In this document: piece by piece, positions 1 through 64,000 of the stretch
Position numbering within the stretch: position 1 is the first letter of the stretch
Layout of the letters: each line of letters opens with the position of its first letter
From: Deltaproteobacteria bacterium
GTDB taxonomy: Bacteria > Desulfobacterota > GWC2-55-46
DNA length: 64,000 nucleotides
Assembly (NCBI GenBank): GCA_016177845.1
Contig: JACOUO010000014.1
Span: forward strand, 187,005 to 251,004
Direction of reading: 5' to 3'
Notes under the pieces: model-generated
The model's input: the letters and a program-made list of their open reading frames with translations, nothing else
Database searches by the model: none
Told to the model about the DNA's origin: nothing
Position numbers and translations under genes: made by a program

Positions 1-1716
<1,716 letters not shown>

Positions 1717-1854
1717 TTATGGAAGCAGAAGATTATTTCAGACACTTGTCTAAAACTAACTCTACTACGAAAATAAAAGGTGTCAAGTAAGGGGGGATTT
1801 AAAGGGGAATTGCAATTATTTTAAATAAAAACTCACGCGGGGTGAGGGAAGAAA

Positions 1855-2225
1855 ATATTTAAGTTAGCTCAGTGCTGTTTTAATAACGCCCTTGGTATTT
1901 GCCTCACGAAAGGGGGCAGTCCAAAATCTTTGATACTGGATTCCCGATAGGGACATTCGGGAATGACAGCTTGATTAGAGGGAGGGAGAGAGCGGGGCAT
2001 CAGTATCTATTAGTGAAAAAACACGCGACAGCGAACGGAGCCAATGCCCCGAGGAGCGAACCCGCAGTTCGCAAAAGTAAATAAGCAAACCGCTTTCTTT
2101 AAGTTTATATCCGGTGGGCACATCCCACCCTTTGATACTGGATTCCCGATAGGGACATTCGGGAATGACAGCTTGATTAGAGGGAGGGAGAGAGCATTAT
2201 AGGGCGGGTTGGCCCACCGAACGGC
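1855..2225. repeat. mosaic intergenic repeat block (modules A, B, C-tail and D)
   Basis: The ~76-bp unit tactggattcccgatagggacattcgggaatgacagcttgattagagggagggagagagc occurs twice (1937-1996 and 2134-2205). Between them is a B-module copy (ttgcgaactgcgggttcgctcctcggggcattggctccgttcgctgtcgcgtg, reverse-complement orientation). A ggtgggcacatcccacc palindrome is at 2113-2130. A fragment of module C (gctcagtgctgttttaa) is at 1866-1885. Confidence 0.8.
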
Positions 2226-2230
2226 ATTTT

Positions 2231-3613
2231 TTATAAAGTTACTTCATCCCCGTTTTGGGGCCTGTGTATCTTGAATCCGTATTGCTTCTGTATCAACTCT
2301 CCAAGCTTGTCAGCTGCTTCGTCCTCTCCGTGCACAAGGAATATCTCCGGGGAGTTGGTGAAGGCGGAAAGCCATCCTATAAGCTCTTCCTGCCCTGCGT
2401 GGGCTGAAAAGCCGTTTATGGTGTAAACGGAAGACCTTACGACGACCTCTTCACCCAGCACGCTCACTGATTTTGCCCCGTCAACTATCTTTCTTCCAAG
2501 GGTGTTCTGTGCCTGATAGCCTACGAAGATGATGCTGCATTCAGACCTCCAGAGGTTGTGCTTGAGATGGTGCTTTATCCTGCCGCCTTCGCACATACCG
2601 CTTCCGGCAATCACGATGCAGCCTGAGCGGAGTTTATTGAGCTTCATCGATTCCTCAGGCGTGCGCACGAAGTGCAGTCTGACGGTAGAGTCGGAATTTT
2701 TTGTGGTGAAGTACTTTGTCGCTTCCTCATCAAAACATTCGGGGTGGGAAACATAGATTTTTGTGACCTCTTCTGCAAGAGGGCTGTCAAGATAGACATC
2801 TATCCTGTAAAGCCTGCCCTCCCTTACAAGACCGTTGAGGATGTAGAGCAGGTCCTGCGTCCTGCCCACGGCGAAAGACGGGATATAGACATTTCCGCCT
2901 TTTTTAAAGGTCATCTTTATGGCGGCGACAAGCTCATCAATCGATTCTTTTAAGGGCTTGTGCGTCCTGTTGCCGTAAGTGGACTCCATTATCACATAAT
3001 CAGCGTCATCCGGCATTGACGGGTCTTTTATTATAGGATTGCCTTTTTTACCGATATCGCCAGAAAATATTATCTTTTTTTCCTTTTCGCTGTCCTGGAA
3101 CCACAGCTCAAGGGATGCGGAGCCAAGGATATGGCCGGCATCCACAAACCTGTACTTAACCCCGCTTCCAAGGTGAAAGACCTTATTGTATTGCTTTACA
3201 TCAAACTGGGGCAGTACATTTTCAACATCCTCTCCTGTATAGAGAGGCTCCACAGGCGCAAGCCCTGAGCGCATGCTCTTCCTTGTGTTCCACTCTGCGT
3301 CAGATTCCTGTATGCTTGCTGAATCGTATAACATCGGCTCAAGCAGGTCCCTTGTGGCAGGGGTGCTGAAAATCGTGCCCTTGAAGCCCTCTTTCATCAA
3401 TTTTGGGAGCAGTCCCGAATGGTCTATGTGTGCATGCGTTACGAAGATGAAATCGATCTCCGAGGGCACGAACGGGAAGTTGTTCCTGTTCATCTCATTG
3501 GAATTGTTGCCCTGGTGCATGCCGCATTCCACAAGGATTTTAAGCTTGTTTATCTCAAGATAATAACATGAGCCGGTAACAGTGCTTGCGCCGCCTACGA
3601 ATTTCAGTTTCAA
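2231..3613 (-). CDS. MBL-fold beta-CASP ribonuclease (RNase J / CPSF73-like RNA-metabolising metallo-beta-lactamase)
   Basis: HAHIDHSGLLP metal-binding motif, the beta-lactamase fold and a beta-CASP C-terminal region. The likely start is the TTG at 3613, preceded by AAGGAG and giving MKLKFVGG. An in-frame ATG at 3661 has no RBS. Confidence 0.8.
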   Translation of the reverse strand: MKLKFVGGASTVTGSCYYLEINKLKILVECGMHQGNNSNEMNRNNFPFVPSEIDFIFVTHAHIDHSGLLPKLMKEGFKGTIFSTPATRDLLEPMLYDSASIQESDAEWNTRKSMRSGLAPVEPLYTGEDVENVLPQFDVKQYNKVFHLGSGVKYRFVDAGHILGSASLELWFQDSEKEKKIIFSGDIGKKGNPIIKDPSMPDDADYVIMESTYGNRTHKPLKESIDELVAAIKMTFKKGGNVYIPSFAVGRTQDLLYILNGLVREGRLYRIDVYLDSPLAEEVTKIYVSHPECFDEEATKYFTTKNSDSTVRLHFVRTPEESMKLNKLRSGCIVIAGSGMCEGGRIKHHLKHNLWRSECSIIFVGYQAQNTLGRKIVDGAKSVSVLGEEVVVRSSVYTINGFSAHAGQEELIGWLSAFTNSPEIFLVHGEDEAADKLGELIQKQYGFKIHRPQNGDEVTL

Positions 3614-3828
3614 TTCGGGTCTCCTTGAAAGAGTATTCAATTGGGAAAAACAGTTTATCATAATGAGTTAGAAATTCAAAAAGGTAAAAACTTTAAATAA
3701 TTCAACATATTGCGACAAATTTGCCCCTTGCGGAGTTGACTGGATCCGAAATTGGTGTCCTAATTTATATAGGATTTCAGAAAATATAGATTTTTCGGTC
3801 TATCTGCCCGAAAGAGGAGGCTCGGTCG

Positions 3829-4017
3829 ATGTTGATGGAAGATGTCAGGGAAAAAGCTAAAACACTTGGAATCAAGACAGCAAGAAGGAAAAAAAACGAT
3901 TTGATCCGTGAGATACAGGCTGCGGAGGGCAACTTCCCATGCTTTGGCACTGCAACAGATTATTGTGACCAGTTTGAGTGCTGTTTCAGGGGTGACTGTT
4001 TAAACCCTGAGAATTAG
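3829..4017 (+). CDS. small protein: Rho-termination-factor-N-like (SAP-like) helix-hairpin followed by a Cys-rich tail
   Basis: Strong GAGGAGG RBS 8 nt upstream of the ATG. The N-terminus KAKTLGIKTARRKKNDLIREI resembles the Rho_N domain. The C-terminus CFGTATDYCDQFECCFRGDC has five Cys in 20 residues. Confidence 0.55.
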   Translation: MLMEDVREKAKTLGIKTARRKKNDLIREIQAAEGNFPCFGTATDYCDQFECCFRGDCLNPEN

Positions 4018-4200
4018 CAGGAAAGCTATTCCTTTATTTAACTCTGCAAGCGCGGCATTCGGCGGGCTTTTAATATTCATTAATATCCTTGCCCGATTCT
4101 CCGGGCCGCGCCAAGAAAATCCCTTTTCATAAGAAGAGGGATAGGGGCTCTCAGGCAGCCTTTTGTACCTGAGGGAAATAGAAAAATAAAGGAGGTTGCC

Positions 4201-4359
4201 ATGCCTACAGATCCTGTATGCAAAATGGAAATTGACAGGGAAGATGCTGAAGCGGAAGTTCAGTATCAGGGGAATAAGTATTATTTCTGCAGCGAAGAGT
4301 GCAAGGAAAGCTTCGACAGAAACCCTGAGCAGTATATCAGGAAGAGGAAGACTGCTTGA
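4201..4359 (+). CDS. YHS/TRASH-domain metal-binding protein (52 aa; below the ORF-track cutoff)
   Basis: AAGGAGG RBS 6 nt upstream of the ATG at 4201. The protein MPTDPVCKMEIDREDAEAEVQYQGNKYYFCSEECKESFDRNPEQY matches the YHS-domain pattern (PVCxM...YYFCSxxC). Confidence 0.7.
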   Translation: MPTDPVCKMEIDREDAEAEVQYQGNKYYFCSEECKESFDRNPEQYIRKRKTA

Positions 4360-4381
4360 TCAAGCGGCAAGATAAGCATTG

Positions 4382-4423
4382 AAAAAAAAGCCGGGTAAGG
4401 TAAAACCTTACCCGGCTTTTTTT
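4382..4423. terminator. bidirectional rho-independent terminator between convergent genes
   Basis: aaaaaaaag-GCCGGGTAAGG-taaaa-CCTTACCCGGC-ttttttt. A perfect 11-bp stem is flanked by an A-run on one side and a T-run on the other. Confidence 0.8.
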
Positions 4424-4473
4424 AGTTATATCACCGGATTGCGATAAGTGCTCCTGAGGAAAGTCCGAAGATA

Positions 4474-4953
4474 CTACACCGCATCAACGCTTTTTATCTC
4501 AGGCGCCGCTTTTTTAACAGCGGTCTCGACCCCAGCCTTAAGGGTCATACCGGCAGAAGGACAGCCTCCGCACGCACCCACGAGCCGCACCTTCACGGTT
4601 TTTTCAACATCATCTATATCCACAAGCTCTACATCTCCGCCGTCAGCCTGCAGAAAGGGCCTTACTTCATCAAGAGCGGCCTGAACCTTTCTCCTGAGCT
4701 CTTCTCCTGATGCCTCGGCCAATTTCAGTTTTGTGATATTTACAATCCAGTCAGGACCCTTGCTCACATATTCCCATGTATAAGTGTCCTTGAACTCGCC
4801 TTCAAACTGGTAATGCAGGGGCTTGGGGTCATGGTCATTTATAAGCTGGAGGACCTGTTCGGCTTCCATCCCGTCCCATGTGTCAAATATCCTCGGATGC
4901 CTTTCAAATACCGGTATTTCCCTCAGATCCAGCGTAATTATCTTCTCAGACAT
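4474..4953 (-). CDS. DUF2249 domain fused to an Nfu/NifU-C-type Fe-S domain
   Basis: The ATG at 4953 is preceded by GGAGG. The N-terminal half (LDLREIPVFERHPRIFDTW...) matches the DUF2249 pattern. The C-terminal half (VELVDIDDVEKTVKVRLVGACGGCPSAGMTLK) is the Nfu-type CxxC domain. Confidence 0.75.
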   Translation of the reverse strand: MSEKIITLDLREIPVFERHPRIFDTWDGMEAEQVLQLINDHDPKPLHYQFEGEFKDTYTWEYVSKGPDWIVNITKLKLAEASGEELRRKVQAALDEVRPFLQADGGDVELVDIDDVEKTVKVRLVGACGGCPSAGMTLKAGVETAVKKAAPEIKSVDAV

Positions 4954-5067
4954 ATAAATCCTCCTGTTCCTTTTCAAAGTCAGTTAAATTATACCATAGC
5001 GCATACGGTACTCTATGATTTATATCAGTTTTCAGGCTTTATTGAAATGAAGAAAAGGGGAGGGCGC

Positions 5068-6468
5068 TCAGGCGATTAGCCCTTCGATGGGGATACCGAA
5101 GGCTTCGGGGCCTTTTGCTCCGATAATAGACCTTGACGGGTCGTTTACAAGATCAAGCTCAAAGGGGCTTTCCAAAGATTTTTTATCTTTTCCGCATACT
5201 ATCAGGAGCATTGGCTGGAGCGGATAAGCCCTGTTGAGCATCTTAACAATGCCGACTTCGCCCGTATTGAGCTCAACAAGGGCGCCTATAGGGTAAATTC
5301 CAAGGCATTTTATAAGCCTCTCCACAATTTCCGGGTCAAGGTGCGTCTCCCGCATAAGGTAGATTTTTTTAAGGGCATCTTCAGGTAGTATCCCGTTTTG
5401 ATAGACCCTGTTGCTTGTCATCGCGTCATAGACATCGGCAACTGCCGCAATACGGGCAAACTTATGTATTTCAGTGCCCGGTATGTGGTACTGGTATCCG
5501 CTTCCGTCGTATCTTTCATGGTGCTGCAGCGGCACAAACCTTGAACTGTCGTTTATATCCTTGGTTTTAAAGAGGATTTCAGCCCCGAAGTCAGTATGGC
5601 GTTTTATCTCCTCAAATTCATTCTCTGTGAGCCGGCCGGGCTTTTTGAGTATCATCTCAGGCACGAGCATCTTTCCTATGTCATGGAGTATCGCTCCGAC
5701 CCCGAGATTATGCAGTTCATCCTTGGACAGTCCCATGCTCCTGCCAAGGGTTACGGAAAGTATGCAGACATTGACCGAATGGGCAAAGGTATAATCATCA
5801 AAGCTTTTCAGACGGGAAAGGGTTGTAAGCGCGTCCTGGTTCCTGAAGATGCTGTCAACCATTTTGCCGACGCTATTATGGACTTTATCCGTTTTGATGT
5901 CCCCGCCGAGCTTTACAGCGGTTAAGAACTCTCTGGCAAGGCCTTCAGCCTCGTTTCTAATCTTTTTGGCCTCTCTCAGCTCTTCCTTATATTCTTCCCT
6001 CTGTTCTGCTATCGACTTTTCAGCAGATAATTCAGGCTTGCCCTCTTCAGGTTCAGCATATACTATCGGTGAGGGGTTTTCTGTCTCTGAAATTTCCTCG
6101 ACAGCCTCTGTGTCGATTACAGCAGCTTCGACTTCATTTTCGGATACTTCCTCAACAGGGCTCAACTCAACTTCAGCCTCTTCCACTGCTTCGCCTGCCT
6201 CTTCGAGAACCTCTGCGGCAGGTTCAGGTTTTGGGGGAGTGAACTCAACGACTTCGGCCTTTTTAACTGCTCTCAGAATAACAGGCGGCTTGGCTGCCTC
6301 CATATCAATATGGGCATACCTGTACCCGTCCCTTTTGAAGCGTTCAATGTCCTCAGAGCTCTTGATTTTGATATTATTCATGAAAAATATGCCTGCGGAG
6401 CCTTCTTTTTCAAGGCCGCTGACATACATCCCGATCTCAAGCTCGTCTATGGCAATCTTTTTAATCAT
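5068..6468 (-). CDS. HD-GYP domain cyclic-di-GMP phosphodiesterase with a DUF3391-like N-terminus and a Glu-rich linker
   Basis: HDIGKMLVP ... HHERYDGSGY(Q) HD-GYP signature. The start is taken as the ATG at 6468 (MIKKIAIDEL). The ORF-track start at 6501 is TTG without an RBS. Confidence 0.8.
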   Translation of the reverse strand: MIKKIAIDELEIGMYVSGLEKEGSAGIFFMNNIKIKSSEDIERFKRDGYRYAHIDMEAAKPPVILRAVKKAEVVEFTPPKPEPAAEVLEEAGEAVEEAEVELSPVEEVSENEVEAAVIDTEAVEEISETENPSPIVYAEPEEGKPELSAEKSIAEQREEYKEELREAKKIRNEAEGLAREFLTAVKLGGDIKTDKVHNSVGKMVDSIFRNQDALTTLSRLKSFDDYTFAHSVNVCILSVTLGRSMGLSKDELHNLGVGAILHDIGKMLVPEMILKKPGRLTENEFEEIKRHTDFGAEILFKTKDINDSSRFVPLQHHERYDGSGYQYHIPGTEIHKFARIAAVADVYDAMTSNRVYQNGILPEDALKKIYLMRETHLDPEIVERLIKCLGIYPIGALVELNTGEVGIVKMLNRAYPLQPMLLIVCGKDKKSLESPFELDLVNDPSRSIIGAKGPEAFGIPIEGLIA

Positions 6469-6666
6469 ATGTACTCTTTCAGGACTATTTCGAAAATACA
6501 ACGCATATAGACTAATCGGCAGAAACTGACTAAAACTTTAGTTTAAAAAAGTAAAGGAAAAACAAAGGGTTCCGTGCAGGTGAATTGACATAATCGAGAA
6601 CCGGACTATACTCAAAAATATGCCGGAAGAGGATAGTGTTTTGCCCTAAGGAAAGGAGAAGGAACT

Positions 6667-6957
6667 ATGGCTATAAACATGCCTAAGATATTAAGCTGTA
6701 CTGTTACGGAATGCGCCTATAACATAAAAAACGAATGCCACACAATGGCCATCACCGTAGGCGACGGAGGCCATGCCGCATGTGATACTTATTACAGGGC
6801 ACCGAACAAAGGCGGGGCGGACATCATTGGAGGAGTGGGCGCATGCAAGGCGCATGAATGCAAGTACAACAAGCTTTATGAATGTTTTGCTCCGGGTATC
6901 ACGGTTGCGCACCACAGCGAGCATGCAGACTGCAAGACCTTTACTCCCAGAGGTTAA
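6667..6957 (+). CDS. DUF1540 domain Cys-rich protein
   Basis: GGAAAGGAGAAGG RBS. Repeated CxY/HxC pattern (SCTVTECAYNIKNECHT ... GACKAHECKYNKLYEC) typical of DUF1540. Confidence 0.7.
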   Translation: MAINMPKILSCTVTECAYNIKNECHTMAITVGDGGHAACDTYYRAPNKGGADIIGGVGACKAHECKYNKLYECFAPGITVAHHSEHADCKTFTPRG

Positions 6958-7079
6958 TCTTACATGCCGTCTGACAAGGAACATTGTAAAAAAATCAGCT
7001 ATCCTCCTTCCGGCATCTTTAATCACTCAGAACCAGAAACTCTTTAAGTCTGTTTTTCGTGCACTAAGAAAGGGGTTGC

Positions 7080-7463
7080 ATGGATTATCAGAACTTCATC
7101 AGGGAAGTCAACAGGCTTGGTTTTATCAGGGCTAATCCTGTGAAAGCTGATGCCGGGGTGAAGGCTGTACTTGGTATTCTCGCAAGCATGATGGAAGAGC
7201 CTGATGCCAGACAGCTTACCGAAAGGCTTCCTGAGCCGTTGACTTTTGAAAAGCTATACGGACATCAGGCCAATATCAAAAGGATATCAGCGGACCAATA
7301 CATAGAAGAGATAAGGGAGCAGCTTAATCTGAAGTCTGATGAGGCAAGGGAATTCATAAGAACTGTTTTACATATTACAAGAGAGATGCTTGGGAACGGC
7401 CTTCTGATAGAGCTTGGGAAAAAGCTTCCGTCTGACTGGAAAGAGATTATATTGAGCTCCTGA
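7080..7463 (+). CDS. DUF2267 domain protein
   Basis: The two-repeat architecture and conserved motifs of DUF2267 (FIREV..., EKLYGHQ...). It follows the DUF1540 gene in the same orientation. Confidence 0.65.
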   Translation: MDYQNFIREVNRLGFIRANPVKADAGVKAVLGILASMMEEPDARQLTERLPEPLTFEKLYGHQANIKRISADQYIEEIREQLNLKSDEAREFIRTVLHITREMLGNGLLIELGKKLPSDWKEIILSS

Positions 7464-7505
7464 CCTTCCTTTTATCAGTAAACTTTTTTTTGACAAGACC
7501 TTGGG

Positions 7506-8312
7506 ATGGGTGATATAGGAAGGACTATGGAGAGGATTATCACCCTTACAACTGATTTCGGCCTTAAAGACCCTTACCAGGGTGCAATGAAAGGGGCCGT
7601 CCTTTCAATAAATCCTAAAGCAAAACTAATCGACATAACACACCTTGTCTCGCCCGGAAATATCCTTGAGGGCGCGCTTATACTCCTTGACGCGTATGAA
7701 TTTTTCCCTGAAGGCGTCATTCACGCGGGGGTAGTTGACCCGGGTGTCGGAGGCGCGCGCAAACCCATTCTTATTGAGACAAAAAGGCATTTTTTCATCG
7801 GGCCTGACAATGGGCTTTTCAGCCTTATAGCTCAAAGGGAAGAGGTCAGGCGAGTAGTCCATCTCACCAATCAAAAATATTTCCGTAAAGATATCAGCGC
7901 CACCTTTCACGGAAGGGACATCTTCGGTCCTGTTGCCGCCCATCTAAGCCTTGGGGTTGACCCTGCCTTATTCGGGGAGGAGATAAAATCCCTGCAATCA
8001 ATAGAGATGCCTCAGCCCGTAAAAGAAGGCGGGCAGATAATTGGAGAGGTCATCTATGTGGACTCCTTCGGCAATCTTCTTACCAATATCAAAAGGTCTG
8101 ATATCTTGTCGTGTGGGGAAAATATTGAGGTCTCCATAAAAGGAGTCAGTTTAAAAGGCATACGGAATACTTACAGTTCGGCTGAAAAGGGGGCGGTAAT
8201 TGCATTGATAAGCAGTTCAAACCATCTTGAAATAGCAGTAAATTCAGGCATGGCCTCAAAGATAATTGGGGCTGAAGTCGGCGAAAGGGTTTTGGTCAAG
8301 GTAAGCAGATGA
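7506..8312 (+). CDS. SAM hydroxide adenosyltransferase family protein (DUF62; chlorinase/fluorinase-like)
   Basis: The N-terminal LTTDFGLKDPYQGAMKG and DxxHLVSPGN motifs are typical of the SAM hydroxide adenosyltransferase family. The stop overlaps the dtd start (ATGA). Confidence 0.8.
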   Translation: MGDIGRTMERIITLTTDFGLKDPYQGAMKGAVLSINPKAKLIDITHLVSPGNILEGALILLDAYEFFPEGVIHAGVVDPGVGGARKPILIETKRHFFIGPDNGLFSLIAQREEVRRVVHLTNQKYFRKDISATFHGRDIFGPVAAHLSLGVDPALFGEEIKSLQSIEMPQPVKEGGQIIGEVIYVDSFGNLLTNIKRSDILSCGENIEVSIKGVSLKGIRNTYSSAEKGAVIALISSSNHLEIAVNSGMASKIIGAEVGERVLVKVSR

Positions 8313-8758
8313 GGGCAGTCGTGCAAAGGGTTAAAAGAGCAGAGGTCAGGGTGGATGATAGGATAGTGGGGGCTGTCTCAAAAGGCTTTCTTGTCTATCT
8401 TGGGGTTGAGAAAGGAGACAGCTTATCTGACCTTGAATATATCTCAACAAAGCTTGAGAACCTGAGGGTGTTTGAGGACTCAAACGGCAAGATGAATCTT
8501 GACCTCAAAGAGGCAGAAGGAGAGCTTCTGATAGTCTCTCAGTTTACGCTTGCCGGAGATGTAAGAAAAGGAAGACGGCCATCTTTTGATAAGGCTGAGG
8601 CGCCCGAAAGGGCAAAAGAGCTTTATGAAGCGATTATAAATAATCTTAGAGGCAAGGGCTTTAAAGTGGAAAAAGGGGAATTTCAGGCTCACATGGAAGT
8701 GGAGAGTATAAATGACGGGCCTGTGACCTTGTTGCTGGACAGCAGGAAGGTTTTTTAG
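8309..8758 (+). CDS. dtd: D-aminoacyl-tRNA deacylase
   Basis: 149 aa. MRAVVQRV ... SQFTLAGD Dtd signature. Translationally coupled to the upstream gene. Confidence 0.9.
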   Translation: MRAVVQRVKRAEVRVDDRIVGAVSKGFLVYLGVEKGDSLSDLEYISTKLENLRVFEDSNGKMNLDLKEAEGELLIVSQFTLAGDVRKGRRPSFDKAEAPERAKELYEAIINNLRGKGFKVEKGEFQAHMEVESINDGPVTLLLDSRKVF

Positions 8759-8759
8759 G

Positions 8760-9735
8760 GTCTGATTTATATAACCCCTCACCCCAGCCCTCTCCATAGG
8801 TCTGAAATCAACTAACACCCCTAATTAAACCGTCATTCCCGAATGTCTTAATCGGGAATCCGGTATTTAGAGTAATTGTAGGGCGCGGGCTATGCCTGCC
8901 GTGGTGCTAATTTTCTTTTGCGAACAGCGGGTTCGCTCCTCGGGCGTTGGACTCTGTTCGCTGTCGAGTTCGTTCGCTAATAGATACTGACGCTCGCTCT
9001 CGCCCTCCTTCTAATCAAGCCGTCATTCCCGAATGTCTCTATCGGGAATCCAGTATTAAAGATTTTGGACTGTTCCCTTTCATTGGGAAAATACCAAAGT
9101 TCGTCATTGTGAGTCAGTGCCTTTTTTACTTTTGCGAACAGCGGGTTCGCTCCTCGGGGCATTGGACTCTGTTCGCTGTCAGGCTCATTCGCAATAGATT
9201 TCGAACTCTCTCGCTCTCTCCCTAATCAAGCCGTCATTCCCGAATGTCTCTATCGAACTGCGGGTTCGCTCCTCGGGGCATTGGACTCTGCTCGCTGTCA
9301 GGCTCATTCGCAAAAAATACCGATACCCGCTCTCTCCCTCTCCTTTATGCTCTCTGCGCAATGCCCCTTGGTGTGGTGTTTTAAAACAAAATTCAAAACA
9401 GAACAGAAAAAGAATTTTTTTTATTCTTTGTTTTTTAAAAACCCCGAGGGCGCAAATGGCGAAGCATCCCCTAAGGGAGGCAGGGCGAGCGAGCCGAGGC
9501 TGCGGGAGCGCAAGCGACTTAAGAGGCGAAGCAAGCGGATTGGGGAGGAGCGGGATGGCGAGCCATTCGCCCGAAAAAGCCCGGCAGGGCGTTAAAGTTA
9601 AAACAGCACTGAGCTGGCTGTAATACTCTTCTCAATCTGAGCTTTTCTGCTGCGCAATGCCCTTGGTGTATTTTAAAAAAACAAAAATACCAAAAAAATT
9701 CACTCCTGATGGTGAATATGGAGAGAGGGAGAATC
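8760..9735. repeat. mosaic intergenic repeat block (~1 kb)
   Basis: Three copies each of module A (cctaatcaagccgtcattcccgaatgtctctatcgggaatccagtatt; 8818-8870, 9013-9062, 9222-9256) and module B (ttttgcgaacagcgggttcgctcctcggggcattggactctgttcgctgtc; 8914-, 9122-, 9255-). One full ~185-bp module C (9435-9625). Module F (ctctgcgcaatgccccttggtgtggtgttttaaaaca; 9350- and 9645-). ORF-track entries here are artefacts of the repeats. Confidence 0.85.
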
Positions 9736-9757
9736 TCACTGCGGGATTAAAACTATT

Positions 9758-10417
9758 CTATTTGGAGCCTGCCTTAATTTTCTTATAGATGAACGGAATG
9801 AGGGAGACTATGACCACAAGCGCGAGCCCAACAATAAACTCCTTTGAGATTTTTCCTTTAAATACATCGAGTATGGAACTTGAAAATATGACAAAGGGGA
9901 CTACCGCAGGGGCTATGAATATAAAAGTTGCCAGGGCGTAATGGCTGAACTTGATATTTGTGAGCCCGAATGCGTAATTAAGGATATTAAACGGGAAAAG
10001 GGGTATCAGCCTTGTAAAAGCTACTATCTTCCAGCCCTGCTCTTCTACTTTTTTATCAAGCTCTTTTAACCTCCCCCCCTTCATTTTCGCCTCCACCCAA
10101 TCCCTGCCAAGGTATCTCGCAATCAGAAATGCAAGGGATGCCCCAAGTGTCGCTCCTATCATCACATAGACAGTGCCCCACAAAGGCCCGAAAAGAATAC
10201 CCCCCGCGACAGTAATAGGAAGGCCCGGCAGCATCAGCCCTGTTCCCATAATGTAAATGAGTATGTAGACTATCGGGCCCCAGCCGCCAAAATTATCTAT
10301 CCACCCCCTGAGCCTATCCTGGTCAAGATATTGCTCAAGCCCAAGCGCCCTGACCGAGATGAATGCCGCGAGTATGAATATTATGAATATCAGGAATTTT
10401 ATCGAGCCGCTTCGCAT
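9758..10417 (-). CDS. DedA/TVP38/TMEM64 family membrane protein
   Basis: Polytopic membrane protein with the DedA signature region (GxxxFGPLWG..., RLIPLFPFN). TAATG overlap with the upstream oxidoreductase gene. Confidence 0.8.
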   Translation of the reverse strand: MRSGSIKFLIFIIFILAAFISVRALGLEQYLDQDRLRGWIDNFGGWGPIVYILIYIMGTGLMLPGLPITVAGGILFGPLWGTVYVMIGATLGASLAFLIARYLGRDWVEAKMKGGRLKELDKKVEEQGWKIVAFTRLIPLFPFNILNYAFGLTNIKFSHYALATFIFIAPAVVPFVIFSSSILDVFKGKISKEFIVGLALVVIVSLIPFIYKKIKAGSK

Positions 10418-11841
10418 TATCTTCTTATGAGCCTTTTGGCAATTTTGGGGAACAGGCCGGTAAAGAGCCTCGCCCTGTAATACTGGTCAGCCGCCCTTTT
10501 CAATGCCATGGCGTCAGTCGGGTAAACATGTATCGCCCGGGATATCTTCGTTATCGGTATATTCTCATTCATCGCAAGGACATACTCATGGATAAGTTCG
10601 CCCGCGTGCGGCCCAAGTATATGCGCGCCAAGTATCTCTTTTTTATGGCAGACGACCTTGATGATACCATAGCCTTCGCCCTCGATTACAGCCCTGTCAA
10701 CATCATTGAAATAAAACCTGTATGTGCTTATATTCTTTTCGCCGTGCTCTTCTTTTGCTTCCATTTCAGTCAGGCCCACCCTTGCGAACTCCGGGTCAGT
10801 AAAGGTCGTCCACGGGACAACCCTGTAGTCCACCTTTCTTTTGCCAATCGGTAAAAGCGTATTGCTTAAGGCTATGCCCGCATGATATTCGGCAACATGG
10901 GTAAAGGCATAACTTCCAACAACATCTCCGCACGCTAATATGTGCTTCTGGCTTGTCTGCAAATGCTCATTTACCTTTATGCCCTTTCTTTTATCATATG
11001 CGATACCCGCACCCTCAAGGTTCAAGCCCTCTACATTCGGGGCCCTTCCGATGGCTATCATCAGCTCATCGCTCTCAAAGGTCTTATCCCCTGAAGAAGA
11101 GTGCGTTTTGATTACTTTCTTCCCATTACTCTCATTGACCTCTTTTACCTCTGTATTTGTAATGACATCTATCCCCTCTCTGACAAGGAGCTTAAGGAGC
11201 ATATCGGATACCTCGCTGTCTTCGCGCGAGAGTATCCGGTCTTGCCTTTCTATTATAGTGACCTTTGAGCCAAACCTTGAAAATACCTGCCCGAACTCAA
11301 CCCCTATGGGGCCGCCTCCCAAGATAGTTATGGACCCGGGAAGCTTTTCAAGCTTAAGCGCGCTTTCATTTGTAAGGGCTCCGCTGTCCTTAAGCCCCGC
11401 AATGGGCAGCATCACAGGGCTTGAACCCGTGGCAATGATAAACTTCTTTCCGCAGAGCTTCTCTCCGTTTACCTCAAAGAGATAGTTATCGACAAACCGC
11501 CCTGCCCCCAATATGACCTCAACCCCCATTTTGCGGAATCTTTCAGGGCTGTCATTCTCCCCAATCCTGGCCTGAATCCCTCTCATGCTCTCCATGACCT
11601 TGGGAAAATTGACATTCACATCGCCTGTTTCAATGCCGAACTCTGCGGCCCTGCGCACAATGGAAGCCGCCTTTGCAGATTGAATGAGGCGTTTTGTCGG
11701 CACACAGCCTGAGCGGAGACAATCGCCCCCCAGAGATTCCCTATCAACAAGCGCGACCCTTGCCCCGAGCTGGGCCGCTCCGCTGGCGCACACAAGCCCT
11801 GCCACGCCGCCCCCAATGATAACAAGGTCAAATTTTTTCAT
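10417..11841 (-). CDS. FAD-dependent pyridine nucleotide-disulfide oxidoreductase (mercuric reductase / dihydrolipoamide dehydrogenase-like)
   Basis: GGGVAG FAD-binding fold at the N-terminus, the redox-active disulfide GGDCLRSGCVPTK, a second NAD(P) Rossmann fold and a dimerisation domain with HVYPT. Confidence 0.85.
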   Translation of the reverse strand: MKKFDLVIIGGGVAGLVCASGAAQLGARVALVDRESLGGDCLRSGCVPTKRLIQSAKAASIVRRAAEFGIETGDVNVNFPKVMESMRGIQARIGENDSPERFRKMGVEVILGAGRFVDNYLFEVNGEKLCGKKFIIATGSSPVMLPIAGLKDSGALTNESALKLEKLPGSITILGGGPIGVEFGQVFSRFGSKVTIIERQDRILSREDSEVSDMLLKLLVREGIDVITNTEVKEVNESNGKKVIKTHSSSGDKTFESDELMIAIGRAPNVEGLNLEGAGIAYDKRKGIKVNEHLQTSQKHILACGDVVGSYAFTHVAEYHAGIALSNTLLPIGKRKVDYRVVPWTTFTDPEFARVGLTEMEAKEEHGEKNISTYRFYFNDVDRAVIEGEGYGIIKVVCHKKEILGAHILGPHAGELIHEYVLAMNENIPITKISRAIHVYPTDAMALKRAADQYYRARLFTGLFPKIAKRLIRR

Positions 11842-11929
11842 ATTACCCCCTTAAGGGAGAACATTAGAGCCTACGCCTTGAGTTTAACACAAACAGGCAT
11901 CTTGTGTTCCGTTGAGCGAAATATTTAAA

Positions 11930-12841
11930 TTATCTGGTTTTTTTGATTATTGGTGCAGATTCTTCGATAAAAGAGAGTGTCTCAGAAAGGGTCGGAATAC
12001 CTGCCCTGCCGCCAAGCCGGAGGCACTTCAGCGCGGCAAAGGCTGAGGCAAACTCAACGGTCTTTCTTATATGCCAGCCTTTAAGCAGGCCGTAGATATA
12101 GCTGCCGTGGAACACATCTCCTGCGCCTGTTGTGTCAACCGCCCTTACCTTAAAGGCAGGCTGACGGAACAGCTTTCCCTCAGACCAGGTGATTGAGCCG
12201 AGCTTTCCGAGCGTAATGGTGATTGCCTTGGGGTTATAGCCGGCAAGCTCTTTTATTGTGCCCTTGATGGTATTGGAAATGCCCTTTGAAAACTCCTCCG
12301 AGCAGACGATGTAGTCGCACATCTGCGCTATCTTAAGCATTCCGGGCCTGACCCTTCCGGCATCAAGCATTATGGGTATCTTGTTTTTTTTAGCGATTTC
12401 AGCGGCCCTGAGCGAGGCTTCCACCATGAGGCCGTCAAGCAGAAGAAAGTCCTGCTTTTTTATAAGGGATGGTTCTACTTCATCGGCGGCAAGCGGCGGA
12501 ACTGTAGGTCTTTGCCAGAAGATGGTGCGCGCGCCAGTTCTATTATTTACAGTGATAAAGGCAAGCTGGGATTTCCCGCCCTTTTTGGTCTTAAGCCCCC
12601 GTACATCAACCCCTGCGTCCTTTAGTCCTTTTTTGATTTCAACTCCCGCATTATCATCGGAAATCCTGCCGAGAAAAGTCGTCTTTACCTTCAAGCGGCT
12701 AAGGGCTACAAGGGCTGTTGCCGCAGGCCCTCCGCCCTGAATGCTGAACTCAAGCGCCTCTTCCTTGGTATCTTCCTTTGGGTAGCTTTTTACAAGGGCT
12801 ATGTAGTCAAGCGAGCATTGGCCGAGGCCTGCTACCTTCAT
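11930..12841 (-). CDS. PfkB-family carbohydrate kinase (ribokinase-like)
   Basis: GG motif near the N-terminus and the C-terminal DTTGAGDVFHGSYIYG nucleotide-binding signature of the ribokinase/PfkB family. Confidence 0.8.
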   Translation of the reverse strand: MKVAGLGQCSLDYIALVKSYPKEDTKEEALEFSIQGGGPAATALVALSRLKVKTTFLGRISDDNAGVEIKKGLKDAGVDVRGLKTKKGGKSQLAFITVNNRTGARTIFWQRPTVPPLAADEVEPSLIKKQDFLLLDGLMVEASLRAAEIAKKNKIPIMLDAGRVRPGMLKIAQMCDYIVCSEEFSKGISNTIKGTIKELAGYNPKAITITLGKLGSITWSEGKLFRQPAFKVRAVDTTGAGDVFHGSYIYGLLKGWHIRKTVEFASAFAALKCLRLGGRAGIPTLSETLSFIEESAPIIKKTR

Positions 12842-13258
12842 TTAATCTCCGACGACCTGCACGGCTATGCGCCTTTTTCTCGGCCTGTTGTCAAAGTCAA
12901 TCAGCACGAGCTGCTGCCATGTGCCAAGCGTCATCGAACCCCCGATTACTGGTATCGTAAGGCCGGCCTTCAGGAAAGAGGCCCTTACATGGGAAAAACC
13001 GTTCCCGTCGCCCCACTGCTTATCGTGCTGGTAAGGTATGTTTGAGGGCGCTATCCTCTCTATCGCGTCCTTTAAGTCCTGTATCACGCCTTTTTCGTAT
13101 TCTATGGTGGAGATTGAGGCGGTCGAGCCGATAACAAAGACAGTAATAAGGCCGTCCCTTACGCCAGATTCGCGGAGCACTGCCTCGACCTTCTGCGTTA
13201 TATCGATTACATCAGAGAATCCCTTTGCGCTGATATCAATATAGGATGAGTAATTCAT
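12842..13258 (-). CDS. YjbQ/UPF0047 family protein (secondary thiamine-phosphate synthase enzyme family)
   Basis: 138 aa with the characteristic ITVFV.GSTA...E...GFSHV...TIPV..G.M.LGTWQ...L.DFD motifs of the YjbQ family. Confidence 0.85.
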   Translation of the reverse strand: MNYSSYIDISAKGFSDVIDITQKVEAVLRESGVRDGLITVFVIGSTASISTIEYEKGVIQDLKDAIERIAPSNIPYQHDKQWGDGNGFSHVRASFLKAGLTIPVIGGSMTLGTWQQLVLIDFDNRPRKRRIAVQVVGD

Positions 13259-13385
13259 TCAGAAAAGATAGCACTGATTTTTTTTCATGTCAAATAGGAG
13301 GAAGAGTTAGTGCATAGTTTAAATAAAACTCTTTTTTTGAGGCAATCGGTGTTAAAATGGCTGAAATCGCTAAAGGATTCCTTGA

Positions 13386-13661
13386 ATGTTTGAATTCATC
13401 AAGTCAGCTAAAGAACTTAAGAACAAACTTAATACCTACAGGCTCGTCGTAAAGGACAAGCGCACTCCCAAGGCCGCCAAGATGCTCCTTTGGCTTGCCA
13501 TAGGCTATACTGTTATGCCCTTTGACATAATCCCTGATTTCATCCCCATTATCGGGCATATTGACGACGCAATAATCGTACCTCTGCTTATCGTAATAGC
13601 TGTCAAGATGGTGCCGAATGAGGTGATGGAAGATGCGAAGAGGAAAGCAAATGGGGGTTAA
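13386..13661 (+). CDS. DUF1232 (YkvA) family small membrane protein
   Basis: 91 aa with the DIIPDFIPIIGHIDDA signature of DUF1232. Confidence 0.75.
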   Translation: MFEFIKSAKELKNKLNTYRLVVKDKRTPKAAKMLLWLAIGYTVMPFDIIPDFIPIIGHIDDAIIVPLLIVIAVKMVPNEVMEDAKRKANGG

Positions 13662-13699
13662 AATTACTAGATCGAGAGGAATATTGACAAGTTAGTGCG

Positions 13700-14300
13700 T
13701 TAATTTTACACTTCTTTTATTCTGCTTTTGTACCCTGTCTTGTTTTAAAAACATCACATGACATAGTCCCCGTCAAAAGACCGCTCGCCCTGCCTTCCTT
13801 AGGGGATGTTCGCATTTGCGCCCTCGGGGTTTTGTAAAAACAAAATACAAAAAAGATTGCCTCGTCGCTTCGCTCCTCGCAATAAATATATTTTTCTTCC
13901 CATCTTGTAGGAGAATTTAAAAAACAGATTGCTTCGCTCCGCTCGCAATGACAATATTGGTAATCGTCATTCCCGCGAAAGCGGGAATCCAGTATTTCAG
14001 TTTCTGGATTCCCGATAGAGACATTCGGGAATGACGGCTTGATTAGGAGGAGGGCGAGAGCGAGCGTTAGTATCTATTAGCGAACGAACTCGATAGCCGG
14101 GAGCCAATGAACCGAGGAGCAAGCCCAGCGAAAAGTAAATAAGCAAACCGTTCTTTTAAGATTATATTTGGTGGGCACAGCCCACCCTACAAATAAAACT
14201 ATTTTCGCTTTTTGGCGCTTGTGGGAAGGGGAGGGGGATTTTAAAGGCTCAAAATCGCAAATTCCACCCTGTTTAAGCCCCCATTTCCTCAAACCATACC
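13700..14300. repeat. mosaic intergenic repeat block
   Basis: Module C in reverse orientation (13790-13860). Modules A in inverted tandem (gtcattcccgcgaaagcgggaatccagtatttcagtttctggattcccgatagagacattcgggaatgac; 13962-14035). Module B reverse complement (14055-14150). Module D ggtgggcacagcccaccctacaa (14170-14195). Confidence 0.85.
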
Positions 14301-14439
14301 AAAAAACCTTGTTTTTATTTCTGAGTTCGCCTTAAGGAATAATAGTTGAATATACATCCTCATTTAAGCTAAAATTACGAGGAAAGTTGAACAATAAGAT
14401 TTGCGTCAAAGATTGCTGTTGCAGGTGAGCGGTTATATA

Positions 14440-15531
14440 ATGGACGACCAGAAAAGGACAATCCTTATCATTGACGACGAAGAGCCTATCCGAAAGGTTC
14501 TCAACACCCATCTGACAAAAGAGGGTTTCAATATCATCCTTTCAGCCGGCGGCAGCGGCATTTTCGACACACTCTCCCAAAACTCCTATGACCTTGTGAT
14601 CTGCGACATAACAATGCCTGAGGTAAGCGGCATAAGGGTCCTTGAGTATGTAAAGCAGACCTTTGAGATAGTGCCCGTAATCATGCTTACGGGACTGACC
14701 GATATAAATATAGCTATCGATGTAATGAAAAAAGGCGCCTTCGATTATCTGATGAAGCCGATAAAGAAGGACGACCTGATGAATATCATCGGCAAGGCCC
14801 TTGTGCACAGGGACCTGTTGATGAGGAACAAGGAACTTGAGCTTGAGAACAGGGAGTACCAGAACTTCCTTGAGCAGAAGGTACGCGAGCGCACAAAAGA
14901 ACTGAACGCAAAGGCAATGGAACTTCAGAAAGCATATGGGCTTTTGAAATCCATGAATATCCAGTTCGTAAATGTCCTTGCCGAGACAATCGAAGCAAAA
15001 GACCATTATACAAGGGGCCATTGCAACCGCATGCGCCACCTTTGCGTGGAGCTGGGCGCCCTTGCCGGGCTTTCTCCCGAAGAACTTGAGATACTTGAAT
15101 ACGCCTCCCTCCTGCACGACCTCGGTAAAATCGGCGTCAACGAGGCTGTGCTAAACAAGGAGGGCCCGCTCACAGAGGAAGAATGCTGCCATATCAAAGA
15201 ACATACACTTATAGGCGAAAAGATACTTCAGGGCATTCCGCTGATGGAGTCTGTCGCTAAAATAATCGGGGCGCACCACGAGAGCTTTGACGGAGCAGGG
15301 TATCCCAGAGGCTTAAAAGGCACCGAAATACCCCTTTCCGCACGCATAATATCAGTTGCAGACCTCTTTGATGCCATGAGCAGCGACAGGCCTTACAGAA
15401 AGGGACTGCCGCTCGATGTCGTGCTGGAAGAAATGAGGCGGGTGTCAGGCACTCAGCTTGACCCCGAGATAGTGGAAATTTTCATCTCCAACAGGGTCCA
15501 TCTCCTTCAGAAAGAGACTGAACTTAAATAA
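14440..15531 (+). CDS. response regulator: receiver domain + HD-GYP domain (RpfG-like)
   Basis: ATG at 14440 giving MDDQKRTILIIDDEE, with the REC phospho-acceptor D. The C-terminal half has HDLGKIGV ... HHESFDGAGYP, the HD-GYP signature. The ORF-track start at 14401 is TTG. Confidence 0.85.
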   Translation: MDDQKRTILIIDDEEPIRKVLNTHLTKEGFNIILSAGGSGIFDTLSQNSYDLVICDITMPEVSGIRVLEYVKQTFEIVPVIMLTGLTDINIAIDVMKKGAFDYLMKPIKKDDLMNIIGKALVHRDLLMRNKELELENREYQNFLEQKVRERTKELNAKAMELQKAYGLLKSMNIQFVNVLAETIEAKDHYTRGHCNRMRHLCVELGALAGLSPEELEILEYASLLHDLGKIGVNEAVLNKEGPLTEEECCHIKEHTLIGEKILQGIPLMESVAKIIGAHHESFDGAGYPRGLKGTEIPLSARIISVADLFDAMSSDRPYRKGLPLDVVLEEMRRVSGTQLDPEIVEIFISNRVHLLQKETELK

Positions 15532-15641
15532 CCTGAACCCCCAAAGAAATTTATGGATTACCTTCCCATGCAAGAGTGTTTTCTGAGTAACTGCCCTTCA
15601 GCCCATTCAGATGCTTTAAGCAAAGGAGGCATCTCCCTCCC

Positions 15642-17441
15642 ATGATTAAAGTAAGGTCAACGCTCAATTACCTCGTTGTCACGATAATCATCTTTATGAT
15701 ATCGGTGACCTCGATATTCATCTATACAAGCGTACATCTTAAAAAAAAGGTAATCTTCCGCATAGTTCAGCAAACAGAGCTCATCTCTGACCTCATCACC
15801 CGTTCTTCAATGGACTTGCTGGCCGACGAGGGCCATGATAAGGCCGATTATGAAACGGTGCTTGCCTATGGAAACCAGATAGGCATTGATGATATAGGCA
15901 TATTCAGGCTTGACGGAAGTGAGTCTACATTTGAGAACGGCACCAAGGCTAAGGAGATAGGGCAGGCACAGGCACAACCGTCCCGTAAGATAAGCGTAAG
16001 CGAAAGAAACGCATTTTTCAAGGCTGTCGAGACCATGAACACGATAGGCGTCTTTGACACCGAAAACAAGATGTATGTTCGATATGTCCCGCTTAAGGCG
16101 GAATCTGCCTGCATTTCATGCCATCGCACGGAAGGCGAGGTATTGGCTGTCCTTAAAATAAAATTATTTACGGGAACAGATATCGAGCTGTTGGAATATT
16201 TGCAGAAGCTTATCTGGACACTCGGGCTTATCGTATTTCTGCCGGTTGGGGCGCTGCTTATATCGGGCGCGGTCATCAGGGAGAAGAACAGGCTCTTTTC
16301 CCAGCTTAAGAACAGCAACCTTAATCTCATAAAGACATATAACGACCTCAATGAGACAGAATACTACCTTCAGATGATACTTGACAACTCAAGGGTCATC
16401 ATCATCACAACCGATACGCAGGGCCGCATAGTGGAGTTCAATAAGGAGGCCGAAAACCTCCTTGAGTACGCCAAGGAAGAGGTTGTTGGCAAAGATGTCC
16501 TTATGCTCTATGATACCCCTCAGGAGCGCCATGAGCCAATAAGTAACGGAAAGGCAATAAACGGCGAGGTATGGGAGGTAAGGAACAGGGAGGTCGTGAT
16601 GAAGTCTAAATCGGGAAAGGCCATCCACATAAGCCTTACGCTTTCTACTATGGTAAATGACCAGGGCAGGATAATCGGAACAGTCGGAGTAGGCAAGGAC
16701 ATATCAGAGCAGAAGATGCTCCATTTCAAGCTCATGCAGTCGGAGAAGCTTGCCGGCATCGGCACCCTCGCTTCGGGCATAGCGCATGAGATTAATAACC
16801 CGCTTGCCGGCATTCTCGGCATGGCTGAGGCGATAAAGGATGAGGACGACCTCAGGCTCATCAAGGAATATACCGGCGACATCATTGAGTACACACTGAA
16901 TGCCAAGGACATTGTGCGTGAGCTATCTTCGTACTCAAGGGCCGCCAACAATATGACGGAATCGATAGTCGATGTACAGGCGGTTATTGAGAACTCGCTG
17001 AGAATGGCGCGCCACTCCGCTTCTTTCAGAGATATAAAAGTGGATATGGTCCTCAGGAAAGACTGCCATATAAACGCAAACCCGGTAGAGATACAGCAGG
17101 TGTTCGTAAACCTTATTGTAAACGCCATCCACGCCATGCATGATCAGGGCACCCTTATACTTAAGTGCTGGGAGGAGGGGGCTTTTGTAAATGCGGTGGT
17201 GGAGGATACAGGACACGGCATTTCCGAAAAAAACTTAAGCCAGATATTCGACCCGTTCTTCACTACAAAGCCTGTGGGAGAAGGTACAGGGCTCGGGCTT
17301 TATGTGGTATATAAGATCATCATGAAGTACGGCGGCAATATAGATGTGGAAAGCAGGGAAGGCGTGGGCACTAAGTTTATATTGAAATTCCCTCTGGCAC
17401 TGGAAGCTGAGACTAATTTGAATCAAGGAGACCTTTTTTGA
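15642..17441 (+). CDS. sensor histidine kinase with a periplasmic c-type heme-binding (CxxCH) sensor domain and a PAS domain
   Basis: TM1 at residues ~10-30. A ~170-aa periplasmic region contains KAESACISCHRTEG (CxxCH). TM2 at ~185-207. Then a PAS domain, the HisKA H-box SGIAHEINNPLAGI, and N, G1 and G2 boxes of the HATPase domain. Confidence 0.8.
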   Translation: MIKVRSTLNYLVVTIIIFMISVTSIFIYTSVHLKKKVIFRIVQQTELISDLITRSSMDLLADEGHDKADYETVLAYGNQIGIDDIGIFRLDGSESTFENGTKAKEIGQAQAQPSRKISVSERNAFFKAVETMNTIGVFDTENKMYVRYVPLKAESACISCHRTEGEVLAVLKIKLFTGTDIELLEYLQKLIWTLGLIVFLPVGALLISGAVIREKNRLFSQLKNSNLNLIKTYNDLNETEYYLQMILDNSRVIIITTDTQGRIVEFNKEAENLLEYAKEEVVGKDVLMLYDTPQERHEPISNGKAINGEVWEVRNREVVMKSKSGKAIHISLTLSTMVNDQGRIIGTVGVGKDISEQKMLHFKLMQSEKLAGIGTLASGIAHEINNPLAGILGMAEAIKDEDDLRLIKEYTGDIIEYTLNAKDIVRELSSYSRAANNMTESIVDVQAVIENSLRMARHSASFRDIKVDMVLRKDCHINANPVEIQQVFVNLIVNAIHAMHDQGTLILKCWEEGAFVNAVVEDTGHGISEKNLSQIFDPFFTTKPVGEGTGLGLYVVYKIIMKYGGNIDVESREGVGTKFILKFPLALEAETNLNQGDLF

Positions 17442-18592
17442 TGGCCGTTCTTTTTAGAGTTCTTTCTGTTTTTCTTCTTGTTATGACCGTATTCATGTTT
17501 TCTAAACCCGCTCTGGCCGAGGAGGACCGCCTTGACCGTATAGAGAAGGAATTGGGAGAGATAAGAAAAGAGAATAATGAACTTAAGCTTCGCCTCAAGG
17601 AGATAGAGACGGATGATGAGGAGGTACGGCATAATCTTCAGAAGCTATCAAGCCTTGTCGAGGTAAGCGGTTACGCTGACGCGGAATTTTACTTCACTGA
17701 CCAGGAGAATGAGAATAATAAGTTCCGTATCCGCCATCTAAGCCTCTTCTTCTCAAAGGATATACAGAAGGAATGGAAGCTTTTCTCTGAAATAGAATAT
17801 GAGGACGCGCCTTTAATCGAATCAAGGCACACTACAGATATCTCAGACAAAGTGCAGGGAAAGCTCTTTGTGGAGCAGATGTATATCGAGTATCATCCGC
17901 AGGTAAAATGGGACATGAGGCTTGGAAGGTTCCTTACTCCGGCAGGCATCTGGAATATATATCATTATCCGCCATTTGTCCCTACTCAGGAAAGGCCCCT
18001 GATGGTGAGAAAGATATTCCCGCAGGTATGTGACGGTATTCAGCTCAGGAACTCATTTACCCTGAATGACTCGATACTTGATACCCACCTGTATATCGCT
18101 AACGGCTCAGGCAACCCGGGCCGCCTTGACAGGAACGAGAACAAGGGAATAGGGGCAAGGGTCAATGCGGATATAATCTACGGGCTTTCGGCAGGAGCCT
18201 CATATTACAGGGAAAAAGACAACCAGAACATCAACGCGGACAGCTACGGAGTGCACCTGTTATTCAACCATGCGCCCTTTAAATTCCAGACAGAATATCA
18301 GTTCAGGCATAATGCTCCTGAGAGCGCGCGCAGCTTCAATGACAAAGGGTTATACGCCCAGTTGACATATGATATAGCCAAGTGGACATTTGCCGGAAGA
18401 TGGGACTGGTATGATAGTAATGATACGGACAGCAAAAATGACCTGTTCAGATATACAGGTGCGGTAAACTATCATTTCGCGCATAATGTAGTGGGTAAAG
18501 TTGAATATAACAGGAATGAGTTCGATGACCCTGCTGTAAAGGACTATAATGAGGTCATACTTGCCATAGTAGTTGCGATTGGGGACCTTTAA
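17438..18592 (+). CDS. putative outer-membrane beta-barrel (porin-like) protein with an N-terminal coiled coil
   Basis: Signal peptide ending ALA-EE, a coiled-coil stretch, then alternating amphipathic beta-strand pattern rich in Y/F/N/G. ATGA overlap with the kinase gene. Confidence 0.5.
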   Translation: MMAVLFRVLSVFLLVMTVFMFSKPALAEEDRLDRIEKELGEIRKENNELKLRLKEIETDDEEVRHNLQKLSSLVEVSGYADAEFYFTDQENENNKFRIRHLSLFFSKDIQKEWKLFSEIEYEDAPLIESRHTTDISDKVQGKLFVEQMYIEYHPQVKWDMRLGRFLTPAGIWNIYHYPPFVPTQERPLMVRKIFPQVCDGIQLRNSFTLNDSILDTHLYIANGSGNPGRLDRNENKGIGARVNADIIYGLSAGASYYREKDNQNINADSYGVHLLFNHAPFKFQTEYQFRHNAPESARSFNDKGLYAQLTYDIAKWTFAGRWDWYDSNDTDSKNDLFRYTGAVNYHFAHNVVGKVEYNRNEFDDPAVKDYNEVILAIVVAIGDL

Positions 18593-19035
18593 TGCGTTTT
18601 AAAAAGGCAGTGTGCTTTATTCTGGCAGCTCTCTTTATCTTTGCCTCCACAGGCAAGGCAGGGGAGGTCATTGCCGTCATCGTGAATAAAGCCAATCCGA
18701 TAAACAGCATCAGCGAAGGCGAACTTAAGAAGATATATACGAATAATATCCTGAGCTGGTCTGACGGCACCGCGATAATCATCTATGAACTTTCGGTGCA
18801 GGACCCGCTTAGAAATATTTTCTCACAGAGGATACTTGAAAAAGAGGCTGAAAAGGCAGCTGAGGAGTGGGCGCACCTTAAGCTTACCAATCAGGCAAAG
18901 AATCCGCCTCTGGCGATGAAGAGCGAGGCCCTGATCATAAGAAAGATATCAAGGGAAAAGGGTGCGATAGGCTATGTTTCCCTTGCTTCGGTAAGGGGCA
19001 GCCAGCAGATTAAAATAGTATCAACCTTTGAATGA
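18592..19035 (+). CDS. periplasmic PstS-like (phosphate-binding-protein-fold) short solute-binding domain protein
   Basis: Signal peptide, then AVIVNKANPINSISEGELKKIYTNNILSWSDGT resembling the PBP-like domains often encoded next to sensor kinases. TAATG coupling with the upstream gene. Confidence 0.5.
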   Translation: MRFKKAVCFILAALFIFASTGKAGEVIAVIVNKANPINSISEGELKKIYTNNILSWSDGTAIIIYELSVQDPLRNIFSQRILEKEAEKAAEEWAHLKLTNQAKNPPLAMKSEALIIRKISREKGAIGYVSLASVRGSQQIKIVSTFE

Positions 19036-19085
19036 GCTTCTCAGTCGAAAGCTTTTGTTTCCCTTCAAAACCGTAAGTCCCTTCT

Positions 19086-19406
19086 TTAAACCCCGTTATC
19101 ATAATCAAATTCATCGAGTTCCCCTACAGGCCGTTGGAATGTAAAATTGAAAGGGTCTGCGATGAGCCTTCTTGCGGTAACCTTTACGCTCCTTGTGGGT
19201 ACAGAGAAGGGCAGGCCTATTACAAAGACCCCTGTGCCAAGCGCCAGAGCTACCAGGCCAAGCGGCCTTGTGATTACAAGGTCAAACATTATTGCTGTAG
19301 ACGAGGGTTTCTCGCGTTCCGGCACGCTCGGCTGAGTCTCGGCATAGGATAGAGTCGAAGTAGCCAGAAATATCATGAGGAAAAGGACAGCAAATAATTT
19401 TTTCAT
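19086..19406 (-). CDS. hypothetical secreted/membrane protein
   Basis: 106 aa with a signal peptide (MKKLFAVLFLMIFLATSTLSYA) and one further hydrophobic segment. No recognisable family. Confidence 0.4.
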   Translation of the reverse strand: MKKLFAVLFLMIFLATSTLSYAETQPSVPEREKPSSTAIMFDLVITRPLGLVALALGTGVFVIGLPFSVPTRSVKVTARRLIADPFNFTFQRPVGELDEFDYDNGV

Positions 19407-19558
19407 ACCCCTGCCCCTTCTTAGGTTAGTTACTCAATATAGTAATTATGGATGGTAAATGGAATTTTGCAAGTTTTCAGTTTTTAATTCTGAAACAGCT
19501 TGCAGCGCAACAGGCTGGCAATACTTTTTGAGTGAGAGGGTGAGGGGGCCTTAATTAC

Positions 19559-20362
19559 CTACCCTTCCACCAACTGTCTGAAAGACGGATGATAGGGGCC
19601 TGCGACTATGGATTCCTCAAGCTCTTTTGTGGGCTGGAGCCCGACCCTTATTACGGTGATAGAGGCATCGTTTAAAAGCTTCATTGCCTGCCTGCAGACA
19701 GCCGTCATTTCATTAAGCGTCCAGGGGGCATAGCTGCCGCTCAGATACATCTTGTGCAAAGGCGTGTTTTTTAGAACGATTGTCGGATAGACCCTTACAA
19801 AATCCGGCTTAAGGAGTATAACCTTCTCGGTTGTTTCTATGATGGTCTGGGTCGTGTCACCGGGCAGCCCGGGCATAAACTGCAACCCCACCTTGATGCC
19901 ATGCTCTTTTAAAATCTCTACGGCTTGAATTGTTTGGGCAGATGTGTGTCCCCTGCCTGAGAGCCTTAAAACCTCATCAGACATGGACTGGACGCCAAGC
20001 TCTACGATTTCAACTTTGTATTTTTTCAGATAGCAGGCTATTTCTTCTGATATGTAATCAGGACGGGTGGAGAGGCGCAAGCTGTCAAGCCTGCCTGCCT
20101 TGATATACTTAGATGCGGCTTTAAGATAATCGTGCTGGATATTTTCAGGCAGTCCCGTAAAGCTTCCGCCGTAGAAGGCGGCCTCTTTCGCGCCAATGCC
20201 TTTCCATGTTGAAAGATATGAGTCGATTGTGCCGGTTACTTCTTTTATTGAAGGCAGGTTTACGCTTCCTGTAATGCCTTCCTGGTCGCAGAACACGCAC
20301 TGGTTAGGGCATCCGCCGAATGGGATGAAGATAGGGATGATGAGCTGTTTTTTACGCCCCAT
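19559..20362 (-). CDS. radical SAM protein, TIGR01212 (YhcC-like) family
   Basis: CPNQCVFCDQ CxxxCxxC-type radical SAM cluster motif very close to the N-terminus, with a ~265-aa length typical of TIGR01212. Confidence 0.75.
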   Translation of the reverse strand: MGRKKQLIIPIFIPFGGCPNQCVFCDQEGITGSVNLPSIKEVTGTIDSYLSTWKGIGAKEAAFYGGSFTGLPENIQHDYLKAASKYIKAGRLDSLRLSTRPDYISEEIACYLKKYKVEIVELGVQSMSDEVLRLSGRGHTSAQTIQAVEILKEHGIKVGLQFMPGLPGDTTQTIIETTEKVILLKPDFVRVYPTIVLKNTPLHKMYLSGSYAPWTLNEMTAVCRQAMKLLNDASITVIRVGLQPTKELEESIVAGPYHPSFRQLVEG

Positions 20363-21110
20363 TTAGAATTTTACCGGTTACTTCAGGGAACATTTCCTTT
20401 TTGCGCTCCTGCAGCTTTTTCAAAGCCTCTCCCGCGGCGAACTGCTCGGCATCTTTTTTCTTGTTGGCAGACCCGGTCCCAAGCACCTCTCCTGAGATTA
20501 CTACTTCTACCTCAAAGGTCTTTTTATGCGGCGGGCCGTCCTCCTTCACCAGTCTGTAGAGAGGGGCCTCTTTGAAAAATCTTTGTGTAAGCTCCTGAAG
20601 TTTCGGTTTTGAATCAAAATGGCTGTGCTCTATTAAAGTATGATCGATATGGGGTGAGAAGATGGTCTCAATATATAAAAAAGTTTCATGGAATCCGAAC
20701 TCAAAATAGATTGCGGCCAGAAGCGCCTCAAATACTCCCGCGAGGATTGTTATGTTATCGCTTCCTCCGGAGCTGCGCTCTCCCTTGCCCAAAAGTAGAT
20801 ATTCGTTGAGACATAATTTTTTTGCAAGCCTTGCCAGGGTATGCTTGTTTACCAGCTTTGCCCTGAGCCTTGTCAGTTCGCCTTCGTCTATATCAGGGTA
20901 TTTTTTATAGAGCAGGTGGCTTATGACATTTGACAGAACGGCGTCACCCAAAAACTCAAGCCGTTCATTTGACTCAGGCGCGGCAAGTATTATGGCCTCT
21001 TTCTCATTCAAGAACGACCTGTGTACAAAAACCTTTTGCAGGAGGTCCTTGTTCTTGAATTGCAAGGGCAAGCTCCTGTTAAAATCTTCCAAAATTATCA
21101 GCCTTTTCAC
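20352..21110 (-). CDS. rnc: ribonuclease III
   Basis: ERLEFLGDAVL RNase III signature and a C-terminal dsRBD (GPPHKKTFEVEV...GSANKKKDAEQFAA). GTG start with a GGAGG RBS. Confidence 0.9.
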   Translation of the reverse strand: MKRLIILEDFNRSLPLQFKNKDLLQKVFVHRSFLNEKEAIILAAPESNERLEFLGDAVLSNVISHLLYKKYPDIDEGELTRLRAKLVNKHTLARLAKKLCLNEYLLLGKGERSSGGSDNITILAGVFEALLAAIYFEFGFHETFLYIETIFSPHIDHTLIEHSHFDSKPKLQELTQRFFKEAPLYRLVKEDGPPHKKTFEVEVVISGEVLGTGSANKKKDAEQFAAGEALKKLQERKKEMFPEVTGKILNGA

Positions 21111-21137
21111 AGTCCTCCTGCTTTAGCCGCTCTCGGT

Positions 21138-22454
21138 CTATATCAGCGGCTCACCTATGGCCTCTCCGGTCATGCCGTTCTCATCAAATGAAGAGAGGCG
21201 AACATCTACAAGCATATTCCTCAGCTCATTACTGCCTTCGAGGAATACCTGTATGTAATTTCTTGCCCTGCCCTTAAGGAGCCCTGATTTTTTATCCCTT
21301 GAGGATTCGACAAGCACTCCTGCCGTCTTGCCTGTAAAATGCCTGTGAAACTCGCAGCGCTTTACGATATCAAGCTCCTTTAACTTTTCGCACCTTGCCT
21401 TGATTATATTACCGTTTACCTGATTGAGATAATCGGCCGCTGGCGTGCCCTTTCTCTTTGAGAACGGGAATATGTGGAGATACGAGACAGGCAGTTCTTC
21501 AAGAAGAGAGAAAGTGTTCTCAAACTCCGCCTCGCCTTCCCCCGGAAAGCCTGCTATGACATCGACCCCGACTGAAATTTCAGGCACGGATTTAAAGAGG
21601 CCTAAGACCCTTTCTGCAAAAAGCTCGCGCGTGTAAGGCCGCTTCATCTTTCTTATGATGTTATTATCTCCGCTTTGCAGCGGCAGGTGTAGATGGTTGC
21701 AGACCCGTTTTGCGTCCTTTAAAATATCAATCAGCTCTTCTGTCACTTCATCCGGGTCAAGCGAGCTTATCCTGAAGCGGCAGGGGTAAGCCTTTTTTTC
21801 AATCAGCTTTAAAATAGATGTTATGCTTTTTTCTCCGAGATCAGCGCCATACGCGCCAAGATGGATTCCGGTAAGTATTATCTCTTTATAACCGCTCTCA
21901 ACGAGCGAGTCTATTTCGCGCTCCACTTCCTCAAGCGAAAGGCTCTTTGACGCCCCTCTTGCCTTCGGGATTATGCAGTAAGAGCACTGCCTGTTGCACC
22001 CTTCCTGAACTTTAAAGTTTGCCCTTGTCCTGCCGCCTGAGCTTTTAGCCCTTAGAGTGAAAGGAGTGCCTTGCTCGCCTGAGCCTACAAAGGCCTGTGC
22101 CTCTGTCTGCCTGCCTCTTGTGATGCACTCAAGCACCTTGCCCTTTTCAGGGTTGCCGAGTATGTAGTCTACTCCTTCGATAAGGCGCACTTCATCAGGG
22201 GAGACCTGAGCGTAGCAGCCTGTGACGATTACTACAGCATCAGGGTTAATCTTCCTGACTTTCCTTATAAGCTGGCGAGACTGGTAATCAGTCTTGCCGG
22301 TAACTGTGCAGGTGTTTATGATGTAGGCATCCGCGAATGAAGGGAACGGGACAACCTCGATATTTCCATTCCTTAGGATATCTTCAAGGGCGGATGAGTC
22401 GTATTGATTTGATTTGCAGCCGAGCGTTGTAATGGAAGCGGATTTGGCTGTCAT
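21138..22454 (-). CDS. mtaB: MiaB/RimO-family radical SAM methylthiotransferase, MtaB-like
   Basis: N-terminal MTTase domain (ITTLGCKSNQYDS), radical SAM CNRQCSYCIIP, and a C-terminal TRAM-like domain. Confidence 0.8.
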   Translation of the reverse strand: MTAKSASITTLGCKSNQYDSSALEDILRNGNIEVVPFPSFADAYIINTCTVTGKTDYQSRQLIRKVRKINPDAVVIVTGCYAQVSPDEVRLIEGVDYILGNPEKGKVLECITRGRQTEAQAFVGSGEQGTPFTLRAKSSGGRTRANFKVQEGCNRQCSYCIIPKARGASKSLSLEEVEREIDSLVESGYKEIILTGIHLGAYGADLGEKSITSILKLIEKKAYPCRFRISSLDPDEVTEELIDILKDAKRVCNHLHLPLQSGDNNIIRKMKRPYTRELFAERVLGLFKSVPEISVGVDVIAGFPGEGEAEFENTFSLLEELPVSYLHIFPFSKRKGTPAADYLNQVNGNIIKARCEKLKELDIVKRCEFHRHFTGKTAGVLVESSRDKKSGLLKGRARNYIQVFLEGSNELRNMLVDVRLSSFDENGMTGEAIGEPLI

Positions 22455-23545
22455 TTTAGAGCCTCTTCTATCCAGCCCCCGCCAAGCACTTCATCTCCGT
22501 CATAAAATACTACGGCCTGGCCCGGTGTGACTGCCTTCTGCCTTTCTTTAAATTCCAATTTTATGCTGCCTTCGTTTGTTATTTTTATCTCAGCCAAAGC
22601 GCCTTCATGCCTGTAGCGTATCTTAACAGTTGCGGTCAGGATTCCTGATGCTGCCTTTTCCTTTGCCTCCGGGTTTATCCAGTTGACTTCGTTTGCGGTC
22701 AGTCCGCCTGAGTAAAGCCTCTCAAGAGGGCCTACCAGAAGGCGGTTTCTCTCCATATCCAGGTCAAGGACATAGAACGGCCCGCCTGAAAGGTTAAGCC
22801 CTTTCCTCTGGCCGATAGTGTAGTTGAAAAGGCCCTTATGCTTTCCAAGGATTTTGCCGTAGATGTCAACGATGTCGCCGTCCTGTGATGAGACCCTTGA
22901 AGAGAGGAAATCGGTATAGCTGGGTTCTTCGACAAAGCAGATTTCCTGGCTCTCTTTTTTCTCTGATGTGCGCAGCCCGATTGTCTTGGCGTATGCGCGC
23001 ACTTGGGGCTTTGTGAGATTTCCTACGGGGAACAGCACCTTTGAGAGCTGCTCCTGAGTCATGGTGAAAAGGAAGTAGCTCTGGTCCTTACCTGTGTCTT
23101 TTCCTTTAAGGAGTTTGTAGCCGAAAGGGGCAGGCTCGATTCGGGCGTAGTGGCCCGTTGCGAGATAATCCGCTTCAAGGCCGATAGCCTTTTTAAGGAG
23201 TACCTCGAACTTGAGTACCTGATTGCATTTTATGCAGGGATTTGGAGTGGCTCCGCTAAGGTAGCTCTGGACAAAATAGTCCACTACCTCTTTGGAGAAG
23301 ACTTCTTCGACATTGACCACGTAAAAAGGGATACCGAGCTTGTCGGCAACACTTCTTGCGTCGTAAATATCATCGAGCGAACAGCAGCTTCCGGCAGTCG
23401 CCCCTTTGTCGTCTTCTCTTTTGGAGTAATCCCACAGCTGCATGGAGACCCCGATACAGTCAAAGCCCTGTTCTTTTAATATCGCAAGGGCTGTCGAGGA
23501 GTCCACGCCGCCGCTCATGGCGACAACGACTCTTTTACTGGACAT
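22451..23545 (-). CDS. mnmA: tRNA-specific 2-thiouridylase
   Basis: PP-loop SGGVDSS, catalytic cysteines, and full-length MnmA architecture. ATGA-coupled to mtaB. Confidence 0.9.
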   Translation of the reverse strand: MSSKRVVVAMSGGVDSSTALAILKEQGFDCIGVSMQLWDYSKREDDKGATAGSCCSLDDIYDARSVADKLGIPFYVVNVEEVFSKEVVDYFVQSYLSGATPNPCIKCNQVLKFEVLLKKAIGLEADYLATGHYARIEPAPFGYKLLKGKDTGKDQSYFLFTMTQEQLSKVLFPVGNLTKPQVRAYAKTIGLRTSEKKESQEICFVEEPSYTDFLSSRVSSQDGDIVDIYGKILGKHKGLFNYTIGQRKGLNLSGGPFYVLDLDMERNRLLVGPLERLYSGGLTANEVNWINPEAKEKAASGILTATVKIRYRHEGALAEIKITNEGSIKLEFKERQKAVTPGQAVVFYDGDEVLGGGWIEEALK

Positions 23546-23559
23546 CTGGATTTAGGTTT

Positions 23560-24230
23560 TTCCTCCGCATTCATCCGCTAACGGATGCGCTAAGGTCATT
23601 TTAATAAAGAATTCGGAATATTTCCATATAAAAAATAAGGGGATAGGAAAAAGGTTGTGAAATCCACCCTTCTTCCTAATCAAGCCGTCATTCCCGAATG
23701 TCTCTATCGGGAATCCAGTATTAAAGATAGGAGCGAAGCGCCAAGGCAATCTTTCTTGTGTTTTGCCTTACAAAACCCCGAGGGCGCAAATGGCGAAGCA
23801 TCCCCTAAGGGAGGAAGGGTGAGCGAGCCGAGGCTGCGGGAGCGTAAGCGACCTAAGAAATGAACCGAGCGGATTGGGGAGGCGCGGGGTGGCGAGCCAT
23901 TCGCCCAAAAGAGCCCGGCAGGGCGTTAAAGTTAAAACAGCACTGAGCTGACTACATATTTTCTTTCCCTATTCTTGTCTTTAAAGCCTGCCGCTGTGCT
24001 TTTCTACTTTTGCGCGCCGGGCCTGCTCCTCGTGGCATTGGCTCCGTTCGCTGTCGCGTTTGTTCGCTAATAGATACTGAAGCCCGCTCTCTCCCGCTCC
24101 CTTATGCTCATTTCGCAACGCCCCTTGGCGTGGTGTTTTAAACAAGACAAAATAGAAATACAAATACTTCCCCCTCCCTTGATGGGTGGGGATAAAGGGG
24201 AGGGTGATTTAAGTACCAAAAAACAAAAAA
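23560..24230. repeat. mosaic intergenic repeat block
   Basis: Module A (23678-23730), full module C (23765-23955), module B (24000-24090), module F (24105-24160) and module E cccctcccttgatgggtggggataaaggggagggtga (24170-24215). Confidence 0.85.
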
Positions 24231-24257
24231 GCCCCTGAACCTTTCAGGTTCAGGGGC
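24216..24257 (-). terminator. rho-independent terminator of the isc operon
   Basis: On the minus strand: GCCCCTGAACCtgaaAGGTTCAGGGGC followed by ttttttgtttttt. Confidence 0.8.
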
Positions 24258-24277
24258 TTTGAATTAAACTTCAATAT

Positions 24278-24652
24278 TTATTTTGTTTCCAGCTTCTTCC
24301 TGTAATCCTCAATAGCCGCATGGAGCGCGTCGGCTGCGAGGTTTGAGCAGTGCATCTTTACGGGCGGCAGGCCGTCAAGGGCCTCGGCTACCGTATTGTT
24401 TGAAATCTTCTCAGCGTCATCGAGCCCCTTGCCTTTTACAAGCTCAGTTACCATCGAGCTTGTGGCAATTGCGGCTCCGCAGCCGAAGGTCTTGAATTTA
24501 ACATCCGTAATTACATTGTTCTCGATCTTGATAGTAAGCTTCATTATATCGCCGCACGCAGGGTTTCCCACCATGCCTGTGCCGCTTGCTTCCTCAATCT
24601 CGCCGACATTCCTCGGGTTTGAGAAATGATCCATTACTTTTTCGCTGTACAT
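24278..24652 (-). CDS. nifU: Fe-S cluster assembly scaffold NifU/IscU
   Basis: ATG at 24652 preceded by GGAGAGGG, giving MYSEKVMDHFSNPRNVG. Conserved GNPACGD, FKTFGCGAAIA and LVKG scaffold motifs with three conserved Cys. Confidence 0.9.
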   Translation of the reverse strand: MYSEKVMDHFSNPRNVGEIEEASGTGMVGNPACGDIMKLTIKIENNVITDVKFKTFGCGAAIATSSMVTELVKGKGLDDAEKISNNTVAEALDGLPPVKMHCSNLAADALHAAIEDYRKKLETK

Positions 24653-24723
24653 ATCCCTCTCCTTAAAATAACCGTTTTCTTCGGCTTTATACAATCTATT
24701 ATATCGCTTTTTGCTATTTTTGC

Positions 24724-25893
24724 TTAAAATTTATGTCCTGCAAAAAGCGGTGACATGCTTCTCATCCTCTCAACTATCGGGGGCATGATCTCGATAAGAT
24801 AATCGATCTCTTCCACGGTATTTGATTTACCGAGGCTGAACCTGACAGAACCGTGGGCAAGCTCAAGGCTTATGCCCATTGCAACAAGCACATGGGAGGG
24901 CTCAAGGCTGCCTGAGGTGCAGGCTGAACCGCTTGAGGCCGCTATGCCCTTCATATCAAGGTTTAAAAGGAGGGACTCGCCCTCGACAAATTCAAAGCTT
25001 ATGTTTGCGGTATTGGGCAGCCTTTTTTCAGGATGTCCGTTTACATAAACATGCTGTATTTTCTCTTTAAGCCCTGTCTCAAGCCTGTTCCTGAGCATTG
25101 AGAGGTGCGCAATCTCCTTATCCAGGTCCCTTATCGCGATTTCAGCGGCCTTGCCAAAACCGATGATGCCGGCGACATTCTCAGTGCCGCCCCTTCTGTT
25201 TCTCTCCTGATGTCCGCCGTGGATAAGCGGGGTGAGCCTGACGCCCCTTTTTGCGAACAGTGCGCCTACTCCCTTGGGACCGTATATCTTATGGCCTGAT
25301 ATTGTCAGGAGGTCGACATTTAATTCCTGCACATTGATGGGGATTTTGCCTGCAGCCTGCACAGCGTCAGTGTGGAATGTGATGCCGCGCTCTTTGGCGA
25401 TTTGGCCTATCTCTTTTATAGGGAACAGTACGCCCGTTTCATTATTGGCGAACATTACAGTTATTAAAATAGTCTTGGGTGTTATCGCAGCCTTAAGCTG
25501 TTCAAGGTCGATAAGCCCGTCCTTGTCAACTTCAAGGTATGTAATTTCAAAGCCTTCTTTAGCGAGGTGCTTGCAGGTGCTAAGTATTGCCGGGTGCTCT
25601 ACTTTTGTGGTGATTATGTGGTTGCCTTTGTCTTTTTTGGCGTAGGCAATGCCCTTTATGGCGTGGTTGTCCGACTCAGTGCCTGAGCTTGTGAAGATAA
25701 GCTCAAGAGGGGCGCAGTTTAAGAGCTTGCAGACATTCTCACGGGCATCTTCCACGGCCTTTCTTGTGCCCCTGCCTGCCCAATGAATGCTTGAGGGGTT
25801 TCCCCACTGTTCTTTATAAAAGGGAACCATCGCCTCAAATACTTCATCTATGACTGGGGTCGTGGCATTATGGTCAAAATAGATCTTGTTCAA
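24724..25893 (-). CDS. nifS: cysteine desulfurase
   Basis: TTG start at 25893 preceded by AAAGGAGG and overlapping the iscR stop (TTGA), giving MNKIYFDHNATTP. PLP lysine in SGHKIYGPKG and the active-site Cys loop SSGSACTSG. Confidence 0.85.
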   Translation of the reverse strand: MNKIYFDHNATTPVIDEVFEAMVPFYKEQWGNPSSIHWAGRGTRKAVEDARENVCKLLNCAPLELIFTSSGTESDNHAIKGIAYAKKDKGNHIITTKVEHPAILSTCKHLAKEGFEITYLEVDKDGLIDLEQLKAAITPKTILITVMFANNETGVLFPIKEIGQIAKERGITFHTDAVQAAGKIPINVQELNVDLLTISGHKIYGPKGVGALFAKRGVRLTPLIHGGHQERNRRGGTENVAGIIGFGKAAEIAIRDLDKEIAHLSMLRNRLETGLKEKIQHVYVNGHPEKRLPNTANISFEFVEGESLLLNLDMKGIAASSGSACTSGSLEPSHVLVAMGISLELAHGSVRFSLGKSNTVEEIDYLIEIMPPIVERMRSMSPLFAGHKF

Positions 25894-26372
25894 GATACTT
25901 CCTCCTTTAGGTCGCTGACTGTGCATATATTTGAAGTTGGTCTTGGTTTGCCGTCATGTATTGCCTTTGCTTCGATGCTTAAGTCTTCTATCGAGACCGA
26001 GTTAAGGAATTCGGCTATCTTTTCCGCCAGACACTTCCACACCCTTTGTGTAGTGCATCTTGTGGCCCTGTCGCATCCGCTTGAGTCTTCATCAAGACAG
26101 GCAACCGGGTTTAAAGGCTCTTCGACTACGGATATTACATCCCCGACGCTTATCTTTGAGGCTGCCTTGGCAAGCACATAGCCGCCGCCCGGCCCCCGTA
26201 CGCTTTTTACTATCTTTCCCTTGCGGAGCTTTACAAAAAGCTGCTCAAGATAAGAGAGCGAGATGCCTTCTTCGGTTGATATATCCTTAAGAGTTACAGG
26301 CTTTTCACCGGAATGGCAGGCAAGATTGACCATTGCCCTTACAGCGTACTGTCCTTTAGTCGATAGCCTCAA
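25890..26372 (-). CDS. iscR: Rrf2-family transcriptional regulator (IscR-like)
   Basis: TTG start with a GGAG RBS. MRLSTKGQYAVRAM wHTH N-terminus. A C-terminal Cys cluster (C..CxxxxxC...C) may ligate an Fe-S cluster. Confidence 0.85.
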   Translation of the reverse strand: MRLSTKGQYAVRAMVNLACHSGEKPVTLKDISTEEGISLSYLEQLFVKLRKGKIVKSVRGPGGGYVLAKAASKISVGDVISVVEEPLNPVACLDEDSSGCDRATRCTTQRVWKCLAEKIAEFLNSVSIEDLSIEAKAIHDGKPRPTSNICTVSDLKEEVS

Positions 26373-26449
26373 TTCTACTCCTTTTTTGGCTAAAAAAGAA
26401 AAAGACCCATGCCCCCAGGGGCATGAGAATCCTTCTCTGTATAATGTTC

Positions 26450-26478
26450 AATCTATTATACCTTATCAATTTTGTCAA
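26450..26478 (-). promoter_or_regulatory. putative sigma70-type promoter of iscR
   Basis: On the minus strand: TTGACA, a 17-nt spacer, then TAGATT. A near-perfect 18-bp palindrome, catgcccccaggggcatg at 26410-26427, lies in the predicted leader. Confidence 0.4.
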
Positions 26479-26552
26479 GTATTGTTTTTACGATAAAAAA
26501 GGTTTAAACAAGCTTTGTAGCTGAAAAAAACAAAAAATCTAACCGCTTGGTG

Positions 26553-26581
26553 TAGACATAAGTATAAGATTTTGCTATAAT
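26553..26581 (+). promoter_or_regulatory. putative sigma70-type promoter of the asrA-like gene
   Basis: TAGACA at 26553-26558, a 17-nt spacer, then TATAAT at 26576-26581. A GAGGT RBS and the ATG at 26600 follow. Confidence 0.45.
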
Positions 26582-26599
26582 TATTCGAGGTTGAGACAT

Positions 26600-27637
26600 A
26601 TGGATAATAAAAAATACGCATTCATTACAGAAAAAGATTTTAAAGGTCTTGTTACCGGTCTTATCAAGGAATATAAGGTATTCGGGACCATAAAAAAAGA
26701 CGGTTTTCCGGCTTTTGCCGGTATTACCTCATTTGACGAACTCGAGCTTTTCCAGTCTCCCACCCACCTCTCGGCAAAAGAATTCCTTTTCCCGCAGAGG
26801 GAAACACTCCTTAAATTCAATATTCAGAATAAGACCCATGAGCCTGTGATAGAATCAGGGGAACAGGTCATTATAGGCATGCATTCCTGCGACATTCACG
26901 CGCTTACGCTCATGGACAGGGTCTTTGCCGCAGGCACGCCTGACCCGAACTATCTTTCAAGGAGAGCCAAGACCATTATAATAGGAACGGAATGTTTTCC
27001 CGATAAGTTCTGTTTCTGCAAGAGCGTGGGCACAATGACTGTGGAGGAGGGCTTTGACATCTTCCTTCATAAGCTGAAAAAAGGCTTTCTTGTGAGGACA
27101 GGGTCTGTAAAAGGTGAGGAGATACTTTCAAGGCTTACAAAATCCCGCCCTGCCGCCTTCAAAGAGATAAAAGAGGTTGAGGCTCTTCAAAAGGTAAAAG
27201 AGGGCTCCTTTATTACGACTTTGGATGCCCCTGCCGAGGAGCTTCCGGGCATTTACGAAAAGAGCGATAACAGCCCTGTCTGGGACAGGATTGGGGCTAT
27301 TTGCTACGGGTGCGGCTCGTGCAACCATGTTTGCCCCACATGCTACTGCTTTGATATCAAAGATGAGGTAAAGGCAAATCTTAAAGAAGGCGAGCGCGTA
27401 AGGGTTTGGGACGGCTGCATGGTTGAGGACTTTGCCAAGGTAGCGGGCGACCACAACTTCAGGGGTTTGAGGGCAAACAGGCTTAAGCACCGTTTTAACA
27501 GGAAATTCAGATATTTAACCGGCAAATTCGACGCCCTCTTCTGTGTCGGTTGCGGACGCTGTTCAAGGACATGCCTTGTAAACATCAATATCGCGGAAAT
27601 AACAAATGAACTTATACGAGAACATAATAAAAAATAA
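26600..27637 (+). CDS. 4Fe-4S dicluster protein, AsrA / sulfhydrogenase-beta (HydB)-like
   Basis: Two ferredoxin-like motifs, CYGCGSCNHVCPTCYC and CVGCGRCSRTCLVN. The ~345-aa length matches anaerobic sulfite reductase subunit A and hydrogenase beta-subunit homologues. Confidence 0.7.
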   Translation: MDNKKYAFITEKDFKGLVTGLIKEYKVFGTIKKDGFPAFAGITSFDELELFQSPTHLSAKEFLFPQRETLLKFNIQNKTHEPVIESGEQVIIGMHSCDIHALTLMDRVFAAGTPDPNYLSRRAKTIIIGTECFPDKFCFCKSVGTMTVEEGFDIFLHKLKKGFLVRTGSVKGEEILSRLTKSRPAAFKEIKEVEALQKVKEGSFITTLDAPAEELPGIYEKSDNSPVWDRIGAICYGCGSCNHVCPTCYCFDIKDEVKANLKEGERVRVWDGCMVEDFAKVAGDHNFRGLRANRLKHRFNRKFRYLTGKFDALFCVGCGRCSRTCLVNINIAEITNELIREHNKK

Positions 27638-28466
27638 TAATCATACAGAGACGCCCTCTCCATATGTGCCTGTCATGGGCACGGTTGAACGGGTAACGAG
27701 GGTTACGGAGCACGAGAGGCTCTTTGTAATCGCCCCTTCAAACAAAGAGCTGCTCAATTACTGTCCGGGCCAGTTCTACATGGTCGGGCTGCCGGGCTAT
27801 GGCGAGGCCCCTATCTCAATCACATCAGGGCCGGGGCAGGAGAAGGAATTCGAGTTTTGCATAAGGGCTGTGGGCAATGTGACAAATGCCCTGCACAGGC
27901 TCAGGAAAGGCGATACTGTCTTTATCAGGGGGCCTTTTGGCACAGGCTTTAATCTGGAAGAGATGAAAGGCAAGGACATATTATTTGTTGCCGGAGGTAT
28001 CGGCATAGTTCCCATGCGCTCTCTCATTAAGGCAGTTCTTAACGATACAAAAAGCTATGGCAGGCTCTCGCTTATATACGGCTCAAGAAACCCTGATGAC
28101 ATCCTCTACAAAGAAGAATTTGAGGAGTGGAAGGCAAAAGGGCTTGATATGCGCCTTACGGTCGATAAGCCCCACCCGACCTGGAAGGGCAATGTCGGGG
28201 TCGTCACCACCCTTATTCCAAAGATAGAAGTTGACCCTGCAAGGACAATCGGCGTGATTATCGGCCCGCCTGTGATGTATAAATTTGTAATCCTCTCATT
28301 CAGGGATAAAAAGATAACGGATGATAAGATTTTCGTATCGCTTGAAAGAAGGATGAAGTGCGGGGTAGGCAAGTGCGGACATTGCCAGATAAACAGTTCC
28401 TATGTGTGTCAGGAAGGCCCTGTTTACAGGCTTAAAGACCTGCACAGTTTGCCTGAAGCGATATAA
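27606..28466 (+). CDS. FAD/NAD(P)-binding oxidoreductase with a C-terminal 2Fe-2S cluster, AsrB / PyrK / HydG-like
   Basis: Ferredoxin-reductase-type FAD and NAD folds plus the C-terminal CGVGKCGHCQ 2Fe-2S motif. Overlaps the preceding gene by 32 nt, suggesting an operon. Confidence 0.7.
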   Translation: MNLYENIIKNNNHTETPSPYVPVMGTVERVTRVTEHERLFVIAPSNKELLNYCPGQFYMVGLPGYGEAPISITSGPGQEKEFEFCIRAVGNVTNALHRLRKGDTVFIRGPFGTGFNLEEMKGKDILFVAGGIGIVPMRSLIKAVLNDTKSYGRLSLIYGSRNPDDILYKEEFEEWKAKGLDMRLTVDKPHPTWKGNVGVVTTLIPKIEVDPARTIGVIIGPPVMYKFVILSFRDKKITDDKIFVSLERRMKCGVGKCGHCQINSSYVCQEGPVYRLKDLHSLPEAI

Positions 28467-28493
28467 ATATTAATTAAAATATAAAATCAAAAA

Positions 28494-28525
28494 CGGCTGT
28501 CGAGAAATTCGGCAGCCGTTTTTTG
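28494..28525 (+). terminator. rho-independent terminator
   Basis: CGGCTGTCGagaaattCGGCAGCCG followed by ttttttg. Confidence 0.75.
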
Positions 28526-28529
28526 ATAT

Positions 28530-29135
28530 GGACGCCCTGAGCCGTCATTGCGAACGGAGCGAAGCAATCCTTTTATTTATTCCCCTCACTTCTACCCTCT
28601 CAAACTGTCCAATAGATTGCTTCGGGCTTAACGCCCTCGCAATGACGACATCTCACCCGTTTCCCGAATGTCACTATCGGGAATTTACTTTTAAAATACT
28701 GGATTCCCGCTTTCGCGGGAATGACAATTCTAAACCTGTCATTGCGAGCGGAGCGAAGCAATCCTTTTATTTATTCCCCTCACTTCTACCCTCTCAAACT
28801 GTCAAATAGATTGCTTCGGGCTTAACGCCCTTGCAATGACGACATCTCACCCGTCATTCCCGAATGTCACTATCGGGAATTGACAATTCTAAACCAGTCA
28901 TTGCGAGCGAAGCGAGGCAATCCTGTTATTTATTCCCCTTACTTCTACCCTCTCAAACTGTCAAATAGATTGCTTCGGGCTTAACGCCCTTGCAATGACG
29001 ACATCTCACCCGTCATTCCCGAATGTCACTATCGGGAATCTACTTTTAAAATACTGGATTCCCGCTTTCGCGGGAATGACAATTCTAAACCAGTCATTGC
29101 GAGCGAAGCGAGGCAATCTGTTTTATTTACTCCCG
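28530..29135. repeat. tandem array (~3.3 copies) of a ~160-200-bp composite structured repeat
   Basis: The unit gtcattgcgagcgaagcgaagcaatcc..(70 nt)..gattgcttcgggcttaacgccctcgcaatgacgac contains nested long-range inverted repeats (gtcattgcgag/ctcgcaatgac and cgaagcaatc/gattgcttcg). Each unit is followed by module-A-type hairpins (cattcccgaatgtcactatcgggaat and ggattcccgctttcgcgggaatgac). Unit starts are near 28537, 28737 and 28897. Confidence 0.85.
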
Positions 29136-29136
29136 C

Positions 29137-29667
29137 CTACGCCTCTCTCCCTGTCTGTATCTTAAACTCCCTCCAGACATAATCGAGGCCTGAATACACG
29201 GTAACAACCGCAGTTACGAGTGTAAGCCAGTCAAGGCCGAAGTTGAAGGGGATAAGCATGGCGTAGATTACTGTGGTTATCTGGAGGGCTGTAGTGAGCT
29301 TGCCGAAGAAAGACGGGGAGATGATGACCTTTTTACCTGCGCCTTTTAATGTGAAAAAGCCGGTAAGGATAACGGCATCCCTTACGATTACAGGAACGCA
29401 CAGCCATATCGGGAGAAACCCTTTAAGAGTAAGCGAGAGGTAAGCGGTAACAAGCAGGAGCTTGTCCGCGAACGGGTCCATGTGGGCGCCGAATTCCGTT
29501 CTCTGGTTGTAAGTGCGTGCGATAAAGCCGTCTATGCCGTCTGTAATGCCTGCGATGGCGAAGACGATTGTTGCATAGAAGAGCTGGTTTTCAAGGACGA
29601 GCAGCAGGAATACCGGAACAAGCAGTATCCTGAATATAGTCAATATGTTTGGAACATTCAAGACCAT
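29137..29667 (-). CDS. pgsA: CDP-diacylglycerol--glycerol-3-phosphate 3-phosphatidyltransferase
   Basis: CDP-alcohol phosphatidyltransferase motif DGxDGxxAR...G...DxxxD (DGIDGFIARTYNQRTEFGAHMDPFADK) and multiple TM helices. Confidence 0.85.
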   Translation of the reverse strand: MVLNVPNILTIFRILLVPVFLLLVLENQLFYATIVFAIAGITDGIDGFIARTYNQRTEFGAHMDPFADKLLLVTAYLSLTLKGFLPIWLCVPVIVRDAVILTGFFTLKGAGKKVIISPSFFGKLTTALQITTVIYAMLIPFNFGLDWLTLVTAVVTVYSGLDYVWREFKIQTGREA

Positions 29668-29670
29668 ATA

Positions 29671-30282
29671 TTATGGCAGCCATTGGAAATATGACTTCTG
29701 TTCCTTTTGATATTCTCTTGGTGGCAGGGTTGCGAATACCGCGTCTATAAGCCTCTGTATCCGTGGTTCATAAGCCTGGTGCAGGGCAAGCTCAATGGTC
29801 TTTTTCTCAAGCCTTAAGTCTGATTCTTTTGTGGTGTATTCCGCCTCCCAGAGCTTAACGCCGGTTGCCGAATACATCTCAAACCTTGCGTCCATCTTAA
29901 GGGCGGTATATGTGGCGAACCTGTCCTTATCCCACTCTTTTATCTGGATATAGAGTATAGCATCAGTTCCGAAATGGTTGGCTACATCCCCGTAGGATTT
30001 CCCTTCAAACCACGATCTTCCTATGCCTTGATATTTTTCATCGACGCTTTCAAGCGGAAGGACTTGATAGTTAAGGTTCCTTAACTTCTGGTACGACATC
30101 ACCCTGAACTTATCGCTTATGTCCCGGTATTCCTTATTTGCGGTATCCCTGTAGACAATGGGCATGATGGCGACTGTCTTTGGGCTCAGAGAGCTGTACT
30201 CGTTAGAGACAGTATGCTTAACGAGATTGCCGCAGCCCGTGATGAATACAAAAAAGAAGAGAATTGTGATTAATTTTTTCAT
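29671..30282 (-). CDS. hypothetical lipoprotein
   Basis: Signal peptide with lipobox FITGCG. 203 aa, no confidently recognised family (possibly DUF799-like). Same strand as pgsA and 3 nt upstream of it. Confidence 0.55.
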   Translation of the reverse strand: MKKLITILFFFVFITGCGNLVKHTVSNEYSSLSPKTVAIMPIVYRDTANKEYRDISDKFRVMSYQKLRNLNYQVLPLESVDEKYQGIGRSWFEGKSYGDVANHFGTDAILYIQIKEWDKDRFATYTALKMDARFEMYSATGVKLWEAEYTTKESDLRLEKKTIELALHQAYEPRIQRLIDAVFATLPPREYQKEQKSYFQWLP

Positions 30283-30286
30283 TTTA

Positions 30287-30997
30287 TCAGGAAACAGGTT
30301 TTGGGGAGGCCTTTATGATGATTACCTGCGGCCCGCCCGGAAAGACAACGAATTTGTCTTCTACCTCTTTTGAGATCCTTTCTAATAATGTCTGCCCGCT
30401 GCCCGAGGCCTTTGCCAGAAGAACGATTCTACCCTTATAAAATGAGTCATAGGAGATGTCCTTTATCATGGCTATTTTGCCAAGGGCGGCAAGGAGCGTC
30501 CTGTAAGTCTCGTAATCAGTTATATCTACAAGGTTTATTGTTACAATCGAAGTGGACTCCGCACCTGATGTGATGCTGTTCAGTGCGGTCCTTAGCTGTT
30601 CTGCGTTTATAGAGGCCTCTATCCATATGTGATAGACCTCAAGGCCTGTGGCGTTCTCCCCCTCAGGCACTTCCAGTCCGGCAGGAGAATCCATGTGTGT
30701 GACCCAGCCCTCTGAAAGCACTTTATAATTGAGCACATACGAACGGGGGCTTGAGGTGATGTTGGCCTCTGTCAATGCCTTGTTGGCGTCTATCGAGTCC
30801 TTGTGCATGATGGACTTGAGCGCGTCTGAAACGGCATTTTGCAATGCTTTGTCTATTGCGATGCGCTTGACCTCTGCGGCATCATCCACCCGTGAGGCAG
30901 TGCCTTCAGCCTTTATCGTGATGATATCTTCGGCAAAGGCGCTAAAAGGCAGTATCAGGGCTATGAGAATGTAGATTATTGCTAATTTTGTTTTCAA
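30287..30997 (-). CDS. hypothetical secreted protein
   Basis: TTG start overlapping the miaA stop (TTGA). Cleavable signal peptide (…PFSAFA-ED). 236 aa, no family recognised. Confidence 0.5.
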   Translation of the reverse strand: MKTKLAIIYILIALILPFSAFAEDIITIKAEGTASRVDDAAEVKRIAIDKALQNAVSDALKSIMHKDSIDANKALTEANITSSPRSYVLNYKVLSEGWVTHMDSPAGLEVPEGENATGLEVYHIWIEASINAEQLRTALNSITSGAESTSIVTINLVDITDYETYRTLLAALGKIAMIKDISYDSFYKGRIVLLAKASGSGQTLLERISKEVEDKFVVFPGGPQVIIIKASPKPVS

Positions 30998-31911
30998 CTC
31001 AGGAATTCCTTTACAAGGTTGATTATATCCTTTTTCCCGTCAGGATGAAACCATCTTATTTCATTATCTTTTTTAAACCAGGTAATCTGCCTTTTGGCAT
31101 AATGCCGCGTGTTCTTCTTAAGTTCCTCCACGGCTTTCTCAAGATTATATTCACCTGCGATAAAATTGCACATTTCTTTATAACCCAAAGCGCACATCGG
31201 CTTCAAGCATGATGAGTAGCCCATCCCAAGAAGCCGCCTTGTCTCTTCCAATAGTCCCTCTTCCATCATCCTGTCGACTCGCCGTTCGATATCCCTGTAA
31301 AGGGAATCCCTTTCCTTGATGAGCCCTATTTTCAAGGTCTCAAACGGCTCTTCGGAAAAGCCATGCTCTCTCTGAAAGTCCGACATGGTCTTGCCTGAGA
31401 TATTATACACCTCAAGCGCGCGGATTACCCGTATAAGGTTATTGGGGTGGATGGTTGAGGCTGATATTGGGTCAACTTCCTTTAGTTTTTCGTAGATGTA
31501 CTCTTTTCCCTTTGTTTTCGCCTCTTCCATGAGGTTTTGCCTTATGGAGGCGTCCGAGGCAGGGCCTTCAAAAAGCCCTTGGGTCAGCGCCTTCACATAA
31601 AGCCCTGTGCCACCTGCCACAAAAATGTTTTTGCCCCTTGAGCTGATTTCTTCGATTTTAGCGGAGGCGTCCTTTTTATACCGCGCGGCGGTGTAGTCCT
31701 CATCAGGGTTGACTATATCAATGAGATGATGGGCAGCATTTGCCCTCTGCTCCCTTGTGGGCTTGGCAGTGCCGATGTCCATGTATCTATAAATCTGCAT
31801 GGAATCAGCGCTGACAATCTCACCGTTAAAAAGAGTTGAGAGCTCTACGGCAAGGTCGCTCTTGCCTGTGGCTGTCGGTCCGACTATGAGGATAAGTTTG
31901 GTTTTAGGCAT
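30994..31911 (-). CDS. miaA: tRNA dimethylallyltransferase
   Basis: P-loop GPTATGKS and the full MiaA architecture. Confidence 0.9.
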   Translation of the reverse strand: MPKTKLILIVGPTATGKSDLAVELSTLFNGEIVSADSMQIYRYMDIGTAKPTREQRANAAHHLIDIVNPDEDYTAARYKKDASAKIEEISSRGKNIFVAGGTGLYVKALTQGLFEGPASDASIRQNLMEEAKTKGKEYIYEKLKEVDPISASTIHPNNLIRVIRALEVYNISGKTMSDFQREHGFSEEPFETLKIGLIKERDSLYRDIERRVDRMMEEGLLEETRRLLGMGYSSCLKPMCALGYKEMCNFIAGEYNLEKAVEELKKNTRHYAKRQITWFKKDNEIRWFHPDGKKDIINLVKEFLS

Positions 31912-31914
31912 AAA

Positions 31915-31960
31915 AGAGTTTATTTTTGGTGGGCGCAGCCCACCCTACAAGTTTATATTT
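31915..31960. repeat. solitary module-D palindromic repeat
   Basis: tttggtgggcgcagcccaccctacaagtttatatt. The same module occurs at 2113-2130 and 14170-14195. Confidence 0.7.
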
Positions 31961-32024
31961 GCACCCCACCTATCAAACCAAAACCCCATTGATTTTACAA
32001 CAAGTTATGCTTGGGAAAGGAGAT

Positions 32025-32849
32025 TTAGGCGGCAATAAGGCGGATTAAGGTAAGCTCCGGCGGGCAGTTTATGCGTACGGGTATCATCACGACCCCGACC
32101 CCTCTGGAAACATAGGTCTGGCTCTCCCCGTTCTGAACAAGCCCCCCTGAATATTTCTGCCCATAGCTTGAGGGGACGATAGGGGCGTAGCCAAAAGGAA
32201 GTCTGACCTGGCCGCCGTGGGTGTGGCCTGAAAGCACAAGGTCAACCCTCTCTTGCTTTGAAACAAACTCCGAATAATCAGGATGATGGGAGAGAACGAC
32301 CCTTGGGATTTCCCTGTCAACTCCCTTTAAGGCAAGGGCAATATCAGGAGAATCTTCCCAGAAATCCTTTACGCCGGCGATGCACAGGGCGCTACCGCCC
32401 TTTTCAATAAGCCTGTGAGCGTTTTCAAGCAGCGGTATGTTGTGGGATTCAATGACTTTTGCCGCGTATTCTTTACCGATGAAGTGGTCATGGTTGCCGA
32501 GTATGGATATTATCCCGTGCTTTGCCTTTAGGGAGCTTAAGCTTTTTATCACAGGCTCCATGTACTTCTTTTCTTCATCGATATAGTCGCCTGTAAGTAC
32601 CGTAAGGTCGGGTTTCAGGTTGTTGGCGGTCTTAACAACATTATCGATGTATTCAAGCCCGACAATGGGGCTGTGGTGTATGTCCGTAATCTGGCAGATG
32701 GTAAAGTTATTGAACTCAGGGGCAAGCCCCTTTATCTTTACAGGCACTTCTTCGACTTTTATCTTTCTGGGCTCTATCACGAAACCCTCAAGCATCAGCG
32801 CGCCGCCCAGAAGTACCCCGCTTTTAAAAAAAGCTCTCCTTGAGATCAC
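32025..32849 (-). CDS. Tat-exported metallophosphoesterase (calcineurin-like)
   Basis: Twin-arginine motif SRRAFFK. Metallophosphatase motifs DxH, GDY, GNHD and GHTH. Confidence 0.8.
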   Translation of the reverse strand: MISRRAFFKSGVLLGGALMLEGFVIEPRKIKVEEVPVKIKGLAPEFNNFTICQITDIHHSPIVGLEYIDNVVKTANNLKPDLTVLTGDYIDEEKKYMEPVIKSLSSLKAKHGIISILGNHDHFIGKEYAAKVIESHNIPLLENAHRLIEKGGSALCIAGVKDFWEDSPDIALALKGVDREIPRVVLSHHPDYSEFVSKQERVDLVLSGHTHGGQVRLPFGYAPIVPSSYGQKYSGGLVQNGESQTYVSRGVGVVMIPVRINCPPELTLIRLIAA

Positions 32850-32856
32850 TTAAACC

Positions 32857-34617
32857 TCACCTTTTAAACATCACTTCTATCTCGCTTCTCGTAAATTTTT
32901 TGATTACAGGCCTGCCGTGAGGGCAGTGCCCCGCAAAATCTATCTTAACCATCTCCCTTATAAGGGCGTTTCCCTCTTCCCTTGTAAGCGGTCTCGGCCC
33001 CCTGATAACGCTGTGGCAGGCTATCCTCATAAGGGCCTCCTCAATCCTGTCTTCAACCCTTGACGAGCCGCCTACTGAGGAGAGTTCTTCAGCCAAATCT
33101 CTTATAAGAGTACCGCAGCTTTTTGCTGAAAGCAAATCAGGCACAGACTTTAAAAGGAATGTCTCGCCGCCTGTCTTTATGGAAGGCCCGAAGGGCATTA
33201 TCTCAAATCCAAGCCTGTCCAGATAATCCATTGATTCGTTTATCGAATCCCGTTCTTCGGGTGTGGTCTCAATGCGCTCAGGCAACAGAAGCATCTGCCG
33301 TTTTATCTTTGCTTCCATGAACTGCTTTTTAAGCCTCTCAAATGCGCTTCTTTCTGCCGCGCCGTGCTGGTCTATCAAATAAAGCTCGCCCCCGTTTGCC
33401 TTTGACTGGGCCAGTAAAAATTCGCCCCAGACCTGCCCGATTGTATCAAGCTCAAGCAGTTCAGGGTTTTTGACTTCTTCAGTATCCCGGTGGAACTCAA
33501 GCCGTCTTTCAACAGGCTCATCAAAATAAAAAGGGGCAGTCTCGGCGGCAAAAGATTCTTTTGATTGCGACACAGGGTAGCTTAAGTTATTGCCGTAAAC
33601 AGGACGGCTTGAATACGAAATAGAAGGGGCGGCTTTTGAAGGCAAAAGCCCTGTTGAGAGAGCCCCTCTGATTGCGTATTTGACGCTGTCGTAGATGAAT
33701 CTGGTGTTTTTAAACCGTACTTCGCTCTTGGTGGGGTGGATGTTTACATCTACATCCTCAAAGGGAATAATAAGGTCAAGCACAGCGAAGGGGTATCTTG
33801 AGTCGATTATCGACCCATATCCGTCAATTATAGCACGGTTTACGCCTTTGTCACGGATGGCGCGCCCGTTCACATAGGTATAGATTCCCTTGCTTGTAGG
33901 GAATGTCAGGTCAGGGGAGCTGATAAAGCCTGTCAGGTGAGGGGATTTTACCTCAATAAGGCTCTTTATGACCTCAATGCCGAATAAGTCCGCAATCCTT
34001 TGTTTCAGAGTGCCTGGTGCGGTCTCAAGGGCCCTGCCTGAGCCGTGTATTATCTTAAACCTCTTATCAGGGTTGATTAGCGCAATCTTTTTAAATACAT
34101 CAAGTATCTTTCCGTACTCGGACTCATTTGACCTTAGGAATTTAAGCCTTGCGGGTGTGTTGAAGAAGAGGTCTTTTACCTCGATGGAGGTGCCTTCAGG
34201 CGTACCGTCTTCGGATACCTCAGGGGTTGTGGAGCCTTCTATGACAACCATTGTGCCGGAGATATCCTCAGGACGCCTTGTCTTTAAGGTAACTCTGGCA
34301 ATGGATGAAATGCTTGAGAGCGCTTCACCCCTGAACCCCATTGTCCTGATGGAATAAAGGTCGTCTTCGCTTGATATTTTGGAAGTGGCATGGCGGTAGA
34401 ACGCAAGAGGGGCGTCTTCTTTTGAGATGCCGTGGCCGTTGTCAACGATGCGGATAAGCCTTTTGCCGCCCTCGATGATATGTACGGAGATGGAGGTAGC
34501 CCCTGCGTCAAGGGCGTTTTCCATCAGCTCCTTTACGACCGAGGCAGGTCTTTCTACGACCTCGCCTGCGGCAATTTTAGAGGCAAGCAGCTCATCAAGT
34601 ATCTTTATCTTAGCCAT
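32857..34617 (-). CDS. mutL: DNA mismatch repair protein MutL
   Basis: GHKL ATPase N-terminus (IAAGEVVERPASVVKELMENALDAGAT), transducer domain and C-terminal dimerisation domain. 586 aa. Confidence 0.9.
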   Translation of the reverse strand: MAKIKILDELLASKIAAGEVVERPASVVKELMENALDAGATSISVHIIEGGKRLIRIVDNGHGISKEDAPLAFYRHATSKISSEDDLYSIRTMGFRGEALSSISSIARVTLKTRRPEDISGTMVVIEGSTTPEVSEDGTPEGTSIEVKDLFFNTPARLKFLRSNESEYGKILDVFKKIALINPDKRFKIIHGSGRALETAPGTLKQRIADLFGIEVIKSLIEVKSPHLTGFISSPDLTFPTSKGIYTYVNGRAIRDKGVNRAIIDGYGSIIDSRYPFAVLDLIIPFEDVDVNIHPTKSEVRFKNTRFIYDSVKYAIRGALSTGLLPSKAAPSISYSSRPVYGNNLSYPVSQSKESFAAETAPFYFDEPVERRLEFHRDTEEVKNPELLELDTIGQVWGEFLLAQSKANGGELYLIDQHGAAERSAFERLKKQFMEAKIKRQMLLLPERIETTPEERDSINESMDYLDRLGFEIMPFGPSIKTGGETFLLKSVPDLLSAKSCGTLIRDLAEELSSVGGSSRVEDRIEEALMRIACHSVIRGPRPLTREEGNALIREMVKIDFAGHCPHGRPVIKKFTRSEIEVMFKR

Positions 34618-34632
34618 TTACAAATTTCCTGC

Positions 34633-35310
34633 TTATAAGAACCTGCTTAACGGGCATTGTTCGCAGAGCGGTTTTTTTGTTTTACAGTAATCTTTGCCAA
34701 GCCTTACTATCAAGGCATGGTATTCGTTGAACATGGTCAGGTCTTTCGGGAGGTTATCCATAAAGACCGCCTTCATCTCTTCGTAGCTGATATCTTCGCC
34801 TACAAACCCGTGCCTTGAAAAGACCCTCTTTGTATAGGCATCTACCACAAATTCAGGGTAAGAGGCGGCGTAGAGGATTATGGAGTCAGCTGTTTCAGGG
34901 CCGATGCCGTTTATCCCAAGCAGTTCCTGCCTTAAGGAGGCGGCGTTTTTCCTGAAAAGCCTCTCAAGGCTTCCGTTATAATTATCAAAAAGATGGTTTA
35001 TGAAGTGCTTAAGGCGTTTTGCCTTTATGTTGAAGTACCCTGCCGGCCTGATTAGCCCGGCAAGCTCAGTATGTTCAATGCGGTGCATCTTCTCAGGCGT
35101 AAGAAGCCCCTTTGCCTTGAGGTTCTTTATTGCCTTCTCGACATTTGTCCAAGCGGTATTCTGTGTAAGGATTGCCCCGATTATTATCTCGAAGCGGGTA
35201 TCTCCGGGCCACCATCCCTGTGGCCCGAAAGATTTGAATAGACTATTGTAGAAATCCAACAGTGATGAGGGGATGTCTTTTTTCTTCAAAGCGCGCATAC
35301 TGAATGCCAA
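34633..35310 (-). CDS. HhH-GPD / endonuclease III-related DNA glycosylase-like protein
   Basis: HhH motif (LLGINGIGPETADSI) and a C-terminal Cys cluster (C..C..C...C), as in the EndoIII-related family. Confidence 0.7.
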   Translation of the reverse strand: MAFSMRALKKKDIPSSLLDFYNSLFKSFGPQGWWPGDTRFEIIIGAILTQNTAWTNVEKAIKNLKAKGLLTPEKMHRIEHTELAGLIRPAGYFNIKAKRLKHFINHLFDNYNGSLERLFRKNAASLRQELLGINGIGPETADSIILYAASYPEFVVDAYTKRVFSRHGFVGEDISYEEMKAVFMDNLPKDLTMFNEYHALIVRLGKDYCKTKKPLCEQCPLSRFL

Positions 35311-35340
35311 AAATCCCCGCCATTTTGGGCGTGGTTTTAA

Positions 35341-37077
35341 TTACAGGTTTTTAAGGCGTTCCACTTCCCTTTCGGTCAGCATCCTGTACTGGCCGGGCTC
35401 AAGGCTTCCAAGCTTTATTCCAGCGAACTCAACTCTCTTAAGCTTTATGACAGGGTGTCCTATTGCCTGACACATCCTTTTGACAAGCCTGTTCCTGCCC
35501 TCTATTACGGTAATCTCTATCCAGGAGTTCTCCTGAGTTTCCTTTACAAACCTTGCCCTTGCAGGCAGAGTCCTTCCGTCCTCAAGGTAAACCCCGCGTT
35601 CCAGCTTCTCAATGTCTTCCCTCTTAGGCACATCCTTGACCTTTACAAGGTACTTTTTAGGGACTTTGAAGTTCGGGTGGATGAGCTTGTTTGAAAGCTC
35701 GCCGTCATTGGTAAGAAGTATTACCCCTTCGGCATCATAGTCCAGCCTGCCAATGGGATAAACCCTTTCCTTTGTATTGACAAGGTCGGTCACTACCTGC
35801 CTGTGAAGCGGGTCAGTAACCGCGCTGATGCAATCCTTTGGCTTATTTAAAAGTATATAGACCTTTGGCCCTTTGAACGAAATGAGCTTTCCGTCAACCG
35901 CTATCCTGTCCTTGAACGGGTCTGCTTTTGCCCCGACCTCAGTAACAGTATGGTTGTTTACGGTTACTCTGCCCTGAGTTACAAGCTCCTCTGCCTTTCT
36001 TCTGGATGTGATACCGGCAGCGGAGATGATCTTTTGAAGCCTTTCCTCATGCCCTTCCTCCAGATGGCGTGCAGGCTGTGGGGTTTTAGACCTTCTCGGC
36101 CTTGCTGGCCTCTGGGGCCTTTCCGACCACTTGGGCTTATCTGAACCCTCAGGTCTTTCAGGCCTTTCAGTCCCTTCAAAACGCTTCGGTCTTTCAGGCC
36201 TTTCTGACCTCTCAAACCTCTTAGGCCTTTCGCTTCTTTCCGATCTCTCAGGCCTCTCAAACCTTTGCGGCCTTTCGGGCCTTTCGGTTCTATTTGGCTT
36301 GTCAGTTCCTTCAAAACGCTTCGGTCTTACAGGCCTTTCCGACCTCTCAAACCTCTTAGGCCTTTCGCTTCTTTCAGATCTCTCAGGTCTCTCAAACCTT
36401 TGCGGCCTTTCCCGTCTTTCGGTTCTCTCGGATGACGACCAATCAAACTTTTTCTTTATCTGGTCTGTCCTCTCCCTCGTCTCCGATTCCTTCCTCGGGT
36501 ATCTCCTCGGAGCGTCCTGTGAGGCTCTCTCGTCCTTCTTCCAAGGCTTCTTCCTCAGTTCCTTCTGTGAGGTCTTCCCCTCCGGCCTCCAGACCAGAGT
36601 CCTCTCCCTCGTCTCCGATTCCTTCTTCGGGTATCTCTTCGCAGTGTCCTGTGAGGTCCTCTTCTCCCTGTTCCAGGATTGGTTCTTCTCCGAGTCCCTC
36701 CGGGTAGTCCTCTCCTCCGGCTTCCAGGACTGAGTCCCCTCCCTCGTCTCCGAGTTCCTCCTCGGATATCTCTTCGGAGCTTCCTCTGAGGGGTTCTCCT
36801 CCCTCTTCTTCCAAGGCTGGCTCCTGATGTTCTTCTTCATATCCATCCGGGAAGTCTTCTCCTCCGGCCTCCAGGACTGAGTCTTCTCCCTCGTCTCTGA
36901 TTGCCTCCTGGGACGGCCTTCCCTGTTCGGACGACCTTCCGTTCTCGGACGGTCCTCCCTCCTGTTCCTGTTCTCCTGCGCCCTCTTCTGATTCGGGCGG
37001 GTTTTGGGCGGCATTTTCTTCCTCCATTTTCTGTAAATCTTTAAGGCTCGGCAGGCACGAGAGGTCTTTAAGATCAA
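35341..37077 (-). CDS. rluB: RluB/RsuA-family pseudouridine synthase with an S4 domain and a long Arg/Glu-rich low-complexity N-terminal extension (start unresolved)
   Basis: The core (from about 36070 downward) has the S4 domain (ERLQKIISAAGITSRRKAEELV) and the pseudouridine synthase catalytic region (GRLDYDAEGVILLTNDG). There is no ATG, GTG or TTG in frame between the scpB stop (36443) and the S4 domain. The frame is open upstream to 37077 through the GA-rich repeats, in the +1 frame relative to scpB. Confidence 0.6.
   Translation of the reverse strand: MILKTSRACRALKIYRKWRKKMPPKTRPNQKRAQENRNRREDRPRTEGRPNREGRPRRQSETREKTQSWRPEEKTSRMDMKKNIRSQPWKKREENPSEEAPKRYPRRNSETREGTQSWKPEERTTRRDSEKNQSWNREKRTSQDTAKRYPKKESETRERTLVWRPEGKTSQKELRKKPWKKDERASQDAPRRYPRKESETRERTDQIKKKFDWSSSERTERRERPQRFERPERSERSERPKRFERSERPVRPKRFEGTDKPNRTERPERPQRFERPERSERSERPKRFERSERPERPKRFEGTERPERPEGSDKPKWSERPQRPARPRRSKTPQPARHLEEGHEERLQKIISAAGITSRRKAEELVTQGRVTVNNHTVTEVGAKADPFKDRIAVDGKLISFKGPKVYILLNKPKDCISAVTDPLHRQVVTDLVNTKERVYPIGRLDYDAEGVILLTNDGELSNKLIHPNFKVPKKYLVKVKDVPKREDIEKLERGVYLEDGRTLPARARFVKETQENSWIEITVIEGRNRLVKRMCQAIGHPVIKLKRVEFAGIKLGSLEPGQYRMLTEREVERLKNL
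36130..36900. repeat. GA-rich coding tandem repeats (2 x ~123 bp at 36130-36430; ~3 x 130-147 bp at 36460-36900)
   Basis: Direct reading of the sequence. The repeats encode ~44-49-aa acidic repeats in the ScpB tail (EGEDSVLEAGGED...EEIPEEGIGD) and R/E/P repeats (ERPERSERSERPKRFERSERP) in the rluB frame. Confidence 0.8.
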
Positions 37078-37546
37078 ATGTTTCCAGGAATTCCCTTGTA
37101 GTGCCGTAAACCACTGGCCTGCCGGGGACTTCCCTTCTGCCTACTATTTTTATGAATCTCTTCTCCATAAGGGTAGCAAGGACTCCACCTGAGTCCACGC
37201 CTCTTATGGCTTCAAGCTCACCCCTTGTAAGGGGCTGCTTGTATGCAATGATAGCAAGGCTTTCCATTGCCGCCTTGCTTATCTTCTGTGCGCCTATTTT
37301 AAAGAACTTCCGCAGCCACGGCGCGAACTCCGGGTTTGTCCTGAACTGGTAACCCCCGGCAACCTCTTCTATCAAAAAGCCACCGCTTCTGGCTTTATAG
37401 TCCTCAATCAGTTCCGCTAACGCTTCCTTTATTATTTGCCTGTCCTCGCCTTCAAGCACATTGGCGAGCTTCTCAAAGCTGATTGCGCTGTCCGCGGCAA
37501 AGATAAGGGATTCCAATACAGGCTTAAGACTGATTTTATCCAGCAT
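36443..37546 (-). CDS. scpB: segregation and condensation protein B with a ~170-aa acidic repetitive C-terminal tail
   Basis: Two ScpB winged-helix domains (LESLIFAADSAISFEKLANVL...; GELEAIRGVDSGGVLATLMEKRFI) followed by Glu/Gly/Asp-rich tandem repeats. Confidence 0.85.
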   Translation of the reverse strand: MLDKISLKPVLESLIFAADSAISFEKLANVLEGEDRQIIKEALAELIEDYKARSGGFLIEEVAGGYQFRTNPEFAPWLRKFFKIGAQKISKAAMESLAIIAYKQPLTRGELEAIRGVDSGGVLATLMEKRFIKIVGRREVPGRPVVYGTTREFLETFDLKDLSCLPSLKDLQKMEEENAAQNPPESEEGAGEQEQEGGPSENGRSSEQGRPSQEAIRDEGEDSVLEAGGEDFPDGYEEEHQEPALEEEGGEPLRGSSEEISEEELGDEGGDSVLEAGGEDYPEGLGEEPILEQGEEDLTGHCEEIPEEGIGDEGEDSGLEAGGEDLTEGTEEEALEEGRESLTGRSEEIPEEGIGDEGEDRPDKEKV

Positions 37547-37564
37547 AGGCTCTAAGTTCTTCCT

Positions 37565-38356
37565 TTACCCGTTATTTTCGGATTCTGTAGTAGTGGGCTC
37601 TGCGGCAAGCTCCGCTGCTTGTTCCTGTTCGGCATTCTCCTGCGGAGCGGGCAGATAGACTCTTATTACACCGTCATCTGTCTGGTGGATCTTTATCATG
37701 GTGAGCTTCGCAAGCTCAAGAATGGCAAGGAATGTAACTACAATTTCGCCTTTTGTTGAACCTTCGGCAAATAAAGCGGTAAATGTGGAACTTTTCAGGG
37801 TGTTGAGGTGCTCCATTATATCATTTATCTTATCCGCTATCTTAAACCGCTCAGAGGTAAGCTCAATCTTTCTCTCTTTAGGGGCTTTGGCAAGGACATC
37901 CTTCAAAGCCTCCATGAGGTCAAAGACAGAAACGCTCATGAATCCTGCCCCTTCCTCAAGCTCTTCTACAGGTATTTCAGAGCCCCTTGGGAATACATCT
38001 CTTCCGAGCACTACTCTTTCCCCAAGCTCTTTGGCAGCTTCTTTATACCTCTGGTACTCAAGGAGCCTCCTGACAAGCTCTTCCCTCGGGTCTGCCCCTT
38101 CTTCTTCCTCTTCTGGGGCTTCCTCATCCACGGGCAGCAGCATCTTGCTCTTGATATGCACAAGGCTCGCCGCCATTACGAGGAACTCACCCGCAAAATC
38201 AAGGTTCATCTCTTTCATCAGCTCAATATACTGAAGGTACTGCTCTGTAATGACAGCTACGGGAATATCGTAGATATCCACCTCGTTCTTCTTTATAAGA
38301 TGAAGAAGGAGGTCAAGAGGGCCTTCGAATATATCGAGTTTGATATTATAGAACAT
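37565..38356 (-). CDS. scpA: segregation and condensation protein A
   Basis: ScpA N-terminal motif FEGPLDLLLHLIKKNEVDIYDIPVAVITEQYL. ATG at 38356, 4 nt after the trpS stop. The ORF-track start at 38368 is TTG. Confidence 0.85.
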   Translation of the reverse strand: MFYNIKLDIFEGPLDLLLHLIKKNEVDIYDIPVAVITEQYLQYIELMKEMNLDFAGEFLVMAASLVHIKSKMLLPVDEEAPEEEEEGADPREELVRRLLEYQRYKEAAKELGERVVLGRDVFPRGSEIPVEELEEGAGFMSVSVFDLMEALKDVLAKAPKERKIELTSERFKIADKINDIMEHLNTLKSSTFTALFAEGSTKGEIVVTFLAILELAKLTMIKIHQTDDGVIRVYLPAPQENAEQEQAAELAAEPTTTESENNG

Positions 38357-38360
38357 TGCT

Positions 38361-39350
38361 TTATTCAAGCCCCATAGCGGCTCTTACCTGCTTCATGGTC
38401 TGATTGGCGACTTCAGAAGCTTTTACCGCACCCTGCTTAAGTATTGACCATACAAGCTCAGGGTCTTTTTCAAGCTCTTTGCGCCTTTTCTGTATAGGTT
38501 CTATATTGGCAAGCACCTTAGGTATAACGGATTTTTTGCACTCGGTGCAGCCTATGAGCGCCTTTGTGCAGCCTTCCCTGACCCATTCGATTGTTTTTTC
38601 ATCAGAATAAAGGTTATGGAATGTAAGGAAGAACGGGCAGACATCAGGGCTTCCGGCATCTGTCCTTCTTTTTCTGGCAGTATCCGTCATCATGTAAAGA
38701 ATCTTCTTTTCAATCTCTTCCGGCGTGTCAGAAAGAAAGATTGCGTTATTATAGCTCTTGCTCATCTTCCTGCCGTCAGTTCCCAGCACCTTGGGAATAG
38801 AGGTAAGAAGCGTCTGCGGTTCAGGGAATACCTCCCCGTAGAAGTAGTTAAACCTTCTGGTAATCTCCCTTGAAAGCTCAAGGTGAGGGGCCTGGTCTAT
38901 ACCTACAGGCACTTTATTTGCCTTATAGATTATGATATCCGCTGTCTGCAGCACAGGGTAGCCGAGAAAACCGTATGTATGGAGGTCTTTATCCTTTATC
39001 TCCTGAATCTGTTCCTTGTAAGTAGGGTTTCTCTCAAGCCAGGGCAGTGGGGTTATCATGGACAGGAGCACATTAAGCTCCGCATGTTCCTTAATGGCAG
39101 ACTGGCGGAAAATCGTTGATTTTGCCGGGTCTATGCCCACGGCGAGCCAGTCCAGCACCATCTGCCTTACATTCTCCTTGATGCCTGAGGGGTTTGCGTA
39201 ATCGGTAGTAAGGGCGTGCCAGTCAGCTACGAAGAAGAAACACTCGTACTCCTCCTGAAGCTTTAGCCAATTGGCAAGAACCCCGTGATAATGGCCAAAA
39301 TGCAGTTTACCTGTCGGCCTCATTCCGCTTAAAACTCGGGCCTGCGACAT
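38361..39350 (-). CDS. trpS: tryptophan--tRNA ligase
   Basis: Class I HIGH motif (GKLHFGHYHG) and KMSKS. Confidence 0.9.
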   Translation of the reverse strand: MSQARVLSGMRPTGKLHFGHYHGVLANWLKLQEEYECFFFVADWHALTTDYANPSGIKENVRQMVLDWLAVGIDPAKSTIFRQSAIKEHAELNVLLSMITPLPWLERNPTYKEQIQEIKDKDLHTYGFLGYPVLQTADIIIYKANKVPVGIDQAPHLELSREITRRFNYFYGEVFPEPQTLLTSIPKVLGTDGRKMSKSYNNAIFLSDTPEEIEKKILYMMTDTARKRRTDAGSPDVCPFFLTFHNLYSDEKTIEWVREGCTKALIGCTECKKSVIPKVLANIEPIQKRRKELEKDPELVWSILKQGAVKASEVANQTMKQVRAAMGLE

Positions 39351-39992
39351 TTACAAAATACCTCCCGTAAGAAGACCCACTAATAGAAATACTATCGGTG
39401 AGATGAACTTGTTCAGAACTCCTGAGACTATAAGGACCAAAAGTATTATGAAGCCGTATTGTTCAAGTCTTGCGTATGCGAATGCCTTTGCCGGGGGAAG
39501 CAGGTTTGCCAAAACCTTGCTGCCGTCAAGCGGAGGCACAGGCACAAGATTAAATACCGCAAGCGAGACATTCATCAGCACGCTGTACTCTATCATCACG
39601 AAAAGCGGGTTATAAACACCCGGCATGCTGACGCCGAAAGTTGGCTCCGCCAATATAAAAAGCTTGTAAGCAAGCGCTGAGATGGCCGCAAGGAAAAGAT
39701 TGGCCAACGGGCCTGCAAGCGCAATCCACATGAGAGACTTTGAGATATTCTTAAGGTTTCTCGGGTTTATGGGAACGGGTTTTGCCCATCCGAATAAGCC
39801 TGAGAAGAAGAGCATCAAAGTACCTACAAGGTCAAGGTGCTTTAAAGGGTTTAAACTAACCCTGCCGAGCATCTTTGCCGTGGGGTCTCCAAGCCTGTAC
39901 GCTACCCATGCATGCGCGCACTCATGAATGGTAAGGGCGAGCAGAATAGGGGGCGCTGTCAGAAGCAATCTTTGGAAATACTCTTGGAACAT
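39351..39992 (-). CDS. site-2 protease family (M50-like) membrane metalloprotease
   Basis: HExxH in a TM helix (LTIHECAHAW) and multiple TM segments. Confidence 0.75.
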   Translation of the reverse strand: MFQEYFQRLLLTAPPILLALTIHECAHAWVAYRLGDPTAKMLGRVSLNPLKHLDLVGTLMLFFSGLFGWAKPVPINPRNLKNISKSLMWIALAGPLANLFLAAISALAYKLFILAEPTFGVSMPGVYNPLFVMIEYSVLMNVSLAVFNLVPVPPLDGSKVLANLLPPAKAFAYARLEQYGFIILLVLIVSGVLNKFISPIVFLLVGLLTGGIL

Positions 39993-40179
39993 AATAATAC
40001 ACCTATAACTTTTAAGTTTATCAGATAGTTCACCGCAAGGTCAACGCAAATCTTGGAGGGGTAAATTGGCGTTTAATAATTAATATATACAGGGATTTTC
40101 ATTGTAGAGGGAAAGTGAAAAGGTGATTTAAAAGTGGTTTTGAGGAGAAAATGTGAGATTTAATGAGGTAAAAACTAAG

Positions 40180-40740
40180 CTCCCCTCCCTTGATGGGAGG
40201 GGATAAAGGGGAGGGTGAAAGTGAAAAAACCTCACTCCAGCCCTCTCTCTCGTCAGTCGTCATTCCCGAATGTCTCTATCGGGAATCTACTTAAAAATAC
40301 TGGATTCCCGCTTTCGCGGGAATGACAGATTATGGAATAATCTATCTGTGAGAACAGAGCGAAGCAATCTATTTTCTTCACCTCCTGCGCCATCGGGGGT
40401 TTTAAGAACAAAAACTAAATTCTTTTATTCTGATTTTAGATCTTGTCTTGTTTTTAAAACACCACACCAAGGGGCATTGCGTAGAGAGCATAAAGGAGAG
40501 GAAGAGAGCGGGAATTAGTATCTGTTAGCGAACGGAGTCCAATGCCCCGAGGAGCGAACCCGCTGTTCGCAAAAGTAAAATAGCAGAAGCGTTAATAGGC
40601 AGAGGAGTTGATGAGTTTGCTTCTCGCAACTGGCCAAGCAGTCGTCATTGCGTACTTGAAGTAATCTGTCTTTGCTGGGAGGAAATAAAGGGGAGGGTGA
40701 TGCAGTCAGTGCAGGGATTTCAGCCCTGAGCAACCCGCTT
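40180..40740. repeat. mosaic intergenic repeat block
   Basis: Module E at 40185-40230 and 40670-40710. Module A pair at 40255-40330 (gtcattcccgaatgtctctatcgggaatctacttaaaaatactggattcccgctttcgcgggaatgac). Module F and module B in reverse complement at 40455-40585. Confidence 0.85.
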
Positions 40741-43383
40741 TTATTTAGCCTTCTTCTCAGCCTTCCTGTTTTTTTTCCATTTTACGTAAGTCTTTACAAA
40801 CTCCTCTTCGTCTTCCTTTGTATGTATCTCCCCATCAAGCCGCTTTTTAAAAAGCGTTCTGAATATCTCTCCCATGATAGGGCCTTCTTCAATCCCAAGC
40901 TTTTTTAAGTCCGCTCCCTTTAGCATTGTCTCAGTGTATCTCAGCTTCGCTATGAAAATTGAAAGCGCCTTTTTCACATTCTCATTCTGAGTACGGGCAA
41001 GGAGGTAGATATGGATTTCAAGGGGCAGAGGCTTGAGCAGTTCATAGATATCGCTGTTCTTTTTTACCATCCCTGAATTCAGGCGGTTCAATGCCTTGAT
41101 GCCGTCAATCCTTGAATTAAGGACGAAGAGCCTCTTTTTACCTGATATCAGAAGCCTTTTTACAAGCGAGCTTAGCTCGGATTCCGTCAGCGGGTCAGTT
41201 AGCGCGAGGAACAAGACAAGCCATTCCTCGACAGGCTCTCCCGTAAACAGGAGCTTGTACCATGTAAGCGCCTCTTTTGCCCTTTCAAAGAAAAGCTCAC
41301 GGTCAATATCCCATGTGATGCTTTTGTGAATGAGCTTAAGGAGGCCAAGCTCATTGAGTTTCCTGATGGATTTGACGGCAGTCTCTTCTTCAAGGATATT
41401 TTTAAGCTCTTCAAACAGCCTTGCGCCTGAAAGCTGTCTGAAAGAATCAAGCTTTACAGAGTTTTTGATAAGGTTTAAGGTATGCTTTCCTATCCTGAAA
41501 TCAAACTTCTCGGAGAACCTTACTGCCCTGAGCATCCTTGTGGGGTCTTCGACAAAGCTTAAATTATGAAGCACCCGTATGGTCTTTTCCTTTAAATCCT
41601 TCTGCGCCCCGAAAAAGTCTATAAGCTCTCCGAAGCCTTCGGGGTTAAGGGCTATCGCAAGGGTATTTATGATGAAATCGCGCCTGTAGAGGTCGAGCTT
41701 CAGTGACGACTGCTCAATGGTAGGCAGCGCGCCCGGCTTTTCATAGTATTCGAGGCGTGCCGTGGCGATATCTATCTTAAACCCGTCCGGGAATATGAGT
41801 ACAGCTGTCCTGAACCTGTGGTGCGGGCGTACCCGAAGTTCCCTTCTCTTGGCAAACTCATGGGCAAATACTATCCCGTCCCCGCCTTCTATCACTATAT
41901 CAATATCGAGGTTATCCCTTCTTAATATTAAATCCCTTACAAATCCGCCTACGGCGTATGCCTTACAGCCAAGCTCTTCGGCAATCTCCCCGGCCTCTTT
42001 GAGTATCTCGATTACCCATTCAGGCAGCCTCTCCTTCATGTGCTTTGAGAGGTATCTTACTTTTTTCGGCGCTCCTTCTGTGCTTTCCCTCAACTCATCC
42101 TGCAATAGCTTGAGCAAATCCGTTCTTGTGATTACGCCGACAACCTTTTTATCTCTTATGACAGGCAGCAGCCTCTGGCCGTGCCCGATTACCTTTTCCC
42201 GTATCTCATCAATGGATGTGTCCGCATTTACCCATTCGACCTCTGTTGTCATGTAATCGCTTACAGGGGCTGAGCCAAGCCCGTGATAGACTGCCTTATC
42301 GCAGACCTGCCTTGTGATTACCCCGTGTATCTCGCTGTCCTCTACAACGGGAGCGGCGTTTATATTGTACCTTCTCATAAGGTCAACCGCCTGCCTGAGC
42401 GTTGTAGCGGCAGGCACAGTTATGGGAGGATAAGACATTATGTCGGAGGCGTTTCTCCTTGGGGCGATTGTCTTTCGTAAGATAGAGAGTAGCTTTTCCT
42501 TTGCCTCGATAAGGGTTACTCCCTTAAGGGTGGCTGATGCGGCGTTAGGGTGCCCTCCGCCTCCGATTGCGCGCGCCACCTTGCCAACATCTACTTCAGG
42601 GGTCTTTGAGCGCGCTATCAGGTGCACCCTGTCCTCAGAGTCCACAAGCAGGAAAAGGCAGTTCATGCCCTCGATGTCCCGTATCTTATGCGCAAGGATG
42701 GAAATATCACCCACATATCTTTCAATATATCCTTCAGCTATTACAACTTCCACTCCTCCGATGATGTACTTTGTCTCTGAGTGGAGAAAATCATTGAGCA
42801 GTGAGACTTCCTCAGGGGTAAGCTCTTTTCTTAAAAGGTCCGATACAACGGTTAAGTTCGCGCCGTTTGAAAGGAGAAATGCCGCGGCCTCGTAGTCTTT
42901 TACTGTTGTTCCCGGATAGGTTAGAAAACCGGTATCTTCATATATGCCTGCCATCAGTATCGTTGCTTCATCCGGGGTAAGGCTTAACCCTCTGTCTCTG
43001 ATAACAAGCGTAAGCACGGAGGTACACGCCCCGTAAGGCGCAATGACCTCAACTGAGCCCTTCACCACATCGCCTGTAGAGGGATGGTGGTCGTAGATGT
43101 GGATATCGATATCTTTTTTGCAGACCGCTTCGGCAAAGGGGCCGATTCTGCCAGGATGTCTTGCGTCAACGAGAATGAGCCTCTTGATTTTTTTGATGTC
43201 TATATCCTTGATGCGGTCAAATTTAAAAGGGAGTTTCACGCTTCCGCTGTCAATTGCCTCCTTAAGTGTCTTTTCAAGAGAGCCTGAAAAAACGAGACGG
43301 GCCTGCGGATAAAGCTTTTTTGCGGCAATCATGGACGCGAATGTATCAAAATCCGCGTTTGTATGAGATGTAATGACTTCCAT
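40741..43383 (-). CDS. multidomain protein: DHH-DHHA1 phosphoesterase + tandem CBS + CCA/poly(A) polymerase-type nucleotidyltransferase + HD domain
   Basis: N-terminal DHH motifs (HTNADFDTFASM ... DHH), two CBS domains, the polymerase-beta-type head GGFVRDLILRRDNLDIDIV with the tRNA-NT core, and a C-terminal HD-like region. 880 aa. Confidence 0.8.
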   Translation of the reverse strand: MEVITSHTNADFDTFASMIAAKKLYPQARLVFSGSLEKTLKEAIDSGSVKLPFKFDRIKDIDIKKIKRLILVDARHPGRIGPFAEAVCKKDIDIHIYDHHPSTGDVVKGSVEVIAPYGACTSVLTLVIRDRGLSLTPDEATILMAGIYEDTGFLTYPGTTVKDYEAAAFLLSNGANLTVVSDLLRKELTPEEVSLLNDFLHSETKYIIGGVEVVIAEGYIERYVGDISILAHKIRDIEGMNCLFLLVDSEDRVHLIARSKTPEVDVGKVARAIGGGGHPNAASATLKGVTLIEAKEKLLSILRKTIAPRRNASDIMSYPPITVPAATTLRQAVDLMRRYNINAAPVVEDSEIHGVITRQVCDKAVYHGLGSAPVSDYMTTEVEWVNADTSIDEIREKVIGHGQRLLPVIRDKKVVGVITRTDLLKLLQDELRESTEGAPKKVRYLSKHMKERLPEWVIEILKEAGEIAEELGCKAYAVGGFVRDLILRRDNLDIDIVIEGGDGIVFAHEFAKRRELRVRPHHRFRTAVLIFPDGFKIDIATARLEYYEKPGALPTIEQSSLKLDLYRRDFIINTLAIALNPEGFGELIDFFGAQKDLKEKTIRVLHNLSFVEDPTRMLRAVRFSEKFDFRIGKHTLNLIKNSVKLDSFRQLSGARLFEELKNILEEETAVKSIRKLNELGLLKLIHKSITWDIDRELFFERAKEALTWYKLLFTGEPVEEWLVLFLALTDPLTESELSSLVKRLLISGKKRLFVLNSRIDGIKALNRLNSGMVKKNSDIYELLKPLPLEIHIYLLARTQNENVKKALSIFIAKLRYTETMLKGADLKKLGIEEGPIMGEIFRTLFKKRLDGEIHTKEDEEEFVKTYVKWKKNRKAEKKAK

Positions 43384-43496
43384 AAATGGATATTAGCATA
43401 CTTATGAAATTGTTACAAAGTATTAGGATATATAGATTTTTTTTGTTACAATTGAATTTATATTTTTTTTGAATATCAAAGTGTTGGTTCTTAAAA

Positions 43497-44366
43497 ATGA
43501 GTATGAAATCTGAATCCATTACAATTAATTCTTTTAATGAATATATTGACATTGTTAATCGGTCAATGGGGAATATTTGTTTATTCCGGGGGCAAGTAGA
43601 AGATTTAGAATTACTTCCAAAAATAGCAAGACCTGAATGTATCGGTCTTTTTCAAAACCAAAGATTTATAGAGTCTTGGAAAAAAACAATTCCGGCTTTG
43701 CCGTCTAAAGATCTAAGTAACTTATTAAATGACGAAGAGCTTCCGATAACTAAACCAACTAAAGAAATGAAAAAATATCAGAAAGATTTTCTGTTATTTG
43801 AAATGAAAATGTTTTCAGAATTCTGCAGAGCATCAATTCCATATTTAAATGGTAAAATACCAAATGGTAAGTGGGAATGGCTCACATTAGCACAACACCA
43901 TGGTTTGCCAACTCGATTATTAGATTGGACGAAAAACCCCTTAATAGCATTATGGTTTGCAGTGCAGGACTCTTCAAAAATGTCTGAAGCTGAACAAAAA
44001 AGGTCTTCAACTTATGGTGTTGTTTGGCAATTCAATCCCAAAAATTCAGATTTTTTAAACACGTTGAAAGATAAAACTCCATTTTCATTAAAAAGAACAA
44101 AAATTTTTGAGCCAAATCATATATCACAGAGAATTGTCGCTCAATCCGCTTGTTTTACAGCACATAAATACTTAAATGATCGTGGTTTTATTTCTCTTAT
44201 TAGAAACAAATTCTATAAAGATAGATTATTTAAAATTATTATACCTTATAATAGATTTCCTATTTTAAAAAAGAGCCTTTCACATTTCGGCATAAATTCT
44301 GCTACACTTTTCGCCGATTTAGACAATCTTTGTAGAAATATTATTGAAGTGTACACTCCTGAATAG
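43497..44366 (+). CDS. FRG-domain protein, in an AT-rich island
   Basis: Contains the FRG-domain pattern GNICLFRGQ...LLP plus downstream WEWLTLAQHHGLPTRLLDWT (the Phe-Arg-Gly motif region). Local GC is about 32-35% versus ~48% in the flanks. Confidence 0.7.
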   Translation: MSMKSESITINSFNEYIDIVNRSMGNICLFRGQVEDLELLPKIARPECIGLFQNQRFIESWKKTIPALPSKDLSNLLNDEELPITKPTKEMKKYQKDFLLFEMKMFSEFCRASIPYLNGKIPNGKWEWLTLAQHHGLPTRLLDWTKNPLIALWFAVQDSSKMSEAEQKRSSTYGVVWQFNPKNSDFLNTLKDKTPFSLKRTKIFEPNHISQRIVAQSACFTAHKYLNDRGFISLIRNKFYKDRLFKIIIPYNRFPILKKSLSHFGINSATLFADLDNLCRNIIEVYTPE

Positions 44367-44374
44367 CCTCTAAT

Positions 44375-44620
44375 CTAATCTTTTTGCGAACTGGGTTCGC
44401 TCCTCGGGGTATTGGCTCCCGGCTACCGAGTTCGTTCTCTAATCAAGCCGTCATTCCCGACTGTCTCTATCGGGAATCGAGTATTGTAGTATTTTAGTAT
44501 TGTAGAGTGGGCTGTGCCACCAAATGTTCTTATAAAAGAGCGTTGTTGCTAAAAACAAGACAGAATACAAAATATTTCCCTCCTTTATCGGGATGATAAA
44601 GGGAAGGGTGAAAAGTGAAA
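44375..44620. repeat. mosaic intergenic repeat block
   Basis: Module B (44385-44440), module A (44440-44480), a module-D-like palindrome (44500-44520) and module E (44575-44615). Confidence 0.8.
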
Positions 44621-44640
44621 ACTGCCTCTCTCCCGCTGAA

Positions 44641-44676
44641 ATAAAAAAAGGGCAGACAGCTTTCGCTGTCTGCCCT
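44641..44676 (-). terminator. rho-independent terminator at the 3' end of the cytochrome locus
   Basis: On the minus strand: GGGCAGACAGCgaaaGCTGTCTGCCC followed by tttttttat. Confidence 0.75.
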
Positions 44677-44690
44677 TTAAACGGTTCAAG

Positions 44691-45548
44691 TTATTTTGAT
44701 ATGGTCTTTACTTCCGCTTTTGTCTTATCCGCTGCCTTTTCATCCTTCGGCTCCTCTATCTTGGGAGCAGGCTGTGAATGGCATCTGAAGCAGTCATCGA
44801 GCGGGAAGGCCACTTTAACATGGCATGTTCCGCAGTACTGGCCTGAGATAATCTTTATCATGTTCATCTCAGGGTTCCCGCCCTTCTGCTGCTTGAATAT
44901 GGAGGTGTGACAGGTCTCACAGTTCATCTGCTCTGTGTGCGCTTTATGGGGGAAGAGCACATCAGGCGGATGTGGCGTGAACTTTGTAACAGGGATAACT
45001 ACATCCATATCAAGGGCGTCAAGCGTTCCTTTGCCATCAGGCGAGGCCGCAGGTTTTATCTTACCTTCCCTTACAGCCTTTACCCAGTCGACCTTGTTGC
45101 CGAAGTGGTCTTTTGGAAGGTCCTTTAAGGAATCGTCAATATTGCTGTTCCCGGCGTTCTGCGCTCCGTATGAGTGGCAGCGTTTGCAGTTGCTGACAGG
45201 GAATGATGTTGTGCCGTTATGGCATGATCCGCAGTATTTGCCTGATTCTATATCAGCCTGTGTAACCCCGGTGGCATTTGGCTTCATCGCGAAGCCAAGG
45301 TCAGTATGGCAGGCCTTGCAGGTGTATTTGGCCCTGTGTGCCCAATGAGGAAAGAGCACAGGCTCAATTGTTTTTGAACTTCTGGTGTTTTTATCCATCA
45401 GCACAGTACCATGTGAGCCGGGCGCCTTGACTTTTTTCAGGTCAGTTTCCCATGTATTACCCTGCGCGTTTACTCCCTGGTAAAAGAAAAGGCCTGTGAC
45501 AAAGGCCGTTGATAATATGGCCAGACGCTTGAAAATTTTACTACGCAC
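44691..45548 (-). CDS. hexaheme c-type cytochrome: two tandem triheme cytochrome c7-like domains, membrane-anchored
   Basis: Six CxxCH motifs (CKACH, CGSCH, CKRCH, CETCH, CGTCH, CFRCH). Two c7-type FPHxAH motifs (LFPHWAHRAKYTCKACH, LFPHKAHTEQMNCETCH). GTG start at 45548 with a GGAGG RBS. An in-frame ATG at 45626 would overlap the upstream gene. Confidence 0.8.
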   Translation of the reverse strand: MRSKIFKRLAILSTAFVTGLFFYQGVNAQGNTWETDLKKVKAPGSHGTVLMDKNTRSSKTIEPVLFPHWAHRAKYTCKACHTDLGFAMKPNATGVTQADIESGKYCGSCHNGTTSFPVSNCKRCHSYGAQNAGNSNIDDSLKDLPKDHFGNKVDWVKAVREGKIKPAASPDGKGTLDALDMDVVIPVTKFTPHPPDVLFPHKAHTEQMNCETCHTSIFKQQKGGNPEMNMIKIISGQYCGTCHVKVAFPLDDCFRCHSQPAPKIEEPKDEKAADKTKAEVKTISK

Positions 45549-45598
45549 TTTAGACCTCCGTTTTAAAACTGACTTCAATTGACTCAATTGCTTTATTA

Positions 45599-46072
45599 TT
45601 AATAGCCGACATGGCATGAGGCGCATAATCTGAGGTAATCCACCCTTAACATCTTGGGATATCTGGACTTGTTGTGCGGGTCATGGCATGTATAGCAGAC
45701 CATCTCTCCGTCATCGGTTAAAGGCAGTTTAGCCGGAATTTTAATCTTGGGCATCTTGCCGATAGGATGCCTGGTAACCGGATGATTGGTCATATTCCCC
45801 GGATGGCATTTGGCGCATGTCGTAACCGGGTCAAAGCTGAGCCTCGGGGGCTCGCTCCCATGGCAGACTGAACAGGTGCTGTCATCATAATAGTTATGAG
45901 GATTGGCGCTTACCTGTCCCTCTTCTTCGGAATAAGCTGTTCCCGGATTTGTGATTCCGAGAACGGGCAAAAAGATAAGAAGTGCAAGAATAAGAATCGG
46001 GTTTATCAGGGCGCCTCTCCAATGGAACCGTTTTTTAAAAATTCTTTTACCTGAGGATTTATTCGGGTCCAT
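45599..46072 (-). CDS. tetraheme c-type cytochrome, N-terminal membrane anchor
   Basis: Four CxxCH motifs (CSVCH, CAKCH, CYTCHDPHN, CASCH) and a TM helix at residues ~20-40. Confidence 0.8.
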   Translation of the reverse strand: MDPNKSSGKRIFKKRFHWRGALINPILILALLIFLPVLGITNPGTAYSEEEGQVSANPHNYYDDSTCSVCHGSEPPRLSFDPVTTCAKCHPGNMTNHPVTRHPIGKMPKIKIPAKLPLTDDGEMVCYTCHDPHNKSRYPKMLRVDYLRLCASCHVGY

Positions 46073-46174
46073 GTCTTTATGCCGTCTTAAGTTTCAGGAA
46101 GTTTTTTAAGCTAAACTCCCGATTTTTTGAATTTGCCCGAAAAAAGTACGGGCGCCCCTTCTGACAGAGCGGTA

Positions 46175-48397
46175 CTAATTTGCGCAGGTCGAAACCGTAT
46201 TGCAGTTGTAAGTTGCCGTAACTCCGATAAAGTTTGTGAAGTTATAATTGCAGACCTTATCTGTGGCCGGTGTCACGGACCTGAAGTTCATCTCTACGCC
46301 CGTAGATGTAGTGGCCCGCTTGTGTGATTCCACGCAAGCGCCGTTCATGAGCCTGTAGCCGAGCGGGTCAGAGCCCGCAAGCGCGCCTGCAGCGGCATTG
46401 CTTCCGTGAACGCCCTTCATGACATTATTTATAGAGTCATAGCTTCCGCCATGGCATGAGAGGCAGAGTATGCCGAATTTGTTGCTGTTATTGCCTGTGT
46501 TGGACCCTGCGGTATAGAAAGGCGAACTTGTGCCAAGCCCGTCAACAGGGTGCGGAACCCTTGAGAAGTTGGCGTTCGGGCCGACATAGCCTTCATCTCC
46601 GTAGACATCTCTTCTGTGGCAGTTATAGCAGAAGTTGACAAGCGAGCCTGAGCCGGTCTGGTTCTTGTTAAGTATCCACTTCTGGTCTGAACCATGCGCG
46701 CCTTTAGGGTCGGCTGTAACGCTTGAAGAATGGCAGTCAGTGCAGGTCGAGGTGCTGTCATGCGTTACATTGAAGAACCCTGTCCTCTGGCCGACACCCG
46801 GGAAGTCAACATACCTGAATGTATTTGTCAGTCCAAGGTTATTTGCAGGCCAGTTCGGATTTGCCGATACGAAAGGCTGGTTCTTGCCCTGCGCGAACAC
46901 GGGGTGGTAGCTCATGTTATTTACATTGAAGTCCGCCGTCGGGTCTGACTGCAGGACGAGCGAACCGTCCGCATTGCCTGAGGGCACGCTCGGGTTTGTA
47001 ACGCCATAAGAATAGTAGGAATGGCACTTTATGCAGAGATAACCTTCAAGGTTATCTGAGCCGGGTGTCAATGAATTGAAATCCGTTACCGTGTATGTAA
47101 GCGCCTGATTGCCTGCTGAAGGCCATGCAGAGGGCTTCACGCCCCAGCTTCCGAGCACATTCGGAGCTATGATGTTGCCATTGACGCCGCCTATGGTATG
47201 GTTGCCGGATTTTGTGGCGTGTGAGTTATGGCAATCCGCGCACTCTGCGTGCCTGTTATTGCCGAGGTTTGCCGCTGACTCCCTCGCGGGCTCGCCCGGG
47301 CTCTGCCTTGAGGCTATATGAGAGCCGTAGGTGCCTTTTATATTATGTTTGTATAAATAGCTGAACTGAGGCTCCACATCTTTTGATGTTACATTCCCGT
47401 TATGGCAGTTAAGACAGGTCCATTCCTCATCAACTGTCTGCGATGTGGCGGGGTTTATCCCTTTGAGAAGGGATTTCCCTGCTGTGCCGTTATGAGAGCG
47501 ATGGCACGCAAGGCAGCTCTGCATCTGAGGCGTATCATCTGAAAAGCCTGCTGAGCCCATGTCTTCATGCCATGGGTTTACGCCATTGCCGTTCCATGTT
47601 GCCGTAGATGTTTTATGGATTGACGGATTTGTCTCCCAGAATCTCTTTTCATGGCAGTTAAGACAGAGCACGCCGCTTTCAAGCGAGCTTACCATGAATT
47701 TGGGATAAGCTGTCCCGTGCGGGTCATGGCAGCTGGTGCACTGTATCCTTCCTGAGCTGTCAACCTTTACATTGGGCGGAAGCAGTGTGTCGGATTTTAT
47801 TTCCGGGTTTGACGGATATGCCAATGAATATTCAAATGATATAGGGTGGTCATCCTTTAAGTCCGTTCCTATGTAAGAAGTCGAGGCCGAAGTAAGCTTG
47901 CCTGCAGTGACTCCGGTGCCTGTGACAGAAAAAGTGCCTGCCAGTGTTTTACCCGGCTGATTTAGGAGTGAGCCAAGGGCGATTGTGCCGTCATGGCATG
48001 AGAGGCAAAGTTTTGATGAACCCGTGGGCTGGCCCAATGTAGGAGAGTTCGGGCTTAATGTGGCAGCCAGTGTCTGGCTTTCATATACATTATAGGTGGC
48101 TCCGGTATCCTGCTTGTTCCAGACAGGGCCTGAAGGTGCGGCATTGTGCGGTGTATGGCAGAATACGCATACTTCAGAGGTCTCTGTTGTCTTTACCGCA
48201 GCCGTAGAAAGGCTTCCGAGGTTATGCTTGGTGCCGGAAACGCTCGCCCAGAGCTGGGTGGAGGTAAATGCAATTGTAAGGCCGGCTGCCGAGACTGCCA
48301 GAGCGGCTGCCAGATGTCGTTTTGAGCAGGTACGCCTCGCAGATAAAAAAGCCTCCTTTAATTCAGAAAGGGAAGAAGGTAATTTTTTCTTTTTCAT
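46175..48397 (-). CDS. large (≥11-heme) Ser/Thr/Gly/Asn-rich multiheme c-type cytochrome, probably extracytoplasmic or cell-surface
   Basis: Eleven CxxCH motifs, many with a CxxCHxxHN extension. Low-complexity S/T/G/N-rich composition. Signal-anchor AALAVSAAGLTIAFTS. The start is taken as the ATG at 48397 (MKKKKLP). The ORF extends to a TTG at 48445. Confidence 0.8.
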   Translation of the reverse strand: MKKKKLPSSLSELKEAFLSARRTCSKRHLAAALAVSAAGLTIAFTSTQLWASVSGTKHNLGSLSTAAVKTTETSEVCVFCHTPHNAAPSGPVWNKQDTGATYNVYESQTLAATLSPNSPTLGQPTGSSKLCLSCHDGTIALGSLLNQPGKTLAGTFSVTGTGVTAGKLTSASTSYIGTDLKDDHPISFEYSLAYPSNPEIKSDTLLPPNVKVDSSGRIQCTSCHDPHGTAYPKFMVSSLESGVLCLNCHEKRFWETNPSIHKTSTATWNGNGVNPWHEDMGSAGFSDDTPQMQSCLACHRSHNGTAGKSLLKGINPATSQTVDEEWTCLNCHNGNVTSKDVEPQFSYLYKHNIKGTYGSHIASRQSPGEPARESAANLGNNRHAECADCHNSHATKSGNHTIGGVNGNIIAPNVLGSWGVKPSAWPSAGNQALTYTVTDFNSLTPGSDNLEGYLCIKCHSYYSYGVTNPSVPSGNADGSLVLQSDPTADFNVNNMSYHPVFAQGKNQPFVSANPNWPANNLGLTNTFRYVDFPGVGQRTGFFNVTHDSTSTCTDCHSSSVTADPKGAHGSDQKWILNKNQTGSGSLVNFCYNCHRRDVYGDEGYVGPNANFSRVPHPVDGLGTSSPFYTAGSNTGNNSNKFGILCLSCHGGSYDSINNVMKGVHGSNAAAGALAGSDPLGYRLMNGACVESHKRATTSTGVEMNFRSVTPATDKVCNYNFTNFIGVTATYNCNTVSTCAN

Positions 48398-48441
48398 CTT
48401 AGCACCATCCGCTGCGGCCGTATTTTTCCTGCTGGGCAATA

Positions 48442-49545
48442 TCAATTCCCGTGATATTCAAAAACCTGAACCCTTTTGTTGTAAGAATCAGCTACATAAA
48501 CTTTATCTGCGCTGTCAATATATATGCCGGAAGGGCTCCAGAACTTTCCTGCCTCCCTGCCTACTGAGCCGAAATTCAGAAGGAAATTCCCGCTCCTGTC
48601 AAATATCTGCACTGTATCAAATATGGCATCAACAATATAAATATTCCCGTCATGGTCAACGGCAACACCCTTTGGCCTGCCTAAATCGCCTGTACCGTCG
48701 CCGTGCTTGCCTATTTTAGAGACGAATTTGCCATCCTTATCGAATATCTGTATCCTGAAATTCATTGTGTCAGTAACATAGAGCTCGTTTTTATTGTCGA
48801 TGAAGAGGTCGACCGGGTAGTTGAGCTCTCCATCTTTATCGCCCAATTTGCCAATCGTATTTACGAGGCCGCCTTTCAGGTCGTATACCCCTATATTATG
48901 CGAGCCTGTATCTGACACATAAAGGAGCTTATCCTGCCTGTTAATGGCAATTCCCGTCATCCTCTTGCCCTCGCCGATACTGCGAAGGTACTGGCCCTTC
49001 GGGCTGAAGACCAGGATCTTATTAAGGACAGAGTCCGTTATATAGATATTGTCTTCGCCGTCAACAGCCGCGGAGATAGGGGATTCGAGATACCGGTTAT
49101 CGTCAAGTTCGTCTATATAGCTGTATTTGCCGTTCTTGGCGTCGTATATGTGCACCCTTTTAAAAGCGGTATCGGCAACGATTATCCTTCCGGTGGAATC
49201 CGTTACAACTCCATAGGGTTTAATTATATCCTCAGATTTTGAACCGAGGACAAATTCTGCGAGTTTCTTGAAAAAGCCTTTATTCGCGCCTATGTCCGAG
49301 GGATTCGCTATTGTCGTTGAATAAGAGATCCTTGCCGGTTCCGGAGGGGACGGCCATATTATCGGCTTTGCCGCTAATTGCCGGTCTTCTTTTATGGGCT
49401 GAGAGCCGCAACCTGAAAATGAGAATAGAAATGCGCAAAGCGCAAGTCCCATGGACAAAGATGCGATGGCGCCTTTTTGAGAATTTTTTGCCGTATTCAC
49501 CTTTTGATTTCCAGACAGAGCTTTTTGCGGCTCAAGTGTGCTCAT
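48442..49545 (-). CDS. NHL-repeat six-bladed beta-propeller lipoprotein
   Basis: Lipobox FSFSGCGS. Six repeats of the NHL pattern (e.g. YVTDTMNFRIQIFDKDGKF, GVAVDHDGNIYIVDAIFDTVQIFD). Confidence 0.8.
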   Translation of the reverse strand: MSTLEPQKALSGNQKVNTAKNSQKGAIASLSMGLALCAFLFSFSGCGSQPIKEDRQLAAKPIIWPSPPEPARISYSTTIANPSDIGANKGFFKKLAEFVLGSKSEDIIKPYGVVTDSTGRIIVADTAFKRVHIYDAKNGKYSYIDELDDNRYLESPISAAVDGEDNIYITDSVLNKILVFSPKGQYLRSIGEGKRMTGIAINRQDKLLYVSDTGSHNIGVYDLKGGLVNTIGKLGDKDGELNYPVDLFIDNKNELYVTDTMNFRIQIFDKDGKFVSKIGKHGDGTGDLGRPKGVAVDHDGNIYIVDAIFDTVQIFDRSGNFLLNFGSVGREAGKFWSPSGIYIDSADKVYVADSYNKRVQVFEYHGN

Positions 49546-49561
49546 TCAATCGCCTCTAAAA

Positions 49562-50173
49562 TTATTTCCTGTGGCAATACTGGCAGATATCCAGGCCCGC
49601 TGAGCGGAGCCGCATCGTAAAATCCGCGCCCCAGTCAGCCCTGCCTGTAAGGAGCCCTCTTTCATGAGGGTTATGGCAGGTGGCGCAGATGATCTTGCCT
49701 GATTTAGGGTCAAGCGGAAGTATTGTGGGTACATCTTTAAGAGAGATCCGCATGTTGGTGGCGATTGCGGATGAGGGGACCACGAGGTGGTCAGGAGCTG
49801 CATAGCCGCTCATCGTAACGCTTGCGCCCTCTGTTCCGGGATGCTTTTTGACAAGATGGCATCTCGTGCAGATCTCGTTCGGGTTGTCCTCGAAATGGAG
49901 CTGGACATCTTTAATGGAATGCTCTTTTTTAATATCTGGTATCTGCTTATGGCAGACCGTGCAGGTGCCCCAGAGTATCTCGCCCGCATCGTTAATCTGT
50001 TCGTGAGGGTTTATGATTGTGCCGAGGGCCTCTCCTCTTTCATAGGGAGGGGTGGTCTCTTTCGGGGGTTCCGGCGCCTTTTGCGCTGAAAATGAGACCC
50101 CGGCCATGAATATAAAAGCTCCCGCCAGAATGGCAGGTTTTAAGTACTTTCCGAAATTTCTGTGCATATTCAT
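49562..50173 (-). CDS. tetraheme c-type cytochrome, secreted; paralogue of 45599..46072
   Basis: Four CxxCH motifs (CTVCH, CTRCH, CATCHNPHE, CQYCH) and a signal peptide. Confidence 0.8.
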   Translation of the reverse strand: MNMHRNFGKYLKPAILAGAFIFMAGVSFSAQKAPEPPKETTPPYERGEALGTIINPHEQINDAGEILWGTCTVCHKQIPDIKKEHSIKDVQLHFEDNPNEICTRCHLVKKHPGTEGASVTMSGYAAPDHLVVPSSAIATNMRISLKDVPTILPLDPKSGKIICATCHNPHERGLLTGRADWGADFTMRLRSAGLDICQYCHRK

Positions 50174-50210
50174 ACCTTTTTTTGCGGTGCTTGTTTAGTT
50201 CCCTTTTGTG

Positions 50211-51347
50211 TTACTTCGTGAATGAATAAATGCCGCCGTCTTCAGAGGTTATATATACCGCATTTTCAAAAACAACGGGTGAGGAATGTACGCCGCCGTT
50301 GGTTTGATACTTCCATGCCACTTCGCCTGCCTTCAGGTCTACCGCGTAAAGATAGCCGTCCTCACAGCCTACATAGAGGAGGCCGTTGCCGGAGACCGCC
50401 GGTGTGGAGTTTATTTCGGCAGGGAATTTATAATCAGCCGATTCTGTACCGTTTGCCTTATTGAATACCTTGATATGTCCGTTCTTAAACGCCATGTAGA
50501 GCTTGTCTTTGGTAATAACCGGGGAAGCATAGGCAATCTCGTTGTCCATGTTCTTTCTCCAGACAAATTTGCCGGTCTTTGCGTCCAGAGCGTATATAGA
50601 CCTGTCATATGAGGACACATAAATGATCCCGTCTTTTATGGCAGGGGATGAGTAGATGGCAGATTGAGTTCTTTTTGACCAGTTCCTTCCGCCGCTTTTG
50701 GCTGAAACCGAATATATCAGCCCGTTTTTGCCTGCGCCATAGATGGAGCCGTCCGAATAAGCCGGAGTGGCGTAAATGCCGCTGTATTTTTCGTAATCAG
50801 GCATCTTCATTCTCCAGGCGCGTTTGCCTGTTGAGAGATCTATGGCGTAGAGGTAGAGGTCTGATGAGCCGGCATATACCATGCCTTCGGCTACAAGCAG
50901 TGATGTCTGTACGGCGCCACCGGTATTGTGCTTCCATACGAGCTTTCCGGTTGCTGCCTCAACAGCATAGATGTTGCCGTCTTTTGAGCCGACAAGGACC
51001 TTATCTTCAAATACAGCCGGAGTCGAGACGATCTCTGCTTGCGTGGGGAAGCTCCAGAGCATATTCCCGGTTGCCGCGTCGATGGCATAGAGGTTTTTGT
51101 CATATGATGCCGCGTAAACGGTATTGTTGTTTACAACGGGGGAGGCGAATATGGCGCCTTTTGCCATGAACTTCCATTTAAGGGTAAGGGGAGGTACTGG
51201 GGCCTTTTCAGTATAAGATGAATGGGCCGGGGTTTTTAAGAACATTGGCCAGCTGTCGGCTTTTGCCTCAGCTGAAAAAAGGCCAAGGCCCAGTGAAAGG
51301 GCCAGTATGGTTATACTTTTTTGTATTGGGAATTTCTTAGGCTGCAT
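50211..51347 (-). CDS. PQQ-repeat (BamB-like) eight-bladed beta-propeller protein, secreted
   Basis: Signal peptide. Repeated A.Dg/a.TGk..W motifs (LYAIDAATGNMLWSF, IYAVEAATGKLVWKH, LYAIDLSTGKRAWRM, IYALDAKTGKFVWRK, LYAVDLKAGEVAWKY). Confidence 0.8.
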   Translation of the reverse strand: MQPKKFPIQKSITILALSLGLGLFSAEAKADSWPMFLKTPAHSSYTEKAPVPPLTLKWKFMAKGAIFASPVVNNNTVYAASYDKNLYAIDAATGNMLWSFPTQAEIVSTPAVFEDKVLVGSKDGNIYAVEAATGKLVWKHNTGGAVQTSLLVAEGMVYAGSSDLYLYAIDLSTGKRAWRMKMPDYEKYSGIYATPAYSDGSIYGAGKNGLIYSVSAKSGGRNWSKRTQSAIYSSPAIKDGIIYVSSYDRSIYALDAKTGKFVWRKNMDNEIAYASPVITKDKLYMAFKNGHIKVFNKANGTESADYKFPAEINSTPAVSGNGLLYVGCEDGYLYAVDLKAGEVAWKYQTNGGVHSSPVVFENAVYITSEDGGIYSFTK

Positions 51348-51360
51348 AGTTTCACCAGTT

Positions 51361-51963
51361 TTAAACCTTGAATTTTGAAAACTCCTGCGTAACCTCTCTC
51401 CTTACATTTGAGATCTGGCGGAGAACATCCGACAGTTCTGCTTTGGAAGGGGTCTTGTCAGAAGCCATGATGTTGTTGAGAGCCGTTATTTTCTCGTCTA
51501 TTACATTTGCAGACCTCTTAACTGAACGGAAACTTGCCCCAAGCGAGCCCAGCATTCCGTTAAAGACTTCAGGCAGGTCAATAGGCATTTTAATGGATAC
51601 TCTTTGAGTGAAATCCCCTTGAGCAGTTTTCCTGAGCGCCTCTCTGAAGCTCATCAGGGGAAGCTCGATGCGACGAGTAAGGTAATACCCTATAATGGCC
51701 GAGACCGCAATGATCGACGGTATGGTGATAGCGCTTAGTTTCCATATGATAGGAGCGGCTATCTCGGTAGTCGTCCTTATCTTAAGATGGATTCTATATA
51801 ACTCCGCTGAAAGTTCCCTGTCAATTAAAAAATATACGAAAAACAGGTTGAGCGCGAAGCCGAGCAGGACCGCTAAAGTAAAGCCCAGCACGAAATGCAA
51901 CTGTAGTCTTTTCTTTACGAAAAAATTGCGCCTTCTGTACTTTGGACGGGAATTTCTGCTCAT
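51361..51963 (-). CDS. small membrane protein: 2 TM + HAMP domain, no output domain
   Basis: TM1 at ~31-53, TM2 at ~93-112, then the HAMP pattern (LREALRKTAQGDFTQRVSIKMP...). 200 aa. Confidence 0.65.
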   Translation of the reverse strand: MSRNSRPKYRRRNFFVKKRLQLHFVLGFTLAVLLGFALNLFFVYFLIDRELSAELYRIHLKIRTTTEIAAPIIWKLSAITIPSIIAVSAIIGYYLTRRIELPLMSFREALRKTAQGDFTQRVSIKMPIDLPEVFNGMLGSLGASFRSVKRSANVIDEKITALNNIMASDKTPSKAELSDVLRQISNVRREVTQEFSKFKV

Positions 51964-52120
51964 ATGCGCCTATAAACTATCATAATTGAGGAGAATATTC
52001 AACCCGCTCAGATTTTAATACATCCATATTAAACCAGTATTAAAGCGGAATTAAGAGTTTAAAAAGCCTGTAACCGACAGAATATTATATCGGCAATACC
52101 GGAGCCGCCTTAAGTCCAAA

Positions 52121-52960
52121 TTATTTTACATGGCAGGCAAGGCACAAGGCGCTGCCTTCATTGCTTATGACAAGATCGAAATGCTGCTTGGAGTAAGGGT
52201 TATGACAGCTTCCGCAGCCTACGCCGCCGCCGAAGAGCTTTATCTGTGAAGGGAGTTCTTCAACCCTTCTGTAGGCGCCTTTATATTTACGCTTTGCCTC
52301 CAGATAGGAGACCCCTATTGGATGGCTTACGCCTATCTGGTTAGCGTCATGGAAAACGACATTGTCTACCCGCGTATCGGATGCTGATACCGCATCATGG
52401 CAGGAGAGGCATTTTATTGAAAGCTCATCAAGCACATTGCCAAGCTCCCATGCCACAAATTTAGAGCTGGTAGATGTAACTACATGGGCCGTGCCCATGG
52501 AGACCTTGTGCAAGTCATTTTCAAGGTCATTGTGGCATAACATGCAAAAACCCTGTCCGCCTGCGCTTGATCTTAAGTGGTACGCGCCCTTGCCCGGGTT
52601 ATGCGCCGGGTGGCAGGATATACAGGTCAGGTCGCCTTTCCAGTTAAGCGGGAAGCTTGCCGGAACCTGCATGGAAGGGTTTATATCAACAGGATGGGAC
52701 AGTTCCTTCTGGCTCGAATGGCACTCGTAGCACATGAAAGATATATCTTTTTTAAATGCGCGGGGAGTCTCACCCGGCTGCGGCACTGTCAGGTGGCAAT
52801 CAAGGCACTTCCCCTCGAAATCATGGTAGCTCTCCCATTGGGAAGATACCAGTTTTCCGATAAGCAGGAGCGATATGAAGGCGGCTATGATAATAAAAGT
52901 GTTTTTTTTCACAAATCTATTCTTTGACTTTGATGCCTGAGGTGGCCCTTTTAAGTTCAT
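52121..52960 (-). CDS. heptaheme c-type cytochrome, membrane-anchored
   Basis: Seven CxxCH motifs (CLDCH, CYECH, CISCHPAHN, CMLCH, CLSCH, CGSCHNPY, CLACH) and an N-terminal signal-anchor. An alternative GTG start at 52912 lies immediately after the upstream stop. Confidence 0.8.
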   Translation of the reverse strand: MNLKGPPQASKSKNRFVKKNTFIIIAAFISLLLIGKLVSSQWESYHDFEGKCLDCHLTVPQPGETPRAFKKDISFMCYECHSSQKELSHPVDINPSMQVPASFPLNWKGDLTCISCHPAHNPGKGAYHLRSSAGGQGFCMLCHNDLENDLHKVSMGTAHVVTSTSSKFVAWELGNVLDELSIKCLSCHDAVSASDTRVDNVVFHDANQIGVSHPIGVSYLEAKRKYKGAYRRVEELPSQIKLFGGGVGCGSCHNPYSKQHFDLVISNEGSALCLACHVK

Positions 52961-53513
52961 TGAGCCCCATTTTTAAATCCGCTATGGCCTCTTTCAGGTC
53001 ATGGTCAGAGGGATTATCCTGCTTAAGCAGCACTGCAAGCCGTTCTTCAAATTTTTCGATATCCGACAGCGCATCACCGCAGCTTCTTACATTATGGTTC
53101 AGGTCGCGGACCATTTTATTTATATCATCTGCAAGGGCTACAAGCTGATCCTCTCCCCTGAACCTTGTATCTACAGTGAGGTCGCCGGAGCCTATCAATT
53201 TAAGGTTTTCTTCAATGCGGTATATGGGACCGGCAATTTTATGCGAGAACAGAACGGATATCGTAATGATGGCCGCCGTAATAAGCGCAAGCAGGGCTGT
53301 TGAGTAGAATGAGGCAAAGATAAGCGGAAATATCCTGATCTTCAGGTCATATATATTATAGATGGCCTGCCCGTACGAGCCGCCGAGCGTCCTTGCTGTC
53401 ATTAAATACAGAAATAGCGTTATGCCCAGCATGCCAGCGATTACAAAAAGGCAAAACCTTATTCCATATTTTAATTTAAAGGCTCTTTGCACAAGTCCCG
53501 AGTCTTTTGCCAT
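52917..53513 (-). CDS. small membrane protein: 2 TM + HAMP domain, paralogue of 51361..51963
   Basis: TM1 at ~20-42, TM2 at ~63-88, then HAMP (IGSGDLTVDTRFRGEDQLVALADDINKMVRDL). 198 aa. Confidence 0.65.
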   Translation of the reverse strand: MAKDSGLVQRAFKLKYGIRFCLFVIAGMLGITLFLYLMTARTLGGSYGQAIYNIYDLKIRIFPLIFASFYSTALLALITAAIITISVLFSHKIAGPIYRIEENLKLIGSGDLTVDTRFRGEDQLVALADDINKMVRDLNHNVRSCGDALSDIEKFEERLAVLLKQDNPSDHDLKEAIADLKMGLNELKRATSGIKVKE

Positions 53514-53739
53514 AGTTATCTCTCGCTGCCTGAGTCAAAGCGGTTTGGGTTATTTGTGTCTGAAATTGTTAAAAAAAACGGTGAGGAGGATTTTCTGGGT
53601 GCTGCAAAAGGGGTACTTAAAATCTTAAACAGGAATGTATTCATTTATTCATCCGTATTGGGGAACTTACTGTGTAAGAAAGTTTTTGTATTATATCGTA
53701 AAAAGATTTTTTTGTGAAGATTATTAAATGGATGCGAAA

Positions 53740-54620
53740 TCTGTTTAACTTCCTCCCTTAATGGGACGGGATAAATGAGAGAGGGAGAAAAATATTGCAG
53801 GGTGGGCTGTGACCACAGAATCTAATCTCAAAAGGTGTTTGTGCTGATTTACTTTTACGCCGGGCTTTAACTCTTCGGGGTATTGGCTCCGTTAGCTGTC
53901 GAGTCCGTTCGCTAATAAATACGAATGCCCGCTCTCTCCCTCTCCCCTGATCAAGCCGTCATTCCCGAATGTCTCTATCGGGAATCTACTTTTAAAATAC
54001 TGGATTCCCGCTTTCGCGGGAATGACAATTACTAAAACCTGTCATCGTGGGCAGGGCAAAGCAATCTGTTTGTCCCCCTCACCCCCAACCCTCTCCCACA
54101 AGGGGAGAGCTGGGAGCGACGCGAGAAGGCAATCGTTAATATTTTGTCTTTATAAAACCCCGAGGGCGTTAATGGTGCGTAAGGGAGGAAGGGTGAGCGA
54201 GCCGAGGCTGCGGGAGCGTAAGCGACCTAAGAAATGAACCGAGCGGATTGGGGAGGAGCGGGGTTGCGCATCCATTCGCCCGAAAGAGCCCGGCAGGGCG
54301 TTAAAGTTAAAACATCACAGAACTTCAAAAAAATGAGACTTGCAGTAAAGCGTTGTTGTTTATTAACTTTTGCGAACAGCGGGTTCGCTCCTCGCGGCAT
54401 TGGACTCCGTTAGCTGTCGAGTCCGTTCGCTAATAAATACCAATGCCCGCTCTCTCCCTCTCCTTTCCTTTATGCTCTCTGCGCAATGCCCCTTGGTGTG
54501 GTGTTTTAAAAACAAGACAGAACAAACAGAATCTGTCATTGCGAGCAAAGTGAAGCAATCTGTTTTTCATTTAGTATCCCCCTCCCTTGATTGCAAGGAG
54601 ATAAAGGATATGGGTGAGCT
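53740..54620. repeat. mosaic intergenic repeat block
   Basis: Module E-like (53745-53790), module D-like (53800-53820), module B (53858-53940 and 54365-54450), module A pair (53942-54030), module C (54160-54320) and module F (54470-54525). Confidence 0.85.
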
Positions 54621-54832
54621 GAATGCAAAACACCCTTTTACCTTTCAACTCCCCCTTTTTGAAATACCTTGAAAAAAAACGCCGTTATAAATATAATGAA
54701 ATGCTTGATTTACCTGTTGATGGTGCGTCTCGCGCCTGTTGCGGGGTTTTTAAGAAGTAAAGATACACGGATTGCATCCGATATAAGATAAGTTTTTGAG
54801 AGCAAATATTTGAAGGACGAGAGGAGAGGTTT

Positions 54833-55867
54833 ATGGCAAATGAGACATTTTTAAAGGCGTGCCGCAGGGAGCAGACCGACTATACCCCAGTGTGGCTCAT
54901 GAGGCAGGCAGGCCGTTACATGAAGGAATACATGGCAATAAGGGAGAAGCATTCTTTTATAGAGATGTGCAAGAAGCCTGAGATAGCCTGTGAAGTTACC
55001 CTGCAGCCCGTCAAGGCTTTTGAGCTTGACGCCGCCATTATCTTTGCCGACATCCTCCTTCCGCTTGAAGGCATGGGTATCAACTTCGAGTTCGCAAAGA
55101 ACGAAGGCCCTGTAATCAGAAATCCCGTTAGGAACAGAAAAGACATAGACGCAGTAAAGGTCATCAATCCTGAAGCTGATGTGCCGTATCTCCTTGAAGC
55201 CATAAAGCTTGTCAAAAAAGAGCTTAACGGCAAGGTGCCCCTTATCGGCTTTTCAGGCGCGCCGTTCACGCTGGCAAGCTACATCATCGAGGGCGAGGGC
55301 TCACGCAACTACATCAACACCAAAAAGCTCATGTACACAGACCCTGAGGGCTGGAAGATACTCATGGACAAGATAGCCGATGTAGTTATCGTCTATCTCC
55401 AGGCGCAGGCAAAGGCTGGCGCGCAGGTCCTGCAGCTCTTTGACAGCTGGGTCGGCTGCTTAGGCCCCGATGACTTCAGGGAATATGCTCTGCCCTATAC
55501 AAAAAGGGTTATCGATACCATCAAAAAGACAACGGATGTGCCTGTTATCAACTTCGGCACAAATACCGGCACATACTTAAATCTTGTAAAACAGGGCGGC
55601 GGCGATGTCATCGGCGTTGACTGGAAGGTCAGGCTCGATGAAGCATGGAAGACTATCGGCTATGAACACTCCATTCAGGGAAACCTTGACCCTGTAGTCC
55701 TCTTCAGCAATCCTGCTACCATCAGGAAGAGGGTAAAGGAAATAATCGACATGGCAGAAGGCAGGCCCGGACATATCTTCAACCTCGGCCACGGCATCAT
55801 CCTTGGCACGCCGGTTGATAATGTAAGGGCGGTTATCGACAGCGTGCACGAGTTCTCAAAAAGATAA
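54833..55867 (+). CDS. hemE: uroporphyrinogen decarboxylase
   Basis: N-terminal PVWLMRQAGRYMPEY-type signature (here PVWLMRQAGRYMKEY) and a full-length 344-aa URO-D fold. Confidence 0.9.
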   Translation: MANETFLKACRREQTDYTPVWLMRQAGRYMKEYMAIREKHSFIEMCKKPEIACEVTLQPVKAFELDAAIIFADILLPLEGMGINFEFAKNEGPVIRNPVRNRKDIDAVKVINPEADVPYLLEAIKLVKKELNGKVPLIGFSGAPFTLASYIIEGEGSRNYINTKKLMYTDPEGWKILMDKIADVVIVYLQAQAKAGAQVLQLFDSWVGCLGPDDFREYALPYTKRVIDTIKKTTDVPVINFGTNTGTYLNLVKQGGGDVIGVDWKVRLDEAWKTIGYEHSIQGNLDPVVLFSNPATIRKRVKEIIDMAEGRPGHIFNLGHGIILGTPVDNVRAVIDSVHEFSKR

Positions 55868-55935
55868 ATTTTAAGCAAACCCTTCCTGGCCTTGCCTCGG
55901 AAGGTTTCACACATAAATAAAATTCGAGGTTAAAG

Positions 55936-56859
55936 ATGACTTCTACTCCAAAAGGTGTTCTGCTCCTTGCTTTCGGCGGGGCTGACTCCATTGAAAGCGT
56001 CGAGCCCTTTGTAAAAAATGTGCTTAAGGGCAGGCCCGTTACCCCTGAGCTTATTGAAAAGACCAAAGAACGGTATAAGCTCATCGGCGGCAAATCGCCT
56101 CTTCTTGGTTTGACGATTGAGCAGGGCAAGGCCATTGAGAAGCTCATGAACAAGGACGGAGGCAATTATAAAGTTTATGTCGGGATGCGCTACTGGCACC
56201 CGTTCATCAAAGAGACCTTAAGCCAGATGAAGGCAGACGGCATAAAAGAGGCTGTTGCGGCCATCATGGCCCCGTTCACATCCCTTGTCGCCACAGGCGG
56301 ATACGAAAAGGATGTAGAGAGCGCGCTTGCGGAGCTGGATGGCGAGCCCAAGGTAGAGTTCATCCCCCGTTGGAACATGAAGCCCCTTTTTCTTGATGCC
56401 GTAGCTGAGAAGCTGGCTGAGCAGTTAAAGTATTTTGACGACCCTAATGACGCGCTTGTCATATTCAGCAATCACAGTCTTCCCCTGGGCGCGCTTGAAG
56501 GCGACCCTTACGAGATGATAATCAACCAGAGCGCCAATGAGATTGCCAAAAAATTCGGCAAGCTGGACTACAAGGTGTCTTACCAGAGCAGGGGCGCAGG
56601 CCCGCGCGAATGGCTTGGCCCGCAGACAGAGGACATAATCCAGCAGGCAAAGAAAAAAGGCAAAAAAGGCGTCATCATAGTTCCGCTTGGTTTTGTAGCT
56701 GACCATGTCGAAACTCTCTACGATATAGACATCCTCTTTAAAGGCATGGCAGAGCAGCAGGGACTTGAATTCAGAAGGACCGCTTCATTAAATGATTCGC
56801 CCAAGCTCATGGAACTGATGGCCGACCTTCTCGTTAAACTGGCTGAAAAAAGACAATGA
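55936..56859 (+). CDS. hemH: ferrochelatase (likely coproporphyrin ferrochelatase, given the hemE-hemH-hemY order)
   Basis: Ferrochelatase N-terminus (GVLLLAFGGADSIESVEPFVKNVL) and a 307-aa length. ATGA overlap with the downstream hemY. Confidence 0.85.
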   Translation: MTSTPKGVLLLAFGGADSIESVEPFVKNVLKGRPVTPELIEKTKERYKLIGGKSPLLGLTIEQGKAIEKLMNKDGGNYKVYVGMRYWHPFIKETLSQMKADGIKEAVAAIMAPFTSLVATGGYEKDVESALAELDGEPKVEFIPRWNMKPLFLDAVAEKLAEQLKYFDDPNDALVIFSNHSLPLGALEGDPYEMIINQSANEIAKKFGKLDYKVSYQSRGAGPREWLGPQTEDIIQQAKKKGKKGVIIVPLGFVADHVETLYDIDILFKGMAEQQGLEFRRTASLNDSPKLMELMADLLVKLAEKRQ

Positions 56860-58286
56860 AAAAAGTGGTAATAATAGGGGGCGGCATAGCAGGACTTGCC
56901 GCCGCTTACAGCTTAAGAGAACACCAGACCCCAGACACGCCTGATTTCGAGATTATCCTTCTTGAAAAGAATAACAGGCTTGGCGGGAACATCCGCACGG
57001 AAAAGACAGACGGCTTCCTTATAGAAGGCGGGCCGGACTGCTTCATTTCAGAAAAACCCTGGGCAATGGAGCTGTGCAAGAGGATCGGCCTCGGGGATAA
57101 GATACTCCCTACAAATGAGGGCGGAAAGACCTATGTGCTTTCAGGCGGAAAGCTGCACATCCTTCCTGACGGCGTTATTTTGATGGTACCAACCAAGATG
57201 CTCCCGCTTGCCACAAGCACCCTTATCTCATGGGCCGGCAAGATAAGAATGGCCTCCGAGATATTCGTGCCAAAGAAAAAAGGCAGGGAAGATGAGACCC
57301 TTGGCCAGTTCGTAAGGAGAAGGCTTGGGCAGGAAGCCCTTGATAAGATAGCCGAGCCGCTTGTGGCCGGAGTCCATGCCGGAGACCCTGAGACCATGTC
57401 TGTCAGGGCGAGCTTCCCTAAGTTCGTCCAGCTTGAGGAGGAGTACGGAAGCCTCATCAAAGGCATGATAAAGAGGATGGAACTCCTTAAAAAGACACAT
57501 AAGCCTCAAGCCTCAGCAGGGCCTAAGAAAAAGGTCACGATGTTCATGACCCTCAAAGACGGCCTCTCTGAAATGATAGATACGCTGACAACCATTCTCT
57601 TAAAAACAAATACCCGCATTGAAAAGGGTGTGGCAGTTACAGGCGTCACAAAAAAGAACAACGGTTATGAAGTCGCTCTCGATGGGGGCAAGTCAATTGA
57701 GGCTGACGCTGTAGTTATTGCCGCGCCTGCTTATGCCGCGGCAAATGTGCTCAGCAGGTTTGACGCTGACCTGTCACAGAAGCTCCTTACAATCCCGTAT
57801 GTCTCAACGGCTACCGTTTCGATTGCCTTTAAAAAGAGCGATGTGAAACATCCGTTGAACGGCTTTGGTTTTGTTGTGCCGAAGATAGAAAAAAGAAGGA
57901 TAATGGCTGCCACATGGACTTCGCGCAAGTTCAGCTTCCGCGCCCCTGATGATACTGTTTTAATCAGGTGCTTTGTTGGCGGCTCAAAGAATATGGAGCT
58001 TGTGAACCTGAGTGACCCTGAAATGATAAAGATGGTCAAGGAAGAACTCAGGGATACGATGGGCATAACCGCCGAGCCTGTCCTTGTCAAGGTCTTCAGG
58101 TGGATAAACTCCATGCCGCAATACACTGTTGGCCATGAGGACAGGATTAAATGGATTGAGGAGAGGCTCGCAAATCATCCGGGGCTTTACCTTACAGGCA
58201 GCGCTTACCACGGCATCGGCATCAGCGACAGCATCCGCATAGGCGAGGTAGTCGCAAAGAAGATTCTCCATCAGTTAAAAAATTAA
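56856..58286 (+). CDS. hemY: protoporphyrinogen/coproporphyrinogen III oxidase (HemY/CgoX family)
   Basis: FAD dinucleotide-binding motif VVIIGGGIAGLAAAY, a 476-aa length, and the HemY-family C-terminal region. Confidence 0.85.
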   Translation: MKKVVIIGGGIAGLAAAYSLREHQTPDTPDFEIILLEKNNRLGGNIRTEKTDGFLIEGGPDCFISEKPWAMELCKRIGLGDKILPTNEGGKTYVLSGGKLHILPDGVILMVPTKMLPLATSTLISWAGKIRMASEIFVPKKKGREDETLGQFVRRRLGQEALDKIAEPLVAGVHAGDPETMSVRASFPKFVQLEEEYGSLIKGMIKRMELLKKTHKPQASAGPKKKVTMFMTLKDGLSEMIDTLTTILLKTNTRIEKGVAVTGVTKKNNGYEVALDGGKSIEADAVVIAAPAYAAANVLSRFDADLSQKLLTIPYVSTATVSIAFKKSDVKHPLNGFGFVVPKIEKRRIMAATWTSRKFSFRAPDDTVLIRCFVGGSKNMELVNLSDPEMIKMVKEELRDTMGITAEPVLVKVFRWINSMPQYTVGHEDRIKWIEERLANHPGLYLTGSAYHGIGISDSIRIGEVVAKKILHQLKN

Positions 58287-58501
58287 TATCCATCCAGACT
58301 CGATTTCATTTTTCTCCTCTGAAGCTATTTCTCTGATTACAAACCCTTCGCCTGTATTTAAATGCAAAACATTTGATTTATTCTTTTTATTCAGGGTTAA
58401 TTTAACCCCGAATAGTTGCGTGTTCTTGAAATTATTCAATTAATTCAAGAGCTTTCTTTTGCAGCCGATATATTAAACAGACGATTAGCTTAAGGGAGAG
58501 T

Positions 58502-60634
58502 ATGGGCGAAAAAATATTCAGGGTTATTTGGGGTGACTGGCGGTTCAGATTGTCAATAGGGACGAAAAGCCTCTTGGCTTTCCTGCTTATAATCAGCGTG
58601 CTTGCCGGTGGGTTTTATTATTTCACGAGCAATACGCTGGCCGACAGGATTGAGAAAGACGCCCTTGGTGAAATTGACCTGAAACTTAAAGGAGCCTGGA
58701 GGCTCTATTATACAAGAACCGAGCAGATGAAGCTCGGCATGCTTCAGGCAGGCAGTGAAGATGCCGTTAAAACGGCATTCGAGAGAGCAGATTCCATATT
58801 CCTGAGAAAACTTCTGAATGATTACACTATCCCGAGGCCTTATGTAAGCCTGTGGCTTGCGGTTGACGGCAACCAGAGGATAATCGGCAGAAGAAATGGC
58901 AATACAGGTGATTTTGTTGAGATAAACGGCCTTATAGCCAAGGCCTTGAGCACAGGCCAGTCCATCATATCGACAGAGTCGGTAACAAGGGAGTTCCTTA
59001 CAAAGGAAGATACCGTACTTGCTTCAAGAGTCGATACGGCAGGGCTCATGCAGGTAGTCGTGACCCCTGTTGAATCCAGGGGCAGGATTGTCGGCGCGTT
59101 CGTATCAGGCATACTCCTTAACAGGTATGACTGGCTGCCTAATTCCATTTTCGAAAGTTTCCATATTAATTCTGCCTTATTTACCGCGACAAACCAGGAA
59201 TCGAGGGTAATAGCATCTACCCTGCGTCCAAAAAGTATTTTCAATCCACTTGATGTCCTTCCCGAACAGGTCACCAAATCCATGGCTTCCAACAGGAAGT
59301 TTGTCGGCAGTTCCACCCTTGATAACACTGATGTGTATATCGGCGCTGAGCCCATCCTCAATTATGAAGGCGATGTGATAGGCGGGCTTGCCGTTGGTAT
59401 CTACAACTCAGAGGTAAAGCGATATGTGGACTCAACCGAGAAGAGCATTGTGATGTTCGCAGGCATAGGAGTGCTCTTCAGCATTCTTCTGGCATTCTTC
59501 GTTTACAGGGATACAGCAAAGCCCATAGCCGCCATCACAGGCGCGATGGATGAGATATCAAAGGGAAACCTTGAGGTAAGGGTCGAGATAAAGACAAAGG
59601 ATGAGTTTGAGAATATAGGCGAGGGGCTTAATCAGATGGTCAACTCCATCCGCATAAGGGAGGAGAGGCTTGACCGCTTTAACGAGCTTTCCAAGATACT
59701 TTTGGAGTATAACGACCCCGAGGAGCTTCTTGATAAGGCCCTTACAAGGATGATAGAGCTTACTGATTCCAACATGGGTGTCGTATATATTCATGATGAT
59801 AAGAATGAATCACTGAAGCCGCTTGCCTCATACGGCGTGGGCGAAGAGGAGCTTAAGAAGCTTAAAGTAGGCGAGGGGCTTGCAGGCAAATGCGCTTCAG
59901 AAAGAAAGACCATAATCCTTCAGGACATAACAGACGCGAACCTTTCCCTTGAGACAGGCTTTTCAAAGTTCAGGCCCTCAGGCCTTGTTTACTTCCCGAT
60001 GAATTACAAGGAGCATCTCAACGGCGTTTTTGTGATAGGCAGTCTTTCTCCGTATATTGAGGATGAGATAAAGCATCTTGAGCATCTTGTGACCCAGATA
60101 GCCATAGCGCTTGATAACGCGCTTACGCATCAGGAGATTGAAAAGCTCTCCGTCTCAGACCCGCTTACCGGCATCTACAACAGGAGGCATTTCATAGAGC
60201 TTCTTGAGAATGAGTTCACGGCAGCCAAGAGATACAAGTACATACTTGGCATCATGATGATAGATATAGATGATTTCAAGTTTATCAATGATAACTTCGG
60301 GCACCAGCAAGGGGACAGGGTTATAGTTGAGGTCAGCAGGATAATGCGCGATAAGACGCGCTCAACGGATACCTGGGGCAGGTACGGAGGAGAAGAGTTC
60401 ATAGGGTTTGCCTCTCACTGCGGGATGGAGGGTATGACCATCCTTGCAGAGAAGATAAGGAAGGGCATTGAGGATTTTGACTTCCCGAGCATGAATGGCA
60501 GAAGGGTAACGGTCAGTATCGGCGTAGCCTTCTTCCCGAGCGAAGGAGTAAAAGATCTTGAGGACCTTATCAAGTCGGCGGATGAGAACCTTTATAAGGC
60601 AAAAAGGAGCGGCAAGAACAGGGTAGTGGTGTGA
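58502..60634 (+). CDS. diguanylate cyclase: periplasmic sensor domain, TM, HAMP, GAF and GGDEF
   Basis: Two TM segments flank a ~270-aa periplasmic region. HAMP (AITGAMDEISKGNLEVRV), then a GAF-like domain, then a GGDEF domain with the RYGGEEF active site. Confidence 0.85.
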   Translation: MGEKIFRVIWGDWRFRLSIGTKSLLAFLLIISVLAGGFYYFTSNTLADRIEKDALGEIDLKLKGAWRLYYTRTEQMKLGMLQAGSEDAVKTAFERADSIFLRKLLNDYTIPRPYVSLWLAVDGNQRIIGRRNGNTGDFVEINGLIAKALSTGQSIISTESVTREFLTKEDTVLASRVDTAGLMQVVVTPVESRGRIVGAFVSGILLNRYDWLPNSIFESFHINSALFTATNQESRVIASTLRPKSIFNPLDVLPEQVTKSMASNRKFVGSSTLDNTDVYIGAEPILNYEGDVIGGLAVGIYNSEVKRYVDSTEKSIVMFAGIGVLFSILLAFFVYRDTAKPIAAITGAMDEISKGNLEVRVEIKTKDEFENIGEGLNQMVNSIRIREERLDRFNELSKILLEYNDPEELLDKALTRMIELTDSNMGVVYIHDDKNESLKPLASYGVGEEELKKLKVGEGLAGKCASERKTIILQDITDANLSLETGFSKFRPSGLVYFPMNYKEHLNGVFVIGSLSPYIEDEIKHLEHLVTQIAIALDNALTHQEIEKLSVSDPLTGIYNRRHFIELLENEFTAAKRYKYILGIMMIDIDDFKFINDNFGHQQGDRVIVEVSRIMRDKTRSTDTWGRYGGEEFIGFASHCGMEGMTILAEKIRKGIEDFDFPSMNGRRVTVSIGVAFFPSEGVKDLEDLIKSADENLYKAKRSGKNRVVV

Positions 60635-60662
60635 TTGAAGATAAAATTTAGAGAAATGAAAA

Positions 60663-60702
60663 CCGGGGCTGATTTTTTAAAATCAGCCCCGGTTCGGTTT
60701 TT
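60663..60702 (+). terminator. rho-independent terminator
   Basis: CCGGGGCTGAttttttaaaaTCAGCCCCGG followed by ttcggttttt. Confidence 0.75.
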
Positions 60703-61177
60703 AAGTATGGCGCAAAGGAGAGGCCTGGTGGTCTTTGTGTAACTTTCGGTCCCTTCGTTCCTAAAATAAAAAAGGCCAGCTTGATAGGATTCAACTGTTT
60801 CATTCTAGGGGGAGAAGTCCATACCTGTCAATTTCTCCTCGCTCTCAACGAATTTTGTCAATGAAAGTTTCAACGTACTGACCGTACCTCTAAAGTGATG
60901 AAAGAAGTTCAGGGGCGTTGTACGTCCAACGCGCCCCTTCGAAGTCCACGAGCCGTGATTTTGTGATATAATTCGAGCAAGTTTGAGCCTCGACAGCTTG
61001 CCATCCAACAAGACTGATTTACTCACCGCGCTTTCTTTCATCCCGAAAGACAAGCATCTTCTCCGAAAAAAGCAAGGCCTTCAAGTAAATATTTTAAACG
61101 TCTAAACTGGTCGAAAAAATGCCATTTCTTAATGGTTGTTTTTCGATTGTCAGACAGTCTATGATGGAGGTGCGCAT

Positions 61178-62434
61178 ATGGGTGCGTCGGATTTGGTGGA
61201 TAGGTTTTTCGGCTCTAATGGCTTTCTGCCTCACGGACATTGTTACTTGTGGCAGCCTGATCTGCTCTGGCTGAGCGTAATTTCGGATTCACTGATTACT
61301 CTGTCGTATTACTCCATTCCAGTTGCGCTGGTCTATTTCGTGTACACCCGCAAGGATCTGGCTTTCCGCTGGATGTTCGTCATGTTCGGTTTTTTCATCC
61401 TGGCGTGCGGCACGACCCATCTTATGAATGTATGGACGGTATGGGCGCCGTTGTATTGGCTCGATGCTTCCATAAAGGCCGTAACCGCCGTGGCCTCTGT
61501 CATTACTGCCGTGCTGTTGTGGCCACTCATCCCCAGGGCGCTGGAGCTGCCCAGCCCAGGGCAGCTCCAGCAGGTTAACGAGCAGCTTGAGGCGCAGTCG
61601 TACAAACTGATGCAGTCCAATGAGGCGCTGCGAGCCGAAATAGCCGAACGCGAACAGGCGGAGGCTGAGATACGTAGGTTGAACGAAGAACTTGAGCTAA
61701 AGGTCTCAGAGAGGACCAGGGAGCTGCTTGAAGCCCAGGAGGAACTGATCCGGAAGGAAAAGCTGTCCGTGCTTGGACAGATCGCAGGCAGCGTGGGGCA
61801 CGAGATAAGGAACCCGTTAGGGGTCATAAAAAACGCAATCTTCTATCTAAAGATGGTCCTGTCCGCTGCTGACAATAACACTAAAGAGTACCTTGACATC
61901 ATCAGGGAGGAGGTTGACATCTCCGAGCAAATCGTTGCCGATCTTCTCGATTTTGCCCGCACCAAGACGCCGCAAAAAAGGCCAGTGAACTTGAAAGCGC
62001 TTTTGACAAAGTGCCTCGAAAAAAACAAGATACCCGGAGCCGTTACCGTGCTGGATGAGATCCAGGAAAGCCTCCCTGCGGTATATGCCGACCCTGTGCA
62101 GTTAGGTCAAGTGTTTATGAACCTACTCAAAAACGCGGTTGAGGCGATGCCTTCCGGCGGATTCCTTTCGCTTAAGGCCGAAGAAATTCATCAATCCCAA
62201 GAGTTGAGGGTAGTAATTGCCGATACCGGTCAGGGGATATCCTCTGAGGGCATGTCAAGGCTTTTCCATCCGCTCTATACGACCAAGGCAAAGGGGCTGG
62301 GTCTCGGATTGACGATCGTGAAGAACCTTACAGAGGCGAACGGCGGAAGCATCAAGGTGGAGAGCGAGCCCGGGAAAGGTACAGTCGTTACAGTGAAATT
62401 GCCTGTGGTCAAGGAGGGACATGGTGAACAGTAA
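61178..62434 (+). CDS. sensor histidine kinase with an ethylene-receptor-like (ethylene-binding-domain, Cu-site) N-terminal transmembrane domain
   Basis: GGAGGT RBS 6 nt before the ATG at 61178. The N-terminal three-TM region aligns by eye with plant ETR1 residues ~25-125 (SYYSIPVALVYFVYTRKDLAFRWMFVMFGFFILACGTTHLMNVWT vs [45 protein letters not shown]), including the Cu-ligand Cys and His. A coiled coil follows, then HisKA (GSVGHEIRNPLG) and HATPase (GLGLGL) domains. Confidence 0.75.
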   Translation: MGASDLVDRFFGSNGFLPHGHCYLWQPDLLWLSVISDSLITLSYYSIPVALVYFVYTRKDLAFRWMFVMFGFFILACGTTHLMNVWTVWAPLYWLDASIKAVTAVASVITAVLLWPLIPRALELPSPGQLQQVNEQLEAQSYKLMQSNEALRAEIAEREQAEAEIRRLNEELELKVSERTRELLEAQEELIRKEKLSVLGQIAGSVGHEIRNPLGVIKNAIFYLKMVLSAADNNTKEYLDIIREEVDISEQIVADLLDFARTKTPQKRPVNLKALLTKCLEKNKIPGAVTVLDEIQESLPAVYADPVQLGQVFMNLLKNAVEAMPSGGFLSLKAEEIHQSQELRVVIADTGQGISSEGMSRLFHPLYTTKAKGLGLGLTIVKNLTEANGGSIKVESEPGKGTVVTVKLPVVKEGHGEQ

Positions 62435-63194
62435 GAAACTAAGGGTTCTTGTCGTGGATGACGACCGGAGAATGGTCAGGACGATCTTCGATATCCTTAT
62501 GAACAAAGGATACGAGGCGGTGTCCGTCCATACCGGCGAGGACGCGGTGGAAAAGGTCAGAAAGGAAAAATTTGATTGTGTCCTAATGGACATCAGGATG
62601 CCGGGCATAAGCGGCATTGAGGCATGCGGAAGGATTCATGAATTGTCGCCGAACCTTCCGGTGATCCTGGCAAGCGCCTACGCTACGGAAGAGATGGAGG
62701 CTGAAGCAAGAAAATACGGTGCATATGCTGTAATGATCAAGCCGCTCGACCTTCAGAGAGTTCTTTCATTTCTTTCATTGCTCATGAATGAGGAGAGCAT
62801 ACTCATTGTGGACGACGACACCAGGTTTTCCATGACGCTAAAAGATATCCTCAAAGCGAGGGGATACAGAGTGCAAACCGAAAGCAACCCGGAAAAGGTA
62901 CTCGGCCATATGGAGCAAAATTACAAATTGGTGGTGCTTCTTGACTTGAAGCTCGGAGACGCCGACGGGCTCGACGTCCTGAAGGAACTGCGGGCTAAAT
63001 ATCCTTCAAAGCCGGTGGTGCTGGTGACAGGCTATAGGGAAGAGATGGCTGGTTCGATCCAAAAGGGGCTTCAGATAGGCGCCTACACCTGTTTGTATAA
63101 GCCTCTTGAGATCGAGAAGCTTTTGGAATTGATCAGGGACGTCAGCAGAAGGAAAGTAGCGGAGATCCTTGGCGAGGAGTTTGAAAAGCTGTGA
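62421..63194 (+). CDS. response regulator with two tandem receiver domains
   Basis: AAGGAGGG RBS. REC1 (LRVLVVDDD...DCVLMDIRMPG) and REC2 (ILIVDDDTRF...LVVLLDLKLGD). No output domain. Confidence 0.8.
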   Translation: MVNSKKLRVLVVDDDRRMVRTIFDILMNKGYEAVSVHTGEDAVEKVRKEKFDCVLMDIRMPGISGIEACGRIHELSPNLPVILASAYATEEMEAEARKYGAYAVMIKPLDLQRVLSFLSLLMNEESILIVDDDTRFSMTLKDILKARGYRVQTESNPEKVLGHMEQNYKLVVLLDLKLGDADGLDVLKELRAKYPSKPVVLVTGYREEMAGSIQKGLQIGAYTCLYKPLEIEKLLELIRDVSRRKVAEILGEEFEKL

Positions 63195-64000
63195 AAGGCA
63201 AACTCAGGATACTGATTATAGACGACGACCCGATGGCCCGCAGAACACTGTCCGATATCCTGCATGTTTACGGGTATGAGGCTCTTGCCGCGAAGGACGG
63301 GGCCGAAGCGTTTGCCGAGTTGCAGAGGGGGCCGGTAAACCTTGCGCTTATAGACCTCCAGCTTCCAGACATTCCTGGAACCGATGTCATGGCAGGTATC
63401 AAAGATAGATCGCCTTCGACAGAGGTTATAATCATGACAGGCCATGCAACGCTGGAATCGGCAATAGAGGCGACAAACCGCGGGGCTTTTTCTTACCTCA
63501 TTAAGCCATATGATGTCCAGCAGTTGTTGCTGCACATCCAGCACGCGCTGGAAAAACAGCGGGTAGCGGAAGAATTGAGAAAGAGCGAGGAAAGGCTCGA
63601 CGAAGCGCAGAAGGTCGCGCATCTGGGAAATTGGGAATGGGATATTTCCGACAACGAGTTCTGGTGGTCCGATGAAATGTACAGGATCCTTGGACTGGCT
63701 CCGCAAGAGAAAGCCCTGACTTTCGAGGTTATTTTTTCCATCACCCATCATGACGACCGTGAGATATTTAGAGACGCAGTAAACGGATTGTTTTCCGAAC
63801 ACACTCCCTACAATATGAATTTCCGGGTCACTCATCCGGCTGTGGGAAAGCGAATCTTCCACGCCGAGGGAAAAACCAAGACAGGCTGGGACGGGAAGCC
63901 TCTCAGCCTGATTGGTGTCATACAGGATATAACCGAGAACATGCTGGCAGAGGATGCGCTGCGGGAAAGCAACGAGAGATTTCGTATCGCGTTCGAAAAC
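63191..64000 (+). CDS. response regulator receiver + PAS domain protein (3' end truncated by the window edge)
   Basis: GTG start overlapping the upstream stop (GTGA). REC domain (LRILIIDDDPMARR...LALIDLQLPD) followed by a PAS domain (LGNWEWDISDNEFWWSDEMYRILG). The ORF runs to the window end. The antisense ORF 63083..63862 is rejected. Confidence 0.7.
   Translation, partial: MKGKLRILIIDDDPMARRTLSDILHVYGYEALAAKDGAEAFAELQRGPVNLALIDLQLPDIPGTDVMAGIKDRSPSTEVIIMTGHATLESAIEATNRGAFSYLIKPYDVQQLLLHIQHALEKQRVAEELRKSEERLDEAQKVAHLGNWEWDISDNEFWWSDEMYRILGLAPQEKALTFEVIFSITHHDDREIFRDAVNGLFSEHTPYNMNFRVTHPAVGKRIFHAEGKTKTGWDGKPLSLIGVIQDITENMLAEDALRESNERFRIAFEN

Follow-up and report, generated by a model that had tools for sequence, protein, structure and literature searches.

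Short hairpin-forming repeats fill nine intergenic regions in the 64-kb stretch analysed here (the window), and they raise a simple question: do they represent mobile elements, structured RNAs, small genes, debris, or a recognised class of palindromic repeat?

Nine arrays and their modules

Self-BLAST of the window recovers repeated DNA at 1846–2195, 8803–9619, 13712–14192, 23649–24224, 28544–29158, 31917–31950, 40182–40588, 44382–44550, and 53795–54573. These are the same nine intergenic regions listed in a preliminary description of the sequence, and they are filled, as that description held, with hairpin-forming modules in shuffled order and both orientations. Strictly repeated intergenic DNA amounts to ~4.2 kb (6.6% of the window) and the nine spacers that hold repeats sum to 6.3 kb, so the earlier estimate of 5 kb (8%) is about right. 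Arrays are present in three of the five convergent junctions and in six of the 52 other junctions (Fisher p = 0.024), but in only one of the six divergent gene pairs; of the preference for convergent or divergent operons that had been suggested, the convergent part stands and the divergent part does not.

Module A, a REP hairpin with a CGTC tag, occurs in three coexisting stem and loop flavours, A1 (~13 copies), A2 (5 copies) and A3 (~14 copies). In the core unit, a CGTC or TGTC tag that stays unpaired precedes a stem of 8 bp whose first bases are AT; the stem is closed by a loop and followed by a tail resembling CCA. A1 (8-bp stem ATTCCCGA/TCGGGAAT) shares tag, stem and tail with A2 (8-bp stem ATTCCCGC/GCGGGAAT) but has a loop of 9 nt where that of A2 is 4 nt. 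The outer stem of A3 is only 5 bp (ATTGC/GCAAT) and encloses an internal mini-hairpin; its tags are CGTC, TGTC or AGTC, and with standard DNA parameters it folds no better than shuffled sequence. Both forms of the stem-loop quoted previously are present, GTCATTCCCGAnnnnnnnnnTCGGGAAT in 11 copies and ATTCCCN8GGGAAT in five (0 expected for each), the second being matched by the A2 copies only (the A1 spacing is N13); folded as single-stranded DNA the two give z-scores of −3.8 and −5.5 relative to shuffled sequence. Window copies with the ATTCCCG stem carry a CGTC tag in ten instances and TGTC in six, and the tails are CCA (10), CTA (3), and a few others. Outward-tagged inverted pairs are formed by A1 and A2 (five pairs) and by A3 and A3b (three pairs). 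The loops of A2 and A3 fit GCGNNAGC/GCGNAGC, a DNA ‘mini-hairpin’ motif (PMC13037366), which points to structure at the DNA level.

Module D is the palindrome GGTGGGCACAGCCCACC, present as described with five to seven copies, several of them degenerate. It is a GTAG-tagged REP with a 7-bp stem and a 3-nt loop at 14167–14192, 31925–31950 and 44500–44518, and the remaining copies carry AAAG, GCAG or ATAG instead of GTAG. The hairpin of module E is CT-rich and has no tag. The other modules are fillers, including B (~96 nt), F (~50 nt), G (46 nt), and C (~178 nt), with B, C, and G recurring between tagged hairpins. There are three full copies of C (9438–9615, 23772–23949, and 54154–54314) and two fragments, the copies are 94–99% identical to their own consensus, and the imperfect long-range inverted repeat reported for this module is real.

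Array composition and recombination

Array R1 (1846–2222) contains a 3′ fragment of C (−), A1 (−; 1933–1967), B (−; 1982–2076), H, a D with its tag decayed to AAAG (−; 2113–2131), a second A1 (−; 2135–2169) and a D-like element. Array R2 (8803–9680) lies between the convergent dtd (+) and a VTT-domain gene (−), and its modules are in the forward orientation. It begins with A1 (8830–8866), of the form CGTC-ATTCCCGA-(9-nt loop)-TCGGGAAT-CCG, followed by a GTAG-tagged, degenerate D-like element (TTGTAGGGCGCGGGCTATGCCTGCC; 8875–8905), B (8916–9007; ~96 nt), which is linked via CTAATCAAGC to a full-consensus A1 with a CCA tail (9020–9056), an A3 fragment (CGTCATTGTGAGTCAGTGCC; 9107–9126), and a second B (9130–9225); the D-like element and the A3 fragment were read from the sequence. 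To the right of these is a recombinant joint, where an A1 cut after its loop (9231–9255) is fused at a CG microhomology (9255) to a B that begins at position 6 of that module (9254–9343). The array continues with the ~50-nt filler F (TTTATGCTCTCTGCGCAATGCCCCTTGGTGTGGTGTTTTAAAA; 9344–9386), an AT-rich linker, C copy 1 (9438–9615), which is 178 nt long with its imperfect long-range inverted repeat and the sole intact ORF, and a fragment of F.

Array R3 (13712–14192) is composed of F/linker (−), a C fragment with the first 54 nt only (−; 13782–13833), two copies of A3 (−), one of them at 13927–13952, with the form (C/T/A)GTC-ATTGCGA-GCGGAGC-GAAGCAAT-C, A2 (+; 13965–13995) facing A1 (−; 14004–14037), B (−; 14050–14130), H, and D (−; 14167–14192; TTGTAG-GGTGGGC-TGT-GCCCACC-AAA). 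This A2 is exact to both the published NTS consensus and dRS3 (CGTCATTCCCGCGAAAGCGGGAATCCAG), and the A1 is its inverted partner, with tags outward and tails facing. Array R4 (23649–24224) has A1 (+; 23685–23721), an A3 remnant, C copy 2 (+; 23772–23949), a spacer, B (+; 24025–24100), F (+; 24114–24142), and E (+; 24171–24207), the hairpin CCCCTCCC-ttgat-GGGAGGGG, which has no tag and precedes ATAAAGGGGAGGGTGA.

Array R5 (28544–29124) is BIME-like, with 12 tagged hairpins of alternating orientation in 575 nt, and a 159-nt unit present about twice (A3, G, reversed A3b, A1, with or without reversed A2). A3, here with a GCGAAGC core, is at 28897–28922 (+) and also at 28544–28569, 28738–28763 and 29093–29118; A3b (GTC-ATTGCGA-GGGCgttaaGCCC-GAAGCAAT-C) is at 28615–28646 (−), 28809–28840 and 28968–28999; A1 is at 28851–28880 (+), 29010–29040 and, in degenerate form, 28661–28684. 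Two A2 copies (−), each with one mismatch to NTS, are at 28696–28725, with a TGTC tag, and 29051–29080. R6 is a solitary GTAG-tagged D (−; 31925–31950). Array R7 (40182–40700) contains E, A1 (+; 40258–40287) facing an A2 with one mismatch to NTS (−; 40297–40326), a degenerate A3, a fragment of the start of C (−), F (−), B (−; 40495–40574), an A3-like element, and E. R8 (44382–44611) is composed of a short B, A1 (+; 44448–44484), a GTAG-tagged D with a 1-nt deletion in its 3′ arm (+; 44500–44518), and E. Array R9 (53750–54611) is in a divergent gene pair and has E, D, B, A1 (+; 53956–53986) facing an A2 with one mismatch to NTS (−; 53997–54026), a degenerate A3, a CT-rich hairpin, C copy 3 (+; 54154–54314), B (+; 54368–54463), F (+; 54469–54519), A3 (+; 54535–54560), and E.

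The order of modules is that of a metagenome assembly, of which independent contigs reproduce only R8 and part of R7, and in it the shared block reads C-B-F in R4 and R9 and B-F-C in R2 and R7. The C module is also cut short at different points in different arrays. From these truncations, the A1–B fusion and the permuted block order we infer that the mosaic is recombinant in origin.

Relationship to known repeats and to Ssn nucleases

CGTC-REPs are defined by a CGTC, TGTC or CCTC tag, an 8–9-bp stem with A-T and T-A as its first pairs, a 4–5-nt loop (some families have other loops) and a CCA tail, and are mostly organised as inverted dimers; CGTC-1 in Neisseria has been equated with dRS3, and no transposase was found associated with CGTC repeats (PMC3733652). 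Module A is like CGTC-1 (Di Nocera, De Gregorio & Rocco 2013, PMC3733652) in its tag, 8-bp AT stem and CCA tail, in forming inverted dimers, in having no adjoining transposase, and in sharing a genome with GTAG REPs. The 4-nt loop of A2 is a further likeness, whereas A1 departs in its 9-nt loop with conserved sequence, and A3 in its 5-bp outer stem and internal mini-hairpin. The repeats here are heavily clustered, which is rare for CGTC repeats outside Neisseria and Wolbachia, and the host, together with most of the other A1 hosts (Nitrospirota, Elusimicrobiota, Atribacterota and Ignavibacteriota), lies outside the five phyla named for these repeats (PMC3733652).

A second comparison is with the NIMEs, in which dRS3, a 20-bp inverted repeat (ATTCCCNNNNNNNNGGGAAT), flanks RS repeats of 50–150 bp (Parkhill 2000, via Bentley 2007, PMC1797815), and whose arrays were described as Neisseria-specific (PMC1797815). 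A2 is exact to ATTCCCN8GGGAAT, with five matches to ATTCCCNNNNNNNNGGGAAT in the window compared to none expected, and here too hairpins alternate with filler families (~40–180 nt) in mosaic, recombinogenic-looking arrays. The departures are that most of the hairpins (A1 and A3) miss the strict N8 spacing, R5 is far denser with spacers of 10–45 nt, GTAG REPs and the CT-rich hairpin are mixed in, and the host is not Neisseria, the proteins of the window matching exactly those of an NCBI MAG named ‘Deltaproteobacteria bacterium’; the neighbouring genes are housekeeping genes, and none of the arrays was seen to be linked to surface-antigen genes. R5 is also similar to BIMEs, its hairpins being evenly spaced and alternating in orientation. 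Modules B, C, F, G and H have no copies elsewhere in the collections searched; B and C have no match in JGI metagenomes scanned with exact 24-mers and 23-mers, and the B-F-C block has no BLAST match among plasmids and phages. These five modules behave like genome-specific filler, and may be the equivalent of the ‘RS’ elements of NIMEs.

The nine regions are thus REP-type palindromic repeat clusters comparable to NIMEs and enterobacterial BIMEs, and module A, judged by its sequence, belongs to the CGTC-REP superfamily with dRS3/NTS and the ‘Ssn-related motifs’ (SRM). The preliminary description did not recognise that A falls in this published class, nor that D is a GTAG REP. Once recognised as CGTC and GTAG REPs, such repeats need not be mistaken in annotation for small proteins or new RNAs, and NIME-like arrays, formerly regarded as Neisseria-specific, are now seen in an uncultured environmental bacterium as well.

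The NTS consensus, the SRM pattern and the single-strand nuclease SsnA, a small enzyme that cuts the Neisseria dRS3/NTS repeats, were described by Chenal et al. 2025 (PMC11893778), who report as critical in NTS the three bases that precede the palindrome on its 5′ side and the C that directly follows it (PMC11893778). In this system the ssn gene encodes a single-domain GIY-YIG (cd10448) protein and usually has the motif on its flanks. A2 is an NTS, with one copy matching the consensus CGTCATTCCCGCGMAVGCGGGAATCYRG exactly and four having one mismatch, and the critical flanking bases are kept. The SRM search pattern has five matches in the window compared to a shuffle mean of 0.24 (~20-fold enriched), and both A1 and A3 fall outside it.

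The exact A1 28-mer is present at 72 loci in at least five phyla, including Nitrospirota, Elusimicrobiota, Syntrophus, Atribacterota and Ignavibacteriota, such that a single form of the hairpin, loop included, has the same sequence in several phyla; there are no matches in 2.9 million viral contigs. In 65 foreign A1 copies the conservation ends at the tag, hairpin and tail, and for 18 of the 65 a tagged partner in inverted orientation lies no more than 60 nt away. Among the modules, the 72 foreign loci hold only A1 and A2, and A3 was not found in them. Across the window and foreign loci, perfect hairpins are flanked most often by GTC...C (154 of 1487), a frame common to 24 different stems.

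An HMM made from 120 Ssn homologues detected no Ssn gene in the window at E ≤ 10; it matched only locus L029 and a Neisseria control. Pfam and NCBIfam searches of the ~40–47 window proteins identified housekeeping families, with five proteins having no match, and no transposase; two regex scans for GIY-YIG, RAYT or transposase motifs were empty, as was a stricter regex on the foreign loci. The search for a REP-type enzyme that had been proposed was in the right direction, although the known partner for A is the GIY-YIG nuclease Ssn rather than an IS200 or RAYT enzyme, and no IS200/IS605 TnpA or RAYT is encoded within the 64-kb window. With no Ssn, RAYT or transposase there, the link to Ssn therefore draws on published work and on the Ssn loci of other genomes. 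One such locus is N. gonorrhoeae ssnA, which we found by tblastn using a GIY-YIG sequence only as bait; the gene recovered is 96–98% identical to annotated Neisseria GIY-YIG proteins. Nine NTS copies are present at this locus within 3.2 kb in outward-tagged pairs, the same arrangement as in the A1/A2 and A3/A3b pairs of the window. TGTC-tagged hairpins with 8-bp stems also lie on either side of each of five environmental Ssn homologues, at distances of up to ~160 nt, and one of these loci also has A1 at a distance of 1.3 kb, the sole link between A1 and Ssn here.

We favour the interpretation, with a probability of about 0.7, that the regions are REP clusters acting as single-stranded DNA sites for Ssn, in arrays shuffled by recombination. 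The CGTC hairpins are candidate sites for a GIY-YIG Ssn whose gene presumably lies in another part of the genome. When single-stranded DNA arises, in replication, in repair or as incoming DNA, the tagged strand would fold, and a small single-domain GIY-YIG nuclease could bind the hairpin and nick a few nucleotides 5′ of the tag. Nicking may then shorten recombination tracts and modulate DNA exchange around the arrays, which would themselves grow, shrink and shuffle through homologous and microhomology-mediated recombination between the modules they have in common. To our knowledge, the biological role of Ssn has been examined only in Neisseria, in transformation. A point against the Ssn interpretation is that A1, taken as the commonest unit, has a 9-nt loop that is outside both the CGTC and SRM definitions. 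It is possible, but on balance rather doubtful, that A1 is the site of an uncharacterised Ssn specificity class or of another single-stranded DNA enzyme, and that C-B-F is a new non-autonomous element using CGTC clusters as landing pads; if both are true, the arrays would be a NIME-type system that evolved outside Neisseria. Ssn nucleases are under development as site-specific single-strand DNA cutters, which makes A1 and A3 candidates for new recognition sites, should their cognate enzymes be found.

Alternative explanations

The strongest alternative to Ssn-associated REP clusters, although an unlikely one, is that the units are REPIN- or MITE-like non-autonomous transposons, mobilised by a RAYT (Y1 HUH) in the case of D and by some other enzyme for the CGTC units or C-B-F. 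GTAG REPs have an unpaired GTAG beside a 5–13-bp stem with a 2–20-nt loop and are RAYT-associated (PMC3733652), and D has the typical tag and stem-loop. The inverted A1/A2 pairs look like REPIN doublets, blocks of several modules are repeated as units, also in permuted form, and C is similar to MITEs such as Correia elements in its length (178 nt), its imperfect terminal inverted repeats, and its several copies and fragments. However, the window lacks a transposase, CGTC repeats as a class have no associated one (PMC3733652), and D is a minor component. C has been proposed to be a MITE, but in spite of its imperfect inverted arms, no direct target-site duplication is seen on inspection flanking any of the three copies, no cognate IS was found, the truncations are variable, and neither B nor C is present in the other collections searched. 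Transposition may well account for D, yet it leaves the bulk of the arrays unexplained.

It seems improbable that the modules act as RNA, either as terminators, as stabilisers of mRNA 3′ ends or, for C especially, as small RNA genes. The enrichment of arrays between convergent genes is consistent with such a role, as is the report that REPs are mostly downstream of ORFs (PMC3733652), and two hairpin copies, both A2, match a terminator pattern. These two are the only ones, however; most of the hairpins have no T-run, and ordinary terminator-like hairpins with T-runs are read at 24228–24262, 28492–28525 and 44645–44680, beside three of the arrays, which argues against the general terminator role suggested previously. 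The A2 and A3 loops, moreover, fit a motif of DNA (PMC13037366), and R2 has no promoter-like site. The suggestion that C is a structured RNA is not supported either: its fold z-scores are +0.17 and +0.59 (both strands folded), no better than shuffled sequence, Rfam 15 has no matches in the whole window at the gathering threshold and only chance-level matches (E > 2) in the region 8700–9800, and the RNAalifold covariation term is 0.01, from three copies that give little power.

We regard it as very improbable that the mosaic is inert recombination debris or, in part, an artefact of short-read metagenome assembly. Truncated and fused modules do exist, and the repeats do confound assembly, as predicted: short-read contigs assembled independently from the same organism stop inside repeats at 2166 (L076, in the second A1 of R1), at 8803, and at 40556 (L001 and L002, in B of R7), and REP clusters explain the fragmented assemblies of this lineage. 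The tagged hairpins have nonetheless kept their stems, tags and tails, with one 28-mer retained in five phyla, and R8 is reproduced with 100% identity in the independent contig L001. Debris may account for the filler modules, but not for the hairpins. The short-read contigs extend 4.2 kb past the window, and there are no modules in the added DNA.

A mobile cassette for a small basic peptide, suggested for C by a single long ORF (9281–9595) spanning copy 1 and by what appeared to be a near-identical peptide in all three copies, is refuted for practical purposes, the likeness of the peptides being no more than that of near-identical DNA: there are in-frame stops in copies 2 and 3, copy 3 is frameshifted by an 8-nt deletion in its left arm, copies 1 and 2 differ at 13 nucleotides giving ten amino-acid changes in the 52 codons compared (2, 7 and 4 at codon positions 1, 2 and 3, with no third-position bias), a search of 5.8 billion proteins found no homologue of the ORF, and no gene is annotated there by NCBI, the flanking accession numbers leaving room for only one protein. 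One further part of the window, 36086–36968, is also repeated; it is a tandem repeat within a gene and is unrelated to the modules.

Tagged hairpins and private fillers

The repeats in this window belong to a known class, comprising CGTC-tagged (dRS3/NTS/SRM) and GTAG-tagged palindromic repeats (REPs) set in mosaics like the NIMEs of Neisseria and the BIMEs of enterobacteria, together with private filler segments. Self-BLAST of the window and a repeat finder recovered all nine of the intergenic repeat regions of the preliminary description (arrays R1–R9), and eleven consensus modules were mapped back onto the window for copy counts. The hairpins are A1 (~13 copies; CGTC-ATTCCCGA-9 nt-TCGGGAAT-CCA), A2 (5 copies; CGTC/TGTC-ATTCCCGC-GAAA-GCGGGAAT-CCAG), A3/A3b (~14 copies counting decayed ones; GTC-ATTGCGA...GAAGCAAT-C), D (5–7 copies; GGTGGGC-ACA-GCCCACC) and E (6 copies; CCCCTCCC-ttgat-GGGAGGGG-ATAAAGGGGAGGGTGA). 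The non-hairpin modules are B (96 nt, 10 copies), C (178 nt, three full copies and two fragments), F (~50 nt), G (46 nt) and H (38 nt). Hairpin patterns are found 11 and 5 times in the window, with none expected by chance in either case. As single-stranded DNA A1, A2, A3b, D and E fold far better than shuffled sequences; A3 and B show no such gain over shuffles.

Two superfamilies, one tagged GTAG and the other CGTC, account for the majority of REPs (Di Nocera et al. 2013; PMC3733652). The CGTC members combine an unpaired tag (CGTC or TGTC) with a stem of 8–9 bp, nearly always beginning with AT, a loop of 4–5 nt and a CCA tail; they occur mostly as inverted dimers with no transposase association, and CGTC-1 of Neisseria is dRS3 (PMC3733652). 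A 28-nt extension of dRS3, the NTS (CGTCATTCCCGCGMAVGCGGGAATCYRG), was described by Chenal et al. (2025; PMC11893778), who generalised it further to a degenerate Ssn-related motif (SRM). One A2 copy is an exact match to the Neisseria NTS and the other four have a single mismatch, and the SRM pattern has five matches in the window compared with 0.24 in shuffles. A1 and A2 have the tag and tail in common, as well as seven of their eight stem pairs, and at the eighth pair both bases are changed with pairing kept; A1 is nonetheless outside the SRM pattern because of its 9-nt loop. D reads TTGTAG-GGTGGGC-TGT-GCCCACC-AAA on the opposite strand and is, as judged from this sequence, a GTAG-tagged REP. 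All six E copies are on the + strand (24171–24207, 40182–40218, 40676–40700, 44578–44611, 53750–53786 and 54575–54611), and none has a GTAG or CGTC tag. E has three arms (CCCCTCCC, GGGAGGGG and GGGGAGGG), which would allow either of two hairpins to form, and a related CT-rich hairpin lies at 54073–54113.

The mini-hairpin DNA motifs GCGNNAGC and GCGNAGC, reported to be extraordinarily stable (PMC13037366), are matched by the loop of A2, GCGAAAGC, and in A3 by the cores GCGAAGC and GCGGAGC (13969–13988, 28897–28922 and other A2/A3 copies). This fit favours structure at the DNA level; standard folding parameters probably undervalue such motifs in A2 and A3, which may account for the poor A3 scores.

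The hairpins are not confined to the window, as the preliminary description had allowed they might be, and the A1 28-mer is present at 72 loci in a collection of species-representative genomes, in Nitrospirota, Elusimicrobiota, a Syntrophus, Atribacterota and Ignavibacteriota (taxonomy checked). In 65 foreign copies the conserved part is the tag, hairpin and tail (~34 nt) and extends no further, so A1 is a unit with defined ends and not the terminus-free debris that had been considered; for 18 of these copies, an inverted partner with a tag lies no more than 60 nt away. Among 1487 perfect hairpins in the window and these loci, which were picked for A1 but are unselected for other stems, the commonest flank is the GTC...C frame (154), shared by 24 different stems that nearly all start with AT. 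B and C were not found in the foreign A1 loci and have no match in JGI metagenomes or in plasmids and phages, and the longer modules appear private to this genome. Mildly new are the host lineage, the density of the arrays and their mixture of families, and the long-loop A1 variant, which is identical across phyla. Array layouts of this kind are described as essentially confined to Neisseria (PMC1797815), or to Neisseria and Wolbachia (PMC3733652).

Probable rearrangement of the mosaics and the nature of module C

The modules occur in permuted blocks: in R4 and R9 the order is C-spacer-B-F, in R2 and R7 it is B-F-linker-C. Module fragments are cut at varying points, and one A1 is joined to B at a CG microhomology. 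From their sequence, these arrangements look like the expected product of recombination between shared segments, which would have reshuffled the arrays; the C, B and F segments parallel the 'RS' filler of Neisseria NIMEs (PMC1797815). The long-range inverted arms reported for C are real, and in copy 3 a short pairing has seemingly re-formed after an 8-nt deletion, a single case. The proposal that C is a structured RNA fares poorly, with stability no greater than that of shuffled sequence on both strands, no match in Rfam and no covariation, the last being a weak test with three copies only. A peptide-coding cassette is effectively ruled out. Copies 2 and 3 each have a stop in the frame of the supposedly near-identical peptide, and the deletion falls in copy 3. 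Copies 1 and 2 differ at 13 positions, which alter 10 of 52 residues and do not favour the third codon position, and the ORF spanning C lacks any homologue in a set of 5.8 billion proteins.

A candidate Ssn nuclease

The best-supported explanation for the arrays is that the CGTC-tagged hairpins would be acted on by a putative Ssn nuclease, the gene for which would lie outside the window. SsnA is a 94-aa GIY-YIG protein that binds the hairpin solely as single-stranded DNA and cleaves a few nucleotides upstream of it, and the critical NTS elements are the C that follows the palindrome and the three bases on its 5′ side (PMC11893778). A search with an HMM of 120 homologues yields no Ssn gene in the window and one match in L029, an Elusimicrobia MAG locus. 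N. gonorrhoeae ssnA, recovered from a chromosome filed in a plasmid collection (PLSDB NZ_CP119140.1 and NZ_CP119142.1 are 2.17-Mb N. gonorrhoeae chromosomes filed as plasmids), encodes a product 96–98% identical to annotated Neisseria GIY-YIG proteins and has nine NTS copies in the surrounding 3.2 kb, in outward-tagged pairs. L029 and four further environmental loci have TGTC-tagged 8-bp hairpins within ~160 nt of the Ssn gene on both sides, and L029 also has A1 1.3 kb from the gene. The hairpins flanking these Ssn genes reproduce in other genomes the published association (PMC11893778); for this genome it is an inference. An ssnA homologue is present in 81% of genomes at the 200-SRM level (PMC11893778), and by rough extrapolation five strict SRMs per 64 kb would place a 3–4-Mb genome above that level.

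L029 has two instances of intragenic REPs: an inverted TGTC-tagged pair at 1954–2009 lies inside a histidine-kinase ORF, and the Ssn homologue takes its final codons and its stop from the hairpin at 2583–2606. In four related long contigs from sample ERZ25039515 (L079–L082) the Ssn homologue is at the same position (~3001–3320), with an alpha-2-macroglobulin gene on one side and a pbpC-like transglycosylase/transpeptidase gene on the other; this constant placement suggests a stably inherited, single-copy gene. The majority of the 240 Ssn homologues listed are known only from contigs of 0.5–3 kb, consistent with flanking repeats breaking assemblies.

Array placement, assembly and neighbouring genes

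Arrays occupy three of five convergent junctions, one of six divergent and five of 46 tandem (convergent versus the rest, p = 0.024). The suggested preference for convergent or divergent junctions thus holds for the convergent ones only, in agreement with the reported bias of REPs towards the 3′ sides of genes (PMC3733652). A general terminator role finds little support, with just two terminator-like hairpin copies in the window. Short-read contigs from independent assemblies of SRR12113419 and SRR12113422 match the window at 100% identity and end at 2166 (within an A1), 8803 (the start of R2) and 40556 (within a B), bearing out the expectation that the repeats confound assembly; these contigs independently confirm R8 and part of R7 only.

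Four proteins of the window match exactly those of a metagenome-assembled genome in NCBI under the name 'Deltaproteobacteria bacterium' (MBI1912179.1 and neighbours, on a contig of 255,564 bp). The window genes are ordinary chromosomal ones (dtd, mutL, trpS, scpA, miaA, iscS/iscU, rnc, mnmA, heme biosynthesis and multiheme cytochromes), and none of those in the 64 kb encodes a transposase, integrase or GIY-YIG protein. A cytochrome cd1 (NirS-like) gene at the left edge (1–1629) and a series of multiheme c-type cytochrome genes, with NHL and beta-propeller proteins encoded among them (44694–53513), suggest a lifestyle based on respiration or on extracellular electron transfer. GC content falls to 37–40% at 43000–45000, around an FRG-domain gene (43497–44363) adjoining R8, and this segment may be a small foreign insert. 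A GC-rich tandem repeat at 36086–36968 (periods of 36, 45 and 135 nt) is intragenic and unrelated to the intergenic modules. It lies in an ORF on the − strand (35344–37077), where it encodes a ~340-aa Arg/Glu/Pro/Ser-rich N-terminal extension (ERPERPQRFERPERSERSERPKRFE...) of an S4 and pseudouridine synthase (RluB-like) protein, and a second long ORF (36443–37546) overlaps the RluB-like ORF in a different frame.

Follow-up and report, generated by a model that had tools for sequence, protein, structure and literature searches.

The four-gene operon described here, located in a window of 64,000 nucleotides (the whole stretch of DNA that was analysed), is best explained as a signaling unit in which a periplasmic heme, responding to NO or to redox state, controls c-di-GMP, with an outer-membrane porin and half of a periplasmic binding protein placed on the input side, a reading to which we assign a probability of about 0.6. 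The observed basis of this reading consists of the order and overlaps of the genes, their domain content, the topology of the kinase, motif conservation, fold, and genomic linkage. Judging from the sequence, the heme is probably bound covalently on the outward-facing sensor of the kinase.

Operon Organization and the Output Regulator

The sequence-only reading had proposed a four-gene operon, and the ORF list recovers all four genes, and Pfam their domains, on one strand (+) with unchanged coordinates, in the order REC–HD-GYP response regulator (363 aa, 14440..15531), sensor histidine kinase (599 aa, 15642..17441), porin-family outer-membrane protein (383 aa, 17441..18592), and secreted PstS-like protein (147 aa, 18592..19035). 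The kinase and porin genes, and likewise the porin and PstS-like genes, share a 1-base overlap. The TAATG overlap claimed for the porin and PstS-like genes is indeed present, whereas the ATGA claimed for the kinase and porin genes is not, since the sequence at this junction reads TGATG, with the kinase stop codon at 17439-17441 and the porin ATG at 17441. The regulator and kinase genes are separated by 110 nt and the kinase gene is provided with an AAGGAGG ribosome-binding site, over which a possible hairpin turned out to be not significant (z = -1.58). A promoter-like site, TTGAAT-18-TAAAAT (14346..14375, + strand), lies about 65 nt 5′ of the regulator start and is a weak indication of a promoter only; the promoter and terminator scan gave 11 promoter-like sites in the region, compared to 9.1 ± 2.9 in shuffled sequence. 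The same scan, in which the counts matched those of shuffled sequence, detected no terminator-like sites on the + strand within or downstream of the operon, and neither Rfam families nor tRNAs were detected in the window.

The first gene has the REC and HD-GYP domain content of RpfG-type HD-GYP response regulators. Its REC domain (aa 8-117; Response_reg, E 9.5e-27, 93.8 bits) and HD-GYP domain (aa 179-344; HD_5, E 2.2e-37, 128.9 bits) are both above the Pfam cut-offs, and the catalytic motifs LLHDLGK (HD at aa 226) and HHESFDGAGYP (aa 279-289) are intact. The output suggested from the letters, hydrolysis of c-di-GMP by this domain, is thus sustained as a prediction from domain and motifs. An alternative TTG start exists at 14401, and the homologue alignments start at the residue 1 that derives from the ATG. 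The best NCBIfam match of the regulator is NF053512 (“NosR family”) at 235.9 bits, well under the cut-off of 400, and a gene for the FIST-domain protein NosP was found neither among the operon genes nor among their neighbors; membership in the NosR family was rejected on these two grounds.

The Kinase and Its Periplasmic Sensor Domain

Pfam, hydrophobicity, and motif analysis give the kinase the order TM1, periplasmic Cache-like heme-c domain, TM2, PAS (aa 243-356), HisKA (aa 375-434), and HATPase_c (aa 480-586), the phospho-histidine lying in the motif H-E-I-N-N. Two segments and no others are hydrophobic (about aa 6-33 and about aa 187-214), and because the PAS, HisKA, and HATPase domains have to lie in the cytoplasm, the loop between the two segments has to be periplasmic. 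This loop (aa 34-186, 15741..16199, + strand) is the sensor domain, which we read as a divergent Cache fold of the sCache_heme type. It contains the only CxxCH of the kinase, CISCH at aa 157-161 (16110..16124, + strand), in which C157 and C160 form a candidate covalent heme-c site and H161 would be the proximal ligand, so that the claim of one CISCH between two transmembrane helices holds, and the sensor possesses the extracytoplasmic CxxCH that c-type heme attachment needs.

The CxxCH is kept in 27 out of 28 distinct homologous sensor domains that are 25-57% identical to that of the kinase, which makes a chance occurrence of CISCH untenable. His65, within a Gly-His dipeptide (15834..15836, + strand), stands in register in the same proportion of distinct sensors (27/28), the lone exception being the very sequence that has no CxxCH histidine, and is a candidate for the distal heme ligand. 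Two doubts had been attached to the heme claim from the start, that the motif might not be conserved in relatives and that it might turn out to be cytoplasmic; the first is answered by this conservation, and the second by the position of the motif between the transmembrane segments, with the catalytic domains following TM2.

Family Placement of the Sensor

The sequence-only reading had suggested an HMM search to decide whether the domain is PAS-, Cache-, or NIT-like, and the answer is Cache. The sensor is modeled as a single Cache fold, in which a strand (144-152), a short helix (155-157), the CxxCH (157-161), and another strand (167-176) follow each other, the CxxCH thus occupying a short helical insertion between late β-strands at the same position as in GSU0582 and Tll0287. 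In a profile search, the heme-c sensors GSU0582 and GSU0935 of Geobacter sulfurreducens were the best two of 177,635 PDB sequences, aligned over the whole domain, and GSU0935 was also the best Foldseek match of the model among 350,542 chains. The CISCH is aligned with the CQSCH of GSU0582 and GSU0935 (3b47 and 3b42; profile E of 0.0011 to 3b47), together with the surrounding P-L-x-x-E-x-x-C-x-x-C-H. From the modeled Cache fold, the best PDB matches, and the aligned CxxCH, we read the sensor as a divergent member of the sCache_heme (DUF3365/Tll0287) family.

Its divergence is apparent from the matches to both Pfam heme-c sensor models, which stay sub-threshold: PF11845 scores 15.4-17 bits (about 15-17) against a gathering threshold of 24.1, and PF21563, the model to which GSU0582 and GSU0935 belong, reaches a best E of 0.0037, in 5 of 10 members. 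A single-sequence word-index search with the domain found one homologue, and phmmer against 1.84 billion representative proteins found 11 matches, all from its own family except two weak ones; among these representatives the family amounts to about a dozen clusters at 50% identity. When 5.8 billion proteins were searched with the profile at E ≤ 10, there were four matches, all to its own family, and no relatives bridging to annotated PF11845 proteins.

The sCache_heme domains (DUF3365/Tll0287, PF11845) were defined by Deshpande et al. (2026; PMC12889525), who found that they bind heme c, that they occur in thousands of proteins including histidine kinases, and that a signaling member behaves as a sensor of NO and not of O2. 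The earlier remark that heme-c sensors are known mainly from Geobacter chemoreceptors, with the kinase version uncommon, is therefore outdated. An Azospira perchlorate paper, considered as a precedent for a heme-c kinase, proved irrelevant.

The Porin and the Single-Lobe PstS-Like Protein

The porin has a signal peptide, probably cleaved after ALA26, then a coiled coil (about aa 29-72) and a β-barrel of about 300 aa. Pfam places it in Porin_4 (3.3e-12, 47.3 bits versus a cut-off of 27) and Porin_O_P (PF07396; 2.8e-11, 43.8 bits versus 20.9), and a profile of the porin family, searched against PDB sequences at E ≤ 1, retrieved no OprP or OprO chains, only insignificant matches to FhuA.

The phosphate-binding PstS proteins have the two-lobe periplasmic-binding-protein fold and are about 250-330 aa in length. 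The fourth gene product, in comparison, matches PBP_like_2 (1.8e-10) only over profile positions 94-198 of 267. Its AF2 model (pLDDT 89.7) is matched by Foldseek to PstS over about 125-130 of their 240-320 residues, with a TM-score of about 0.63 when normalized on the query and of 0.28-0.40 on the PstS targets. In E. coli PstS, the phosphate ligands of lobe II are Arg135 and Ser139-Gly140-Thr141; aligned by HMM with 4q8r and 4gd5, the present protein has L67-S-V-Q-D71-P72-L73 opposite REDGSGT. The best NCBIfam match is TIGR02136 (“PstS family”), at 45.2 bits versus a cut-off of 206.6. A true PstS was thus rejected on account of the single lobe of 147 aa, the replaced lobe-II ligands, and the score below cut-off, and the labels “PstS-like binding protein” and “PstS-fold,” as used in the sequence-only reading, overstate the likeness. 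The protein carries an invariant motif of its own, W93-A-H-x-K-x-x-N-x-A-K-N-P-P106.

Genomic Linkage of the Module

Gene order was counted over 44 distinct, non-redundant loci, as had been proposed when co-occurrence in other taxa was named as a check. The HD-GYP regulator gene lies 5′ of the kinase gene in 20 of 21 loci, the kinase gene 5′ of the porin gene in 32 of 33, and the porin gene 5′ of the PstS-like gene in 38 of 39. As far as the contigs extend, all 26 metagenomic matches to the PstS-like motif are found in the cassette arrangement. Exceptions include a locus without the porin (L031), one in which no kinase precedes the porin and PstS-like genes within 640 nt upstream (L025), and one in which the regulator is a REC-only gene instead of an HD-GYP protein (L003). 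The order kinase, porin, PstS-like protein persists in two MAGs whose flanking genes are altogether different (L033 and L034), and inherited synteny alone was rejected as the explanation of the conserved cassette for this reason. The assignment of the porin and PstS-like genes to the two-component system is borne out by these counts, regardless of the flanks, and the nearly obligate genetic coupling suggests that the two proteins, almost always encoded with the kinase, are its dedicated partners. A search of the literature for porin, histidine kinase, c-di-GMP, and substrate binding yielded no papers, and no description of the pairing of a kinase with a porin and a half-PstS-like protein was found in the searchable literature.

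Alternative Explanations

Among the competing explanations, the one that survives best, although we regard it as unlikely, holds that the Cache domain binds a small anion or metabolite, admitted by the porin and delivered by the PstS-like lobe, the heme, if present, being structural or serving in secondary redox gating. The porin does belong to the Porin_O_P/Porin_4 families, and in the lobe a basic patch (R74, H95, K97, K103, and K110) is invariant, yet other residues stand in for the canonical phosphate ligands of PstS lobe II, and a single lobe by itself is unable to close around a ligand. Most Cache domains bind ligands, as seen from the PDB matches, and the conserved core of the module is the kinase-porin-PstS-like unit while the type of regulator varies; here, however, no ligand can be named, and within the periplasmic part of the kinase conservation is highest at the CxxCH and His65. 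In favor of this explanation, and against the heme-based reading, is one lineage (L030 and P0007) in which CEECE replaces CxxCH and the whole cassette is retained, so that a canonical heme may be dispensable for the module.

The same lineage has lost the histidine and preserved the cysteines, C157 and C160 being invariant in 28/28 sequences and the sole periplasmic cysteines of the kinase, as would suit a thiol-disulfide or metal-binding redox switch with which the kinase would detect oxidative or metal stress in the periplasm. We find such a switch improbable, given that the histidine is kept in 27/28, that the motif and its surroundings align with GSU0582 and GSU0935, which have been shown experimentally to bind heme, that the fold and the best structural matches are those of heme-c Cache domains, and that multiheme cytochromes are made by the host. 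The window encodes a protein with 11 CxxCH motifs at 46175-48445, and hence the organism makes c-type cytochromes and has a heme supply.

That the porin and PstS-like genes make up an ordinary OprP/PstS-type phosphate-scavenging pair, merely co-transcribed with an unrelated two-component system, is suggested by the names Porin_O_P, PBP_like_2, and TIGR02136, but is very improbable in view of a 147-aa protein that covers so little of the PBP_like_2 profile, falls far below the TIGR02136 cut-off, and has its phosphate ligands replaced, of a porin profile that does not detect OprP/OprO among PDB sequences, of pstCAB genes not found nearby, and of a pair that follows the kinase in 32/33 loci whatever the flanking genes.

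A Plausible Scenario for Signaling

Returning to heme-based control of c-di-GMP, we infer the attachment of heme, the identity of its ligand, the direction of regulation, and all roles of the porin and the PstS-like protein. The kinase would put a Cache-fold domain of about 155 aa into the periplasm, where the cytochrome-c maturation machinery would join heme to C157 and C160, with H161 as the proximal and H65 as the probable distal ligand. Binding of a diatomic ligand, or a change in the redox state or coordination of the heme, would then be signaled across the membrane via TM2 and PAS; NO is the likeliest ligand purely by analogy with signaling sCache_heme proteins. The signal would tip the kinase/phosphatase balance of the HisKA-HATPase core with its HEINN phospho-histidine motif, and the phosphorylation state of the REC–HD-GYP protein set in this way would determine its c-di-GMP phosphodiesterase activity. 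The porin and the single-lobe protein would assist the kinase as its dedicated accessories, an input-side role being the most likely: the porin would admit or gate the signal across the outer membrane, and the half-binding-protein would be a periplasmic adaptor or co-sensor that docks on the kinase sensor domain, the porin, or both. An assembly for sensing or uptake across the envelope, as suggested in the sequence-only reading, would be plausible. A more speculative version, which we put forward only tentatively, is that the three proteins form one physically connected, envelope-spanning relay, a channel with a periplasmic coiled-coil stalk and a half-binding-protein adaptor, that would couple external NO, an oxyanion, or a redox signal directly to c-di-GMP.

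It was only in 2026 that periplasmic heme-c Cache sensors were seen to make up a large family (PMC12889525). The sensor type itself is not new; what this locus adds is a branch missed by current Pfam models and the coupling to a porin and a one-lobe PstS-like protein, in a module hosted by uncultured Thermodesulfobacteriota-type bacteria of groundwater and sediment. If the accessories belong to the input path, a route would lead from beyond the outer membrane through an inner-membrane heme sensor to c-di-GMP, with a natural stand-alone half of a periplasmic binding protein on the way; if not, the operon would be one more NO- or redox-to-c-di-GMP two-component system. Should the relay be real, it would give heme-based sensors an accessory architecture of a new kind, in which a one-lobe binding protein has a natural use.

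Comparison with Known Systems

The present sensor resembles the sCache_heme proteins, which share the single extracytoplasmic Cache domain, one strictly conserved CxxCH in a short-helix insertion before the last β-strand, fusion via a transmembrane helix to signaling modules, histidine kinases among them, and enrichment in Desulfobacterota-type lineages. It differs from them in falling under the thresholds of both Pfam models, in the invariant Gly-His after helix 1 that supplies the candidate distal ligand, and in its porin and single-lobe PstS-like partners, the word “porin” occurring 0 times in the paper that defines the family (PMC12889525).

Circuits leading from an NO-responsive kinase to a REC–HD-GYP protein exist in the form of NosP/NosK/NosR, and in B. 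pseudomallei NosK carries the H-E-I-N-N phosphatase motif while the HD-GYP motifs of NosR are degenerate (PMC12570481). Like NosP-NosK-NosR and H-NOX/HnoK, the present operon would connect a heme-based sensor through a histidine kinase to a REC–HD-GYP protein linked to c-di-GMP; H-E-I-N-N is common to B. pseudomallei NosK and this kinase, and the NosR family is the nearest NCBIfam relative of the regulator. In contrast to those systems, whose sensor is a cytoplasmic FIST or H-NOX protein distinct from the kinase, the heme here would be covalent (type c), periplasmic, and within the kinase itself, and the regulator scores below the NosR cut-off and has intact HD-GYP motifs, unlike B. pseudomallei NosR.

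With the Pho-regulon pair of OprP/OprO and PstS, the operon has the Pfam families Porin_O_P and PBP_like_2 in common, and it is set apart by a half-sized binding protein without the phosphate ligands, the lack of PstCAB genes nearby, and the lack of a sequence match to OprP/OprO structures. In TorT-TorS, LuxP-LuxQ, and AioX-AioS, the gene of a secreted binding protein lies beside that of a membrane kinase, on whose periplasmic domain the binding protein presumably acts. The gene for a partner of periplasmic-binding-protein fold near a membrane kinase is a shared feature, but TorT, LuxP, and AioX are complete two-lobe proteins with known ligands, whereas here a single lobe of 147 aa is encoded, with the porin gene between it and the kinase. 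The YfiBNR (TpbB) system, composed of an OmpA/Pal-like lipoprotein, YfiR, and a GGDEF cyclase, is a trans-envelope c-di-GMP system, and it resembles the present operon in co-encoding outer-membrane, small periplasmic, and inner-membrane signaling proteins for the control of c-di-GMP; its protein families are nevertheless unrelated, and it operates without heme, kinase, or HD-GYP domain.

Organization of the Operon

The operon consists of four plus-strand ORFs, as had been described from the sequence alone: a response regulator of 363 aa (14440-15531), a histidine kinase of 599 aa (15642-17441), a porin-family protein of 383 aa (17441-18592) and a PstS-like protein of 147 aa (18592-19035). Pfam assigns Response_reg and HD_5/HD to the regulator, PAS, HisKA and HATPase_c to the kinase, Porin_4 and Porin_O_P to the third protein, and PBP_like_2 to the fourth. 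An alternative TTG start of the regulator exists at 14401, against which speaks the alignment of its homologues from the ATG-derived residue 1. Regulator and kinase are separated by a 110-nt gap that holds the AAGGAGG ribosome-binding site and no extra REC gene; the fold of this region as a whole is not significant (z = -1.58), and at 15620-15650 the GGAGG of the ribosome-binding site can pair with CCUCC just 5′ of the ATG to give a small hairpin. At the kinase/porin junction, where ATGA had earlier been read, the sequence gives TGATG, in which stop and start share one base, while the TAATG described at the porin/PstS-like junction, likewise with one common base, is confirmed.

Upstream of the operon lies a small DUF1232 membrane protein (13386-13661, plus strand, 91 aa) with no evident link to it. 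Convergent with the operon is a 106-aa ORF (19086-19406, minus strand) that has, besides its signal peptide, another hydrophobic stretch, and no match in Pfam or NCBIfam; most close relatives have a homologue at this place, which is absent there in L033 and L034, two homologous loci discussed below. The rest of the window holds housekeeping genes (including MutL, a TrpRS/TyrRS-class synthetase, ScpA, MiaA, RNase III and a MiaB-like protein), and positions 1-64000 contain neither a tRNA gene nor any Rfam match that reaches the gathering threshold.

The Periplasmic Sensor Domain

The kinase has only two hydrophobic segments (approximately aa 6-33 and 187-214), and the loop between them should be periplasmic, since the ATP-dependent PAS-HisKA-HATPase portion follows TM2 and must be cytoplasmic. 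The single CxxCH, CISCH at aa 157-161, lies in this loop and supplies its sole cysteines, so that the periplasmic position between two TM helices claimed by the sequence-only reading stands. Neither of the objections which that reading had raised against itself, cytoplasmic placement of the motif or lack of conservation in orthologues, is borne out: six full-length kinases, which diverge to 46% identity overall and to 24-28% within the sensor, all have C157, C160 and H161, and CxxCH is kept in 27 of 28 distinct N-terminal sequences from all fetched loci. Besides these residues, no His, Met or Cys of the periplasmic domain is invariant except His65. It is part of a Gly-His dipeptide that follows the first long helix and is in register in 27/28 with the same lone exception, and we propose it as a candidate distal heme ligand. 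The exception, locus L030 (kinase approximately 2921-4660), has CEECE in place of CxxCH, as the protein P0007 independently confirms. His65 is displaced in this lineage, the HD-GYP regulator, a REC-only gene, kinase, porin and PstS-like gene are all kept, and it may represent a heme-less variant of the sensor.

By sequence, the sensor domain is an isolated family. A word-index search found one relative, exhaustive phmmer against 1.84 billion representative proteins gave 11 matches (nine at E <= 1e-10), and a profile run against 5.8 billion proteins returned nothing beyond the domain's own family. Two sub-threshold Pfam matches, PF11845 (Tll0287-like; 15-17 bits vs 24.1) and PF21563 (Mcp40H-20_sensor; 5 of 10 family members), point in one direction, the name of the latter indicating Geobacter class-40H chemoreceptor sensors. 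The AlphaFold model (10-sequence alignment, pLDDT 76.5) predicts a long helix at the N-terminus that extends TM1 without a break, an alpha/beta core in which a short helix between the final two strands bears CxxCH, and at the C-terminus a helix that leads into TM2. Foldseek against 350,542 PDB chains ranked the GSU0935 heme-c sensor domain first (E 4.5e-5), GSU0582 seventh and Tll0287 seventeenth. Moreover, a profile of the periplasmic part only, searched against 177,635 PDB sequences, retrieved GSU0582 (3b47) first (E 0.0011, 121/134 of its residues aligned) and GSU0935 (3b42) second (E 0.02), with 'vPlraegaClkCH' aligned to 'VPLANEVRCQSCH'. Given the fact that Cache-type heme sensors rank first among the thousands of CxxCH cytochromes in the PDB, this argues for homology and not coincidence of motif.

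Deshpande et al. (2026; PMC12889525) grouped Tll0287, GSU0582 and GSU0935 as 'sCache_heme', a family with enrichment in several phyla, Desulfobacterota and Nitrospirota included; the kinetics of one membrane-bound signalling member resemble those of an NO sensor, and it makes no stable complex with O2. The window domain has four of the defining features of sCache_heme and falls below the curated Pfam threshold; from sequence and model together we conclude that it belongs to this family as a divergent branch, and that it binds heme is predicted with good confidence. We consider it unlikely that the domain is instead a Cache sensor for a bound ligand with porin and lobe in its service, and more improbable still that the CxxC forms a thiol or metal switch.

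Genomic Linkage of the Cassette

Scanning species-representative genomes with the PstS-like alignment yielded 23 loci and scanning metagenomes for its invariant motif yielded 26; with individual proteins looked up as well and duplicates removed, 44 loci were tallied. The porin lies directly upstream of the PstS-like gene in 38/39, the exception being L031, in which the PstS-like gene follows the kinase after approximately 240 nt without a porin (5763-6001). The kinase lies directly upstream of the porin in 32/33, except in L025 (1-640), where porin and PstS-like gene have no kinase in the 640 nt upstream. A REC-HD-GYP gene precedes the kinase in 20/21, except in L003, whose sole regulator adjoining the kinase is REC-only (5584-5952). 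L060 (1-850) was left out as a duplicate; it is also atypical 5′ of its porin, which is truncated and preceded by an unrelated minus-strand ORF, and could reflect rearrangement or misassembly. An extra REC-only gene occurs in six loci; a stand-alone REC gene between HD-GYP regulator and kinase is named in L014, L029, L030, L031, L033, L042 and L050, and a REC-only gene also lies at 3-218 of L034.

The named genomes are uncultured MAGs, mostly from groundwater, labelled Deltaproteobacteria or Thermodesulfobacteriota, with single MAGs labelled Zetaproteobacteria (L033), Nitrospinota (L034) and Proteobacteria (L030). In close relatives one flank (radical-SAM, RNase III, MiaB-like, MnmA, NifU/NifS) and the other (pyridine-nucleotide oxidoreductase and VTT/DedA protein) are syntenic, which alone would prove little. 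L033 (PEP-utilising enzyme, HDOD, phosphoribulokinase, GidA/GidB) and L034 (GNAT, phosphoribosyltransferase-family protein, Obg, radical-SAM), despite wholly different flanks, keep the kinase-porin-PstS-like order with genes overlapping or nearly abutting, and L003, with a sensor only 24-28% identical, retains the kinase followed by a coiled-coil porin. The conserved core is kinase, porin and PstS-like lobe, and the regulator is variable, which groups the accessories with the sensor and not with the output. On the strand of the PstS-like gene and immediately 3′ of it, L033 encodes the HDOD-domain protein (6672-7694), which may have a further part in signalling.

The Porin and the PstS-like Lobe

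In the porin-family protein, a signal peptide is followed by approximately 45 residues of coiled coil and a barrel of approximately 300, of which the N-terminal half is unusually conserved; its family profile retrieved no OprP or OprO structure from the PDB sequences. The PstS-like protein also has a predicted signal peptide, and PBP_like_2 covers it only with profile positions 94-198 of 267. Its model (pLDDT 89.7) superposes on PstS over about 125-130 of their 240-320 residues, with a Foldseek TM-score near 0.63 on the query against 0.28-0.40 on the targets, and as modelled the protein forms a single lobe and no Venus flytrap. In HMM alignment with Clostridium PstS structures, 'REDGSGT', the segment with the phosphate ligands of lobe II (Arg135, Ser139-Gly140-Thr141 in E. 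coli numbering), falls on L67-S-V-Q-D71-P72-L73. Because these ligands are replaced and TIGR02136 gives 45 bits vs 206.6, canonical phosphate binding is excluded.

Relatives number 139 at E <= 0.001, with 48-97% identity among the 120 listed, and share an invariant patch (W93-A-H-x-K-x-x-N-x-A-K-N-P-P106, plus R74, K110 and G-A-I-G-Y), so that the family is highly constrained. That the porin and the PstS-like protein form a coincidental phosphate-uptake pair is very improbable.

Proposed Mechanism

Heme c would be attached in the periplasm, and ligand binding or redox change at the heme would alter the Cache domain; the signal, passing via TM2 and PAS, would set the kinase/phosphatase balance, the REC phosphorylation state would tune HD-GYP hydrolysis of c-di-GMP, and the porin and half-binding-protein would condition or deliver the input. 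The genome must have a c-type cytochrome maturation system because it encodes, at 46175-48445 on the minus strand, an 11-CxxCH multiheme cytochrome c of 756 aa (Pfam Paired_CXXCH_1, Cytochrome_C7, Cytochrom_c3_2 and MtrC/MtrF-like domains); the organism may also perform extracellular or periplasmic electron transfer. By analogy NO specifically is our tentative choice as likeliest ligand, and for an input-side role of the porin and PstS-like protein we would give slightly less than even odds. The overall reading, periplasmic heme sensing leading to c-di-GMP control with accessories on the input side, has a probability of roughly 0.6.

Comparison with Known Systems

The type of sensor, its REC-HD-GYP output and the heme-to-c-di-GMP logic are all known already, and the earlier argument from the rarity of heme-c kinases is outdated. 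In the literature searched, no description was found of the Pfam-invisible sensor branch, nor of the fact that it is almost always coupled to a dedicated porin and to a stand-alone PstS-like protein of one lobe.

On the output side, the HD-GYP domain is likely catalytically competent since it retains HD (aa 226) and HHESFDGAGYP (aa 279-289, regulator numbering). A second HD-GYP protein of 477 aa (5068-6501, minus strand; DUF3391 and HD_5, without REC) brings this genome to at least two such enzymes within 10 kb. NosP-NosK-NosR provides a precedent for REC-HD-GYP regulators downstream of heme-based NO sensing (PMC12570481). Like NosK, the window kinase carries an H-E-I-N-N phosphatase motif at the phospho-His, and is probably bifunctional. 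Among NCBIfam models the regulator matches the NosR family best, at 236 bits vs a 400-bit cut-off, and no FIST-domain NosP gene lies near the operon. Hence the locus resembles the NosP-NosK-NosR system in its way of working, yet is no member of it.

Follow-up and report, generated by a model that had tools for sequence, protein, structure and literature searches.

The window analysed here is a 64-kb stretch of a metagenome-assembled genome (MAG) from a groundwater sample, whose source proteins are annotated by NCBI as 'Deltaproteobacteria bacterium'. A gene for an asrA-like Fer4_22 protein (26591-27637) precedes an asrB-like gene (27606-28466, plus strand), coding for an FAD/NAD(P)-binding Fe-S oxidoreductase with Pfam domains NAD_binding_1, DHODB_Fe-S_bind and FAD_binding_6 (NCBI 'FAD/NAD(P)-binding protein', MBI1912198.1). 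The asrAB-like operon is followed by an intrinsic terminator on the plus strand (28489-28525), composed of a 15-bp stem (28489-28523; the inverted repeat is 93% complementary), a 5-nt loop and a T-run. The convergent downstream gene, pgsA (29137-29667, minus strand), codes for CDP-diacylglycerol--glycerol-3-phosphate 3-phosphatidyltransferase (Pfam CDP-OH_P_transf; MBI1912199.1). Between the asrB-like gene and pgsA lies a tandem array of hairpins (28542-29135), which has no strand of its own and is real, far above chance. A protein-coding reading of the array was rejected: ORF 28528-28809 has no Pfam match and NCBI annotates no gene between MBI1912198 and MBI1912199.

The initial annotation reported about 3.3 tandem copies of a structured unit of ~190 bp downstream of the asrAB-like operon. 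The array is present there, with three full composite units and a partial fourth B module, the copy number of ~3.3 being that assembled in a short-read MAG. A composite tandem unit does exist, but its length is uneven (194, 159 and 196-197 nt), and the array is a mosaic of 12 hairpins, not a repeat of one ~190-nt structure. TRF reported a period of 159 nt in 2.0 copies (96% identity, score 606), and a repeat search found three 159-nt copies, spaced by 194 and 159 nt, together with a 108-nt pair 355 nt apart. Two module-A hairpins, previously ascribed to each unit, are found in units 1 and 3 only; unit 2 is devoid of the 35-nt piece holding the second of them (A2), and this deletion ends at a repeated GGGAAT. 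Homology between the units begins at about 28542-28544, some 17 nt past the T-run of the terminator and not 4 nt after it, as had been stated. At the other side, 1 nt separates the end of the array from the stop codon of pgsA (29137-29139).

The hairpins, 12 in 594 nt, are oriented, belong to four types (B5', B3', A1 and A2) and are set apart by repeated segments of 12-45 nt. Eleven of them follow the pattern GTC-ATT[palindrome]AAT and then C, except for one A1 copy with T instead; the remaining hairpin is a decayed A1. The 5' flank GTC is thus carried by 11 of the 12 copies, in all four types and on alternating strands, and ten have the 3' C as well. Because hairpin orientations alternate, there are sense sites on both strands. 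Some sites are probably inactive, since T replaces the 3' C in two A1 copies, one of which has also lost part of GTCAT.

Hairpins are arranged in two kinds of inward-facing pairs. Module B consists of B5' (plus), a 45-nt AT/pyrimidine-rich core and B3' (minus); module A consists of A1 (plus), a 16-nt AT-rich spacer and A2 (minus). The loop of A1 has 9 nt, and both B5' and B3' have an ATTGC stem with an internal loop. The nested inverted repeats described earlier are visible at both levels in the alignment of units, with the outer repeat GTCATTGCGAG...CT(C/T)GCAATGAC enclosing the inner CGA(A/G)GCAATC...GATTGCTTCG. The first B5' (28544-28569, plus strand; GTCATTGCGAACGGAGCGAAGCAATC) deviates by one base from the 26-mer pattern GTCATTGCGAGCGNAGCGARGCAATC, whereas copies 2-4 conform to it fully. 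It is followed by the pyrimidine-rich core (28570-28614, plus; repeated at 28764-28808 and 28923-28967), with a GC content of 0.36-0.38 against 0.53-0.58 in the flanking hairpins, by B3' (28615-28646, minus; GTCATTGCGAGGGCGTTAAGCCCGAAGCAATC on that strand), by the decayed A1 (28659-28686, plus), aligned as GT--TTCCCGAATGTCACTATCGGGAATT with the CA of GTCAT and the 3' C lost, and by A2 (28699-28726, minus; TGTCATTCCCGCGAAAGCGGGAATCCAG). The second unit comprises B5' (28738-28763, plus), B3' (28809-28840, minus; one base different from copy 1) and A1 (28853-28881, plus; GTCATTCCCGAATGTCACTATCGGGAATT), with no A2 after it. In the third, B5' (28897-28922, plus) and B3' (28968-28999, minus) are followed by an A1 with the same stem as A1 copy 2 (29012-29040, plus; GTCATTCCCGAATGTCACTATCGGGAATC) and by the second A2 (29054-29081, minus). 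The truncated fourth unit, B5' with 17 nt of the B core (29093-29135, plus), abuts the pgsA stop codon. GC content ranges from 0.45 to 0.58 in intact hairpins and from 0.17 to 0.38 in most spacers, the exceptions being the 17 nt that lead into the first hairpin (0.65) and the linker of 12-14 nt (GACATCTCACCC, 0.57-0.58) that follows every B3'. Regularly spaced, partly palindromic repeats are also typical of CRISPR; here, however, the 'spacers' are themselves repeated, the orientation of repeats alternates, and there is neither a leader nor cas genes, so that the earlier dismissal of CRISPR holds.

The grammar of these hairpins corresponds to that of a known system. SsnA, a GIY-YIG nuclease acting on single-stranded DNA, has the Neisseria transformation sequence (NTS) as its target (Chenal et al., Nat Commun 2025, PMC11893778). 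The wider class of such sites, the Ssn-related motifs (SRMs), is described by the regular expression HGTCWYN(0-2)YYVSBRHN(0-5)WNVSBRGN(0-2)RNCYNB, with a conserved and oriented 5' flank GTC(A/T)(C/T); cleavage by SsnA requires the three bases before the palindrome and binding requires the C following it, and the N. meningitidis enzyme does not bind RNA (PMC11893778). The ssnA gene is laid out as hairpin-gene-hairpin, and of the genomes that hold over 200 SRMs, 81% encode a Ssn homolog (PMC11893778). The characterised enzymes come from Neisseria, N. elongata, N. wadsworthii and Wolbachia.

A2 is an NTS: it differs from the published consensus CGTCATTCCCGCGMAVGCGGGAATCYRG by 0-1 mismatch at five sites in the window, two of them inside the array. 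Each of the array copies has one mismatch, and an exact NTS copy lies elsewhere in the window (13965-13992). All five sites are exact dRS3 (ATTCCC-N8-GGGAAT). Because the host is a deltaproteobacterial MAG and not a member of Neisseriaceae, A2 is to be regarded as an NTS-like SRM rather than as the Neisseria element itself. Only A2, its first array copy included, matches the SRM regular expression; A1, B5' and B3' fall outside it, having a longer loop or an ATTGC-type stem, yet their palindrome is preserved, together with the head GTC(A/T)(C/T) and the 3' C. Inverted repeats of 20-50 nt predicted to form hairpins in ssDNA, as expected of SRMs, were found as well, B5' being the weak one. The shared GTCATT had been suspected to be a recognition mark for a mobilising enzyme. 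As a recognition mark it is supported, as it agrees with the conserved SRM flank in all four types and cleavage by SsnA depends on the three bases that precede the palindrome; 'mobilising' goes too far, for the GIY-YIG ssDNA endonuclease has been shown to cut and not to mobilise.

High copy number, intergenic location and clustering are further traits shared with SRMs. The differences from the described SRM-SsnA system are the deltaproteobacterial host, the three hairpin types of four outside the published expression, a tandemly amplified unit that combines at least two hairpin classes, and the lack of a ssn gene within 64 kb. No GIY-YIG ORF was found in the window by a loose GIY...YIG regular expression, by phmmer with two approximate query sequences or by an HMM built from three flanked GIY-YIG proteins. 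A homolog search gave more than 7,900 matches, and none of the 120 matches listed was labelled as this MAG.

The array is not isolated. The 64-kb window holds 35 GTCAT hairpins, where chance would give 4.8 and none of 100 simulations gave more than 10; about 25 of the 35 fall into the four families and the remainder look like chance. Modules are represented by 12 sites of A1, five of A2 and six of B5'. At the density of the window, the whole genome would contain several hundred hairpins. A composite of A1, A2 (NTS), linker and B5', ~117 nt long, lies at 13918-14037 on the minus strand and is 84-85% identical to 29010-29124. On the plus strand, A1, A2 (NTS), linker and a decayed B5' are found at 53956-54071 (90% identical), and A1 with A2 (NTS), then a decayed B5', at 40258-40360. 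All mapped clusters of the hairpin family in the window are intergenic, and their orientation relative to flanking genes is inconsistent. According to a Pfam scan, which covered the genes adjoining clusters as part of the window ORFs, these neighbours are housekeeping genes.

Folding was considered both at the DNA and at the RNA level. As ssDNA, the ~105-nt B module reaches -17.9 kcal/mol (z = -4.6, plus strand), with long-range pairing of B5' and B3' as the predicted minimum-energy fold. Local ssDNA hairpins are predicted for A2 (29052-29084; -9.0 kcal/mol, z = -5.6), for A1 (copy 2, 28851-28882; -7.0 kcal/mol, z = -3.0) and for B3' (copy 2, 28808-28842; -7.2 kcal/mol, z = -3.4); that of B5' is weak (-2.7 kcal/mol with nearest-neighbour DNA parameters, z about 0 against shuffles). 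The two-level hairpin of ~110 nt proposed earlier is one possible fold of the module, but at either end of it lies an oriented hairpin that by itself follows the grammar given above, the two lying on opposite strands, which argues for recognition at the DNA level rather than for a structured RNA. Could the unit, or the whole array, nevertheless be a structured non-coding RNA, with the ~105-nt two-level hairpin and the smaller ones formed in read-through transcripts from asrB or pgsA? The z-score of module B on the plus strand would suit such an RNA, as would that of the whole array folded as RNA (z = -9), and the two substitutions touching the long-range stems, C to T in units 2 and 3 (B3') and A to G in units 3 and 4 (B5'), would leave G-U wobbles on the plus strand. 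Covariation is uninformative for this fold because the copies, 94-100% identical, are too alike for a genuine test and the arms are inverted copies of one motif. Against an RNA stands this very motif, GTCATTGCGAG...GAAGCAATC, oriented and present in both arms on opposite strands, which no RNA helix needs. The interior between the B hairpins differs in length and sequence among genomes, dispersed copies occur in every orientation to flanking genes, and a canonical terminator lies directly upstream of the array. Nothing credible was found in Rfam, either by a gathering-threshold scan of the whole window or by permissive scans, which covered this array and the one at 8.7-9.45 kb. Moreover, the family of nucleases found alongside the hairpins has, in SsnA of N. 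meningitidis, a characterised member that lacks RNA binding. We consider the RNA explanation extremely improbable.

The position between convergent genes raises another explanation, namely that the hairpins serve mainly as terminators or insulators between asrB and pgsA, a co-opted role that would be compatible with a link to Ssn. On the minus strand, A2 (a stem of 8 pairs, then CCAGTATTTT) does score as terminator-like; the first such A2, copy 2 of the array, is situated ~60 nt past the stop codon of pgsA, which has no other terminator. Terminator-like sites are not enriched, however (2 found compared with 1.5 expected in shuffles). One hairpin would do for this purpose, so that 12 hairpins of four types are left unexplained, and so is their dispersal to divergent and tandem intergenic regions. 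Termination as the main function is thus unlikely.

The hairpins occur far beyond this MAG. The 26-mer pattern of B5' was found at no fewer than 120 loci (at least 120) in many phyla. In genomes and metagenomes of unrelated origin, identical or nearly identical hairpins flank genes for ~95-aa single-domain GIY-YIG proteins, in the hairpin-gene-hairpin order of ssnA. B-type hairpins bracket small GIY-YIG (PF01541) genes at loci L021 and L066, and tandem B modules stand on both sides of such a gene at L278. The same A1-spacer-A2 module lies ~45 nt upstream of a GIY-YIG gene at L134, a related A1/A2-type pair brackets one at L130, and in the closest homologs (L245, L247 and L250) arrays of A1/A2 pairs flank the gene on both sides. 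At L248, an NTS precedes the ATG of the GIY-YIG gene by 6 nt. An independent sample of 27 ssn-like genes had a GTCAT hairpin within 200 nt in 24 cases and on both sides in 16. The expected neighbours of SRMs are genes for small single-domain GIY-YIG proteins (cd10448-type); the flanked proteins were classed by Pfam PF01541, size of ~95 aa and single-domain architecture. NCBIfam has no model specific to these proteins, and a PDB sequence search with the L134 nuclease returned only distant UPF0213/SLX1 GIY-YIG matches and no Ssn structure.

When the ORFs located up to 300 nt from the hairpins at 240 loci were clustered without bias, GIY-YIG emerged as the sole small and specific recurrent family; no recurrent transposase family, RAYT (Y1) included, was among them. 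An inward-facing partner was present for 96 of 143 B5' hairpins in other genomes (67%), forming elements mostly of 74-86 nt, and module B can therefore be taken as a discrete miniature element. Tandem arrays of composite hairpins are known to us from two other loci, with at least nine repeats of 123 nt at L184 and a similar arrangement at L129. The B-A1 junction, which marks the composite unit, had no match among the reference genomes; in the metagenome collection, the scan was for A1 alone.

These features invite comparison with other mobile repeats. As in REP/BIME elements and their RAYTs, short oriented palindromes forming ssDNA hairpins are arranged in intergenic inverted pairs and mosaics, and a small dedicated enzyme gene carries its own repeats. 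The enzymes are unlike: the fold is that of a GIY-YIG nuclease and not HUH/Y1 as in the IS200/IS605-like RAYTs, which are missing near the hairpins at the 240 loci. The conserved head differs too, REPs having a GTAG-type head and the present hairpins a 5' flank GTCAT. MITEs such as Correia elements (CREE) share with our modules a non-coding nature, a size of 75-105 nt, terminal inverted repeats and numerous intergenic copies; in contrast to them, our modules have at either end a hairpin of their own with an oriented flank, no associated DDE transposase and no visible target-site duplication. The modules could accordingly be conceived as REP/BIME-type elements or classical MITEs, moved by a RAYT/IS200-type Y1 or a DDE transposase, with only an incidental link to GIY-YIG genes. 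Their terminal inverted repeats (GTCATTCCCG...CGGGAATGAC in module A, GTCATTGCGAG...CTCGCAATGAC in module B) and their BIME-like clustering in mosaics fit this idea. It is contradicted by the recurrence of GIY-YIG instead of any transposase-like family within 300 nt of the hairpins, by the hairpins in the flanks of 24 of 27 ssn-like genes, by the housekeeping neighbours of the window clusters and by the dispersed copies, at which no target-site duplications are evident. Mobilisation by a transposase is hence very unlikely.

Comparison of syntenic regions places the array in time. The spacer between asrB and pgsA measures 670 nt here and 237 nt in the 98% relative L242, which has kept the operon terminator and carries single decayed copies, among them a decayed B5' at the position matching B5' copy 4. 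A 70% relative has a 300-nt spacer with only NTS-like remnants, and a 69% relative a 244-nt spacer with no hairpins. Tandem amplification is thus recent, judged from the single decayed copies in the 98% relative and their absence in the 69% one. The ~3.3 copies might instead reflect a collapsed, expanded or chimeric short-read assembly of otherwise real modules. The source contig is metagenome-assembled, the units are 94-100% identical and, with 159-197 nt, near read length, and in L001, a 100%-identical strain assembled independently from short reads, the assembly breaks inside the first B module. The units can, however, be told apart by substitutions and the 35-nt indel, which allows a unique assembly path; comparable or bigger arrays were assembled in unrelated data sets (L184, L129, L245 and L278), and L242 was assembled straight through the locus with different, non-amplified content. 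An artefact of this kind seems improbable to us.

The closest parallel is provided by the NIMEs of Neisseria, in which dRS3 hairpins flank RS elements and form arrays (Bentley et al. 2007, PMC1797815). The GC content of NIME arrays forms a wave with peaks in hairpins and troughs in spacers, and in 2007 such arrays were stated to be unseen outside neisserial genomes (PMC1797815). Our array shares with them the ATTCCC-N8-GGGAAT hairpins, the short repeated segments of lower GC between hairpins, the resulting GC wave, the intergenic location and an array length that differs among close relatives at a syntenic position. It is unlike them in its non-Neisseria host, in the strict dRS3 being limited to 2 of 12 hairpins, in its shorter inter-hairpin segments (12-45 nt) and in the regular tandem repeat of one composite unit, where NIMEs are a mosaic of many RS families. 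The initial annotation set the array apart from CRISPR and simple REP elements, but known repeats do offer this close parallel, as well as a looser one in REP/BIME clusters. The array is a tidy example of a recently described repeat class and not a new kind of element. We conclude that the array of this deltaproteobacterial MAG is, with good probability, an intergenic cluster of Ssn-related hairpins comparable to NIMEs, acting at the DNA level and not as an RNA gene.

The following mechanism can be proposed for this NIME-like cluster. When a strand becomes single-stranded during replication, repair or DNA uptake, hairpins would extrude and could be bound by a cognate ~95-aa GIY-YIG Ssn nuclease, presumably encoded elsewhere in the genome, as we infer from the characterised enzymes. 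This putative Ssn would depend for binding on the palindrome and on the C after it, and would cut a few nt 5' of GTC; cutting at these sites might in turn affect recombination or DNA uptake. The modules may represent gene-less derivatives of hairpin-ssn-hairpin units, spread within the genome and between phyla along with Ssn nucleases, and the composite B+A unit was then amplified about threefold in this lineage, presumably by unequal recombination or slippage between repeated modules. Mobility driven by Ssn was itself raised only as a hypothesis (PMC11893778). A bolder version, possible but in our opinion doubtful, is that the composite unit is a chimeric non-autonomous element for two co-resident Ssn nucleases, one for the ATTCCCG class (A1/A2) and one for the ATTGCGAG class (B), with pairs mobilised and the array grown by Ssn nicking of extruded hairpins and subsequent template switching. 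If so, Ssn/SRM would be a real ssDNA-based mobile-element system comparable to RAYT/REP, and the B class a pan-bacterial family of hairpins that the published SRM expression fails to capture.

The Ssn nuclease/hairpin-repeat system would account for a conspicuous structured repeat and for many GTCATT-type hairpins elsewhere in the genome. NIME-style arrays, long held to be a peculiarity of Neisseria, are present in an uncultured deltaproteobacterium in a regular, tandemly amplified form. Two hairpin classes, the long-loop A1 and the ATTGCGAG/GAAGCAAT class 'B', are missed by the published pattern yet bracket ssn-like genes in many phyla; they may stand for new cleavage specificities among ssDNA nucleases and be of biotechnological interest. 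In practice, repeats of this type also interrupt assemblies made from short reads and produce spurious ORFs.

The array separates the convergent asrB-like gene (27606-28466, plus strand, MBI1912198), located upstream, and pgsA (29137-29667, minus strand, MBI1912199), located downstream; proteins MBI1912198-MBI1912204 of the source MAG, "Deltaproteobacteria bacterium", match the window. The tandem array reported by the initial annotation is genuine. TRF gave a 159-nt period with 96% identity in this region, repeat search found copies spaced by 194 and 159 nt and a further 108-nt pair 355 nt apart, and on alignment the array in this short-read MAG assembly resolves into three complete units (194, 159 and 196 nt) and a fourth, partial one. 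The period is thus heterogeneous rather than a uniform 190 bp or so. A 35-nt deletion ending at a repeated GGGAAT has shortened unit 2, for which the description of two module-A hairpins in each unit fails. Inter-unit homology extends from about 28542 to 29135, where it adjoins the pgsA stop codon, and starts some 17 nt after the upstream terminator (stem 28489-28523 and T-run), not 4 nt as first stated.

The nested inverted repeats are present as originally described. The module of about 105 nt folds beyond its shuffles as single-stranded DNA (-17.9 kcal/mol, z = -4.6), the proposed two-level hairpin of about 110 nt being one possible fold, and the whole array folded as RNA reaches z = -9. 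Four oriented hairpins nevertheless describe the unit better than a single large structure does. These are B5' (plus strand, GTCATTGCGAGCGRAGCGARGCAATC), B3' (minus, GTCATTGCRAGGGCGTTAAGCCCGAAGCAATC), A1 (plus, GTCATTCCCGAATGTCACTATCGGGAATC) and A2 (minus, GTCATTCCCGCGAAAGCGGGAATC), present in four, three, three and two copies, respectively, twelve in total. Eleven of them share the architecture GTC-ATT[stem-loop]AAT, the remaining one being a decayed A1; the base after AAT is C in ten and T in one A1 copy. B5' and B3' face inward across a 45-nt pyrimidine-rich core in module B, as do A1 and A2 across a 16-nt AT-rich spacer in module A. GC content amounts to 45-58% in intact hairpins and 17-38% in most spacers. 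All four substitutions separating hairpin copies fall into loops, four being too few for statistics. Nearest-neighbour parameters predict a weak local hairpin for B5', but a GC-GNA-GC mini-hairpin with GA/GA(A) internal loops on either side forms its centre. Mini-hairpins of the d(GCGAAGC) type are unusually stable in DNA.

The same hairpins are dispersed over the 64-kb window, with 12 A1, 5 A2 and 6 B5' sites. Composites of about 115 nt, arranged as A1, A2, linker and B5', are located at 13918-14037 (minus), 53956-54071 (plus) and 40258-40360 (plus). A generic search of the window for GTCAT heads running into stems of 5 bp or more found 35 hairpins, compared with 4.8 expected from 100 first-order Markov simulations (maximum 10); about 25 of the 35 are assignable to the four families. 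All mapped family clusters are intergenic and adjoin housekeeping genes.

The Neisseria Transformation Sequence (NTS), CGTCATTCCCGCGMAVGCGGGAATCYRG, includes the 20-bp dRS3 repeat ATTCCC-N8-GGGAAT (Chenal et al. 2025, PMC11893778). The single-domain GIY-YIG protein SsnA (94 aa, cd10448) binds NTS solely as single-stranded DNA, neither as double-stranded DNA nor as RNA, and cleaves a few nucleotides upstream; cleavage depends critically on the three bases preceding the palindrome, and binding on the C past it (PMC11893778). Across phyla, thousands of Ssn homologs each have their own flanking Ssn-related motifs (SRMs), and Ssn is encoded in 81% of genomes with more than 200 SRMs (PMC11893778). 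Neisseria SsnA limits integration of transforming DNA bearing NTS, and a 2026 preprint already treats SsnA-associated repeats as a standard repeat class. Scanning of the window with the three patterns of PMC11893778 (NTS, dRS3, SRM) yielded five NTS matches with at most one mismatch, two of them within the array on the minus strand; all five also match dRS3 and SRM. Judged by its sequence, A2 is thus an NTS. In the same scan A1, B5' and B3' did not fit the SRM regular expression, although they retain the GTCAT head, palindrome and 3' C of SRMs. If extrapolated, the density in the window (5 NTS and 12 A1 per 64 kb) would rank this genome among those with more than 200 SRMs.

The unit is unlikely to be a structured RNA. 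It has no Rfam match (across window positions 1-64000 no tRNA, rRNA or other Rfam family reached the gathering threshold), a terminator lies directly upstream of the array, both arms carry the same oriented motif, interiors vary, mapped clusters are inconsistently oriented relative to neighbouring genes, and the characterised member of the partner nuclease family ignores RNA.

The link to Ssn-type nucleases is supported by other genomes. The B5' 26-mer pattern GTCATTGCGAGCGNAGCGARGCAATC occurs at no fewer than 120 loci in many phyla, its hosts including Bradyrhizobium, sphingomonads, Desulfomonilaceae, Chloroflexi, Planctomycetota, Hymenobacter, Fibrobacter, Omnitrophota, Bacillota and Legionellales; at two loci (L021 and L066) inward-facing B-type hairpins bracket a GIY-YIG gene (PF01541) of about 95 aa. 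The A1 pattern was found in at least 120 metagenome contigs. At locus L134 an A1-spacer-A2 module, as in the window, precedes a GIY-YIG gene by about 45 nt; at L130 such a gene is bracketed by a pair related to A1/A2. Among the closest listed homologs of the L134 protein, three (L245, L247, L250) have arrays of A1/A2 pairs on both sides; at L248 a canonical NTS lies 6 nt ahead of the start codon of an ssn-like gene. In an independent sample of 27 ssn-like genes from IMG/VR, chosen by protein similarity, a GTCAT hairpin with a stem of at least 6 bp was present within 200 nt of the gene in 24 cases, on both sides in 16, and few hairpins were found farther away. One of the three apparent exceptions (L278) carries tandem B modules on both gene sides. 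In other genomes an inward-facing partner accompanies 96 of 143 B5' hairpins, with element size mostly 74-86 nt, which makes module B a discrete miniature element; that of the window (105 nt) stands at the long end of the range.

Unbiased clustering of all ORFs within 300 nt of hairpins at 240 loci gave GIY-YIG as the sole small, specific recurrent family and contained no recurrent transposase family. Mobilisation of the modules as REP/RAYT or as classical MITEs, for which these loci show no associated transposase, is very improbable. REP/BIME elements with their RAYTs are an analogue of the array.

The array is a dynamic DNA mosaic, whose oriented hairpins are identical to those flanking Ssn-type genes. 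We propose that a cognate Ssn, encoded elsewhere in the genome, would bind hairpins extruded in single-stranded DNA and nick 5' of GTC, with alternating hairpin orientation providing sense sites on both strands. The modules may be gene-less derivatives of hairpin-ssn-hairpin units, and the array may have grown through unequal recombination or slippage. On the minus strand, A2 may additionally serve as a terminator for pgsA.

Synteny of asrAB, pgsA, miaA and mutL is kept in relatives. The asrB-pgsA spacer, 670 nt in the window and occupied by the array, has 237 nt in L242 (AsrB identity 98%), where all hairpin content is decayed: one A1, a B3'-like piece and a B5' adjoining pgsA. It has 300 nt with an NTS-like hairpin and a truncated one in L243 (70%), and 244 nt without hairpins in L244 (69%). 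These contents indicate that hairpins have long resided in the spacer in this lineage and that the composite unit was amplified threefold recently; NIME arrays behave likewise between meningococcal strains (PMC1797815). The number of copies in the array could be distorted by an assembly artefact, whereas the modules themselves exist in any case. Another short-read assembly, from a strain with 100% identity (L001), follows the window exactly until it breaks inside the first B module, so the repeat disrupts assembly. Among the listed homologs of the L134 protein, a large proportion of the closest ssn-like proteins come from contigs below 2 kb, as would be expected if their flanking hairpin repeats systematically broke short-read assemblies, as in L001.

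Among known systems, NTS/SRM-Ssn and the Neisseria NIME arrays come closest. It is modestly new that a NIME-like array occurs outside Neisseria in regular, tandemly amplified form, that one unit fuses two hairpin classes, and that the ATTGCGAG "B" class and long-loop A1 class bracket ssn-like genes yet escape the published SRM pattern.

Several further observations were made. In an Omnitrophota MAG (L072, 3900-4500) a GIY-YIG gene is flanked by a different hairpin class, GTCATYCTGAG...GAAGRATC; the GTCAT head and ATC tail are unchanged, whereas the stem sequence varies with the nuclease. The hairpin-ssn-hairpin unit of L021 (4900-5560, Planctomycetota MAG, CAYWBA010000025.1) is flanked on both sides by a duplication of about 93 nt resembling the pheT 5' end (LNVSYNWLKELVEFDLTPEELAQKLTFLGLE). 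The insertion appears to have brought or regenerated the start of its target gene; the duplication could be a clue to how the insertion took place, or else an artefact of MAG assembly. The window array has a larger analogue in L184 (1-1115, Ga0208045_1001030), with at least nine tandem 123-nt units composed of an A1 hairpin (minus), a GTCATCCCC(G/T)C-type hairpin (plus) and a 45-nt spacer; L129 (3291-4691) is similar.

Another repeat family in the window, C, has units of about 110 nt (TTTTGCGAACAGCGGGTTCGCTCCTCGGGGCATTGGACTCTGTTCGCTGTC...GCTAATAGATAC...CTAATCAAGCC), with internal inverted repeats GCGAACAG / CTGTTCGC and no Rfam match. Its copies lie at 1907-2195 (minus), 8821-9340 (plus), 14007-14097 (minus), 24025-24095, 40527-40585 (minus), 44382-44408, 53883-53986 and 54367-54460; they are usually continuous with an A1 hairpin and form their own tandem arrays at about 1.9-2.2 and 8.8-9.3 kb. 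Pyrimidine-rich tracts CCCCTCAC...CCCTCTCC often precede or follow hairpins (54060-54110, 8780-8830, 40230-40258 and module-B cores). The tract at 54,070-54,110 is followed by complementary GGGGAGAG, and the two may represent a further hairpin family. ORFs of 92-104 aa wholly inside repeat arrays (28528-28809, 8947-9225 and 9281-9595, all plus) have no Pfam match, NCBI annotation places no gene between asrB and pgsA, and these ORFs are almost certainly spurious. Tandem repeats (periods 9, 36, 45 and 135 nt) densely fill 36144-36951 within an ORF (35900-37077, minus) that has an S4 domain in its C-terminal part and whose syntenic gene in relatives encodes an S4 + PseudoU_synth_2 protein; they resemble a low-complexity, repetitive extension on an RluB-like pseudouridine synthase.
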